NCBI GenBank assembly: GCA_047495785.1
Contig: JBLDXI010000009.1
Coordinates: 744,001-808,000 of the forward strand
Source: Lepidodermella squamata
Lineage: Eukaryota > Animalia > Gastrotricha
Length of the DNA: 64,000 nt
Direction: 5' to 3'
Part shown: one piece after another, positions 1 to 64,000 of the stretch
How the letters are laid out: each line of letters begins with the position of its first letter
Numbering within the stretch: the first letter of the stretch is position 1
The notes under the pieces: model-generated
Database searches by the model: none
The model's input: only the letters and a program-made list of their open reading frames with translations
Told to the model about the DNA's origin: nothing
Made by a program: the position numbers and the translations under genes

Positions 1-1193
1 GGGAGTTGTAGCTAATTGGTAAAGGAACAAGAAACGCTTACTTGGATCTCCCGGTGTGCTTTGCCGTATCGAGATTTGAACCTTTGAACTATCTTTAAGT
101 TTGGAAGGAAATCGCGTTACTAGCCTTGAAGATCAAGTGCGTTATAATAATTTCTGTTCGTACATTCATTCCGAAGAATAACTAAAATTGTATTTATACA
201 TTGCGAATCGGTTATGGCTACCTATTTTCGTGTTAGGTGAAATCTTGCGCGAAAAGCGCGATAAAAGTTGTGAGAGGGATCGAGAGACAGAGAAATTTCT
301 AGAGAGAGTGAGACATTGATAACTTCTAGTTTACAGTTCAGGGAATTTTCTAATTGCTGCAAAATTATTACAATACAAACGACGTTATTTCTTGTTACAC
401 TCTTATGCCTATCTCATCTAATGTGCACGTTTTTGTTGGTTTGATTAATTATTTGAAATACGTTTATTCTTGTCCAAAGTGATCACATGCCAGCTCATCA
501 TAAAAAATGGAATTAATAAGTTTATGAAGGATGCGTTGTCACTGCGCTTTATTCCTGCTTTATTCCTGTTCAAGGCAGTTTCGAGAGGCACATTCCGGCC
601 ATATTTTAACCGAGTGGCCCTTATAATGATGTTTTATTCACGCGGAACATGGCTGAGCACTGTGAGGCTGGAGCGACCGTGATATCTAGAATCTAATTGG
701 TTCGTGTTAAAGGGAAATGAAATGCATCGCACTCTTTCTTGAAAGTCGCAGGCGCGGCACTTTTAGAAAGATTCGCCACTTTTATGTCACAATATAATCA
801 TGAAAATCGTTTATTTGAAACAAAGTATATATTTATCTTCTTTATTTGTTTATCAACATTCTTCTTCAACTTGAACGGTTATATGAAGACACTGCTTCTA
901 AATTCTATGATTATTGAGGACACTAATATTATCTGATGAAATTATTGAGCGAGACTTGCGACTGTCTCCGTAAATTAATTATTATTTCTGTATTACTTGA
1001 TGAGAAAGGAGGATGCGGTTAAATCAATGGATAAGTGTCATTATGTGTTTGCCATTTGAGCAATCTGACCTGTACTACAACTACTAATAATCATAATAAC
1101 AACTGAAAGCCGATGCTACGTAATAAAGCTCATGTTGGGTTTATACCTTGCTTAATTGTGTTGTTTGGTATTTAGGTTTTAAATTTTTATATT

Positions 1194-3571
1194 ATGGCTT
1201 CTCTCGAGTCACCCATAACTGCAGATGCTCCAGCTATAACCTCGCCCACAACTGCTGCCGCTTCAATTAACATCGGTGATTCGGCAATAAATCCTTCTCT
1301 CGGCCTTCGAATCACTGTTGATTTAACTGAAGCTCCTGCTGTTTCTAATAAACAAGATGACTTCATTGTGCAAAGATTACTCAGTGACGACCACGAAGAA
1401 GAGCTACTTGCGGCCGAACCGTTGACAACTGAGACGTCAACTACGCCCGAAGTCCACTTCGTGGACAATACCGGAATGTTCTCGCCTAAGGCCAAAGTGA
1501 CCAAAAATGTTATTGTCACCAGCGATAAAAAATATATCAATCGTAATGCCGGTTTTGTCGTTGGTTTTGAACGGGGCACGGACGAATGGAAGCAGAAGGT
1601 TGCGACGCGAGGTGCCCGTTTCGGCACTGGTGCACCGGAGGAGATACCGATCCCTGTCGCAGAACCTATCGAATTCGCTATCACTGAAGATTTCGATATC
1701 AGTGCGCTGTATGAAAGGTTAATATCTACTAAAATTCCGTTTTCCGTTTTCTAATCCTGCTTTTTTTAAACAGCGTGGGTCTAACCTCAGATATATTGAC
1801 AAAGGACGCAGATAAACTTCGACTGACGGCTATTCACGTCCGAGGACTGGACGATATGTCGACAGAAGACGTTTTAACCTATTTTCGTGCTTTCAGCCCG
1901 TCATTCCTCGAATGGATCGACGATACTTCGTGCAATGTTGTTTGGACAGATGAAACTCTCGCCGCTAGAGCGCTTCAAGCACTCTCGAAAGCGGTAGAGG
2001 AAGAAGAGCCCGGTGAAGAAAATAGCGGTGATGCTGGCCTTGATCAAAGTACTGCTGCTGATGCGGAAGACGGTGGCGAAATGGAGATTGCGGATTCAGC
2101 GACTGCTGCTAACCCACAAGAAAACAAGACACCTCAAGCTGATACTGGCGAGGAGGCTATTGCCGTCGATCCTCCGGCCAAAGACGACCATGTATCTGAG
2201 GGCGACGAGGACGCTGAAGCTGCCCTGAAGGCAATGGGAGTCGGCAAAATGTATGCCGACCGCGAACCTGGCGAAACTTCTGAAGATGAAGATCCTTTCG
2301 CTGGCTCGGGCCCGAAACGTAAAAAGTCTGATGTCGGGGACGAGGAGAAAGCAGCAGAGCCGCAAACTGTTAAAGGCTTAAAGTGGCGCACTGCGTTTTG
2401 GAGCAATCGAACCAACACCAAAAAGCGCACGCTTTTCATGCGATTCGCTACCATTTGTAAGATTAGTTGGTTAGACGATTCAGCTTTTGATTTTTAATTT
2501 TTATTAAGATGACAAAAAGCAAGCTGGTGCTAATAAATACAGTAAATATTACGAGAAATACGGAAATCCTAACTACAACAGTATGTTTAATTGGCTTTAA
2601 ATTGTGCCGAAATTGACAACTGTTATCAACCATAGATATGCCTGGGCTGATTTCTAATTCAATGCGTCGCAGAATGGCTGGCTCGAAGCGAAAGCAACAG
2701 TTGGAGGAGGCTAGGGCCGCGCTGAAAGTGCTGGGTGGTGGCCATCGCGACGCCGATGCGGCGATGCTAGAATTAGCTGCTATGGGCGCCGGAACGGCTG
2801 TTGGTGACGATGACGATAACGCTGCTGACTTCTTCGCCGGCGAAATTCCTGCGCGGGCTGGAAAATCTAAACCTGACTTGGTAACCAATCAAATTTCTTA
2901 GCATTTCAAGTTATTATTTTGTGTGCATCTCACAGCGTAAAACTGGCTGGACCGCTCGAACGAATCCAGGCCGTCCTTTTACTTTGAGTCGGACGGAAGA
3001 CGACGAAGACGAGGCTGTTACTGCTCAGCATGGCAGGGGCAGGGTCGGTTCTTCAGAGGGTCGCTGTCCACCGCCCAGCCCTCGAGGCGGTAGTCGCCGA
3101 TACCGAGATGACGACAGCAATAACTGGCTCACTGACGAAGAGGGCGAGGGTGATGATGATGATGAAAGCTACTCATCCGGTGACGACGATGACCCTGTTA
3201 AGCAACTGCTCACTAGCGTTCCAGCTCGAGGTCGAGGTTCGACGCGCGCAAAAATGTATGCTGACGACGAGGAGAGAAAGCTGGCGAAACGCAAAAGCAG
3301 TGAAATTCAGCCGAAAATGAGATCTGACCGAATGAATTCCCGATCTAGATCTCGCTCTCCCATCAGATCAGTCTGGGTGAAACCGGCCAAGAGCAGTTTT
3401 GACTCGTTTGATGAGCCTCGCAGTCGCTCAATTCGTGATCGCCTCGGCCCAGCAGTTGGATCTGGTGGTGGCGGTGGTGGTAAATCGAGGCGACATGATC
3501 GCGACCGGCGGGACCATGATCGGCATGGTGACAACCGGCGACGCGGCGACCTTCGCTCCCGCCTAGGTTGA
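1194..3571 (+). CDS. NCBP3: Nuclear cap-binding protein subunit 3 (C17orf85), multi-exon
   Basis: RRM-like AIHVRGLDDMSTEDVLTYFRAFSPSFLEWIDDTSCNVVW, KYINRNAGFV...RGARFG, LFMRFAT..DDK, acidic/RS-rich tail ending DLRSRLG; short GT-AG introns (e.g. 1718-1773). Confidence 0.85.
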
Positions 3572-3882
3572 TCTTCAATTCTCAACAGTCCTTATCACTT
3601 GTGTCTTTATTGTTTGCCAATATTGTTACGGCTGTGACGCTAACCGCTGAAATATTGTGGATTGGTACTTCTTTCGTTATTCTGGCGCTGATATGAGCCG
3701 ATTTTTTTGTAGAAATAAACGCTCACTTTGTGCTAACATTTTACGCCTGGGTTTTTGTTTTATTGACAGTTTCTTTCCGTAAAAAAGGATATCTGGGTAT
3801 TACGTACATCAAATTCAGTGTTTCCATCTCTCCACCACAACGAGGGTTCTTTTTACAGTCAGCTGAAGGAAATCTATTTTTG

Positions 3883-6258
3883 TCATGCGTCTATTTGATC
3901 ACCTAGCGTTTGATCCTGCTAAGAATCAGCCGGCCATGCAAAAATTAAAAGACAAAAATGTGTGAATGACATGATAATTCAGTTTTATACTTGATGCTCG
4001 AAAGAGTTGTCGCCGTGACTGCTGATTAGGTTGGCGACATTGAAGTCGCTGCCTAAAGAAGGGCTGTTTTGCAGAGGAAGAGGCGAAGACGACGCCACCG
4101 CGCCAGTGCTTGATGTGCTTTGCCTCTGTACGACCCTGCATCTTGTATTTACAGCCACGTCAACTCCTAAGAAATAACAGTTTTCATGTGAGCGAAATAG
4201 AATATGAGCGGAATATCTTACTTTCAACGATTTCTGTCTGACAGCTTTTCTCTACTGGAGCACTCTCTTCATCGGGGACAAACAGATGACCAGGTAACCA
4301 CTGAATGTCGTTATTCTCGTCATCGGACGAAAGCAGATCGGCGTACGCTTGTTCGACGTCACTTGGTTGAACTTGACAGGCCTTGGCTTTTTGGTCGGGT
4401 AACAGCAAACAAGTGACACCACTGGTAAATTCATAAGTCAAATAGGATTACGTGCCAAGTTCAAACTTTACCGTTCTCTCCTACCAACTGGATTGGTTTG
4501 AGTGGAACAGTCCGAACCAGGGAAAGCATTGCATCGCTCAGTAGAACCGGGAACATCAAGCATGTTACTCGAACCTTTTTCAGAGCCTTTGGCTGTCGAA
4601 GAGACGTCGAAGTTGAAGGAAGACGACCGCGTGAAATGGCTGGGAGATAGAGATGTTTTCTGCACAATGTCTCCAACAGAGCCTCGCGATAACCGGGTAG
4701 CGAAGCCTGCCGAGCCAACCGGAGCGGCAGCGGCACTGGTCGCCACTGATTCGCCGTCTTCAGATTCAGCCTTGCCTTCGATTTCGTCGGGGTCTATTTG
4801 TTGTATCAGGCCAAGATCAACAGCACCGGGTACGAACTCGATTCGGGGAATAGCATTTTGTAGGAATAGCGTGCGGGTATCGATAGTCGCCAGTATTTTC
4901 AGCTTAGATTGGACTTGCTTCTTCAACATCAACAACTCGAGGTCGCGACCTTTCAGGACTATTTCGGCTAAACTGCATGTTGACCTGAGCCCGTCTACTT
5001 CGGTTTGAAGCTCTTGTTTTTTCTACGTAACACAGTGGATTCGAGTAATTATTTGAAGTAAAAATTGCCAGCAGCTAGACTAACCTTTTGCAAGTCTTCT
5101 GCAGAAGCGCCGCCAAACAACGAATGAAGCTCTTCTAACAAAACCTTTTCTCGGGCTCTAATATCAGAGATGAAGTTGATAGCTGCGTCCCGAATAAGCT
5201 GAATCAAATTCAATAATGTTGGCCAAATACATTATATGAAAACCATACTTGTTCTGTTTCCTCCACATTCGCTGATGTGACCCCGAGAAGGGCAAGCCTT
5301 TTTTCAAGTTGACCTAATTTGGCTTTACAGGAATCGAGGCAGACAGTGATGTCGTCTTTGAAGCGAGTGACGGCCTCAGGGAAAGAACTAATTTCGTGCT
5401 CCTTGTGATCGCTAATATGGAAAAAGTGTAGATTACGGAAAACGGAATTAGAAATACTTACCTGACTGTGCATAGTATGCAAATCGCGGTTTCGCAAGGC
5501 ATACAGTAGAAGCGAACCAGTTCCTCTTTGTGCTCTAATAAATGCGGTTTGAATGTCTTGCTTTTTCGAAACAATCAAAGAAGCCCAAAACAAACCTTTG
5601 CATTCGATATCTTTCTCGGTATCAACATCAATGATTGAGTGATTTCTAGTTACTCGAGTTTCACGATGTTGCTCCGTACAAGCTCGGCACAGCAGTTTCG
5701 AGCAGTCGATACACTTTGCTTGAGCATCGCGATGTCGACGGTTCAGCATGCGACAAATGTCACAGAACGGATACGTGGACGCCGGTCGCTGTCGATTCAC
5801 AAGATCCTGTAGACTTGTGACTAGAAAATTATCCGGCAGCTTTTTCACTCCTCCTGTCTGAAAAGCAGCACTGGTATGAAAATCAAATGCCGCACTCAAG
5901 TCAAAGCTTACTGGTAGTTGCGTGCGTTTGCGACAAAGAGGACATGTGAAATCTCGATAATCGCTGTATTTTTTGTACGCGGTTTCCGACAGCGCGTGGG
6001 TTTCGATGCACGCCTAAATTTTTATAACCATAAATTATCAAAGATAAAAAACTAGAGTATCACCTCGCAAAATGTGTGTAGACATGCCAGACATTTCGGT
6101 GTTTTGTATGCTTCCTGGTAACAAAATGAGGTTCAATCGAAAGACAGGTAGCTGGTAGGTTGTTGAAAACATACGAGGCAAATTTTACACACAAGAAACT
6201 CTTCGTGAATGTCTTGCGCCAGCTTGACGTTCGATCCTAGACCATTTCCACTAGCCAT
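3883..6258 (-). CDS. TRIM-family E3 ligase (RING, two B-boxes, coiled coil; TRIM2/3/56-like N-terminus, low-complexity C-terminus), multi-exon
   Basis: EEFLVCKICL..YKTPKCLACLHTFCE..CPLCRK RING; LPDNFLVTSL; B-box CDIC..CIDCSKLLCRACTEQH; second B-box H..EPVRFYC..C. No NHL/SPRY domain recognised; 3' end approximate. Confidence 0.8.
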
Positions 6259-8674
6259 GTTCGACTGAATCTCAAGCTGAAATATACAGTCTTCTGTTTT
6301 TGTTTCAGCAGCACAGTTTCGTCTTTTATCAGACCAAGATTTTGTGAACCTCAGTCATAAGTGATCTTTCAACAGAAAATAGTAAGCTATTATTATTGCA
6401 AGATCCTTGAAATATCCATATTATTTATTTCATAAATCGCGTGAGCGTGCCGTGTAAAAAATGATGCCAAGCCAGGTTCGAATAAATAAACTATTCGGGT
6501 ATAATGGTTGCATAAAAAGTAATGACGCAAAATGAATGCAAAAAAGGAAGAAAATCTATCCAGGTGGGCCCGATTGCAAATAACTACAGCGTAGAAACAC
6601 AGTAATCGGCAAAATAACTCGTACGCTGTTTATGAAAGGCAGTAAAACGCTTCATTTGCAGTTATTACATAAACAATATAAAAAACTGAGCATCAAATTT
6701 ATTTGGCGTTATCATAAGTGGCGCGAACGCGTTTGCGTCAGACGATAGAAATACATCATGATATTGCACCCGCGCACGCGAGACCGACAGGAAGTTGAAC
6801 AGTCTGCGAAGGAGTGCTGTCCATGAAAAATGTTATGATACTCGGGATAACGCAAGCATACATTGCGTTAGCGCGTGCAAGCTAATCTAAGAGAGGATGC
6901 CGCAGCGAGCGAGTTTTTTCTGCTGAATAATCTCAGCGTGGAGTGAACTCCAAACAAAGGAGCGGGTGCCCAAGTAATGGCGGAACAAATATCTCCACCT
7001 CTCCACTTCTATATTATCCTGGCAAAACGTAAATTTGACGCTGCCGTAAGATAGGTAAAAACTACTGTATCTATGCAGAGAAATTTTATGCTCGATTGAG
7101 TACGTGGGGTATGGCTATTTCAACGCTTAACAGCGCGATCGTTCGGTAATAAAAGTAATAGGAAAACGCAAAATAATAATGATTATAGTGCTCAAGAAGC
7201 ATTTGATGCCAAAGCGGTGCCCTTACTATTCTCTATTTTCGGCAGTGTTCCATGAGCGCGCTACACAAATCAGGCCGCTCGCCTAACGGTAACGCACTAG
7301 TATATACGAGCAGGCGTATATGGTTTCGTTTGGTTAAGACGTACCCTTGTATTTCCTATTACTGTCCATTCCAACCTAATGCGAAAGGCATGTTCTTTAT
7401 TCTCGATGCACAGACCTGTTTGCTCCTCCGCATTCTGCTTTGTTTTAGAGCTTCCGATGCTGTTGTTTCTGCGCGCCCAACTAGGCAGAGTATCCATCAT
7501 ACCAGACAACTATCAGCCACTATATGCGCAATAGCAGATATTTAAATGCGCGTAATAGCATGCTTTAATAAGGCATTCATTTAAACCTGCGCGTTGCTAT
7601 CTTATATTTTTCAACGCCAAACCCCTTGAGGAACAAGTGATGGGCGAAAACACGGTAAAATAGCAACCTTGCGAAGCTATTTGCGTCATGGTGTGATGCG
7701 AGTCACAGATATTATAATGATAATGCGGTGCACATTTTCATGGCTGATTAGATGCATGTTGTGTAAATCGCCCCACCTTTTTACAGCCGCACTATCTACA
7801 AATTAGGCCCATAGTTAACGGTGTGCTTTGTTCGACATAATAAAAAGTATTTGCGGCTTTCATATCGACTACAGATAACCACTGGAAATGCGAGCAAAAA
7901 TGCCTGCCAGCAACGTATTAATTCATTTTTATTTCTCGATACATTGTAATTCAACCAAAATGCAGATTTCTCGTAGCTCAATCATAAATCGCAAATATTT
8001 ATATGATGTGTTGAAACATAGATATATGCCGATATACATACATAAGTTTAATGTATTTATGTTCATGTTCAAATGATATAATATGTTCAGCTTAATCAAA
8101 ATACATTTCTCCGCGGACAAAAAATTAATGTTATCCGATACTAACAATGTTATAAGCCATCATTTGTAACGAATTATAAGAAATTTGGTGGCACACAAAT
8201 GCCCCTGTGCTTTCAACGGTTTTCATTCAGCATGAAATATACTTCGACATGTTTAAATAGATATATATTGTCGAATTTCGCTCTAATTTTCTCTGAAAAT
8301 ACAGGCACAAAATTTCCTATCTCTGTATTATAGTCGCTCGGAATCATTGGTATGTAATTTTTCGCGTAAGTACAACTTAGTCAGTCGAAAACAGGGAAAT
8401 CTTTCATCAAAAAAACCCGGAAATGTGTCCATATCAACCTTGAATTGTGTTCACCTGAAAGATTGGCGCCGTCGAAAATAGTGCGCTATCTCATCACAAC
8501 GCAAAATCACCGCACATACTTTTACACACAAACACCAAATATCTAATTTTACGAAGGTTTACACATGAAAGGAGTATTCTTTTAATCGAATAGCTCCAAC
8601 TTGCTATAACACAAGTCGAAAGATGATAGCAGACAGAAAAGATATTAACAAAGAAGCCACGAAAAGAGCATGTT

Positions 8675-11010
8675 TCAATTTTTCGAATGAAGAGAAATGA
8701 AAAGAAAAGAATGCTGATGCGGTGCCGCATCACTTCTTCCCATTATAAGAGCTGAAGGTAATAGATAATTACGGCCGAAAAACAGCAGGTTTCTTGGCTC
8801 TAGAGAAATAAATCTATGATCGAAAAATAGCCAGCTAAATATAGACAACAATCGGTAACGTTCAATCGGTTTAATTGTAAAGCAGCTCCATCGCAAACAG
8901 TGCGCTGATGATGTAAGCCCACCGGTTACTACATCAAATAACTTCTTGGCGAAATTCGCGCGCTCAGCCGTAACAATCAAGAACGAAATTATATACGTAT
9001 CAAAAGTTTGAATATAAGGCAAGTCATAAATTTTCTTAGAATGGAAACGTTCATCTAAAAGTTTGCACATTCTGCTTTCACCTGTCAAGCCAATGAATAT
9101 ACCAGTCGAAGGAAACACAACAGAAGGTGCTGATGAAATCTGACGTAATAGATTTCTCTGGTCGCGATGAGAATAACAGACAACACAGATTTATTCAAGA
9201 TTCTGTCTCTACATAAGCGTACTCAACTTGAAAATTCAATCGGGATTTTCCAGAAAAAAATCACTGTATTTCACATTGGAAAGTTTCAGCAGCTTCCGAT
9301 TATAGAGCCTTCGAATTTCCTCTCGAAGACAGCCTAGCTGATCGCCTACGGTTGCCACTGGAACTGGCCTGATCAGCGTTATCATTATTGCTGCCGTTAG
9401 CCGTCGAATTCGAGCTAGGTGAAGGTGCAGCTGAAGATTCAGCTTGGCTCGGGTCAAAAGACACGCTCGCCCAAGATGCTGATAGCGTGGAATCGACCGA
9501 TTTCGGCCTCCGATGCCGCAACTGATCAAGTGGAATGTCGTCATCGTCATCAGTATTGTCGTGCATGTTTGATTCGATCAAATCAGAGTCGTCAACAACA
9601 ACAAGCTCGCCGCTATCGTTATCGTCTTCGCCGACTTCTAGTAGCTCCGGCGTCTCCCCGGTAGCCACGTCACTTATTCTTTGCCTATCTATCGAGAGAA
9701 GTGCAATATCCGAGGGGTTACCCGACTGAGATGCGACGCGGCGTCGCTTTTCCGGCAGCTCTTTGCCGTCGGATTCTTTACTGGTAACCAGTTCATTATG
9801 CCTTTCAATTAGAACGTCGTTTTCGACCGAGGAATCGATGTTGAGCTCCGTTTCCATCTCATCTTCAGGCGTTTTTGTCGAAGATGAGCGTGTTAAATGG
9901 CACAGCAAACGCTCCATCAGTTCGTCGCTGCACGACGTCGGGTCGAGAAGGAATGAGCGCAGTTCATCCACGCTAGCGTGAGCAGATTCAGGTAGTTCGG
10001 CGGCGTACGGTGAGCTACTAATTGCTGACAACAGCGGCATGCCGACATGCGGGAAGCCGGCTCCGTTTGAAGTGTGCAAGGCTCTGATGTGCCGCAGAGC
10101 ATGTCGTGAGAAAATTCGTTTGGCGATACGCACAACAACTATAGCCTTCAACATAACGGCTATGCTATCGTTATTTTGAGACGATTCAATCTGCAAGAAA
10201 TATAATATTAAATTCATATTAATGTTATTAGTTTCATTCATGAATTATTGAAGCTTTCGAAGTTCAAGAAGCTAGCCAGTGTTGATAAACTCACATCTTG
10301 ATCTTGCGGAATGAGGGACTGATTCTTCTTGTTCCCGTGAGGAGCTATGAACAATCGCTTCACGGACAGCAGTGCGTAGTCGAACAACGGTAGAAGAGTG
10401 GCCGTAGTTCGAAGCGAAGTGATACGCTCAGCCTGCGCGATCACGTCCAGGAGACGAACGTCTGCGCCGACTGCCAGCTTTGGGGACGACTCTGATGAGT
10501 TGGAAATGCGGGGGACGTTGTGGGAAGGAGAGAAAGAAGTTAAAATGCGTTGCACAAGCACACGAAGTTTATTGGCACAATCTGTATCATTGCGACTGAA
10601 AACGGAAAAGGAATAAGAATAAAGACCCAACAAATTTGTAGCAATTACCTGAAACCAATTGTGATATCCAGCAGCACAGAGTAAAGCGAGGCGAGTATTG
10701 ACATCAACTCCGAAACAGTATAAGGCGAAAATGAACTGTTGACAACTGGTAGAGTGGCATCGGGTGTTGTTGCTGATCCTCTTAGCGACGAAGTGCTGCG
10801 CCCCGAGTTAGCAGTCCCCAGGTGCAAGTTGACAGCCGTAATCAAATGATCGACGTCATCAGCAAGTTCTGCAGCTCGATCAAAATCATCTTCCATCGTA
10901 ATTTCACCGAGCCTTTCGTATATATCATTCTCAACGTTGTGCAGCACGCCAAGCAATTTTGGACCCGTGAATCTTAGGAACGCTCGAGAAACAGATTCAG
11001 TGTCTAACAT
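8675..11010 (-). CDS. Unidentified multi-exon protein (helical N-terminal part, acidic/Ser-rich central linker)
   Basis: Consecutive minus-strand ORFs 10645-11010, 10238-10633, 9300-10241 and 8675-9118 separated by short GT-AG introns; acceptor-like site before ATG 11010. Family not recognised; 3' end uncertain. Confidence 0.55.
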
Positions 11011-11454
11011 TATTCAAAACTGGATCTAAATAGAAAAATACACAATCAATTCGGAATACTTGTTCGTAAAAAAAATCATAACGTGTTACTACAAATCGCC
11101 GTACAACCGGCTGTCACACAATTAGCTTTTCGATAAAAATATACAAGATACCGATGAAAGAAAATAAAGAATTTTTAGGAACAGACGCCATTAGCTAAAA
11201 TAAGAATTTCACCGCTAATCAAGTCTAGTAATAAATAAAAATAAAGATTTAACCAAGACTATTATATATCAGTATAACCAAATCAGGCTTCGAATGGCTC
11301 CACTACACGCTGACATGGTTCTGTCCAAGCGAAGATGCCAAGTATCAATTCATTAATAGTAACATTGGCTTATTTCGTTTCAATATAAGGAAGATTATCT
11401 TATCGAACAGACAGCAGCATCGACAATAAGATAAACACACCGACATAGCGATAT

Positions 11455-12964
11455 TCAGAACTCTCGAAACTTATTGCGTAAGTTCATTAAAATATCGGGT
11501 AGACTAGAGAAGTCTAAGGTGACCTTCGTTTGAGCACGCTTGCACGAGTATTTTGGGCAGGAGGTCCATCCTGTACCGGTGAATCGGGGGCTCTTTTACC
11601 CGAATGTAGGTTTCTCGTGACCAAATACTCCATCAACCGAGTCTGAGAGAGAAAATTATATTATGAAACTAATTGATCTCGAGTGCTCACCGGATAATCG
11701 GTCATGATGCCATGCGCGCCTTTGCTCAACACGAAGTCGAAATGTTCTGGCTTCTGTAACACCCAGACAAGCACTCTAATACCACGTCTTTCAAGGTGAG
11801 AGAACAAAAATCTGTTGTAAATTATCCTGAAACAATGATAATAATTAGAAAGAATGTTTCAATATATTGCCGTATGGAACCATACCAATCAACAAATTTG
11901 ATGGCGTAAGAAACCATTCTGTCGTAAACACCAGTTGGAGGTGGCATGATGCTAAAACACAGCTCATTAAATGCTGAACGCGATCAACAAAGCGCTTACT
12001 CCAAGAATACAGAACAATAGGGAATTTCCAAAAAACTCTCGCGCAGAGGAATGAAAGGCAGCAAACCGAGGTAGAAAGTTACAACGAGGAGGAACACGCG
12101 TTGAAACGAGAAGAGCAACGGAACATTAGGATTCTGAATTAAAAAAAATCATAATGTCAAACGACTGGCTATCGATAAAATACTTACGATTTCATAGCAC
12201 CTTCTGGCTATTCTTTCGCTCCTATTTCCCCAAATACACGTATCAGCTCGGTTGTACTTTCTTATCAACCGATCAACTTCCAAAATTAAATCTTCTGCTC
12301 CATCTTTCAAGTCGATATTGATCACAGTGTTAGGAAACTCGCGAAATACATCTTCCAACAGTGCAATTTTCCGATCGCTTCCTTTGGCAATATGATCTGT
12401 AGTGGAAATCAGTAAAAGGTGAAGAACAATAAATAACGGATAAACTTTTGTCGAAGTGAAGCCATAATTCCGGTTTCAACAGCGGAAGATCTTTGTAGAG
12501 GAACTCAGATGCATGCTTGTCCACGCCAGCCAATCCTAAAGCAGTTTTCCGGATTATTATTTCCCTATGACAGGTATAACTTACGAAGTAAATGAGCCTC
12601 GTGTAGCACAACAACTTTTCCATCTTTGGTAAGCTGACAATCTAACTCCAATAGATCGGTGCCAATGTTAACAGCGCTGTCAATACATTACCACTTTGCG
12701 TCATTTCAAAGCGACGATATCTACTTACTGCCTAAAAGCACCCATCGTATTTTCCAAATTTTCAGCCGCGCCTGAAAGAAAAAGTTGGATATATCGTCAA
12801 GGTTACACTCTTGAAATATTACCTCCACGGTGGCTGCAATGTAGCGTTGTTGCTTTGAAAACTTTTTTGCGATGCAAAATTGTCGGAAATCGCCATAATA
12901 CCAGAGATGCCGAAATATAGGCTACGCCAACAAATCCGCCAACAATACCAAAGCTGACATCCAT
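11455..12964 (-). CDS. GDPD1: Lysophospholipase D GDPD1/GDPD3-like glycerophosphodiesterase, multi-exon
   Basis: N-terminal TM then SHRGG/AAENLENTM, DLLELDCQLTKD, LEDVFREFPNTVINIDLK, LFSHLERRGIRVLVWV, GIMTDYP. Confidence 0.85.
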
Positions 12965-13599
12965 CGTGAAAACGCCCTAAAATGATACAATTATGAGGCC
13001 AGTTGAGTTAGCATTTCGAAGAAAATTGATAGATGCACAAATTAGCCTAATATTGTAGATTGTAGGGGATGAGTGGATACCGAAAAATGCCTTCCACTTT
13101 CCACTTAAGGATTTAAGACCCACTCCGATTTTCACAGCGTAATCCTTGGGCTTTTGGGAACAGCCAAATGGAAATCTCCGTAATTTAATGTCCGTAATGC
13201 AAGTAATAAAGTAATACAAAGAAGTTTCGAGCGGTTGGCTGATTTCACGGGGCATGAGATGGATAGAGATTAGACTAGAACGTCATCACAGCCAACAACC
13301 AAAGCACGATTCGACGAGTCAGTCATATATTGTTTTTAAGCCTCAAGCTGTTGGATGAGTTCGCTTACAGCCAGGACATTTCAAACGGCAAACAAGAAGC
13401 AACATTTTTGCGACAATAATGTTTCCACCTTCGAGTTTTGAAAACATGCATCGAATGCTTCCTTAATTTCTCGAGTTTCAAGCCAGTTAGTGTCACCATA
13501 AGTTGCCAACTAATTCCGATTGTTCGGCTCACATAACCATGTTAGGAAGTGATGAGTGCTGAGTGTGAACACGACATCGAGCCAATTGGTCCAACTTCT

Positions 13600-13695
13600 A
13601 GAGGAAAGAGCCTTAAGGGGAGGGGGAGGGAGGGGTGAATGCGACACTCACAGGCAGGCACCCCCTCACACCCCCTTCTATCTCCACCACTGGCC
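13600..13695. mobile_element. Possible MITE terminal fragment (G-run/C-run, CAGTGGTGGA-type end)
   Basis: Reverse complement reads cagtggtggagatagaagggggtgtgagggggtgc...cccctccctccccctcccc, a pattern typical of small non-autonomous DNA transposon ends; no partner end or TSD found. Confidence 0.25.
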
Positions 13696-14606
13696 AATGT
13701 AGCAGTTATCAGAGTGAAAATAGAGAGCCTTGATGCCAATTTAATTGCCTTGTTTATGCGACTGTAATTTTTAAACTCAACCATCTTGCGACGATAAGAT
13801 CGCTATGAGCGACGGAATGAGATTGACAGCGCAGCAGATATCAAGGAAAGGTGTCAAAGACTTTGCGAGATGATTCAAGCGAGGTTTAGCAGCTTTCAGC
13901 TTTCCTTTTTCCTAGGTTATCCTAGGTTAGATAAGTTTCATCCTTGGCACCCTCTTTGCGTGGAAGATGCGTCCGTAGAGCAGACAGGGAGCCTCGAGGT
14001 TTCGAAAAAACAAAACAAACTTCAGAAAAGAATCTTTGCAAAAATTTTTAGTATAATTTGTCTGATAGGTCTGAATAATATTTCACCTGTCGACATTCAC
14101 ATTGCCTTTTGGCGCTATGACAATATTTGGCAATAAAATATTTCGAACGGCTTCTATCGGCGACTTCACCGGCTTTGCTGCTCTTTTCTCTTTGCTGCGT
14201 AAGCAGTTCTCTAAAACTGCAGCTCCCCGTGGCGCTCTAACAACTTTTAAAATAGCAAATACCTAAATTTTGAGACAGTTTTACGGGAAAATGGATTGAA
14301 ATCCCACATCCCACGTCGCGACTTTTTGATACCTTTTGATGTTTGATCATACTTTTCTAGCAGGCAGATCATACTTTTCCACTGACCTTTTTTATCCTAC
14401 TTGCTATTAATGGTGACTTCATCAGTTTTTCTTTCTTTGCTGAACTGCTGTGTCTCAACAGCATCGCGTTATTGACACACTCTCCCTCGATCAAACTTTA
14501 TTGCTGAAAGCACTTTTTTCTTTTTTTGGCCAATTATGAATTATGACGATCCATTTAGAGTAATTATTTACCACAGAGCTATCTCAAATTGGTTATTGCG
14601 GTCCTA

Positions 14607-17183
14607 ATGGATGACGACGAGAACGATGAATTTATTATTGGCGATGACCATGAAGAAGATACTGCTTGGTTGATTGATCTGGAGGCTGCTCTACTTTCCG
14701 ATTGCGACTTCGGAACTTTGCGTAGTCTATGCCATTCTCGCACCATTCCTCGACATTTGAGGGCTGCAGTTTGGAGGGTATATATTTCGTATTTTATGTT
14801 CATCTGTTCTTTGATATTCCGTTTTATCAGATTTGCTTGAACATAGAAAAACGCGAAGCTGTTGTATTCCAAGATGTTTTTGATCTGCCCGAACAAACTC
14901 TCATCCACGATGATTGTGTTCTACACGTCGGTATGCGTTCAAATATTGGCTATTTAATTAAAGCCCTTACAACTGGTTGAAATTTTATAGGTAAAATTGA
15001 ATTTGAGTCGGAAACTGACAAGATAGCTGCCTTGAGCCATATGGAATCGGTCATAACAGAGTTCTGTAAGCGAACCGGTCAAAAGTATTCTTCTTCTCGG
15101 AGGTGGATGGATATTTTACGGCATCTTTTGGCTTTGAACTTGTCACGCCAGGACTTGTATCATTTTTTCGTCGCTGTTACTGAAAGATACAGTGTTTGGA
15201 ATATTGGCCTGATTAACGCATCCTCTACTTTATTCCGTTTACTGATGTTGTACCATGATCCTGAGCTCTGTTCTCTATTTGACACAAAGAAAATCGACAT
15301 CTCATCACTGCTGCGCCCATGGTTGTTGAGCGTCTTTGCCGAGGGAGTTCCATCATCTGACGTTCTTCTCACGTTTTGGGACTTTTATTTTCTGCAAGCA
15401 GACACATTTTTCGTTTTCTTTCTGGCCTTTGTTATTGTCCTTAATTTGAAAGAACAATTGACTGGAGAATGGAAACCGCTTGACAAGGAGGAAATCGTCA
15501 AAAAAATACATGAAGCTTTGAGCCAGCTGTCCGCTGAAGATATTCCAGACTTCTTTCAGCTCTCCTTACATTACGCCAGTCAGACTCCAGCTTCGTTTCG
15601 GAACGATTATTCGTTTTTGTTTTTTGACTCAACCACTCATCAACGTGATGAGCAATGCACTTCTGACCCTTCTCAAGACGCAACTACTGTCTCTCCATCT
15701 CCTGACGAGTTGACGAAGTTGGATACTGCCCTCTGCCTGCAGCTTTCGGTTCCTGAGCTCATGCAATCACTTCAACTGGTATTAATTATCCCTAACTAAA
15801 CGCGCGTAATTTTATAAGATCAAATTGAATTTTTTTACATTTCGCTCTCTTAAATTTAAGTGCCATTGATTGCAGTCGGTAGAAATGATCATATTTTATT
15901 TTCAGAGTGGTGCTTTGAGATTCTTCATTGTGGATTGTCGCCCTCCAGAACAATATAACTTCGGCCACCTTCGAGGATCTGTTCATTTGGACGCAACTCT
16001 GGTAAATGAGATTTTACCTTCGAAACTAATTGCTCTTTATTCTCACTTGAATAACAGCTTCTTGATGATCCAAATGCGTATAACACAGCAGTAGCTGCAG
16101 TCATCGACCTTCAGCAGTCTCGATTGTCTCATAACGGAGAGGCGGACCCAATAACTGGGCTTGGACCTGGTCATATTTGCTTTGTTGGTAGCGGACGCGA
16201 CGAAGAGGATAAATTGGTGAATATGGTCATTGCTAACTTCCTTCAAAGACAAATGCGCCGAGTTGCAGTTTTACGTGGTGGCTACGCTGCTGTTCACGAT
16301 GCCTCGTGGGCCAACCTTGATGAAGCTATAGCTGATCACGATGGGAAAAAGTGTATTGTTTGTCTGGAAAATCCACATATTGGAAGTGCCAGAAAGCCGT
16401 CCCCAAAAGCCTCATCGGGGTAATTGATACTACATTTCATTATTAGCATTCTCAACAATCCGTATTATTTCTAGTGCTTCTGGTTCCATTGGCAAGAACA
16501 GCGGGAAAGAATGGACTCAGCAAACGATGAGTATGATGCGTGGATTTGGGTCATCTCTGAAATCTAGGTTGGGAGAGGTAATGTCAAAAAGCTTAGCGGT
16601 AGCGGCGAACACTGCGCAAGCGGGTGAAAGGCACGGTAGTGGATTCTCTCTGCCTAGCCGGGTGGCACATGTGATCGGCACGGGATCGAAGGCTTATAGA
16701 AAGCAACAGCAAACCGATGTTTTCGCCGTGAACGAAGAGTTTGAAGATCAAGATGACGAACCAGAAACTGTTAATATCGCCGGCTTCACCGGAAGACCTG
16801 ACGTAAAGCATTGCTTCAGCTGCAAACTCTTGGACAAAGATGAGAATCTGATTCCAGCTCATCTAGTTATTACCACTTCTCATGTAATAATCCTTCGCGT
16901 TTTAGAAGATGTGCCCGAGATGGCTTGCATTCATTCGCGGAAACGCCTGGATGCGGTTATGAAGATAACTTCGAGACGACAAATGCCTGAACTGATCACT
17001 TTGCGTTACGGAAGACTGCTGCCTGAACCCGTCGATGGACCTGCGGATGACCAAGAACAGCGAATGGAAATCGATAGCGGAGATCGGCTTTACATTCCTG
17101 AACGAGCGGGTGAAGCTGCATCGGCCGTCAAATATCAGATCGTTCAATATTTGCGATCCACAAATCCTGGATCAGAATTATGA
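14607..17183 (+). CDS. TBC1D23: TBC1 domain family member 23 (TBC, rhodanese, PH-like), multi-exon
   Basis: WLIDLEAALL, FDLPEQ, FRLLMLYHDPELCSLFDTKKI, TPASFRNDY, FFIVDCRPPEQYNFGHL, HICFVGSGRDEED, KITSRRQMPELITLRYG. Confidence 0.92.
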
Positions 17184-17565
17184 TCAGCTATTTAAAAAAA
17201 TAACAGGTTTTTCATTAAAATGATCAATCATATCGTTGGCATCGATTTCTTTTGGCAAGGTTCTCTGACGGTGATTATGTTTTATTGTATGAAGTTGAAG
17301 TGCAAATAATAATCCAAGAATTAAAATTATGTGATGCTTGTGTTGTAAATATACATTAAAACTTTCTGCTGCATTCGTCAATAATTTGTGAAGGTTCATC
17401 ACCAACGGCGCAATTTTTTTAGCCATTGAAGTCTAATTTAAAATATTTAGCTATTTTGTGGTGTGACTCGCTATTCGGCAAGCCTTTGTCTTTGTCGTTT
17501 ACTGAAAATGAGAAAAAACATCACCAATAAAAGATGCCAGAATTACTTTATCAGAATGATTTATT

Positions 17566-19419
17566 TCATTTTGTTTGCACAGAGGAATGAGTAGCATCAT
17601 TTTCCGGTGGTAACAATGGTGGCAGCGAATTTTTTTTCAGAGCTGATTGCGTTTTGAGATGGCGCCATCCTGTAACGTGCTGTCTCCATTGGGATTCTCG
17701 AACAAATACAGGTTTGTCTTTGCAAATAGTGCACTGACGTCGAACGATAGGGTCGGGTTTCGATTTCTCAGTTTTTAAATTCTCGGGAACCAAACCGGAT
17801 GATTCCAAGAAACGCAGAGAATCGCTGCCACATCCGCGAGCCACCGCGCTCTCAACAATGGCCGTTGCATCACTTACTATTTTTCGCCAAGCTGCATTCA
17901 TTTTATCAATATTTTTTTCATTAGCCATTTGCACGAAGTTGCTGGCGTCCAAGCGGAATATTGGGGGACACAAATCGGCCACACGACGTTTCAAAAATCT
18001 GAAATTCGTGTTCGAATAATTATAACTGAGTCCACTGACTTTTCTAAATAATAGTTTACCTATTTCTGATCCATGTGAGCTGCTTTCTAGCATAACGGCG
18101 GGTCTTTATCTTCATCTCTTCGACAGAATTTTCATACACTTTCTTGCCATCTTCAGAATTTTTGGTTTGTTCATTCATTGCAAGATATGGCAAAAATTCC
18201 TTCAAACCAATTGACTGGAGCACGCCACTATGAACGAATTGTTCTGCAGCAGCAATAAAGAAATACATTACCTATATTTCACACCTAACTATCAATTTTA
18301 CACACCTTTCAGTTTCACATCGTCACTCGAAATTTCGGGATGTTGCTCCTTGAAACGGTCGTAGAAGTCTGATAATTCGGCGATAAGACCGTCACGTATC
18401 ATTTCGTCAATGCGCGCATTTAAGCGAGTATCGAGAATTTTCTGAAACAATTAAAGTTTACAGATATTTGTAGGTTCGGAAAATTCTGATTGGCAACCTA
18501 TACCTGATCACAATCCAGCCATATCATCAGTGCGTTGCTGAAGCGTGGATTTCCTGACATCTTGTTATGTCCTTGATCACTATTCGCAAGTGTCTCCCCA
18601 TCACCAGACACACCATGCTGTTCGGCATAAAATGCACTGAGCTGTTTCCCGGTTTTCCTGAACACTTCCAAGGCTCGTATCACTTTCCTCCTATCGTTCG
18701 GGTGCAAAGAATAAGCGGTTTTAGGGTCAACGCGCTCCAAATCAGCAAAAAGCTCTTCGTTTTTCTTATCGGTCATGTCATCCCTGCTGTATTCCGAATC
18801 GTTCGGCGATCGCTCAGGAACCAGATGGTCAAACAGAACCTAAGAATATAATGTAAAATGAACTATTCGCCAGTCACCGAAACCTACAGATTCTATGTAG
18901 TACATCGTGCCACCGACTAATACAGGAACTCGTTTTCGATTCAAAAGATTCTTTATAATTGGCAGGGCATCTCGCTGGAAGTTATGAACTGTGTATCGAC
19001 TGGAATCTTTCATTAAATCGTGAACACCAAGCAAATGATGACGGCATTTTAGATTCTCCTCTGCAGAAATCTGCGGCGCATTATTTTCAGAAAAATTAGC
19101 AAAATGTCAGACTGAATCAAGGTGCAAACTTCTCACTTTATTCGTGGAAATATCCAAGCCAGCGTAAATTTGCATCGCGTCACCTGGTCAAATCAGTATA
19201 TTATGTCTTGACAACAATAGATAATCATAACAGCATACAATTAATGCATTCAGCATCTTTCAAATGAAGAGCGATATCAATTGCAAGTTTTGATTTGCCA
19301 ACTCCACTAGCTCCAATTACCGCAATGACAGGTGTTTCGGACTGTATATTCGCCATAAAGCGTTTAAAACAAGAGTATAACTTGAATGTGCGCGTTGAAC
19401 TTCTTATGCCAGTAAGCAT
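17566..19419 (-). CDS. TRIT1: tRNA dimethylallyltransferase with two in-frame starts (19419, 19356), multi-exon
   Basis: P-loop GASGVGKS, INCDAMQIY.GLDISTNK, VGGTMYY, LHPNDRRKVIRALE, QSIGLKEF, TRRYARKQLTWIRN, C-terminal zinc finger CTIC..QWRQH..G.RH. Confidence 0.93.
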
Positions 19420-19429
19420 AAGCCACCAG

Positions 19430-19657
19430 TTAATTAGTTTTTGATTGTTTCGTGGCAGAGGAAGCGGCGTTGGCAACAGCTCGAACTTGCACCTCAATGT
19501 TTTTCCTGATTGACTTCTCTAGTTCCTTGTTCACTCGTTGCCGATCTGTTTGCGGTGCTTTCTTGACGACTCTCGATTTATTAACCGCTTTTATCTCTTT
19601 ACCTGGACGCTTAAATGGCACGTTGGTCTTTCCAGGTTTAATTTTGCCCTGAGGCAT
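19430..19657 (-). CDS. C19orf53: Leydig cell tumor 10 kDa protein homolog (UPF0390, C19orf53-like), 75 aa
   Basis: MPQGKIK start, Lys-rich, KELEKSIRKNIE..VRAVA pattern typical of the family; single exon. Confidence 0.7.
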   Translation of the reverse strand: MPQGKIKPGKTNVPFKRPGKEIKAVNKSRVVKKAPQTDRQRVNKELEKSIRKNIEVQVRAVANAASSATKQSKTN

Positions 19658-20082
19658 CTATCATGAAAAATAAAAATCAGCAATTGAAGCAACACGGTAC
19701 TTTACTAGGATTTGATTGGTGATATTCAAAAATGTTTTACATCGCATCTTTGTAACATCATGTAAGAGTGAAAAAATAAAATCTTCGAAAAAAATTATCA
19801 TCGAGTCTCAGATATAAAATTTGTTATCGAAAGTCATTCAATAAAAACATGAGGTATTTGTAAATTGTACAGCATAATAATGATAATATGGTACTCCATA
19901 AACATGGCACATACTGACAGTAAGAGAAAACGTAACAAGAATTATGTCGGCACTATTTGAAATCATTTCGTAAGCCTAGATACAGCTGGATTCCCAGTTT
20001 CAAGTATTGTGAATGGAAGTAGATGATCTCATTATCAGCGGTCTTATCGTCAATGCGAAAATTGAAAAGACATCGGAGGAGG

Positions 20083-21391
20083 TTATAAGACTTTTTGAGG
20101 AAATACTTCGCGCTTACATAACGGACAGCTTGTCACCAGAACCAACCACTCATCAATGCAAACATCATGAAAATAATGTCTACATGGCAGTAATCTAACG
20201 AGGCTGAAGTTTTCAATTGTATCGAGGCATATTGGGCAAACGTTTCCAGATTCTGATTTATCAGCAGGGTGAGCAGGGATGAGGTTTTCAATCATTTCGA
20301 TATTGCAGGCAGGGGTTTTGCAATCTCCAAATAAAGCTAATCCGCCAGGTACCTGTTACAGAAAGTAAACTCATAATTGCGCAGATCATTTCGAAAACAC
20401 AAACCGTTCTGAAGAACCGGAAAGTGCAGAAAAAGTGTTTCATACGCAGCAATACAGCAAAGAAAATGGATAGCACTGCTACAGAAGAAGCATTCCACAC
20501 AGCAACGACAGTGTCTTTCCCAGAAGAAGTCCCTGCACAAAAAACTCCATCAGGGCGTGTGGAGAGAGGGTTTCGAGTCCGGCTGCAGACAGTCCACACG
20601 GAAACTGTTGCTAACTTTTCTGAAGGCGAATTGTTTATTTTAGCCTTCACCACAAAATTCCTGAAAAAATATGATATCTTCACGTTCACACGGGGAAGCA
20701 CGTGAAGTGTCTTACTTTTCAAACAGATTCAGTACAGCTGAAATATTATCGGCAGAATTAATAGCAACAACAGGTATCTTGCTCTCTTCGGAGCTTTCAT
20801 GTTTGACCTTGAGGTGAGATATAAAAATCTCAACAATTACAACAGCCAAGGAAGCGTTTTATGATAAAATCACCTGATCAATGAATTCAGGGTCGAGATT
20901 AAGGCATAAAAATATCAATGCTGACGCACCGAATTGCAAGGAGTTACGAATCTAGTACAAAGAGATAATTTGGATACTAACCAAAAACAAAATGTAGACA
21001 ATATTTCTTACGGCAGATGTAATGAAAGCCGTGCTTCGTTCGGAAGAAACGGTATCGGGACAAGCTAATACTCCGACCCACTCGCCTACTCGGTTACTGA
21101 GATTGTAATATCGGCGAAATGTAACCTGTAATTTAAATAATAAATCAATGCATTCCGAGAAAATAAACATTCGCCAACCTCGTGAGCCAAGCCGCTGGCT
21201 TCTCCTTGAAAATTCGAAATGAATGCGCCTCTTGTCAAAATTCCTGTGATAAGATAATTTGAGGAGTTGGAAGTGATAAGAAAACCTCTAGAAAAACCTG
21301 AATGACTCTTGTAACCAGAAGACCATTCGATTGTGGCCGAGGCAGTTACACACGTATGCAGGGATTGTAAAATCCATACAAACGGAATCAT
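20083..21391 (-). CDS. RNF215: PA-TM-RING-H2 E3 ligase, RNF215-like, multi-exon
   Basis: Signal peptide, RNSLQFGASALIFLCL, VSVWTVC...GVFC...VWNA plus TM, RING-H2 CPICLD...RLLPCRHYFHDVCIDEWL...CPLCK. Confidence 0.7.
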
Positions 21392-22843
21392 TGAAACTAC
21401 CTAGAAATTGTTTTCATATGTTATTTTTTATAAAATTTCGGCGGAGAGTGGAAGCTACGAAATAAGACATGGGGGAAAGGGGAAGATCTGTTTAGATGAG
21501 CACCGACTTTTCAATGTGACCATTTATTAAAAACGAAATAGCCAAAAATTGCAACAGGCACTATAAAAATGGCAGAAACCATTATGACATGGTACAATAA
21601 GAGCAAACTTGTAAAGTAAAATATGACGGATGGCTATAACTTGTCTCATTTAAAATAGAAATTATAATCTGGGCTGGTTTAGGAATGTGTTGACTCCAAG
21701 TTTTTCGGGTTAGTTCGCGGAGTTTAGAGAGCTCAGCGCCTTCTTTGAACTTTGAATAACCTAATCTGAGGGACCCCTATAACAAAATTCAGTTCGCGTC
21801 AACCTTTATCATGAGCCAAAAGCCAAAGCATGCATGGGATATGGGTTCTGAGACTTCACGGCGTTCTTCCTTTCGCCTGAACGCATCTCGCATTTCGCAT
21901 TTGAAAGGCTATAGCTTCACCGAAAAAAAACCTGCGGATAATTAATTTGTTTTATGAGTATAAGGTCTTATATATAATTTTAATGGTAAAGATCATTGAG
22001 CAGATAATATCTATGAAGTTTTACTTTGAAAATTTTGAAACCCCGCGCGCTTGGTTTTGGTGGCCGACAGAGAACCTTGAGATTTGTGAGTCGGTTCCAT
22101 GGTCCACGGTCCACGGTCGGACATCGGACATCGGACAGAGATCGGAGATTGGAAATGATTAACCTTTAAGCTATTAATCGTACGATTTGTATCAATTTCA
22201 ACTTCAAAAGTCCTTATCCTTAAAGTGGATAGTGGATAGCTGTTTCTACCTGATGATTGATGATGGGCGGAATTTTCCGCTTACTAACTATAATTGCTAA
22301 ATAGCGTTAAAAGCGGCACATAGCATATACATATTACAATGGCCTATTAATCATTGGCCATTAATCACGAGAAATCAGTTATGTAACAGTTTATGATAAA
22401 CTTCCCTTGAAATCTGCGGCAATGCGATCCCTTGCTTCTTACTTGTCTTGCGTCTTGCAAAAAGCCCTAAGTCCCGAGCATTAGAACGGAAGGCGACCTG
22501 TTGTTTCGAATCAAATCAACACCTTAACATGAATAGTATGGTGAAGCGTGAAGCGTAATATTCACCGGCGCAAACTTTGAGATTTGTTGAGTTGATTGGA
22601 GGTTAATGCGTACTCTTTGACGTTGAGCGGGGCACGGGGCATAGCTTATCACCGCTTATCCATGTGCTCACCATCACTCAATACTCATTACATTCATGAT
22701 TAACAACATCTTTCGCTAGAGATAGTCACTGAACTGAGTTCAGGCGTTACCGTCCAATTCCCAATTCCTATAAATCTGTGGCCTCCTGTCTCAATGGACT
22801 TCTTGTGTTATTTATGATTACCTATTTACCTTCCGTTTTAGAT

Positions 22844-25800
22844 ATGAGTGCATACTCAAATTTAAGGCGAGCTCAGCTCAGCCTTGATTATTTGCATGCC
22901 AATTCAACAACCCACGAATTTCTCTTCGGAGCCTTAGCTGAAATGGTAAGACTTTTTCAATGCCATCGTTGATCTAAGACTTGACAATTTAAATTTCAGG
23001 TCGACAACGCAAGAGACGCTCAAGGTCAGTTTTGTTTTTAGTTGTTTGGTAGAAGGGTGAAATAATTTGAATTTCTTCATGACAGCTACTCAATTGGAGA
23101 TCTTCGACTTGCCGAATCCCGCTTTGAGAGGTGGCTTTGCACTTTGCTTTCTTGACGACGGGGAGGGAATGCTCCCAGAGGAAGCAGCTCGCGTTGTGAC
23201 ATTTGGCTACTCGGAGAAGCGGGCTAAATCTGACAATCTGATAGGGTGTGTATCAACGCGCCTCATATAACTTGAAGCAAATGTGTATTTTCCTCATCAA
23301 TGCATTATAGTATGTACGGTAATGGTCTGAAGAGTGGATCAATGCGAATCGGCAATGATTTGATCGTATTTACAAAGAAGAACAATTTTTGCTCGATCTT
23401 GTTTCTCTCTCGAACCTTTCACGAGGCTGAGCACCTTATCGAAGTCATCGTCCCCGTACCAAGTTTCGATGCAACGACGAAAAAGCCTGTAGAAGACGGC
23501 GATCCGGAAACGCACAGACAAGAGATTGATATTATCTTGAACTATTCTCCTTTCAAGTCAAATGCTGACCTCATGGCTCAGTTTGATCGCATAACTAGCG
23601 ACAGTGGCACTCTTGTTATTGTTTTTAATCTGAAATTGCTCGACACTGGCAAGTGTTGCAAACAAATTGGCTGAAGTATTAACTGTGTTCACTTTTCTCA
23701 GGTGAACCCGAACTCCAGTTCACCACTGGTGATGTGATTCTAGCAAATCCACCCGGACACGAGTTTGATTCAGATGAAGTGTAGGTTTTGCGATGCTGTT
23801 AGTCTTTTTCAATATCTTGATATTTATTCAGTTTGCACGAAGAACAAAAATCTTTTGCCGCCTATTGCTCAATTCTTTATATGGATCCGCGAATGAAGGT
23901 AATGTGAATGATAGAGCTTTTCACTAAATGTAATTAATTTGCTGTAGATTTATATTCAAGGTGTCAAAGTTCGAACAAGGAAGGTTTTGGCAGATTTATA
24001 CAAGCCCAAGATGTACAAATTCTCATCCGCTCGGTACTTATAAAATATTTTACACACCATACAATCTATTAATCATCTGATTTAGCTTCAAAGCTCGCTC
24101 GGAAGGAGAGCTGAAAAAAGTTGAGGCGGACGCGTCCAAGTACGAATATCTTGCCCGTGAAGCTGAATCGAAAGCCCGAGATTTGCAGAAAAAATGCGCT
24201 GCTCAGCTCACCAATCTCAGATTACGTCAAGAATGTCGCCGAGCCGACGAAGAGGCCTCTCGTTTACGGCAACAAGCTCAATTGTACAAGCATCTCGCGG
24301 AAAGGAAGAAAAAGTATAGCCTAAAGCTACCAAGTAATTTTTGCTTCAATTTTTCATTTTAGAGAGTTGAAAGATCCAAAGACGCTGACGATGTATTTCG
24401 GCGTGCAGCTCAATCACCGAGGCAGAGACGGGGCGTTTGTTTACAATTGCAGCCGTTTGATCTCCATGTATCATCGTTTTCCCGATGGTGTTCCTCGCGG
24501 CGTGGTCGCAGTAGTTGACGTGCCCTACCTCGTGTTAGAACCAACTCACAACAAACAGGACTTCGCAGATGCTAAGGAATTTCGGCATCTGATGCGTGCA
24601 CTCACTGAGCACGCCATGTCTTACTGTCGCGATTTGAATTTTGATAAAGCCGACAAAATTGAGAAGTTTTGGCTTGATTTTGGCTACACCAATGTGACAG
24701 ATTGGAATGTTGAGCCCTCTGACGAACCGAAGTTTCTTCGCAAGCGACGCGCCGAGGTTCCGATAGTCATCCAATGCGACAGCTGCCTCAAATGGCGCGT
24801 TTTACCTTTTGCTGTGAATCCTCCAACTCAATACCCATCTGATTGGCACTGCGCGTTGAATCCCGACAGCAGTTGCAACCGATGTGGAGCTCCGGAGCAG
24901 CGGCAAACGATTCCTGAGGCTGTTTTCCACCGACCAGTTGTCAGTCAGTCTGAGGCTGCTGAAAAGTTGGCGGAAGACATTCGTAAAAAGCAGGCTCAAT
25001 TAGCCAAAATTCAACCTGTTGCCAGCCCTCCACCACCACCGCCGCCTCCTGCGAAGACCCAGCCGGTCCCTGTTTCGGTTCCTGAGAAGCCCATTGTAGA
25101 GAAACCGACTGAATCGACCCCGCCTCCCAAGCCGGATTCGACTTCTGGCCAATCTTCAGCACCTCAGAAGTCGATCGTTCCTGCTGAAGTCGGGTCTCCT
25201 TCCAGGCTCTTACGTCCAAGGGGTTCTTCTTCTGAGCTCGCATCCAATGGCCATGGAGATGTTGATGAAGCTGAAAGTAATACGGAGCCGGCCAAGCGAC
25301 GCAAGGTTGATTCGCCTCCTCGGCCTAGTCGAACTTCTACACGGACTGCTGCTAAAGGTGCGAAGGTTGAGTCAGAATCCGAGGAAGAAGAAAGCGAAGA
25401 GGAGGAAGAAGAAGAGGCGCCGCCTCCTAAGAAGGCAGCCCAAGTTAAGCAGCCTGCACCCAAACCATCGCCGGTTAAGCCACCTGCTGCCGGGAAGAGA
25501 CTCGCAAAACCAGTACAAGAAGAAAGTGAGGAAGATGAGGATGATGAAGAGGAAGAGAGTGAGGAGGAAGACGACGAAGAGGAGGAGGAGGAACAACCCG
25601 CAAAGGTTGCCAGTTCTTCAAAACGCTCACGCCCCGCCCCTACTGCTTCGCCGAAGAAGACAGTTGCCGTTACTTTGAATCAAAGTTCCGTCACTCAACT
25701 GGTTGATAACTACCGTTCATGTATCAGGTATATTTCACATTTTCTATTCGACCTTCAACCTGTTTTTAATGAAACGCAAAATTAGTTGTTTGAATTGTTA

Positions 25801-26408
25801 CTTAGCTTTATCAATTACACTTCAAAAGTTTTAAAATTCAATGCAAATATTCATGTTTTTTTATTAAAAACAAGACCGAAATCAATTGGTACTTAATTAC
25901 TCGAAGAAATTCATTTACCAACCATGCAATTTACGGTCATTTTCATAACTGTGATGAATTATTATATGTTTCCCTTTTTATATATTTTCATGTCTTCTAC
26001 AGATATTTCTTGCCACCTGGTTGGAAGAAATTCAACAAGGAGCAAGTTTCGAATCTCCCTGCGAGCAAGCTGGTCGCTTTCCCACAGCAAGAGTTTTTTG
26101 ACGAATATGAGCGTGGTTTGAAGTCTCTTGTTGGTAAATTGCGAGATGAAAATGTTGCAACTAAGAAGCAGCTCGGAAATGTTCGGCGAATGGTCGCGTC
26201 GCTTTTGGAAAAGCTTCTCGACAAGCCGCCTGGAACGCTGGTGCAGTGTGTCTCTGAACACCCTGATAACCATGAAATTGATGACTTGCTTAAAACTTGT
26301 GTCGATAAAACGAGTTCTGGTGGTGACAGCAAAAAGTCGGGAAACGCAGCGTCATCGTCAGCGTCATCTTCAAAGCCACTTGCTAGAAAAGGGTCAAGTT
26401 CGCGATAA
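22844..26408 (+). CDS. MORC2: MORC family GHKL ATPase with CW zinc finger, multi-exon
   Basis: [63 protein letters not shown] finger [17 protein letters not shown]-terminal coiled coil. Confidence 0.92.
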
Positions 26409-28859
26409 CATTTTTATTTCTATCTCGTTCACTACTTTTTCATCGCGCCGGTTATACGAAGCGAAGATCAGTGCCAACGTGATTTGGTATGAGACATGAT
26501 TATTTTGCTCAAAAATAGCCATTATTCGCAACAACGCGTTGTCTGGTATACTAGGTTGTATTGATATATGACGAGCATCTTCGCCTCTTCGTTTGATTTT
26601 ATTGTTCGGTAATGACAAGTAATTTTGTTACTGTTTTTTTGTTATCCAGTGTATTTAAAAATTATTACCGGTAAAATTGTCATTTTCCATGCTGCCACAG
26701 CATTCATTGATGGCTGCGCGTGAATAAAGAATAGGCGTATTTCAATTCAGAGTGGAAGCGTGATTTTGTTGAAAAATATGATTGTTTTGATACTTTTGCG
26801 CGTGTCACAAAAAAGTCGAAAAATGCAATGTAAATATTAAAACTAAGAGTCATTATGCCTCGAAAAACAAATAAAACAACACTTATATGCAATTGATCTG
26901 TCTTGTTTCTTCATCGCAGTGTTTGGTGGGAAATCAAATTATCGCAAATGTGAAATAGTACCCCACTCCGAAGCTCATGCAAACAGCAATTAAGTTATTG
27001 TCCGTCTTGAATAGCAGCCCGTTCTTTTGAACCACTAAGAAAATTTTTGAATTTCAGCGTTTTCGATTTAGCAAACAGCGCCATCGGAGGAAAATGTCGA
27101 TAGTCAGTTTGCAAAACCATTCTACCATTGTTCGACAAAAATCCTGGAATCCTCTGAATCAGTAATGAAAATGATGGCGATGATGACGCATAACTAGCTT
27201 CAGAAGGCGGAAAAACAGTTCTTGTATGTACATTCTGGTTTTTATAAGCCTATCATGAATAGGCCCATTTCCCATTTCAAATAGCAGCCCATTTTTGACC
27301 CGTTTTGAAGGATTGAAAATTCAGTCGCCCGGGCTGTCGCTTCAAGTTTCAATATTTCAGGTATTTCAGGTAGCACAGTTTTTGCCGATTCGAGTTTGTG
27401 AGCCTCATAATAATATACATACAAACTAAAAAGATAGATCCAAGTTGGTGCTTTTGACGTCGAGCCGCCACATCCGAGGGTTGGGAGTTGGGACCATTTA
27501 AAAAATTACCTGTTTAAATTGGATTTGCAGATATTGCCGAGGCGCATTGAACGGAATCCAAAGCTGAACGCCCGAATTTGAACTACTAAACCCGAACAGA
27601 TACCAGTTTCAACTCTGCATACCAACAGTTTTCACGCGCCGTGGTGAATAATTGAAATAATTTTATTGACAGGGCAGTAATGAAACGTTGAAATAAATTT
27701 TCGCATGTTTTCCGAATTCGCAGAATTTAATCAATCGCTGACGAATTATCTGGTTCTTTCGTAAAACAGGGCTCGCAAGCAAAAGCTCATGAAAAGGCCA
27801 CGAAATAATGAAATCATTCATGCGATATGCTCCAGTGAAGCTCACATAATCACGTGCTGACGGAAAATTTCACTAATTTCTCTTAATCCTTTTTCTGTCG
27901 GAACAGTGATATTTCATTATATATTAATGGGCCAGGTATTGACAGTCAGGCGTCACATTTTACCTACAATTTCAGCGGATTTCACAAAAGTTGTATTCTT
28001 GACGAGTATTGTTCAACGGCGAGTCGGAATAACTATAATGGCACATTGTACTTGGGAACGGCCAAAAAGTGGTACGTGGCGCGAATTTTGCAGCGGCGAG
28101 TTGTAAGTTGTACTAGGCGAGGCATGACTGGTTCATTTGATGCCTACCGCAGACTTGACAGTGTAATCAGCCCCAAATTTCCCGCTAATATAAATTGGTT
28201 TTTCTATTACTTCTCCACGTTGGTCTTCAGGCCTTGTCAAATTGTAAAATAATGAAATTAAATCGTTACCTTTGACTGTAACGCCGATCAGATATGGGAA
28301 TCAGGCTAATTGCGATTAAAGCAGTCGTGGAACGCGCTCCGAATCGCGCATGTTATTCACGCAATATTCGTGTTAAAGCGGCTCGGTACAGAGACACGCG
28401 CGCACGACCACAAAGGCAACATGCCGCCCCGTGCGCGCTCCGACAATGGTCTCGATCGGTAATAAAGGTTACCTATGTGCGCGCTTTCGGGAGCCGCCTT
28501 TCGTGATGCCTTTCGGACGCGGAATTCGCGGAGAATTACACCTCCAAATTTCGCTATCATTAGTCACATCGTAGCCAGTACACGTTCACCGACCCGGCGG
28601 TCGTTGACCGTGTTGTCAAGGTGGTGCTATCGCTAACCGACAGCGCCACTGCGTCCTTTCCACCTATTAGCTTCCATTGCCGGCCAATGAGATGTTGTAT
28701 AGTGTGGTCACTACCTTTGTTTCCTAAATTATCGTTTAAACCTGCGCGTGCCGTTGTTTAAACTCGCGTAGAGTAGAGAAGAGTCTCCAGACTGACTTCT
28801 GGGTGCAGCGCGGTACTTGATGCCTTTGAACTTTTGCGCGGCATGTTTCTAACTTCCTG

Positions 28860-29065
28860 GGTCCCGCCATTGGTTAATAAGCAATACATACTAGCTTCAT
28901 CCATGTCTCTTCTTATTGAAATAATAAAGCAATTAAATGACGTTGTGCAGGAGTTATGGCATGTGCCATGGCTCATAAACTACATCTACTGCTTTCTTAT
29001 TGGTTGACGCGCACAAGCAACCGACCAATAGGAACGCGCGCGCAGCCAGAGCTTTAAAACTCACG
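28860..29065 (+). promoter_or_regulatory. Putative conventional Pol II promoter of the T-box gene
   Basis: ATTGG/CCAAT boxes near 28869, 28998 and 29024, a CG-rich run, and TATA-like TTTAAAA at 29053, about 120 nt upstream of ATG 29175. Confidence 0.4.
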
Positions 29066-29174
29066 CATGCTTGATAGAATTCATTTGTGTCAAATATCTC
29101 ACGTTTTTAGGCAATTTTCACCCTTTCTGTTTATTGCATAAAACTTGTTACATAAGTTTCTGTGCCGACTTACC

Positions 29175-31790
29175 ATGTTCGATGATCCGTCATTTTTGAC
29201 AACAATGAGCCAAGCCGCGGCCGTTCGCAGTCTGCTCCCGTTAGCTGCGTTTCGCAGCGCCCAGCAGCAGCAGCAGGACATGATGCTGACTCAGTTGACA
29301 GGTTCGAGACAGGCGCTAATTTTTTATCAAATATTAATTGCCTTGTTGATTTTTTCAGCGCAACACTCAGCCGCCGCCTTCTCTTCGATTCTCGGCGCTG
29401 CAGCAACGCAGCACCACTACCCCGTTTCGTCGATGGCGCCTCCGTCGAGCGGCCGCATGTCGACGCAGTGTTCATCGTTTGCCGATAATCAAACATCATT
29501 CATGTCTGCCAACGGTGTATCATCTCAGCAAACCGATCAACTTTCGTCATTCATGCAGCCTGGTGGTGTTTCGAACAACTTTTCATTCCCAACACCGTCA
29601 TCTTACCCGTCATCAGCACCGTCAAGCAAGCTGGCGTCTTACAGCCTGATCGGAGAGTACGGCAGCGGGATGACCGGAATCGGCGAATCGCAACTCTGCT
29701 CGCCAACTTTTGACGATCCTCAATGTTTCAGACAGTCGTCTGTTCGAGCAAGTAGCGGCGGCCGTAGCGGTTTAGCGGGTACCAATTCGAATTACCAGGC
29801 TAACCTGTTATCTTCCTACCTGGTACCGCCTTGTGAAACCTACTCTACGCCGTCTCTGGCATCAACAGCGAATGATAACGCCAACAACAGCAAACCACGA
29901 TCGATACAAGCTGGCGGATCAAGTTCGTCGAACAATCGCCAATCGGGCAATTCATCTGGCAGCAGCTCTAACAACGGCGGCAACAGATCGTCGCGAAAGC
30001 TAGAAAACAGCGATTCGACTGCTAAATTGGCTTCGTCGTTCGCTTGTCAAGCGCCGCCTCCACAACAGCTGAACAGCGAGCAAGCCCTCAACGGCGGTTC
30101 GAACGGCTCGTCTAACGTCAAGGTGTTTCTCGAGAACGCGTCAATGTGGAAAAAGTTCAGCAGCATCGGCACTGAGATGATAATTACCAAGTCTGGTCGG
30201 CGCATGTTTCCTACGCTGCGCTACACGATTTGCGGACTCGATCCGCAGGCCAAATACATCTGCCTAGCCGATGTCGTTCCTCGCGATGAATGTCGCTACA
30301 AGGTTTGCGCTAATTAGGATAGCATCATTATTTTAAATTAATTCAATTTTTTTGTTATAGTACCACAACAGCGAGTGGGTGGTCACTGGGAAGGCGGAAC
30401 CTCACGTTCCAGGTCGTATCTACATTCACCCTGATTCACCTGCCTCAGGTACGTTGAATTCCGTCGCTATTATCAGTATCAATTTTTTCTCCTATTTCAA
30501 ATTCTAGGTAGTCACTGGATGAAGTCACCCGTGTCGTTCCATAAAATGAAGCTGACGAATAACAATCTCGACCAAAACGGCCATGTAGGTTTATATCGGT
30601 GACTTTTTTAATTTGCTTCATCTGTTGTTGTTTTTTAGATTATTCTAAATTCTATGCACAAGTATATTCCGCGCCTACACATTGTTCAAGCCAGCGACGT
30701 TTTCGCCATGGCGTGGACCGCGTTCACGACGTTCAGTTTTCCTGAAACGACTTTCATCGCTGTAACCGCTTATCAAAATGAGCAAATCACGCAGCTCAAA
30801 ATCGATCACAATCCATTTGTAAGTCATTTTCATTTTTTTACTCCCTGTATTGAATGTATTGTAATTATGTTATAGGCCAAAGGCTTTCGAGAAACCACCA
30901 ACTCCTACTGCAATATTGCAACCGCCAGTCATATGCGCCCGGCCAATGCGGGGTGAGTGTTTTAGTTAAATTTAGGTGTTCTTCTCTGTTTTTTTCATCC
31001 CTTATTCTTGTTCTAATTATTTTCCTGTTCTAATTATTTTTATGTCTAAATTTTCAGAGATGGTTTGAGTTCCTCAGCCGCTGTCGGAAACTTTCTGCAC
31101 ATGCAACACTCGATGACAGCGCCCGTGTCGTACCATCATCCGTCAGCCCTGCCGTCGCTTGGTCTCGACCACAACCCGTCTGCCGCTTTTTTCGCCAACA
31201 ACGCAATGATGGGACCACCCATGTCGCTACAACAACAGCAACCGCCTCTCGTCATTCAATCTCACCACTCATCTCTTCAGCAACAGCAGCAAATTAGCCA
31301 GTCGCTCAAGCGTCCGTACTTCGCGACTGGTGGCGACGTGAGCGGTATGATGATGTCGGGCAGCAACAAATCCGGGTCGGCACTCATCGAAGAAGCGGCG
31401 TCGGATCTGCTTTCAAACGTCACGAATAGCAGCAACGCCGGTGATTCACCGTCTGACATAGTCGGCCCAACATGTCGAAAGGTGCCACGCGCTAACAACG
31501 ACTCGGCACTTTCCACGTCATCTTCGTCGTCATCCTCCACTAATCAACAACCGCCTCAGCAGCCGTCGACGCCCGCCGGAATAAAAACCGCTTCGTCCTC
31601 TGCCGCTAACAACGGCGGGTCGCCATCGCTATCTAATCTCGATGCTTCTATGCTAGGCAAGTCATCTTTTATGGGTCAAACGCAGTCGCAGATGATCAGT
31701 GGCACCAACAGTCCCGGCCTCAACTTCGTCACTTCACCGCCGCCCAGCAGCAGTTCGTCACTCGTGCCTCGGCCTGGTCAGAACAGTTGA
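29175..31790 (+). CDS. T-box transcription factor, most similar by eye to the Tbx6/16 class, multi-exon
   Basis: [90 protein letters not shown]; Ser/Gln-rich flanks. Subfamily uncertain. Confidence 0.9.
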
Positions 31791-33485
31791 CGCGAAATGA
31801 CCCACGGAAAGTATTTTTATTTCCTCGTATAAGTATTTCGCCTTTTAGCGACTTCGTGAACAAAATCAATTCTCATCTCATCTATATTATCTCATGCTTT
31901 GTGACGATGATGTTAATTTTGTACATTGTTTAGTCGGGTTCGTAATGCTTTCACTCAAACGGCCAGTAACAGCGCACCTTACGCACCGTTTTTGAGTGTA
32001 TTCTTGGCCGATCCTGGTTTCAGCCATCGCATCAATTTTGTAATCAATTTTACTGCATGTTTAATGCAAAAATACAGCTATATAATTTGACATTACATGA
32101 AATAAAAGTACTATTAGCTGAAATTCTGATTTGTTGTTCATCGGTGTCAAATATCTTATTACAGCTCAGAAATGGAACAAATTCTATAGATATGCGCCAA
32201 TAAAATTAACATGCGCGCATCAAGATGAAATCAAGATGAAATCAAGATGACACATAAGTTGTCGACTTTTGGCTACTGAACATCTGTTCTCTTGGGGCCA
32301 TTGAGAAGTGACAAAATGTAGATTGAACACACCCGTGCTGCTCGTGCCTGAACCTCTTACGGCGTTATCGCGCCTCTGGAAGGTGTCGATTTCATCAAGT
32401 TCATCACGCGGTCGAGCCGATATGAATATGGTATGAAAATAATAAGCCAACAAATGCTGTGCTTGACGATTCGCGCTGCTCTAAACCATGTTAAGGCCTT
32501 TGTGAAAGGTGTGGAAGCCGTTCTCTATGCCTCTGGGTCCCATGGCGCCGGATGCAATAAAACACAGATTGCCGGAGGCGCCTACGACAAGTGATAACAA
32601 CAACAGTCGCGGCTTAATTTTGATAATAGGATGTAAACAGATGATCCACTGTCGCTGCGCCAAAGCGTACGCAGCGTATTTGGGAAAAGAATACACAATG
32701 GTTATTTTGCTAATGATACAAGTTCCCGTATGTACGAACTAAAACGCATCTTTTGTTAAGCCAGCCGTAGTTCATGGCATTAGCAGCGGCGCCTTTTGAT
32801 CTCCGTTGTTACGAAAGGTATCGAGAATCGTGTCGTAGCACCTCTAACATGAATCGCTCAGAACATTGTATATAGAAGCCAGCGATGATAAAACAATGTT
32901 GATGACGGAACCTGCTATTAAAATGTTTTTATAAAGAATGCTGAGCTCCCGTGCCCGAGCTTTTATGCGAAATTTATTACCGCTGGCTTTCGAATTCAGT
33001 ATTACGATGGCATGTACACTTTTATTGCCGACAAGTTCTATAGCCGCCTGACTAAATTGAAAAACACGTTACCCGAGCTTTCATTAAATTTTACAACACT
33101 CTTACTCGGGTGCTGCGTGTAATTAAGCACGCTATAGCACGCCTCAGTGAATTGCTACAAATTGATGCAAGGTGTCACGCGCGAACAAAGTGTTGAAAAT
33201 GTGTATTCTTTTATTTATTTCACATAGATAATTGCTTTAGTTAACATGCCAATAGCATGATGGGAAGCACCAGACAGGTGCGACGTATCTCGTTAGATGA
33301 CAACCCAACGCATACATCATTCACAAAATCAGCAGCACACCCACACCTTTCTTCCACCTCATCGTCAAAAACCCAACAACAACATGTATAGCTAAAATAA
33401 TCGAAGAATCAACGTGAGCACAAGGATTTTCTTCCTCCGACTATATTGTTTTGATATAGACTCGTAAAATGCACCGACTGAATAA

Positions 33486-36400
33486 TTATTGTGCACTGGA
33501 TTCAGATTTCTTTGATTTTTTCACAGAGCCAACTGGTTTCGAAGACGACTCTGCTTGGTTTTCTAGCGATCTTTTTTGACCAGAAGGACCATTTTCAACT
33601 TTTTGAGCTGGGTTTACGCGTTCATCATTCACAGTTTTCTTCTGATTCGGTTTCTTGAGCACTTTCAAGGCGGCGTTGCAAGCTGCTCGCACATCAGCCA
33701 TTTTCTTCCCGAGTGATTTGTCGCGAATTAATTCGATGTGGACAGCCAAATGAGCAAATGTGTCTATTTTCACGCTTCTTTCATCTTTGCTGGCACCAGT
33801 TACTGACGCGTAGACATGTCTCTTCACCAAATCGACAACATTTCGGTACAGCCAAGGCTGGGGTGTCGATTTGCTGAAAACGGTTTTTTAGTAACAAATA
33901 TGAGTATATTGAGTAATAAATCACCTTATGTCTTTGCTGTCCTCTTCATCCTCATCCGATGGACCAGCTCCCTTCAACTCCTCGGCAAACGATTGTAAAA
34001 GGTCCCCTAGAACTTCACCAAGCTTCGCGCCAATTTTCGGCTGCGCTTTGTAAGCGGTCGGAGTGATAAGTAGCGAAGAGCCCAGCAGCCGAGCAGCTTG
34101 TGAACGAGGGAAAGTTTTCGCTTTGTTTTGAGCTTTGTTGTCTCCTTCGTCTTGTTTCACATCTGATTTGGCGTCTTTCCCGACCAAACATTGCAACAAA
34201 CGGTCGAAGAAGATACCTTCCATTCGTGACAACGGGATGCGGGTCGATGACAGTAGATGCGAGAAGAAAACGTGGCCGTGAGGAGTAGGATGGGCCAAGT
34301 GATTATCAAGGGCAGTCTGAATAAAACAATAAGATAAGTCATAATAAAGAGTATCAATCAGCATTAAATGCATAGGCCTTGAATGTACTAGCAAATCTGG
34401 GTACATTTCCGGGAAATCAGGTTTTTTGATTTTCATATTTTGAACTCAGCTTAATAGTCTTCATACTATAAAATCTTCATACCTTAAGCGATGCAGCAAT
34501 TGTCTTTGATAAGACGACGGACGATTCATTCGATGATGAGCATAGTAGGAGTAGTTCGACAGTGAGCGCTGCAGTCTCTAGCTTGAGTTGGCTAGATGAT
34601 GGACTTTTAACCATTCGGGTTGCCGCGTCCAAAATCATTTCGCAGTGTCCAGAAAGGGCCGCAGCGACCGAATCGAGAATGCCCGCTTCGATAGCTTTTG
34701 TCTGACGCCAAGGAGCTAAAGCTTTCCTGACCAGCTCGCAGAAGCGGGCCTCAATCGAAAAACTGCAAGTTCTCTTTTTGCTGGCCAGTGTATTCAGCAA
34801 CACGGCAACAATTTCCACCAACAGTTTCTTACCGTCAACAGCTTCGCCGTCAGCCATATCATGTGCCTTTTGGACCAGCATGTCGAGCCAGCTGACCAGT
34901 TTCATGTGAAATTCCTGCATCTGCAGTTGCTGCATCTTCTTCTCGCGTTTCGCCCGCTTGGCAGGGCTGCCACCCGCAGTTGCAGATTTGAAAGCTGCAG
35001 CCAGGACGCTGTCAATCTTGAACATGTCCTCATCGTTCATTACGACAGAATCAGCGGAAGACGCCTTGTCATCGTCATCATCTTCATCCTTCAACACAGC
35101 AGGCGCTGTCGAAGACACAATGTGACCAGAAGAGGTCCGCTTGCGCTTAATTTTCGGCTTTTTCGCAGATTTATCTTCATCAACTTTCTCATTCGATTCA
35201 TCAGCCTCACTTTCGCTGCTGTTGCTATCGTCATCTTCACTCTCATCACTTCCATCGACTTCTTCATCATCTCCGCCATCTTGAGCATCCTCAACGAACT
35301 GAGTATTCAGTAAAGCGTTGACTATCAGATCAACAAGAGAAGAAGCCTGCGCTTCGCTGTCAGCATTTGTGGACGTGGTCAGCAGGGACAGGAGTCGTTG
35401 ATTTGAAATCAACTTTGCAAACATGCTGGTCGTGAGGTTTCGAACAGGGCGAGACTTCCTACTCAACAAGCCGATCAGCATGTCAACAAAAACACGAGCC
35501 GGCTCTTCTTCAGCACTCTCATCAGCCTGGCTCTTGGCGACCGATGAAAACAGCTCGCTTATCTCATTAGCCAACTGAACGATTTCCGAGTCTTTGGGGT
35601 TACAAACAAGCAGAAAAGCAACATGACAGCCGAACAACTTTAGTAACTCAAGTACAGTCCCATGCTGAGCTTTCTTCTTCGAAATCTTTACTAGCGAAGC
35701 AAATGCTTCCTTTGCATCACCAATTAGGGGTTCGATCATCAGGCAATCTTTGCCAAGCTCATCGTCTTCGGCAATACGACTCTTAAGAGAACTCAGGGTC
35801 GATTTCAATAGCACGATACATTCCGATGGGTCAGCCAAGTGTTTGGCAGAACCCGAAGTTGCAGAGCTAACTGCACGCATGACAATATTGACAGCTTGTT
35901 CACGGGGAAACAGGCCGATTTTCTGACCCTTTGGAAGGCTCATTTCAGGATTTTCGGTATTCGCTGTTTCATTCTCCGCAGTCAATTGCTTATCAACAAA
36001 GAGGCAAGAATCGGCAATCGTAGTCAATGTCGAAACAACCTCATCACTACTAATCGCCGGTGAGCAAAGGGCCAGCGTGCCAGCCAAATGCATAATGCTC
36101 CAACGTCTGGCTGCCAGCGCTGATGTGTTGTCTTCCCAACGATGGCTTTCTATCTCGTTGTCATCTTCGCTTTTGTCGTAGTTGTAGTTAAACTGGAAAG
36201 AGCTAGTCAGAGAAATAGAGCGGAAGATTTCAGACATGGAAGCAGCGGCTGATGGGGGCATTGCGTGCAGCAGCTTTTCAAACTGAGTCGGAAATTCATT
36301 CCAAGTTCGGGTCGGCGGACGTAAGAAGCACGCCAGAACGTGTACGAAGTATTCATCGCCAGCAGTTTCGACGTCAGACTGCGTTTTCTTCGAGCTGAAA

Positions 36401-37661
36401 CTGGCAATCAACTCTTCGAAAAACATCAAAATAGCTCCATGTTCATGGCTATGTTGGCGGCGCAATCCTTGAGATAACATCTCAATCATTTGACTGGAAA
36501 GTACCAGCGGAACCAAACTAGGTGCGGCCCGAAGAAGCCTGGTTAAGGCAACCAGAGACAGCTGAAGGGCGGCAGTTTTGTGTGTGAGTGGGGCACTCGG
36601 TAGTAGGAATCGCTCGTTCACAAGTTCCGACCAAAACTTGAAGAATCGTTTCATCATTTTCTTCTTCTGAATTTGCGACTCCATCATTTCGAGAATTTTA
36701 ACGGCGGCCAAGTGAACGAATGGCGTTTGCCGAGCCGAGACAATAACTGCAGCAACTTTGCTTGGATCCGAAAGAAGAGCGCTAACGAAAGACTGACGAT
36801 GCTGAGCAGACTCGGCAGGAAGCCAAGAACTTTCAACCCAAAAAGACGCCGGGGCGACAGGTTCGACTGCTAAGGCAAGCAATAACAAATCAGCGGCGTC
36901 TACGTCTGATGTTGAAGTCGGCCAGCCCGTCTTCAAAAGAGGTTTCACAACGGAAAATATCGCAGACTTGAAAGAACTAGCTGCGTCTGTATGGCTTAGC
37001 AAAGCATTGATAAGCTGACCCAAGATCGAACAAGCCATCTGAAAGGCAAATATGACACTGTAGGAAAAAGTGACAATAATTTTGATTCGAATTTACCTGT
37101 CGAAGTATGGGCTTAGATTTGAAAGCATCTACACATAGTGCAGCTAGCTTTGTAACGTCACTAGGACTAAGCGCGGAAATGTCATCGGTATTTATGCCTT
37201 TGGCAACCGATGCGACGAAGAACAACTGGCCTATGATTGTTTGCGTTTTGTCACCTTTGGCCATCTGACTGTTGGTCTTAAGAAATTGGCCACCAGAGAC
37301 CGGGTCGGAGAGTGACGCCATGGTTGACGACACAGAGACCATTTTCTGTGATAAACAATTAGCCAGGGCTGCAGCAAAGCCAACACGAGCCATTTTTCGG
37401 TTAGATGCAAGGCCGCGCACTAGTCGCTTGACTGCGTAGTTCGCATCATTCTGATCTGACGGATTATTCTTTTCCTTGAGATTGCAAGAATCATGAGAAA
37501 ATTCCAAGATGTTTATTTGAATCTACCTTGTTATTTTTAAAATGGGCCTCCAATTTTTCAGTTGCTGAGACACGCTGCTTTTGAGCGACTGCAGCGAGGT
37601 CTTCGAATATATTCATTGGAATCGACGATACCTCTCTCTTAGAGGATCCGGAATCAGTCAT
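33486..37661 (-). CDS. MYBBP1A: Myb-binding protein 1A / Pol5-like nucleolar protein, multi-exon
   Basis: YAVKRLVRGLASNRKMARVGFAAAL, VDMLIGLLSRKS, acidic tract then MNDEDMFKIDSVLAAAF, basic C-terminus. Confidence 0.88.
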
Positions 37662-37919
37662 TTTGGCAGTAAAGAATCTAGAGTGATATATAATGCGATT
37701 TACTGAGCACGCAACTCTGATAAATGATCTCTGATTCGAATTGAATATAACACAGAATTTAACACTGCCTATAATCGTAACAGCAATCCACTGGATTGTG
37801 GCGAAGCCTGTGTGATATAAAAGAGTTGCTGTCACATTGAAAACCGGTTGTGGCAAGCTTCTTTTGTGAATTGAACACAATGCAAAACGAATAGTCATTG
37901 AGTACAGGAATGACACAAT

Positions 37920-38391
37920 TTAACCGGAATTAGACGTCGGCTGCGAATCGCTGGCGTTTCCACGCATAACTTCGGGAAGTTCCGGAGGAGTTGAATAAGG
38001 TTCGATGACCAGATTTTCAAAGGCGCCATCAGCTGTTCAAAAATCTTCAATAATCTCTGAATAATTTATGTACTTATTTACCTTGACGGAAGGTTAATCC
38101 AAGCAGATAGGGCTCATGAGCAAGAGCTCGTTCTTTGGTGATGTTGTAATCGGTGAGAAGTTTCGTATCGTCCATGTCTTCTTTCTAGGAAAGAAAGCAC
38201 TGTGAAAAGGTAACCACAGGCAAATTCAGCTTTTAAACCTTTCCGAATGGGTCATTCCACAACTTGATGTTCTCGGCAGGCTGCTTGAGAACACCTACCA
38301 AAGCGTGTTTAACATCCAAAACCGTCGCGTTTTCTTTGAAGTCAAGCAAGATGGTGGTACGCTGGCGGCGAATCGTTAGAAAAACGTCCAT
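37920..38391 (-). CDS. ELOB: Elongin B, three exons
   Basis: MDVFLTIRRQRTTILLD.KE..TVLDVK ... FENLVIEPYSTPPELPEVM. Confidence 0.9.
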
Positions 38392-38550
38392 CTTTCAAAT
38401 CTGTAAATTTCTAGTAGAATATACAGAATTCAAGTGTAATTCAGGCGAATTTATTGCAAAAATACATACTACAATAAATAATCAAAGAGCACATAAAAAG
38501 TCATTAAGCGTAAGCGAATAATCGTAGGGAAACCAAATGAAATGCCAACA

Positions 38551-39141
38551 TTAAAGTAGCTGACCAGCAACGAGCTTTTCTTCCTTGAACCGACGAAGGT
38601 AATACAGCTTTTTTAGCTCCAGATAGCTTCTCAAAATTTCATCGATATCACTGGGCACAGATTGTCCTGAAATGAGTTGATTACTGACTGAGTCAGCCGA
38701 TTCCTCAGCTTCGGCAGCGGCTACCTTCAAGCTGGTCACCAGCCAGTCTTGAGAATATTCTCGCTTAGCACTTTCCAACTGATTAACAGAACTCTCTAAA
38801 GCACCACGAGCTAGATTCAATTTATCGACATGCTCCAACAAGCTTCCTTTGGCTTGTTCCAACGAATCACGGTAGTTCAAATTTTCTCGGGCCAATTTTA
38901 GGGCCAATTGCACAGCCTCAGCTCGCTCTCGTTTCAATCGTTCCAACTGAGGGTTCTTATCCACGATAGACTGTAATTTCGCATCCTTGTTAAGCATTTC
39001 GCGAAGTTCACTCTCAGATCTTTCCCGAAGTTCAGGAAAGGAATTTGGGATTTCCACGGTAGGCATAGCTGGGCGAGAAGGAACCGGAGGAGATGGCACT
39101 ACCGATCCTTTCGGAAGCAATGGATAAGGTAAACCGCTCAT
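38551..39141 (-). CDS. VPS37: ESCRT-I subunit VPS37 (Mod(r) domain, no UEV)
   Basis: IPNSFPELRERSESEL, LARENL, LKVAAAEAEESAD, YLELKKLYYLRRFKEEKL. Confidence 0.85.
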   Translation of the reverse strand: MSGLPYPLLPKGSVVPSPPVPSRPAMPTVEIPNSFPELRERSESELREMLNKDAKLQSIVDKNPQLERLKRERAEAVQLALKLARENLNYRDSLEQAKGSLLEHVDKLNLARGALESSVNQLESAKREYSQDWLVTSLKVAAAEAEESADSVSNQLISGQSVPSDIDEILRSYLELKKLYYLRRFKEEKLVAGQLL

Positions 39142-40512
39142 AGTATAATTATTTATTCTATAAAAGATAAAAAGATATGTCATAATCTGAATAAAAAGAG
39201 GCTTGTTGGCAACCGGGTTTATCACGGAAATTAATTTGTTCGCGCTTATTGCTATATTTTGTAATCATCAATAATCAATAAAGATAACTCTATACAATTT
39301 CGTGAAGAAAAATAGCAATGACTTTGTGCTTCCTGAATACGGAAGAGAATACCCCTTTAAGCCTAGGATGTCTTCAATCTCTCAAACAGGGCGTCGCTAA
39401 AATCTTTTCGGGTACTATATAATGCTCAGGACGAGACACTGTCTTCCCGTGCTACATTTTTATTACTTTTCATAATTACCGAATTCGTTGACCGTTGTTG
39501 CAATCAGATTTCTTCCAGACAGCATTGAGCTTAAAACTAATAATATGTATGCATGTTTACACTGGATTCGCTTTAAGGCGGTCTTCCATCCAACGGGCGC
39601 AGATGGGCGCGCCGATGTAAGGTGGCGAGTTACCTCTTCTATGCGTAGACAAAGTCGTCCTCTCGCTTTCGCTTTCTTTCGTCCTTTCGGTTTCAGCAAA
39701 GCTGAGATAGTGAGCTTGTCGAGGGATGAGGGATTTCAACCCCAGCAGAGCTGCTGAGCCTGGCTTTGTGATCGGCGATCGGAAAAGGTTTTGATGATCA
39801 TGTTTTTGACGAGGGCAAGTGCTTGAGAGTTCGATATTTCAGTGTTAGGTGCAGATGTGGAACAATAGAGTACGGAAATAAATTATAAAACTAGAGCTGG
39901 GATCTATTTGGTCCACTCAGACACCTGCTCGATGAAGAATTGCATTTTGCCCAAAGCGATTAAAATAATGCAAAATGCTGCTCCAAGTAAACGACATGGA
40001 GATAACCGTGAATTATAGAAAACAAAAACAGTGTGTTTCTTTCAGTGGCTGAGCAGAAAGCAGCGACCCAAACACCCAGCAGTCATCAGTCATTACTCCT
40101 CGATCTACTTTTCCCCTCTAACTCGACGTTCCCTTTTCGAAGACCTGATGAAGACCGCCGCCAGGTGGGGTGGCACGTGATTCAGATTTTGCTAAGTAAA
40201 AATAAAATTTATTAAAAATAATTACTCTCAGCAAAAGAAACCTTTCCTCTGACTAAATTTTATTTAATGTTAAAACCAGATAGGCCTTAATATCACACTT
40301 TGTTTTGTTTTGGCGCGCGCTTTTTGTATTTTTGTTTTCCCCATGATCTGTTCATACTTCGCGTTCATTTCGTTCTTGTTCACGTGAACTGTGAACCTTG
40401 AACTTCTTGTTTGACAGAAGATTGGTTCGCAATCAGAAATCAGAATCAAAGGCCGACATTTTAACTGTTTTCGTGATTGATACTTTATAGGTTTAGTTTA
40501 TTATCGTCGATA

Positions 40513-41439
40513 ATGGCTTGCACAAAGTTGGCTTGTCAGTCGATTGAACTATGGCGCAAAACAGACGCTGTTTGTTTCGACTTTGATTCGACGCTGGCGG
40601 TATGTTGGGAGAAAATGTGTCATTTTGAATGCGAATTTTGAATACCATTGTTCACATAGAGAGATGAATTCATTGATCAAATGGCGGAATACGTCGGGAA
40701 AGGCGATGAAGTCTCTGAAGTTACGAAGCTCGCCATGACTGGCGCTTTACCCTTTGAAGATGCATTAGATGCTCGATTGAAAACAATCAATATGTCGGAC
40801 GGCGACTTGAAAGCATTGATTGAAAGTAAACCAACGAGATTAAGCGATGGCGCTGAGGAACTAATTCAAGCCCTTCAACGCCGCAATATCGATGTTTATA
40901 TAGTTTCTGGATCTTTTACTCCGGCTGTTATTCCCATTTCCGATTATTTGGGTATCCCAGAGGTGAGGAATGAACGTTCCAAAAATCAAGGTAATTTGAA
41001 TATGTGATTTGATAGGAACATGTGTTCGCCAACGGTCTCATATTTGATTCCAATGGCCAGTATAATGGCTTCGACCGTGAACGCCCGACATCTCGTAAAG
41101 GGGGGAAACGTATTATTGTTGAAATGCTCAAGCAAAAGTTCAATTACAAATGTCTAACTTTCATCGGAGACGGGGCTACTGATTTGGAGACGTATGACCC
41201 ACCTCGTGCCAGTGATCTTTTCATTGGATTTGGTAAGTGCAGATTTTAATGTTATACCCAAGTTAAATTGAGAAATAATTGTGAGTGTAGGAGGCAACGT
41301 TTCTCGCGACGTTATACGAAAAAGCGCTCCACTTTTTGTTGATTCGTTTCATCAGCTTGTCGAGTGGCTGAACCCACTGGAAGGTAGCTGTACATGCGGT
41401 TCTGAAACTCCCTCGGCTAAAACCATTCCGCGAAATTGA
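40513..41439 (+). CDS. PSPH: Phosphoserine phosphatase (HAD), multi-exon
   Basis: DAVCFDFDSTL, AMTGALPFEDALDARL, IVSGSF, FIGDGATDLE, FIGFGGNV. Confidence 0.93.
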
Positions 41440-42731
41440 TCTATGTTGGTGGATATATCTTGCTGTCTGTTAGCTGCCATGATAAAGGTTTACAATAATT
41501 TATTATATACCTCTTCCACTAATAAAATTATACCTGGAGTTGACACTGTAATTTTGGAGTCACATCGACGAATTTTTCTCGGATGTTCTTTGAAACGCAG
41601 TTTTGTTATCCAACTCATGTTTTATATTCTGTTAAGATTAGTTTCTGAAATTATAATTTTTATCGTTCTGTAATATCACTGTTCAATCTTTCAAGTTCCA
41701 TATTTGAGCTGATTCTTTGCCATGACATCATGAATGTGCTATTCAGATGTGGCCGTAAATTGGTGTTGTTTTTGACTCTGTCGCTTATTGGTATCATTTT
41801 CAAACCGTTGGTGATTCTCGAGTTAACTTTTTGAATGCTGTAGAATTTTGCTGTTAGCTAATTGATTCGAAAATTTCAGGTTCAAGCAATATAGAATAAC
41901 ACGCAATACTGGTTTTCTATTGGTAACGCATTTTACAAGGCACTCATGCGTTTGTAAGATGCCGTTATTGCAAGAGAACAATAAAAGCGGTTTGAAATTC
42001 TTCAATTAATTGCGTGTTTTTTTGCGTTGCAATTGTTGGCTGAAACAAAAGGTACGGCGACGCTGCTAAACAATGTAGTTACCTGCGGCGTTTGCTTGGC
42101 CAGGTAGCCTGTTGAAATGAGTTCAGTTTGCCGCATTCATTTTTTCGCATGCGTGGACAGCAACATCACGCCAAACGTAAAAAATTCCGTTGGAGGATTG
42201 GTATATGACATTCATTCCCATTCATAAAGAGAATTCCCATTTAAGTTAGTAACGTTTATTCGACTAGAGTTTTTCATATCAGTTCTTCTTTACTTCAGGC
42301 ATAGTTTTTACTAATAATCAACAGTAAGTAAGAGAATAAAGCAATATCCACTCGTCCATGAAATTTGGATTGGTAATTTGCAAGTTGAACACAGTTGTCA
42401 CCGAATTGTTAAGGCTTTAGACCATAGAAAAGCGTTCTCCCAAATTCGCAGCCGCATGAACCTCAGATTAAAATTTCACATCTTTCGTTCGCAGAAAGCT
42501 CCAATACACAAGTTTTTCAATAGCAACAATTAGGAATTTCGCTGATCGAAATTCATGCTAGATGACAATTTGAATCACCCATCATCATGATGCCACGTAT
42601 CACAATAAAATGAAAATTTGTTGATAAAAACAATGCAGTAACGAAAGCCGAGCAATTATAGAAAACTCATGCTCTTCATGATAAATCCATGATATTGAGG
42701 CAGTTAGCATTGGATATATAGATTTCAGTAG

Positions 42732-44715
42732 TTATTTTCCACGTCGAATGATTTTCGGAGTTTTTGCAGAAGCTAAAGGTTCGTTGACCTGACGCAGATT
42801 TTCACCAACCACAGGACGTTTCGCTGCCAAAGGGGAGCCAAATCTTTGAACTGCAGATTTAAAAGCTGACGTTCCTATTGCTGCTTTTCCGACAGGTGCC
42901 GCAATTGGGTCGATGCTGTCTCGATTTTTGCGCCGAAGTGGACGAACGCCGTCAGCTGTGTTCGGTCGCTTGGGTTCTTCATCAGCGGTTTTTCTCGCTG
43001 ATTCGCTGACCTTATCAAGCTCGTTTGCGCGAGCCGTAGAGAGCCGCCCGTTCGCTCTCATCGGCCGGGTCAAACCGCGACCTCGAGAAGCTGTAGTCAT
43101 AGGTAGGATATCGTTACGTGACTGAGGGGCATAGTTGTAAACGATTCCACGACCGTTGAAAGCCACCTGATTTACTTTATCACGCATACTTTGATCTCGG
43201 GCCTGAAAGAAATTCATATAATCACAATTGACAATAGTCTAATAAAGAGCCAATACCATCCATGGATGATCGACAACCTGATCAGCGGACAAGCGGCGCG
43301 TGGGATCTACGGTAAGTAGACCTTTTATCAAGTTTATTGCCTCTGATGACGTTGACGACCAGCGTTCCGAGGGAAATGAGTAAGATCCGTTCAAGATTTG
43401 TTCTTCCAATGTCATATCTGTTCGCTCGTTATAGAAAGGAGGGTACCCGGCCAACGATGCGAATAAAATTACACCCATAGACCAGAGATCGACCTTTTTC
43501 GAGTAAATGCCATTGCCCTTGGTTTTGACGATTTCCGGGGCCAAGTAAGTCGGAGTTCCGCAATAGGTTCGTAGGACCGTTCCAGGATCGACAATTTTGG
43601 ACAACCCAAAATCAGCCAATTTTGCAATAGGGTAGTCATCATCGGATGAGAGTAGAATGTTTTCTGGTTTCAGGTCGCGATGGGTAATGCCGTTGTAATG
43701 CAAATATTGCACAGCGAGAGAGATTTGATAAAATATAAACTTGGCGAACTGTTCCGTTAGCTTGCCATTGCTGACGATCTTATCGAATAGTTCACCACCA
43801 GAGGCATATTCCAGAACGAGGAATAAATCGCCGGATGGAGGTTCATCAAACACATCCAAAATCTTGATAATGCAGGGGTGAGAGAGCTCGCGCATCAGCT
43901 TTGCTTCCTGAAGTCAGAAAATATTATAAGACAAATAAAAATACATTTCAATAGCACTTTACTCGAATGGCTTGAGCGTAACTGGAATGTTTGTCGTCAT
44001 CGCCAATGGCTTTCTTGGCTTCGTTATTCCCAGCAGGTGCCTCACTGAAAAACTTTGATCGGTGAACAATTTTTATGGCAACGGGTGTGCCAGTCCGTCT
44101 AGAAAATGCAAGCTGAACCTCGCCACATGCACCTTGACCGAGCTGCTTTGAAAATCGATAAAGATTTCGAAGGTTAAGCGGAATAGATGGATCATCAAGA
44201 ATAGAAAGATCTGCAAACATCATCACTCGGTTTTTAGCCAATGAAAGAGCTATTTCGGAATTGTTTTCCAACGGAACAGGAACGCCCTTAGTTAGCCGCT
44301 GACCGTTCACAAAAGTGCCGTTAGATGAGCAATCTTCGATTTCGGCGGAGCCGCCAGCCCTGCGCCTAACGCGAAATTGAATTCGACTGTACGACAACCA
44401 CATACTGAGGCGGCTCTTCTCTGAATCCGGAGGACGAGGTAACACTATGGTGACCGGAGGCCCGTCGTTACGTCCGACAATGTATTCGTTCAAAGTAAGT
44501 TGGCTTTGAGGCATATCAGGCGAGAGGCCGAGAAACAAACCCCACGGCGGATTATGATTTGCATTCTGCAAAGAGTCACCTAGGCTGTTTGAAATCGGCT
44601 GCGTGTCAAACTCCGAGATAGCATTGGCCGATAACGTATCATTGGTATTAACGGCAGTTCCATTTGAGCCCGAGTTTAAATCATCAGCGCAGGAAAAAAA
44701 TATGTCTTCAGACAT
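42732..44715 (-). CDS. CHEK2: Checkpoint kinase 2 (FHA plus kinase), three exons
   Basis: FHA GR..SR..SSNGTFVNG; LGQGACGEV, GGELFD, HRDLKPENILL, TYCGTPTYLAPE, LAGYPPF. Confidence 0.92.
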
Positions 44716-45028
44716 AATGGCAACACTAGAAAATGTTAATCAGAATGTGGCTTTTAAATTTTGATAAATTAGCTTTACTTCATTTAAACCAAGGCCAAAC
44801 ATGAAAAATAAATACCTCTCCATTTTTCCATTACAACTCATCTTAGAAGGAACACAGAGTCTTGTTATGATTAAGCGGCTGTTTGGGCTATACGCATAGA
44901 CTGTACATGATATACTTTTAGAGATAGTTCCACGACCATAAGGCATAAATATGCAGACAAAACAAAGCAACGGAATTTCGGGCAATTTTTGCAAGAGATA
45001 CATCACCAGAGTTATAAGATAGAAAATA

Positions 45029-47487
45029 TCAAGAATTTCCAGGCTGATGCTGCTGGTGTTGATTAGCCGCAGCCAATTGTTCCCTCAATTCAGTGATTTT
45101 ACGTTGTATAGCTGAAAGACTCGAATGCACACCACCTTCGGCACCAGATGCAGAAGGGGAAGGAGAAGATAATGCAGGAAAGCGGGAAGGCGAGGGGCTT
45201 GAGATGCCACTATTACCTATTGCAGCATTGATTGGAGTTGCTTGCCTCAATGGATCCATTGCGAATCCCGTCTTGGACAAACCCGCCAGTCTCGACTGAA
45301 GTTCACGTTTTTCACGTGAAAGCAGCTTCACAGCCGCTCTTAAAGCATCCATTTCACTGGGGCAAAGAACACCAGACGGCGTTCGAGGTAGCTGCTCCAC
45401 GCTAGCAGCAGTTGCATTCAGATTGCTCGAAAAGCATTCGCTCGACAGTATCGACTCGGATGGAGACACCGGCCGATCAGCAAAGCTGTTCATCGCGACT
45501 TGACACGAAAAATGGGACTGTTCACTTGGTACAATTTGCGAAACTTCAAACTCGCAATCGAGTTGAGAAGAGGCATCGCGAAGAGAAAAAACCGAATGGC
45601 AAGCGTCTGTTCCAGAATCTGCGGACGCAGATGATGCCTGAGTTTCGGCATGGTCCCTAAGTAATATAGGGTCGGAAGCCTGGTTAAAAACTTCGATAAT
45701 TGCTTGCGACTGAGCATCTGCAGTGCACACTGGTGTTAATTCCACATCCTGATTGAGCGTTTGACATGTTGCATCAGCAGCTTCTATTCCACTTATTTGC
45801 GTGTAGATGTCCTGCAAAACGACAAGACCGCCGGCGTCGGTTGTCGCGTCAAATTTGAGCGTTTCTTCAACGGTGACCGTTTGAGCTTCGGAATCCGCCG
45901 TCAGCACAATACATTCAGTTGCCTTCGCCAAGCTCTCCGTAGCCAACGTTTGAGCACATGCTTCTGAGGTAGATGCCATTAGATCGGTCTGCGAATCGAC
46001 ATCTTCCAATGCTACGCCTGCCGATTCCGTCTCTACGTCTGAAACCTCAACTACAAGCGTCTGTGTCATGCCGTCGGAAGTGTCAATATCCCGCTCAGAC
46101 ACAGAGTTGTCCTCGTACTGCGACGCGACATCCAAACCAACTAAAGCACTACATTGAGTGAAAGTGTCGCAAGTAGCCCTAACATTTTCGAAGCACTCGA
46201 TTTGCTTTGAGTTATTGACATCAGGCATCTCAACAACGACAGGCTGTAAATCGATACTTGAGAATTGCACGGAAATGGAAGTATTCGGAAGCACGAAGTC
46301 TTCAGTTTGAACATCAGCCGAAGAAGAACTAACATCGCCTTCGAGCGGCTTAGAAAGAGAAAATTTCTGAGCTACATCCGGATCGGTTTGAGACTGCTGA
46401 TCAGCACACGACACACGGGGCGATTTAAACATGTCAATGGGTATCGGCATGACCACTGCATTGGTGGCCGCTTGAAGTGCCTGCTGCAGCTGATTGCATG
46501 CATCCACCAGGCTGTCTCGTTCCGAAGTTAGTACCGCAATCTCCTGGTCTCGTTGCCGAAGCCGTCCGGTCATATCAGCCAATTCTCGCTGAAGCTGCAT
46601 GGTCATCATTGCCATGGCAGCTTGTTGCTGAGTTTGAACTTGATTATTTGGCGTTCCCCTCTGCTGAAGATCCGCAACCCTAGATCCTAGTTGACGTTTG
46701 AGATCCGATTCGGCCAACTGCGCAGTTTCTAGCTGTGCCTATAAAATTTAACTAGGTCAAAATCTTCACGTTCATTATTGCAGAGGCGCAAACCTTCAGC
46801 TCAATCACTTTTGATTTCAGCTGATTCAAGGCAGCATCTTTCAGCTCCATGCGGCGTTCATATTCGGCAAGTTTGAATTTTGAATCATTTGATCGGTTTT
46901 CGATTTCTCTCAGAGTTGTATTCAGCTGAGTAATAGCTACATCCTTTTCTTCCACTTTTTTCGTCAAATCTAATTATTAGTTACCATAAAGTTGTTTCCA
47001 AGATGAGAAAAGCTTAAATTACCTTGCACCAAGGCATGACATGTGCGATAAGCTGAAACTGCAGGCGCCCATTTGTCTATGGTCGATTTAAGATTTTCGT
47101 TTTCAGCCATCAACGTCTTAACCAACTGCGCTCGAGCGGCCATAGTTTTGGCAGCATCATTTTCGACATGTGAAGCATCATTGTGGTGCAGATTATGATT
47201 AGATGGTGGTTGATGATGACGTATGGCTGGTACAGAAACAGTGGATAATGCTCGGCCGTATTCGGATGGTGGGCCTCCAATGCTCGAAGTTGGCGTGCTA
47301 ATTGCAAAAAACGATATAATAGTGGACAAATAGCATCTCATTTGACGTACGTTCTACCAGAAAGGTCACCGCCAGCTTTCCGGCTTATCTTCTTTTTGAA
47401 CCGTTCCAATCTTTTTTGCAACTGCTCACGAGAGGGATCTTTGCTTTGCTCCGAGACTTGAGGGTTATGAGAGCTCTCTGCGTTCAT
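45029..47487 (-). CDS. Unknown coiled-coil protein with central array of QT/TQ/SQ motifs, multi-exon
   Basis: ORFs 47338-47520, 46970-47341, 46752-46967 and 45029-46717 joined by short introns; heptad-rich ends; repeated QSQTD, DVQTE, MTQTL, DSQTD, CAQTL, EAQTV, TCQTL. Confidence 0.7.
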
Positions 47488-49225
47488 TCTATCTAATGTT
47501 ATGATTCTAAATTGGAACAAATACGCGGAACATTTAATTGGACGATTTTTTAAGCGTTATCAATTTTTGATGTGCCACATCAGAAATCACACAAGAAATA
47601 TCTTATGCTGACAGACAATTGTTTTATAACCAGCCGGGTGATTTGAGAATGTGAAGACGATAATAGCTCAAAGACATTCTTGAGACAAACGCACGCAGCG
47701 CTGGACTCGACGCTTAAACTCGTCTTTTCTTTCACGCCACTCCTTCGCAGCATCGACATTTGCCGGTGATTCATCTAATAATGAGCTTGATAATTATAGG
47801 AAATCTTAAACGTTGAAAGATACCGTTGGGATCAGACAGCATCGAAATCACACTAAGAAGAATAGTTTCAACAGTATGAACAGGAACCCATCTTTCGGAA
47901 GCTTTTTCGTAACCATATTTGTCTTCTCCTGGATCGTGAAGAATAGAGATGCAGACGTCTCCGTTTTTATCAACTGTGAGTCAAATGTAAACATGAAAAC
48001 AGTCGGCGACTAAAAAAGATAGAGCGATACCGTTGGGATGCCATATCTAAAATGAGAGGCATTTTCTCAACCTGTTAGGAAATTAAAAGAATGTACCTAC
48101 CTCCGAGACAAATTTCATTTTCGGGGGTTTCAGCGGGTATTCCTGTTAGTTTCAATATTTCATTACAATCTCCATTGAAACCAAAACATACTTTCGGGAA
48201 ATATAAATGAGCTTTGAAAAATCCACCTTCACTAAAAGGCGAATGAAAGAATGATGATATTCACTTTATATAATGAAAAGAAACTTACTAGAAGGTGTCC
48301 GGTGGTCCAATAACTATTACTTCCCATTTGAAAATCTATGAGAAACTCATTTATGAAGCTACGGTACCTAACAATGATAGCTTACATCGCTGTCGTCAAT
48401 TAAGCCAGCTGAAAATCCTGGAACAGGATTTTTCTGCAAATCTGCGAAATAATAGCATACAGATTGAAACGATTCATCACATATAGCCTACCCAGCAGTT
48501 GACGACGCAAAAGAAGAGCGGCTTGATCTCGCTGCTCATTAGCCATAATAAAACTATGTAGTGGAAAGCTGGTTAACATTATTTCATTAGATATTACCGT
48601 TAAGATTCAACCATCGACATTGCGTCAATTTCATAATTAGAAATTATAATTATCGGGAAGGTCAATGCAAAAAGTAATATCTGAAACAGCTAGGGTCTCA
48701 TTGCTAGCCAAAATACTCAAGGCTAGATCGGTGAAGATGACGAATCAACTTGCAGCATCAGAGAAGCAATCATAAGTTCTCCGAGTGATAAATTAATATC
48801 TGAGTTTAGTATTCATTGGGAGGGTCGGCGTTATGTTTTTGAAGGTTTCTACTGCTTAACGGCTGGTAAAAACAGCATCGGCCAAGAAAATTAAGCAACC
48901 TGTTCGAAAATTCTAAGTAACGATTGTCGATTGTCTTCATCAAGCGAGCACTGATGCGCGCCCCCAATTTTGTTACCCACCATATGGCATATGATATATC
49001 ATAGACTTTCTATTCCCACGTATTTTCACAAAGCGGCTAATAAGACGCTGATGTGACGTTGGCGACACATGAGGCTTGTGGTGGCACTTGATAGAAACTG
49101 AAATTTTGTGGGCTCCGCGTTAGAAGACAGAAATGAATGGGAGAAAAGCTTCAGGCTGTCAGGTATGTCATAAAAACAAACCAAGCGAGAAGTAGAATAA
49201 GAATGATTAGGACCGATGCACTAGA

Positions 49226-49752
49226 TAAAGTCAGTCGCTTTATGTAGATCGAGCATCGAGATTTTGTTTAATGGCTGAAACTTGAACAGCTTTGACCTTT
49301 GACTTTTGACTTGAACCCAAGTCAGCACTTTAAAAAAATGCTGAAGCTGTGAAAGACCACTGATCAGAGTTTCCATCGTTGGGTTTCCCCAGCCCTGCCT
49401 GCTTGAAAGGTAGTTTAGCAGTTAACAGGTTCCTACAGTTCCAACAGCGCGCCCTGCCCTGCGAAGTGATGCGGTTCATTCAAATAATTACTCGCGCCCA
49501 ACGAATCAGGAGAATATGCGTGAAAACCAATTATAAAAATGTCAGATACATTTTTTTGATTACATTATTATTCAAAGATATTCATAAACACTGGTTTTAT
49601 TACTTATGAATTTATTTCTCAGTCCGCATGTTTTCATTTTCTCGAAACAGAAATCGGGACGATTTTTGGCCGTCTCAAAAGCCGGATGCTATGAAATGCG
49701 CCTCAAGCAAGGCTTTGGAGAGCAATTCTTGCGCTCTACGCTAGCTGCTTCC
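49226..49752 (+). repeat. Left copy of 527-bp direct duplication flanking the LTR element
   Basis: Matches 60118-60644 (offset 10892) with no differences seen; the same spurious 76-aa ORF occurs in both copies. Confidence 0.95.
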
Positions 49753-50082
49753 TGTGACCCGACAGCCGAGACAATTTCGGCGACGACATCCAATTACGCC
49801 TACATAATTAGCCGGAAGACATCAAGGTCCCAATGACGTCAATGGCAACAGTAGTTGGATGCGGCGAGGTCGAAACGGCGCCTACGATTGCAATTACCGA
49901 AGACACCCACGAGCAATTATCGACAGACAGTAGGCGTCACCCCTGGACATTCCACTGCCTATATAAGGACCTCATTTTGTGAAGATGATCATTGTGCGGT
50001 AGTCGTGCTTTTGGAGCATTAACAATAAAGTTGCACATTGTTATACTCCTGTCTTTTGGAATAACCCTGAACCCAGGTTACA
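49753..50082 (+). repeat. 5' LTR (330 bp)
   Basis: TGTGACC...GGTTACA; CRE palindrome TGACGTCA at 49834, TATATAA at 49960, Inr-like TCATT at 49989, AATAAA at 50024. Confidence 0.96.
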
Positions 50083-50086
50083 TAAC

Positions 50087-50099
50087 TGGTGGCAGCGGT
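50087..50099 (+). other. Primer-binding site, tRNA-Leu
   Basis: TGGTGGCAGCGGT is complementary to the 3' end (ACCGCTGCCACCA) of metazoan tRNA-Leu(AAG/TAG); lies 4 nt (TAAC) after the LTR. Confidence 0.85.
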
Positions 50100-50287
50100 T
50101 GGCTTTAGAGTTTATTTTTCACCCCGAACAGTTGCTACCCAACTCTTCTCCACGTGGAGGATTGCTTAATAAAGTTTTCTCTCAAGAAAACTGTAACATC
50201 TGTATAAACTAGCTACTAAGTTATTCGTCTTCTCTTTATTTCACCGATAAGCAACTCGTCTAATTAAGGAATAGATAAGCTAGCGCA

Positions 50288-53200
50288 TTGCCTAATACCA
50301 GGCATCAGCATTTAGAGCAGGATATCCCTGTGCTAAGTAAGGTACAAACCGAAGGTCACGGAATAAGGAAAAGGGCGAACACGGCTTCGAAAGTCGAACC
50401 GAAAAGTGAGCCCGTAGACACACAGGAAACTCAGGAAACCACTAAAGAAACACTAACAGTAGATAAAACTCTCAGCAACAACCCATCTCCTAACGCTGCT
50501 AAAGGATTCTTGATAGCAGCCAAGAATCTACTAGGAAGTCTACAAAGGCCTAGCACGACCAAGAAAACCAGCACAGTCGACGAAAAGGAGGAAGCAACGC
50601 AGATCTTCCCCATTGGATCAGGTGGAGCGCTCGTCGTTCATACACCCGTGAAAACTCGTCTACCGAAACCAAAGGAAATTACGTCCATGGCAGATTACAA
50701 GATCCCTACGTCCGTAACGTTCAAAAACATCGTGCCCTTCGATGTGTCGTCCATCCCAAAGTTCGAAGAGTCGTTCGCTAAATTTGAAGCAGCGGCTAGA
50801 GCGGCGGGAGCTAAGGAGCCAGTAGGGACGGATACGGGAAATGAGGGAGGCGACAAACGGTTTACATTCGGAGCAGCACGCACCATGGTTCGATGCTTGC
50901 TGCCGACCCATTTCCAGGACGACTGGCGCGACGAGGCACTAGATGATATCAAATCATACGGCAAGCTAAGGGAGAAAGTCATGGAGACGGTTGGACTAAA
51001 CGTCAACAAACAAGTCCATCGAGAGGCGTTCGTGAAGAGGCGCCAACTGGCTAACGAGAGCCCAAGAGCATATATGCGAGAGTTGAAAAGACTTGCCAAG
51101 TGGGCGGACATAACATCGGACAGTGGATACAGCAAGACGCTCGCAGATACGTTCAAAGCCGGACTCCGAAAGGAGTACCGGGCATACATATATGATCATC
51201 CACCAGAGAAGAAGACTCCGGAGAAAAAGGACGACCCGTTATGGCTCGTATCCCGATGCGACGAATACGACGAACGCCAGCAAGTGGTAGGCGAGGAAAC
51301 AATCGGTATCAACAGACTGTCGCTTAACGACAACGAGAAGACCTGCTACGGTTGCCAACAAAAGGGCCATATTAGGAAAATGTGCCCGAATCAGGCGCAG
51401 GGTCAAAGAAGTCAACAGCGAGCTGGGCCGACCGGGGCACCGCACATCTCTCAGAACGGCCGATGGCCCATCAACTTCTTACGAAACAGGAACAGCAGGC
51501 CGAAGAGTGATGGAACCGATGGATGTTTTAACTGCGGCAGACCAGGACACTTCGCTCGAGAATGTCGACAACCCAACAACCGCGGGGCTGTCAGGAATTT
51601 CAAGCCATTCGGATCGGGAGGCGGTCGCCCAAACAGACGGCAATACGTCCCGATTCGGATGTTGGCGCTGAATAGCCTAGGCGACCGGAGCATGGTTCTC
51701 GACGCACAGGCTAACGGGAAACCAGTACGCTTCATAGTGGACACCGGAGCGGCTGTTAGCGCCATCCGGGCCGACCTGGTAGATCCGCGCCGAGTAACGG
51801 GGAAGGAAATGGCCGCGGTGAACGCCGACGGCACGGAAGCCCCAATACGAGGCCAAACAGCGGTGACCCTAGAAGCGGGACCTTTTCGCGGAAAACAACC
51901 ATTTGTCGTAATGGAGGCCCTCAACGCCGAAGGTCTTCTCGGCTTTGACTTCATCAAAGACAACGACATTGTCGTGGATATTCCGAGGAACCGTCTACTC
52001 TGGAAGGATCATGTCATACCGTGTAAAGCTTCATTGGGGCCGGCAGCCTTACGGCTACCAATGAGAGCCGTGCGGATGGCACAAGAACAGATCATCCCAG
52101 CGGGAACTCGCACAACGGTGCTCTGCAGCGTACCAATGGCAAAAGAAGGAGAAACGGTACTCTTCAAACCGGAGGGTAAAGATGGCGATACAGAACCTTG
52201 CCTGGTCTACGGACACACCGTTGACACGGTCAAGGACGGAAAGATTCGGATAAACGTCTTCAACGTCGGGACGACTCCGGAAAGAGTTCGGCCAATGACG
52301 GCGATTGGCAGTGTCGAGCCAATAACGGACGACCAGATTAGCCCATACCGCACACAAGGCCGGGTCAAATGGGAGCCAAAGGTCGACCTGTCATCCAAAA
52401 TGCTTAACGACGAACAACGAAAGAAAGTCCGAGCGCTTATCAATGCATACTCCGACATATTCAGCAAAGACGATGACGAAGTCGGACATTGCCCTTTCAT
52501 CGAACATAAAATTCGTGTCACTGGCCCACCATTCCGACAGCCGTTACGACGGACAACGCATGAGGAACGAGAAATCATGCGCAAAGAAGTCGAGAAAATG
52601 GAACGGATGAAAGTCATCAGACCAAGCAACAGCAGCTGGGCAAGCGCGGTATGTCTGGTGAGGAAGAAAGATGGCAAGTATCGCTTCGCCATAGACTACC
52701 GCGTCCTAAACAAAAGGGTCCACGAAGCGGGATACTCCGATCCTTTTCCGCTACCCCGAATCGACGATACCCTAGAAGCACTCGGAGGGGCCACCATATT
52801 TTCAACGTTCGACCTTCAGTCAGGGTACTGGAATGTCCCAATGGAAGAGGAATCCAAACCGTATTCGGCATTCGTAACCCCATGGGGCCTATATGAGTGG
52901 AACGTAATGCCATTTGGACTGTCCAACGCACCGGCGACGTTTCAGAGGCTGATGCAATACGTGTTCCACGGAATGCTATTCGAAGAAGTATTGATTTACT
53001 TGGACGATATAATCACATTCTCGAAGACATTCGAAGAACATCTGGTCCGGCTAGAGCACACTTTCCAACGAATCCGACAGGCGGGGCTAAAAATGAAACC
53101 GTCGAAGTGCCACATCGCACAAGAAGAGGTCGAATTCCTCGGATATCTGGTATCCGGTAAGGGAGTGCGCCCGGACCCGAGGAAGACTGCACCAGTGCTA

Positions 53201-55333
53201 AACTACCCAATACCCAGAGACATCTCGCAAGTCCGATCGTTCATGGGAGTCTGCTCGTACTACCGACGATTTATCAAGAATTTTGCAAAGATTGCGGAAC
53301 CCCTAATCGCGCTAACAAGGAAGAGCGAAGAAAGGTTCGCATGGAACAAGGAAGCGCAAGAAGCGTTCGACACGCTTAAACAGCACTTGGTGTCACCACC
53401 CATATTGGGTTATCCTCAGTTCGAGAAACCGTTCAAAATCTACACGGATGCGTCGAATTGGGCGATCGGAGCAATCCTGTCTCAGGATCAGGCAGACCAA
53501 GATGGGAACATTCGGGAAGTAGTCATCGCATATGCGTCGCGACAGCTAACAAAGACGGAACGCAACTACTGCGCCACTGAACGCGAACTTCTTGGCGTTT
53601 ACTGGGCGGTTAAGACGTTCCGACCCTACATACGCGTCAACGACATCGTATACCTGTACACAGACCATAACCCGATCGTCCAACTCGACCAAGCTCGCGA
53701 CAGCACGGGAAAAATGGCCCGTTACAAGATGTTGTTGCAGGAGTACAACATCCAGTACATCTACAAGCCGGGAAAAATACACACAAACGCGGATGGACTG
53801 TCAAGGACCCCGGCAGACGAGACCGTCAAAATCAAACCGGCAATGTTTAGCTTGCAGCTAGCGACGGAACTGACGGTAGAAAATATCGGACGCGAGCAGA
53901 AGAAGGACGAAAACATACAGAAAATCTGCCGGGACTGCGAGGCGGGCAAAACAAACAGCTATCTGTGCGACGATCAATTGTTGAAGTTCAAATCCAAAAG
54001 GGAAAAAGGTCCCCAGGAATTGATCGTCCTGCCCGAAACACTTATCCAGGCTGCAATCAAGCAAGCACACCTGGAATTGGGACATCTGGGTGCTGACAAA
54101 ACCATTGAACACCTAAAGGAACGTTTCTTCTTCGGCGATATGGACGCCCGGACACGACGAGTCATCGAATGCTGCGTCCCCTGCCAGCGCAGGAAGGAGC
54201 CGCAAGCAGACGTCGTTCCCATGCAGCACATCGCCGAGGCCGAGTATCCCCTGCAGAAAGTATGCTGGGACGTAGCCAAGCTGACCACGTCGTCCAGCGG
54301 TAATAGTTGCGTACTGTTCATTGGAGACATCTTCACCAAGTACGTCAAGGGATACCCGATGAAGGATGAAAAGACAGCGACGATTGTTCGACATTTTCTT
54401 CACTTCATAAGCGAGCATGGATGCGTAGAATCCATCCACAACGACCAAGGAAGGAACTTCGAAAGCAAGACGATAACTGAACTGTGCAAAGCAATCGGCA
54501 TAGATCGCACAAGGTCGACAGCCTATCACCCGCAAGGCAATGGATTTATCGAGAGATTTAATCGCACAGTGAAAGCTATGCTCGCGAAAGTTATCGATGA
54601 GAGACAACGCGACTGGGACGTACAGCTGCCATGGAAGCTCCAAGCTTATAATGCGGCAAAGCAAGACTCGACGGGCTACACACCGTATTTCCTGTTCCAC
54701 GGAAGACCGTTCAGATTCCCAGCCGACGTCCTTCTGGACAACGCACCGAAATTCCAAAGCACCGACGAGTACGCAAAGGAGATACACAACAGACTCCGAC
54801 TAGCGTACGAAGAAGCGAGACAGAACGCAGAGGCAGCTCGCGCAAAGCAGAAGGCACAACATGACAAAGGGCGGAAGGAGCGAGAAGGATTCACAGTCGG
54901 CGAGCTGGTCCTGCTCCATGAGCCGCTACGTCAGTTGCATCTGTCAAGAAAACTTCACTGCCCGTATACGGGCTTGTACACCGTGGTAGCCAAAACGGGC
55001 CCGGTGACATACGCGATTCGACTCCTCGACGGGCGAGCGCCTAGTCGGATCGTGAATCTAGCAAGGTTGAAACCATTCAACGCAGACGAAATAGACACGA
55101 TCAGAGAGGCAGCGGGTCGTGAGACCGAAGACAATGAGGAGCGAGGAGGACTCGGAATCGAAGACACGAACGGAGAAGTCATTACAGCACCCGAGGTCGA
55201 AGAGGCAACGATCGACGAGTTGCGACAACAGTGCCCCGACGCCGGGATCGCTATGGGACCGGAAGAGGACAACGAAGAGCGACCGAAGCGAGCCAGGAAG
55301 CAAACCGACTTCTTCCAGGCGGGGGCTAGGTAA
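50288..55333 (+). CDS. gag-pol: Gag-Pol polyprotein, single ORF (first ATG at 50687)
   Basis: Two CCHC knuckles, protease FIVDTGA, RT YRFAIDYR/MPFGL/YLDD, RNase H YTDAS..ERE..YTDH, integrase HHCC plus D(CWDV)-D(HNDQG)-E(IERFN), GPY/F-like CPYTGLY; no chromodomain. Confidence 0.96.
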   Translation: MPNTRHQHLEQDIPVLSKVQTEGHGIRKRANTASKVEPKSEPVDTQETQETTKETLTVDKTLSNNPSPNAAKGFLIAAKNLLGSLQRPSTTKKTSTVDEKEEATQIFPIGSGGALVVHTPVKTRLPKPKEITSMADYKIPTSVTFKNIVPFDVSSIPKFEESFAKFEAAARAAGAKEPVGTDTGNEGGDKRFTFGAARTMVRCLLPTHFQDDWRDEALDDIKSYGKLREKVMETVGLNVNKQVHREAFVKRRQLANESPRAYMRELKRLAKWADITSDSGYSKTLADTFKAGLRKEYRAYIYDHPPEKKTPEKKDDPLWLVSRCDEYDERQQVVGEETIGINRLSLNDNEKTCYGCQQKGHIRKMCPNQAQGQRSQQRAGPTGAPHISQNGRWPINFLRNRNSRPKSDGTDGCFNCGRPGHFARECRQPNNRGAVRNFKPFGSGGGRPNRRQYVPIRMLALNSLGDRSMVLDAQANGKPVRFIVDTGAAVSAIRADLVDPRRVTGKEMAAVNADGTEAPIRGQTAVTLEAGPFRGKQPFVVMEALNAEGLLGFDFIKDNDIVVDIPRNRLLWKDHVIPCKASLGPAALRLPMRAVRMAQEQIIPAGTRTTVLCSVPMAKEGETVLFKPEGKDGDTEPCLVYGHTVDTVKDGKIRINVFNVGTTPERVRPMTAIGSVEPITDDQISPYRTQGRVKWEPKVDLSSKMLNDEQRKKVRALINAYSDIFSKDDDEVGHCPFIEHKIRVTGPPFRQPLRRTTHEEREIMRKEVEKMERMKVIRPSNSSWASAVCLVRKKDGKYRFAIDYRVLNKRVHEAGYSDPFPLPRIDDTLEALGGATIFSTFDLQSGYWNVPMEEESKPYSAFVTPWGLYEWNVMPFGLSNAPATFQRLMQYVFHGMLFEEVLIYLDDIITFSKTFEEHLVRLEHTFQRIRQAGLKMKPSKCHIAQEEVEFLGYLVSGKGVRPDPRKTAPVLNYPIPRDISQVRSFMGVCSYYRRFIKNFAKIAEPLIALTRKSEERFAWNKEAQEAFDTLKQHLVSPPILGYPQFEKPFKIYTDASNWAIGAILSQDQADQDGNIREVVIAYASRQLTKTERNYCATERELLGVYWAVKTFRPYIRVNDIVYLYTDHNPIVQLDQARDSTGKMARYKMLLQEYNIQYIYKPGKIHTNADGLSRTPADETVKIKPAMFSLQLATELTVENIGREQKKDENIQKICRDCEAGKTNSYLCDDQLLKFKSKREKGPQELIVLPETLIQAAIKQAHLELGHLGADKTIEHLKERFFFGDMDARTRRVIECCVPCQRRKEPQADVVPMQHIAEAEYPLQKVCWDVAKLTTSSSGNSCVLFIGDIFTKYVKGYPMKDEKTATIVRHFLHFISEHGCVESIHNDQGRNFESKTITELCKAIGIDRTRSTAYHPQGNGFIERFNRTVKAMLAKVIDERQRDWDVQLPWKLQAYNAAKQDSTGYTPYFLFHGRPFRFPADVLLDNAPKFQSTDEYAKEIHNRLRLAYEEARQNAEAARAKQKAQHDKGRKEREGFTVGELVLLHEPLRQLHLSRKLHCPYTGLYTVVAKTGPVTYAIRLLDGRAPSRIVNLARLKPFNADEIDTIREAAGRETEDNEERGGLGIEDTNGEVITAPEVEEATIDELRQQCPDAGIAMGPEEDNEERPKRARKQTDFFQAGAR

Positions 55334-55385
55334 ACTTTCAGATGTTCACCTAAATAAATGTTGTTCTTTGTTTTCTAGAAGAAAT

Positions 55386-58112
55386 ATGTTGAATATTGTA
55401 GTATTGTTAGGATTATTCGTAGGAATACCGCCGAGCGAGACACAGCAATTGCCTCCTATACTGTTCCCTAAGGCTTTGGTGAGAGGGGTCCACAAGGGCT
55501 CGATGCACGAAAGCAAACATATGATGCTGTTCAGCGGTATGGAACAGATCCACTTCAAAGAAATGTGGGCAGAAACAGAAGCCCACATTAAACCCTTCGC
55601 GGAGTACTTCTTGGAAACGGAACATTTATTAATGCCGGGACCCCTGGACAGGATAAAACGATGTTCATCATTCAAAAAGACGGCGACGTGCACCAACTTG
55701 GTGGGAATGTCGGAGAAGGAGTGCCTCACAAAGCAAGAACAATCGCCGGGAGCCTGTCCACAACCGAGCGAAAAAGGGGGCAACTCGCGGCGCAAAAGAG
55801 AGACAAACGACACAGAAATTACGAAAAAACCAACGATTCCCAGCACGCGGGCGAAGAAAACACCGGCAATAATGACGACGCCAACGGCGAAAACGACAAC
55901 GAGAACACCGCTGAGAGAGCTGACAACCAAAGCAACCGTTACAAAACCGACAACACCAAAACCAACGTCCGCAACAACTAAAAGCGTTTCGAAAACAACA
56001 CCCGAGGTGATCACAACAACGAAGGGACAACCGGAGAACTCAACGACGACAAATTCTGTACCGAACGGGACGACGCAAACCGTCTCGGGCGACGCTCCGA
56101 TTGCGGGCAGAAAAGGAATACCGGAAAGACCCTACAAGAGCAACGCGATGGAGCAGTCCGCGGCGCGCGAGGAACTCAAAACCGACGCGGGAGTCACAGC
56201 GCGAGAAACCGGACAAGGCTCGAAAGACCGGGGAAGAAAACGATCAATCTCATGGCTTTGCTCTAACTACTTCACGAAGCTGATCTACGTGGCGCTAGGA
56301 AACGCCTGTGACGAGGGTGTCGGCGAGGCAACAATAAGTACGGTCAAGGAAGCAAGTAGCATCATGAAGGAGGAAGCAAGCGGACTTCAGATCAATGGAA
56401 GAACAAGCCTGATGTTAGGCGAAGAAATACATGACGTCGTCAGGACACTGGAAAGCAAGACGGAAGCAATGACGAACATTACCAACAAGCTGTACGAAGA
56501 CGACGCCAATCTGCAGAAATTTGCCGCGGCGCAAACACGCGTCAACTCTCACATCTACCACGAGCTACTAAAGATGGCAAGGATGCAGAAGCTAGCGAAG
56601 ATAATGACGCTAGAAGGCACGAGACCTCTGCGCGTATCGGATCTGACGGAAGCGCTAAGAAAGGCAATAGAACGGCAAATCAGAGCGAAGGGAAACGACT
56701 TCGGCGATTTGGACGACGCGATTTTCGAAAGAAACTTACCCTTACTGATGAATCCACGAATTAATTTCCAAGCGAGCGAGCTGGCCTTGGAAGCACAATT
56801 GTTAGTGGATGTACCGGTTCTGGGGGCGTTACAATGTGAAGTGTACGAGCTGGAACCTTTAGCATTAAAGGTGGGAGATACATGCATTTCGGCAACAAGA
56901 CAACACTTTCAGGACGTTATCGCGATCAAATGCGACACGGCGACAAGACTGGTTAACAAGATAGCACTGGAGGAGTGCGATATTGTCCCGAATTGGGGAT
57001 GGCTATGCCCGACAGGAATCAGCTACGCGGGAACTATGCCAGAATGGGCACAAGAGGACGGCGGGGCGAACACCCCGATGTTGATCGAAACACCGGACAC
57101 GGAAAGACAGAATGGGACGATATGCGACAGCATGCCACCGGCGGTGGAAGTCGGAGACCGACGTTATCTGCTTACGAAGGAAATGAACTATACGTTCGCG
57201 GTCGCACGGTTCGCGCCGTATGCGATAGAAGCGAGAGACAACAAGATGTTTCGTGGGAAGCCAGGACAGATCATTCAGTTATCCTGTCAAGAAAAACTGA
57301 TGGAGTGGGTCGCAATAGCAGTAGCCAAGCGAGGCGGATGGTGGCAAGTCCGCGGGAATCGCCAATCGCGCAAGTGCGCGAACCAGGAACTCGGAAAACA
57401 CGGATTCATAAGGATTTTTGACAACGAGACAGTGGATGTCCTCGATTTGGATCATTCAGCATTGGACAAATTCGCGGCCGATCAAGAAGAGGACATAAAA
57501 GAATTGAGACAGAAATGGCAAGATAAATCATGGCTGCAAAAGATTGCGAAGAGGGACGAGGTCATCAAGAAACTGGGCGTGGAAGCAGTGGCGAGTGGTC
57601 ATGCTGTGGACCAGCACCTGAGCAAAATGCAAGGATATATCGCGGAAATGAAAACGGAAGAACACTTGGATTTCTGGGAAAAATGGGTAATGCGCGTCGG
57701 ACTCGCGGTTACATTCGCGATCGCGATTCTCGATCTCTTCATCGCACTGGGACTCGCATATGGCATTAAAATGGCGAGCAGCAGCCGAATTCCAATAAGA
57801 CACATGGAGGTAAAAGACAAGTCGAAGACCGAAACATGTTTGGGGCCGGAGGGAGCGGAAGCATCCGCCCCATTGATGGAGGAACAGCCACCCTTGTACA
57901 ACAACGAACCTGGTACGGTCGACTACCGAAAAAAGGCGAGGAATCCATTTGCCGAACTGAACGAACGAGAGCTGGAAGTTTATCGACGCTTGCAGAACCG
58001 TTTGCCGGAAACATCAGCCGGTGAGCTAACAGGATGGGTGCTAAACATCGCACGCACCGACGGAATTTGGAAGAACGATACAGCGATGAGGACGATGATT
58101 TGCACGGCTTAA
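55386..58112 (+). CDS. env: Envelope glycoprotein, class I / F-type, about 908 aa
   Basis: Signal peptide MLNIVVLLGLFVG, furin sites RRKR and RGRKR, hydrophobic post-cleavage peptide, heptad region, Cys-rich ectodomain with N-glycosylation sequons, TM VGLAVTFAIAILDLFIALGLAYGI, 114-aa tail. Confidence 0.88.
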   Translation: MLNIVVLLGLFVGIPPSETQQLPPILFPKALVRGVHKGSMHESKHMMLFSGMEQIHFKEMWAETEAHIKPFAEYFLETEHLLMPGPLDRIKRCSSFKKTATCTNLVGMSEKECLTKQEQSPGACPQPSEKGGNSRRKRETNDTEITKKPTIPSTRAKKTPAIMTTPTAKTTTRTPLRELTTKATVTKPTTPKPTSATTKSVSKTTPEVITTTKGQPENSTTTNSVPNGTTQTVSGDAPIAGRKGIPERPYKSNAMEQSAAREELKTDAGVTARETGQGSKDRGRKRSISWLCSNYFTKLIYVALGNACDEGVGEATISTVKEASSIMKEEASGLQINGRTSLMLGEEIHDVVRTLESKTEAMTNITNKLYEDDANLQKFAAAQTRVNSHIYHELLKMARMQKLAKIMTLEGTRPLRVSDLTEALRKAIERQIRAKGNDFGDLDDAIFERNLPLLMNPRINFQASELALEAQLLVDVPVLGALQCEVYELEPLALKVGDTCISATRQHFQDVIAIKCDTATRLVNKIALEECDIVPNWGWLCPTGISYAGTMPEWAQEDGGANTPMLIETPDTERQNGTICDSMPPAVEVGDRRYLLTKEMNYTFAVARFAPYAIEARDNKMFRGKPGQIIQLSCQEKLMEWVAIAVAKRGGWWQVRGNRQSRKCANQELGKHGFIRIFDNETVDVLDLDHSALDKFAADQEEDIKELRQKWQDKSWLQKIAKRDEVIKKLGVEAVASGHAVDQHLSKMQGYIAEMKTEEHLDFWEKWVMRVGLAVTFAIAILDLFIALGLAYGIKMASSSRIPIRHMEVKDKSKTETCLGPEGAEASAPLMEEQPPLYNNEPGTVDYRKKARNPFAELNERELEVYRRLQNRLPETSAGELTGWVLNIARTDGIWKNDTAMRTMICTA

Positions 58113-58346
58113 GGCAAGAAAGACTCCGACTTCTAACAAACATTAGTTAAGCATCGCTATAGTCGATCGATCTACAATAGATTTCTGAGAAAAGTAGACG
58201 AATTCGAAGGCTAGTTAAGGAGAAAAGCTACCAAAATTTTTCAAAAAAATTTATCTGCGAAAAATTATCTGCCGAAAATTTTCTAAGTCCAAAGAAAAAA
58301 TCGATATCACGCTAGTACATTCTATAGTAACATATGAATACCATAG

Positions 58347-58550
58347 GCGTAGTATTGTTATGTTTGTGCGCAGTATTGTTATGTGTGTGAGAAGCGCGCA
58401 AGTATTATCATGTGTGTGTGAGGCGCGCAAGTATTATTATGTGTGCGAGAGCGCAGTACTATTATGTGTGCGAAAGCGCGCAGTATTCGTATATGTGGAA
58501 GGCGCGCAGTATTATAATGTGTGTACGAATGCGCAGTATTGTAATGTGTG
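58347..58550 (+). repeat. Degenerate tandem array (about 8 units of 21-29 bp, core GCGCAGTATT-N-TATGTGTG)
   Basis: Units read directly, e.g. gcgcagtattgttatgtgtg, gcgcaagtattattatgtgtg, gcgcagtattataatgtgtg. Confidence 0.85.
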
Positions 58551-58837
58551 GGCAACACATAGAAATACTATAGAGGCACCGTTATTCACAGTAATGTGCG
58601 TAGAAAATCGATAAGTCATGTACTTGGGAAATTGTTACAAAATTACACAAAAGGCCGCCTACCTCCAACGCGCGGTTATGACGCAAAAGCGTCGAAGCCC
58701 TAGATTGGCGGAGCCCTAGAGCGGTAATTACACCGCTAATTAGATCGGGGGCGGCCGCGCTGCGGGGAAGGGAAGGCCGAAAAATTGTCAGTGTTGCACA
58801 TTTAATTTTCGTTTGAATTTGCTTGTGAACCGAAAAT

Positions 58838-59695
58838 ATGCCACGGCTGCAAGGAAATCAGGCACACCTCTCGTACGATACGGATGCCAACGTCGCGTCG
58901 CCGGCAGGATTTCGACGGTGCGTCGCCGATATACTCACCGACGTATGGTGCAATGTCGGGCGGCCGGAGGACATCCCGTTTGTCGCAAGAGATGCCGCCG
59001 ACCGCGCCATACGAAGAATGATGTTATTCTCGATCAATCGCGGCGTCCGTACGATGTTCGACCTGGGAGACGACGTGTGGGTCAATACGGAGCACCCATT
59101 TTGGGAGGCAAACCGTTTAACAACTGATTTGGCCAACCCGTCGTTCCTGATCGAGAAATATCTGGACCAACTGACCAGAAACGGGGAGGCGAGAGATCAT
59201 CATCGACTGGCCTTTCAGTGGATGGTCAGGAGGGAGGAACGGGCCTTGTTAGGCGATGGCGACAGCGAACCAGAGCCGGGCCCGAGTCAGGACGCCGCGC
59301 CGACCGAACCGCGCACGGAGGCGCCCGCAAACGCGATAGCGGACGTCTCTGCTCCGCAAGGAGACGTCTTAACACTCGACGAGCGGCAGGATGACGGGGT
59401 GATTGAGGTCGCTGAGGAGCCAGACGACGGAGTGATCGAGATCACCGAGCAATTCCATGCCGCGGAAGAAAGAAGAAAGAGGAGCGGCCGAAACAAGAAC
59501 AGGCCGATAATCGTCGAAGACGAGGCGGAGCGCGGGGCAGCCGATCATCCGATCGAGATCTCGGACGATGATGCACCGAAGGAAGAGCCGCAGGAATGCT
59601 GGCCGAGCGGGCGACCGCGGCGGAGAGGTGTCCCGTATCCGAACTACGTGGTGGAGCCCAAGAAGCTGCGTGGTATATTTTCGGGGACCCGTTAA
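58838..59695 (+). CDS. Accessory ORF3 of the retroelement, 285 aa, unknown function (multi-SIM-like, NLS-like)
   Basis: Intact ATG-started ORF inside the element between env and PPT; predicted folded N-half, acidic C-half with VLTL, VIEV, VIEI, IIVE and IEIS motifs; RRKR and RPRRR. Confidence 0.75.
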   Translation: MPRLQGNQAHLSYDTDANVASPAGFRRCVADILTDVWCNVGRPEDIPFVARDAADRAIRRMMLFSINRGVRTMFDLGDDVWVNTEHPFWEANRLTTDLANPSFLIEKYLDQLTRNGEARDHHRLAFQWMVRREERALLGDGDSEPEPGPSQDAAPTEPRTEAPANAIADVSAPQGDVLTLDERQDDGVIEVAEEPDDGVIEITEQFHAAEERRKRSGRNKNRPIIVEDEAERGAADHPIEISDDDAPKEEPQECWPSGRPRRRGVPYPNYVVEPKKLRGIFSGTR

Positions 59696-59755
59696 CGTGA
59701 CGAATTTTTTATATTAATGTTGTTGTTAAAACTATTTGAGGACAAATAGGACAGT

Positions 59756-59764
59756 GGAGGGGGA
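59756..59764 (+). other. Polypurine tract
   Basis: GGAGGGGGA immediately before GTTA and the TG of the 3' LTR. Confidence 0.85.
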
Positions 59765-59768
59765 GTTA

Positions 59769-60098
59769 TGTGACCCGACAGCCGAGACAATTTCGGCGAC
59801 GACATCCAATTACGCCTACATAATTAGCCGGAAGACATCAAGGTCCCAATGACGTCAATGGCAACAGTAGTTGGATGCGGCGAGGTCGAAACGGCGCCTA
59901 CGATTGCAATTACCGAAGACACCCACGAGCAATTATCGACAGACAGTAGGCGTCACCCCTGGACATTCCACTGCCTATATAAGGACCTCATTTTGTGAAG
60001 ATGATCATTGTGCGGTAGTCGTGCTTTTGGAGCATTAACAATAAAGTTGCACATTGTTATACTCCTGTCTTTTGGAATAACCCTGAACCCAGGTTACA
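59769..60098 (+). repeat. 3' LTR (330 bp)
   Basis: No differences from the 5' LTR seen on reading. Confidence 0.96.
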
Positions 60099-60117
60099 TA
60101 ACGTCAGTCGCTTTATG

Positions 60118-60644
60118 TAAAGTCAGTCGCTTTATGTAGATCGAGCATCGAGATTTTGTTTAATGGCTGAAACTTGAACAGCTTTGACCTTTGACTTTTG
60201 ACTTGAACCCAAGTCAGCACTTTAAAAAAATGCTGAAGCTGTGAAAGACCACTGATCAGAGTTTCCATCGTTGGGTTTCCCCAGCCCTGCCTGCTTGAAA
60301 GGTAGTTTAGCAGTTAACAGGTTCCTACAGTTCCAACAGCGCGCCCTGCCCTGCGAAGTGATGCGGTTCATTCAAATAATTACTCGCGCCCAACGAATCA
60401 GGAGAATATGCGTGAAAACCAATTATAAAAATGTCAGATACATTTTTTTGATTACATTATTATTCAAAGATATTCATAAACACTGGTTTTATTACTTATG
60501 AATTTATTTCTCAGTCCGCATGTTTTCATTTTCTCGAAACAGAAATCGGGACGATTTTTGGCCGTCTCAAAAGCCGGATGCTATGAAATGCGCCTCAAGC
60601 AAGGCTTTGGAGAGCAATTCTTGCGCTCTACGCTAGCTGCTTCC
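60118..60644 (+). repeat. Right copy of 527-bp flanking duplication
   Basis: Matches 49226-49752; continues into the pre-insertion sequence (ttcc|taagcag). Confidence 0.95.
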
Positions 60645-61159
60645 TAAGCAGTTGCGCACCACTTGCTTGCGAAGCACTCGCTACGCTCAAAGCAGCTCAG
60701 TCAACATGCTTCCCAAGCAATGCGCCCGGCGCACTGCCGTGGTCGGTCGGTCGGCATGGCGAGGCGACGTTCTAGATAAAAGGATGTTTGTAATTATAGG
60801 ACCTAAAATGGCTACCCTCTGAGATGTGAACTCCGAGAAGGCATTTCTACTCACGAAATTGGAAGACGAATAAAGGCAAGACGGTAAGAATACGCAAACA
60901 TCATTTGGTCCTACATTGAGCTTGCTCTAATTCTTAGCCTCTAGAATTGTAAAATGTACACGATTTTAATGCTTCTCAGCGCGACCATTTCGGAACAGCT
61001 CAAAAGTTGGGAATGTTGTCAGTGCTTATTGAGCCATATTTCGCTTGGGAAGCAGTTGCTTTAGAAGCAGTGCATGGGAAGCAGCTGGCTTATAGCGCAT
61101 TGCTTGCGAAGCAGTTGCAGAAGCAGGCGCATTTCATAGCGTCTGGAATCTGAAACGGC
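60561..61159. mobile_element. Decayed foldback/MITE-like element, about 600 bp, with long imperfect inverted arms
   Basis: gccgtctcaaaagccggatgctatgaaatgcgcct (60561) matches the reverse complement of the right end, gccgtttcagattccagacgctatgaaatgcgcct; further inverted blocks agctgcttcc and gcttcccaagc. Confidence 0.6.
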
Positions 61160-61962
61160 GATTTTTGATTGAATGCGCTTGATGCTTGAGGCGCTGATGA
61201 ACCGTGGCACTGAGGAAGAAAGCTTAGCAGCCTTTCCTCGGCGACAAAAAAAACCGTAAAAACTAATAAGAAGAGCCTCCTTCCATTCAGCAAAGTACAA
61301 AGCGTAAAAATCCTGGACCACAGTCTGCGATTCACGTGTCGTTTGCTAACAATGAAATGAGGTTGCACAATGCAATTTTTGTATATTCTTGAAGTATGCT
61401 AGATTTGCGATGTTATGTTATTCACTGTTATTCACCTTGAAAAGGATCGTTAGTACGCATTGCGGTGGGACCGAATTTTCGGATTTTACGTGAGGTGTGG
61501 AAAACGAAGAGAGCACATCAAGGTTTGACGTAGCGAAAAAAGAAACTCGGTAGTCTAACAATTGCCTCATAGAACTCCTCACAGAAGACAGCTTTGCCGC
61601 TCGCTGGCCGTATTTACGACCGTATTTACGTAAGTCGAATGTATACCTCTACAGACGGGCACTTGGTGACAGCAAGAATGAGATGAAGGCGCCCCTATTC
61701 TGATTCATTTTTGACTACCTGTCTCAACACAAACGCAATACAGAAATTGATCCGCTGATTGGCTCCTTGATTCAGGCGATATTACAGACTTAGGGAATTG
61801 CTCGTGTCGAAGGCGTGATCATCTTCATCGAGGATTCTTGCTCACAAATTTGAAGCGAAGATTTGTCTGAGAACGTTTACAAATCTTAACGCCGCACGCG
61901 CCGAGAATCTTTGAGTCGCAGACTCAGATTTGGTTGATTTGGTTGGTTCCACTCAGTTGCTT

Positions 61963-62015
61963 CTGGTGGAAAGCAAAGCTCTCTTCGCCAAAATATGAGC
62001 TTTGCTTTCCACCAG
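61963..62015. repeat. Perfect 19-bp inverted repeat with 15-nt loop
   Basis: ctggtggaaagcaaagctc / gagctttgctttccaccag. Confidence 0.9.
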
Positions 62016-62299
62016 GAAGGTCTTTGGTCAAGTTTGTTGATATGTTGGGAAACTGCAGATCGCATTGAATTTAGCAGCGCTTTCTAATTCGCTGATGGAA
62101 TAGCGCTGAATAGCTGGCCAGATCCGGGCAGGATTGCTGCCGGAAAATTTGGGGTCAGCGAGAAATTTCGGGAAGCATTTTTAGACCGTTGCAAAGCAAA
62201 AAGGGTAAAAACACCGCCAGCTGAAGCACGCTTTGCTCGCGAGTGGCTGATTTCGGGTATAATTGAAAGTAAAGTAGGTTTTAGAAAGAAAATATAATA

Positions 62300-62465
62300 A
62301 GGAAAAAAAGCCGACGGGTCTCGTGGCAGACCCCGTATAGATGTTTGCAATGAAACCAAAACTTCCGAATTCCGAAAAATCTGTTGACTGGACTTGTACC
62401 GAAACAAGAGACCATGGCAGTAGATCGAGTTGAATGGCAAAAAATAGTTGAGTCTCTGAAAGATT
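62300..62465 (+). pseudogene. Possible decayed 3' fragment of an RTE-like non-LTR retrotransposon
   Basis: GSRGRPR followed, after a frameshift, by MAVDRVEWQKIV, resembling the RGRP...A.DR..W C-terminal signature of RTE-type ORF2. Confidence 0.35.
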
Positions 62466-64000
62466 TGGAATTTTATAACAAAAGTAAAACATTTCATTAT
62501 CTTCGCCTCTATTATGGAATTATAAGACAGGAGACGACGTCGCCGAAGTCTCCCCGCAGTCTACTTTTTGTTTCGTAGAGCGGTAATTTCCAATCAATCT
62601 AATTCAATCAATGCTCGGCAATTTCGATGAACTCCGATACAATCGGGATTCGTATGGCTGCGACAACCTGCCAGCTTGCGATGGCCGCCTTTCTCGCGTG
62701 GAAAGCGCCTTCTTCGAACTACTGGTCGCCGTCGCCAAAGCCATCGAGTTCCTCCTGGCGAGGAAATTGCGCTGAATAGGCGGCTTGAATGCGAGGTCAA
62801 TCAAGAACGTGGTGCCAGGGTTGCGCTCAGCGATCGCTACAGATTACACTCGACAGCTTCCGAGAATTCGTGTTTGGTGTTTGGCATAGAGAACTCTATG
62901 GTGTTTGGTGACATCGCCGCCATGAAAAATGACATCAACAAGTTTAAGCCACATGCCGAGATCGACTGCATGCGCTTCTACGCGGACACTGCGACGCTGA
63001 CACGGCAATACCAAGAGCAGGTGGAGCCACTGCTACACGGAAAGCTATGCCGTCGCTCATTCGGTGTCCAAAAGGTCGAGAAAGCATCTGCGATGACTCA
63101 GCCTTCCGAATCTCCCAAGCAGGACGGTCGTCGAGTTTCAGAAAACGGCCAAACGGGCTGTACCGGACTGCCCGTCGATTCCAGCCCGCCACAGCCTCGA
63201 CTACGGCACTCTCACGAGGCCAGCCGCTTTATTTTTTATTTATTTATTTGTCTCTTTTTTTCATCGAGCGCTTTAACGCTTTCCTCCTCAATGGCCGCTT
63301 CGAGCCCGACAGCCGTAGGTCTTATAGCCTTTTCTCCGAACTCGGCGACTTGGTGATCGACTGCTCAGTCAGCTTAGCCCAGTCCATCTACGCGATCGAA
63401 GTTGAGAGGTGCTCTGACAGTGTTTTTTTTAAGCAGTTTAACAGTTTAAATTTTAAACACCAAACGAGAAATTTTTAAACACCAAAAAGGGCGAAATTTG
63501 GCCGAAATAGCAAGAAAATCGGTCTTCACCCCCCAAAATTACACTCCAAAACCGCAAATTTAAACACCGAATCAATCCTTAAAAAACACGCTGGCTCTGA
63601 GCACACCGATCATGCCCGGATAACCGCAACCATTGAGTTTTGGTTAGATCAGACTTCGCATAAATAAAGCTAAACTGTCTTTCAGAGCTGATTGTTCCTC
63701 TTTCCACTCAGCCCAGGTGATAGCCGAACAACTCAAATCGACCCCTCAAAGACCCCTGTCGCTTGCTCCAAGCCTCTCCGCACCAAGATTGCCTCGGCTT
63801 CCGACGGGGGTGAAGACGCTCACTCAGCGTCCGCCTGGCTTCACTCTTCGGCCGGTCGATACCCCGAACTCGCCCTCGCAAGACCTCCTCCGGCTCGCAA
63901 GATCCCACCGCTTAGTTCACCCTGGGCATTGCGACAAATAATCTGTTCAATTTCAAACTAGCATCGAACGACATGGCTATCAGATGGCGTGTATTGTCGG

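Follow-up and report, generated by a model that had tools for sequence, protein, structure and literature searches.

The window analysed was a stretch of 64,000 nucleotides from the gastrotrich Lepidodermella squamata. Host genes are packed compactly over positions 1-47000 of the window, and their coding stretches are long and uninterrupted. Pfam domains marked an NCBP3-like gene (1775-2497), a TBC gene (15032-15799), a MORC/zf-CW gene (24367-25785), a T-box gene (29145-30317) and, on the minus strand, a MYBBP1A-like gene (34477-37038) and an FHA plus kinase gene (43239-44715). An ORF of 562 aa on the minus strand (45029-46717) yielded no domain. An Rfam scan of the window returned no matches, and a tRNA scan found no tRNA genes in the 64 kb.

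One LTR retroelement was found in the window, at 49753-60102, and all of its features given here lie on the plus strand. By its LTRs and the order of its pol domains it is a Ty3/gypsy (Metaviridae-type) LTR retroelement. The 5' LTR (49753-50086) and the 3' LTR (59769-60102) each comprise 334 nt and are 100% identical. A TATA-like box (49960-49967) and an AATAAA (50024-50029) were read from the sequence of the 5' LTR. This LTR is adjoined by a stretch beginning with TGG (50087-50104), the position and first bases of which fit a primer-binding site. A purine-rich tract (PPT), also read from the sequence, abuts the 3' LTR at 59740-59765.

The gag-pol gene is a single unbroken ORF running from its first ATG at 50687 to the stop at 55333, in a frame that is open from 50288. 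Pfam matches to a CCHC zinc knuckle, protease, reverse transcriptase, RNase H and integrase, all above the cut-offs, follow the Ty3/gypsy order. With pol as the query, 2557 relatives were recovered in a word-based protein search. The closest relative of gag-pol (P0001) shared 70% identity in pol, 59% overall and about 45-50% in gag, and those following it shared at most 50% identity in pol. P0001 came from a Logan assembly contig of 9568 nt, a length sufficient for downstream ORFs.

ORF2 (55386-58112, frame open from 55119) encodes 908 aa when started at the methionine that opens a hydrophobic leader. The protein has a hydrophobic N-terminus, 8 N-x-S/T sites, 16 cysteines, basic cleavage-like sites, a stretch rich in Thr, Pro and Ser (52 of 100 residues) and a single membrane span (aa 767-797) followed by a short tail. 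Read from its sequence, ORF2 is envelope-like, with an architecture that fits a type I membrane glycoprotein. Searches against Pfam, the PDB and the word-based protein collection gave no family match, including to F-type or gB-type proteins. ORF2 is thus an orphan despite its clear type I glycoprotein architecture.

All three ORFs of the element (gag-pol, ORF2 and ORF3, the last described below) were free of stops, frameshifts, insertions and deletions, which together with the identical LTRs suggests a recent insertion. No second copy of the element was found in the window. The insertion site is unusual. Copies of a 528-nt host stretch, 100% identical to each other, stand on either side of the element (49226-49752 and 60118-60645). 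The second copy is separated from the 3' LTR by 15 nt (60103-60117) in which the opening bases of the flank recur. The element ends show no ordinary short target-site duplication. A 7-nt terminal inverted repeat is completed by four bases that stand in front of the 3' LTR but not of the 5' LTR. The duplicated flank could reflect an aberrant integration that duplicated a large target, an insertion that fell between two tandem copies of host sequence, or an assembly artefact. With this abnormal flank structure, the copy may be atypical of its family.

The stop of ORF2 (58112) is separated from the start of ORF3 by a 725-nt spacer, which showed no coding signature in any frame (scores under the codon model described below were negative). 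The spacer contains a tandem array of about seven copies of a 25-29-nt unit (58347-58550; TRF score 180) and, 60-150 nt upstream of the ORF3 ATG, a GC-rich patch (58690-58775). The patch was read from the sequence as a candidate internal promoter or acceptor region. Together the array and the patch could form an enhancer or internal promoter, in the position where some complex retroviruses have one.

ORF3 occupies 58838-59695, from an ATG at 58838 to a TAA at 59693-59695, and encodes 285 aa. An in-frame stop lies three codons upstream of the ATG, and an A is present at -3. About 45 nt separate the end of the frame from the PPT and about 70 nt separate it from the 3' LTR. The preliminary description had reported a third intact ORF of 285 aa between env and the PPT, and this was borne out. 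Its comparison with a complex-retrovirus layout is also a fair description of an element with gag-pol, an envelope-like ORF and a third gene.

No relative of ORF3 was recovered. The whole protein gave no match in Pfam or the PDB, in a word-based protein search of 5.8 billion clusters, or in an exhaustive HMMER scan of 1.84 billion protein representatives. The HMMER scan was run without a length limit, so that its coverage extended to kin of greater or lesser length and to fusions. With E values up to 10 allowed in Pfam, no RING, E3 or other domain appeared beyond a noise-level match to a nucleoprotein, and at the same limit the separately searched C-terminal half gave nothing in either Pfam or the PDB. 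The N-terminal region of about 140 aa had been called unrecognised, and that noise-level nucleoprotein match was its sole result in the two libraries. Described retroviral and retroelement accessory families (Tas/Bel, Tax, Rev and CERV) gave no named match in Pfam, the PDB or the two protein searches. The possibility that ORF3 was copied from gag-pol or ORF2 of the same element, or from any of 120 pol relatives, was rejected, with matches of at most 8 bits. The exact sequences of ORF3, ORF2 and gag-pol were all absent from a collection of 15 billion proteins. The blank result for ORF3 is weak evidence, because ORF2 was blank too and the element family is barely represented.

The coding status of ORF3 was assessed against the alternative that it is non-functional. 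Under that account it would be a young lineage-specific open frame, perhaps a remnant, kept open by luck and by a T-poor strand, and its motifs would arise incidentally from low-complexity sequence that is acidic and rich in Val and Ile. The absence of a relative from every library and of the exact sequence from the 15-billion-protein collection would suit such a frame, as would the single copy in the window and the want of a confident fold. ORF2 was equally orphan in the word-based search, so that the blank reflects database coverage more than any property of ORF3. The 288-codon stop-free run arose in only 2 of 10,000 Markov-1 simulations of the region (P = 2e-4) and is therefore improbable even at the region's own composition.

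A codon model was trained on gag-pol and scored in bits per codon, in frame and in shifted frames. In frame, ORF3 scored +0.27; with the frame shifted, it scored -0.23 to -0.35. Strand composition is controlled in this comparison, because frames of the same sequence are compared. The frame-specific signal equals that of ORF2 (+0.23 bits per codon), which argues against a frame open by luck. A score limited to synonymous codons gave +0.17 for ORF3, +0.24 +/- 0.05 for blocks of the element and -0.27 +/- 0.07 for host ORF pieces. Third-position T was 0.13 in ORF3 compared with 0.31 in host ORF pieces. Third-position A was lower in ORF3 than in gag-pol and ORF2, which counts in favour of a non-functional frame. 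The element-like synonymous usage counts against noncoding sequence and against recent capture from the host, and the latter origin is disfavoured on this ground.

Residues 185-195 and 196-206 of ORF3 form an old 11-codon duplication. The 7-codon core of the unit has accumulated three silent changes and one Val/Ile change, and the four flanking codons have accumulated three amino-acid changes. The duplicated motif has diverged at silent sites with its residues kept, which is the pattern expected under protein-level constraint, in a small sample. A non-functional frame is on this evidence an unlikely account. We consider it likely that ORF3 is a real gene of the element, and it is probably a genuine orphan accessory gene.

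The C-terminal half of ORF3 contains an acidic region (aa 176-245; 59363-59572) with a cluster of motifs resembling the SUMO-interacting motif (SIM). The core of a SIM comprises four residues, at least three of them hydrophobic and mainly Val, Leu or Ile, and acidic or phosphorylatable flanks aid binding, CK2 being a common kinase (PMC12751080). A strict motif was accordingly defined after that source as a four-residue core with at least three Val, Leu or Ile and an acidic or phosphorylatable flank. Four motifs fitted, starting at aa 177, 188, 199 and 224 (within 48 residues). A weaker fifth one at aa 238-245 has two hydrophobic core residues beside a Ser-Asp-Asp-Asp flank with a CK2-type serine, and failed the strict definition.

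The motifs quoted in the preliminary description (DVLTLDE, DDGVIEVAEE, DDGVIEITE, PIIVEDE and PIEISDDD) and both quoted basic stretches are all present in ORF3. Its count of five SIM-type motifs holds for four of them under the strict definition, the last having only two core hydrophobics. The even spacing claimed for them applies to the first three, which lie at an 11-residue pitch, and not to the whole series, with gaps of 11, 11, 25 and 15. Motifs 2 and 3 are not independent, because both derive from the one 11-residue duplication.

The cluster was compared with chance and with other retroelements. Composition-preserving shuffles of the C-terminal half gave an expected 0.39 strict motifs against the four observed (P = 1e-4), and P = 7e-4 was obtained after one copy of the duplicated unit had been removed. 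Strict motifs were found at a density of 1.4 per 100 aa in ORF3 and of 0.40 in 120 retroelement polyproteins, a difference of about 3.5 times. Four motifs within 60 residues occurred in one of these 120 polyproteins.

Two basic patches accompany the acidic region. Patch 1 (aa 212-222; 59471-59503) is NLS-like and lies between motifs 3 and 4. Patch 2 proper (aa 259-263) is also NLS-like in appearance and was annotated with the aromatic/proline stretch that follows it (aa 259-270; 59612-59647). Both NLS-like stretches noted previously were found, and a nuclear role for them is putative. No signal peptide or membrane span was found in ORF3. One loose SUMOylation-type match was present (Pro-Lys-Glu-Glu at aa 247).

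The N-terminal domain (aa 1-140; 58838-59257) was predicted to be mostly helical by AlphaFold2 in single-sequence mode, at low confidence. The pLDDT was 44 for the full-length protein and 41.5 for aa 1-150. Both models placed helices at about aa 20-137 and coil in the tail, where pLDDT was below 50 without an alignment. At such low pLDDT, matches from fold searches with these models would be meaningless. Disorder of the tail and accessibility of its motifs are weakly supported, since both models are poor. In the preferred reading ORF3 encodes a soluble protein of two parts, a helical N-terminal domain and an acidic tail predicted to be disordered.

From these features ORF3 is plausible as a multivalent SUMO binder. 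That it is a nuclear protein with a tail that would bind SUMO multivalently is regarded tentatively as a serious possibility, one that falls somewhat short of being probable. The 16 hydrophobic residues of aa 170-250 comprise 13 Val or Ile, 2 Leu and 1 Phe, the last being the sole aromatic residue. A Val/Ile-rich, aromatic-poor composition is more in keeping with SIMs, which form a strand, than with acidic activation domains. The coil predicted for the tail and the lack of a signal peptide or membrane span also accord with the SUMO reading. A short and degenerate motif such as the SIM is easily matched by an acidic disordered region with many Val and Ile residues, which counts against SUMO binding. 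The shared duplication behind two of the four strict motifs and the failure of the fifth at the strict core count against it likewise.

The same layout of helical N-terminal domain, basic patches and acidic tail would also suit a nuclear regulator that acts independently of SUMO. This could be an activator of the LTR or of an internal promoter, comparable to foamy-virus Tas or deltaretrovirus Tax, or an RNA-export or RNA-handling factor, comparable to Rev or to CERV of Cer1. The acidic tail would then serve as an activation or partner module and the arginine-rich patch as an RNA- or DNA-binding site. Complex retroviruses keep their regulators downstream of the envelope gene, and ORF3 is placed in the same way behind an envelope-like gene, with the repeat array and GC-rich patch directly upstream. 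One Ty3/gypsy element of an invertebrate depends on a novel nuclear protein to export its genomic RNA (PMC10309623). Several features of ORF3 speak against such a regulator. The whole Pfam library yielded no retroviral regulator family for it, NES-type patterns are confined to the predicted helical domain, and the N-terminal domain is not basic (net charge -3). Activation domains favour aromatic and leucine residues, and the tail of ORF3 is almost devoid of both. A SUMO-independent regulator is given a low probability.

Derivation of the N-terminal domain from a captured nucleoprotein fragment of a negative-strand RNA virus is extremely improbable: the match of aa 15-111 (58880-59170) to positions 154-240 of Paramyxo_ncap (PF00973; E = 0.084) reached 12.2 bits against a curated cut-off of 27, covers less than a quarter of the nucleoprotein core, and is not independent of the PDB match, which covers the same positions of a solved morbillivirus nucleoprotein (E = 0.13). 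The matched region is predicted to be helical, an LTR lineage of rotifers acquired its envelope gene from paramyxoviruses (PMC5408684), and capture of this kind is the presumed origin of the envelope genes of such elements. Against this, the exhaustive protein scan was empty, and some 20 proteins in total had been put through the scans. The match was treated as noise because the same search gave ORF2, used as a control, an equally strong spurious match (a glutathione synthetase domain, E = 0.06).

For the preferred reading of ORF3 as a multivalent SUMO binder, the following course of events is proposed. The protein would be made from a subgenomic RNA that is either spliced or started in the repeat-bearing spacer, and the basic patches would carry it into the nucleus. 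There the closely spaced SIM-type motifs would bind several SUMO units at once, with CK2 phosphorylation strengthening the last motif, and the N-terminal domain would provide a second contact through self-association or a partner. Thus equipped, the protein would dock on SUMO-rich chromatin platforms. Any effect must come from binding alone, because ORF3 has no catalytic or RING module, and it is not a SUMO-targeted ubiquitin ligase, since it is without a RING domain.

The outcome judged most likely on such a platform is that ORF3 would compete with effectors that bear SIMs and are drawn in by SUMO to silence transposons. Su(var)2-10, a SUMO ligase of flies, couples Panx to effectors of this type (PMC8490990), and a multi-SIM protein could compete at this junction. 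The main alternative in which the tail still binds SUMO is that the replication products of the element would be tethered to SUMO-rich chromatin. An anti-silencing role of ORF3 is speculative. Its most specific form is a nuclear multivalent SIM decoy that would occupy the SUMO platform of small-RNA-guided or SetDB1-type silencing and exclude SIM-bearing effectors. We rate this form as decidedly improbable.

The consequences differ with the reading. Should ORF3 prove to be confined to one copy or lineage and unexpressed, it would be a curiosity of one insertion. If its tail does read SUMO, the gene would point to the host transposon-silencing pathway and would provide a natural protein for asking whether mobile elements counter silencing there. 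A literature search for mobile elements that fight back against silencing returned plant examples only. If the decoy reading were true, ORF3 would become the first case of an animal retroelement that encodes an antagonist of SUMO-dependent transposon silencing.

Among plant cases, VANC of the Arabidopsis VANDAL transposons (PMC5735166, PMC10398659) offers a precedent for a transposon-encoded anti-silencing factor. VANC, the product of a DNA transposon, binds DNA sequence-specifically and brings about a loss of DNA methylation; it is unconnected with SUMO and bears on the idea only. Closer in motif layout are RNF4 and herpesvirus ICP0 (PMC12751080), which share with ORF3 several SIM-type motifs set close together and flanked by acidic or phosphorylatable residues, in a stretch that in ORF3 is tentatively predicted to be disordered. 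The four adjacent SIMs of RNF4 are the published model of poly-SUMO preference, and viruses use SIMs against SUMO-dependent defences (PMC12751080). Unlike RNF4 and ICP0, ORF3 has no RING or catalytic module; no homology to them was found, and its SUMO binding is predicted.

The preliminary description recognised no such ORF in described Ty3/gypsy elements. This requires qualification, since envelope-carrying elements (PMC13524379), extra ORFs (PMC5408684) and a nuclear accessory protein (PMC10309623) are all known. It stands in that none of these has been reported with SIMs and none emerged as a relative of ORF3. The envelope-carrying Ty3/gypsy elements ('errantiviruses') have been described across metazoans (Chary and Hayashi, eLife 2026, PMC13524379). 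The present element resembles them in its LTRs, a gag with a zinc knuckle, a pol in the order protease, reverse transcriptase, RNase H and integrase, a downstream ORF of envelope architecture, and the combination of unbroken ORFs with identical LTRs. It differs in ORF3, as that survey names gag, pol and env only, and a search of its text gave nothing specific on third or accessory ORFs. ORF2 had no match in Pfam, the PDB or the protein search that would place it in the F-like or gB-like classes of the survey.

In bdelloid rotifers, LTR elements have likewise picked up varied third ORFs downstream of pol (PMC5408684). Those ORFs are envelope-like or encode recognisable enzymes (GDSL esterase, DEDDy exonuclease) that replace env, whereas ORF3 is additional to an envelope-like gene and is without a recognisable domain. 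Cer1, a Ty3/gypsy element of C. elegans, resembles the present element in encoding a novel lineage-restricted nuclear protein, CERV, beyond gag and pol (PMC10309623), the nuclear location of ORF3 being predicted. CERV is produced from a subgenomic spliced RNA, is regulated by phosphorylation and is needed for export of genomic RNA (PMC10309623). It has exons in common with gag and with the 3' end of the polyprotein frame, unlike ORF3, which is free-standing after the envelope-like gene; no similarity between the two was recovered, and SUMO has no occurrence in the CERV paper (PMC10309623).

ORF3 stands apart as a free-standing orphan ORF that is additional to env, carries a SIM-type cluster and has no homology found to any of the systems compared. 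Envelope-carrying Ty3/gypsy elements are now regarded as ancient and widespread in animals, and no more than three genes have been described in them. With a fourth coding unit standing free behind env, the element attains the layout of a complex retrovirus, and ORF3 would extend the very short list of regulatory proteins from invertebrate LTR elements.
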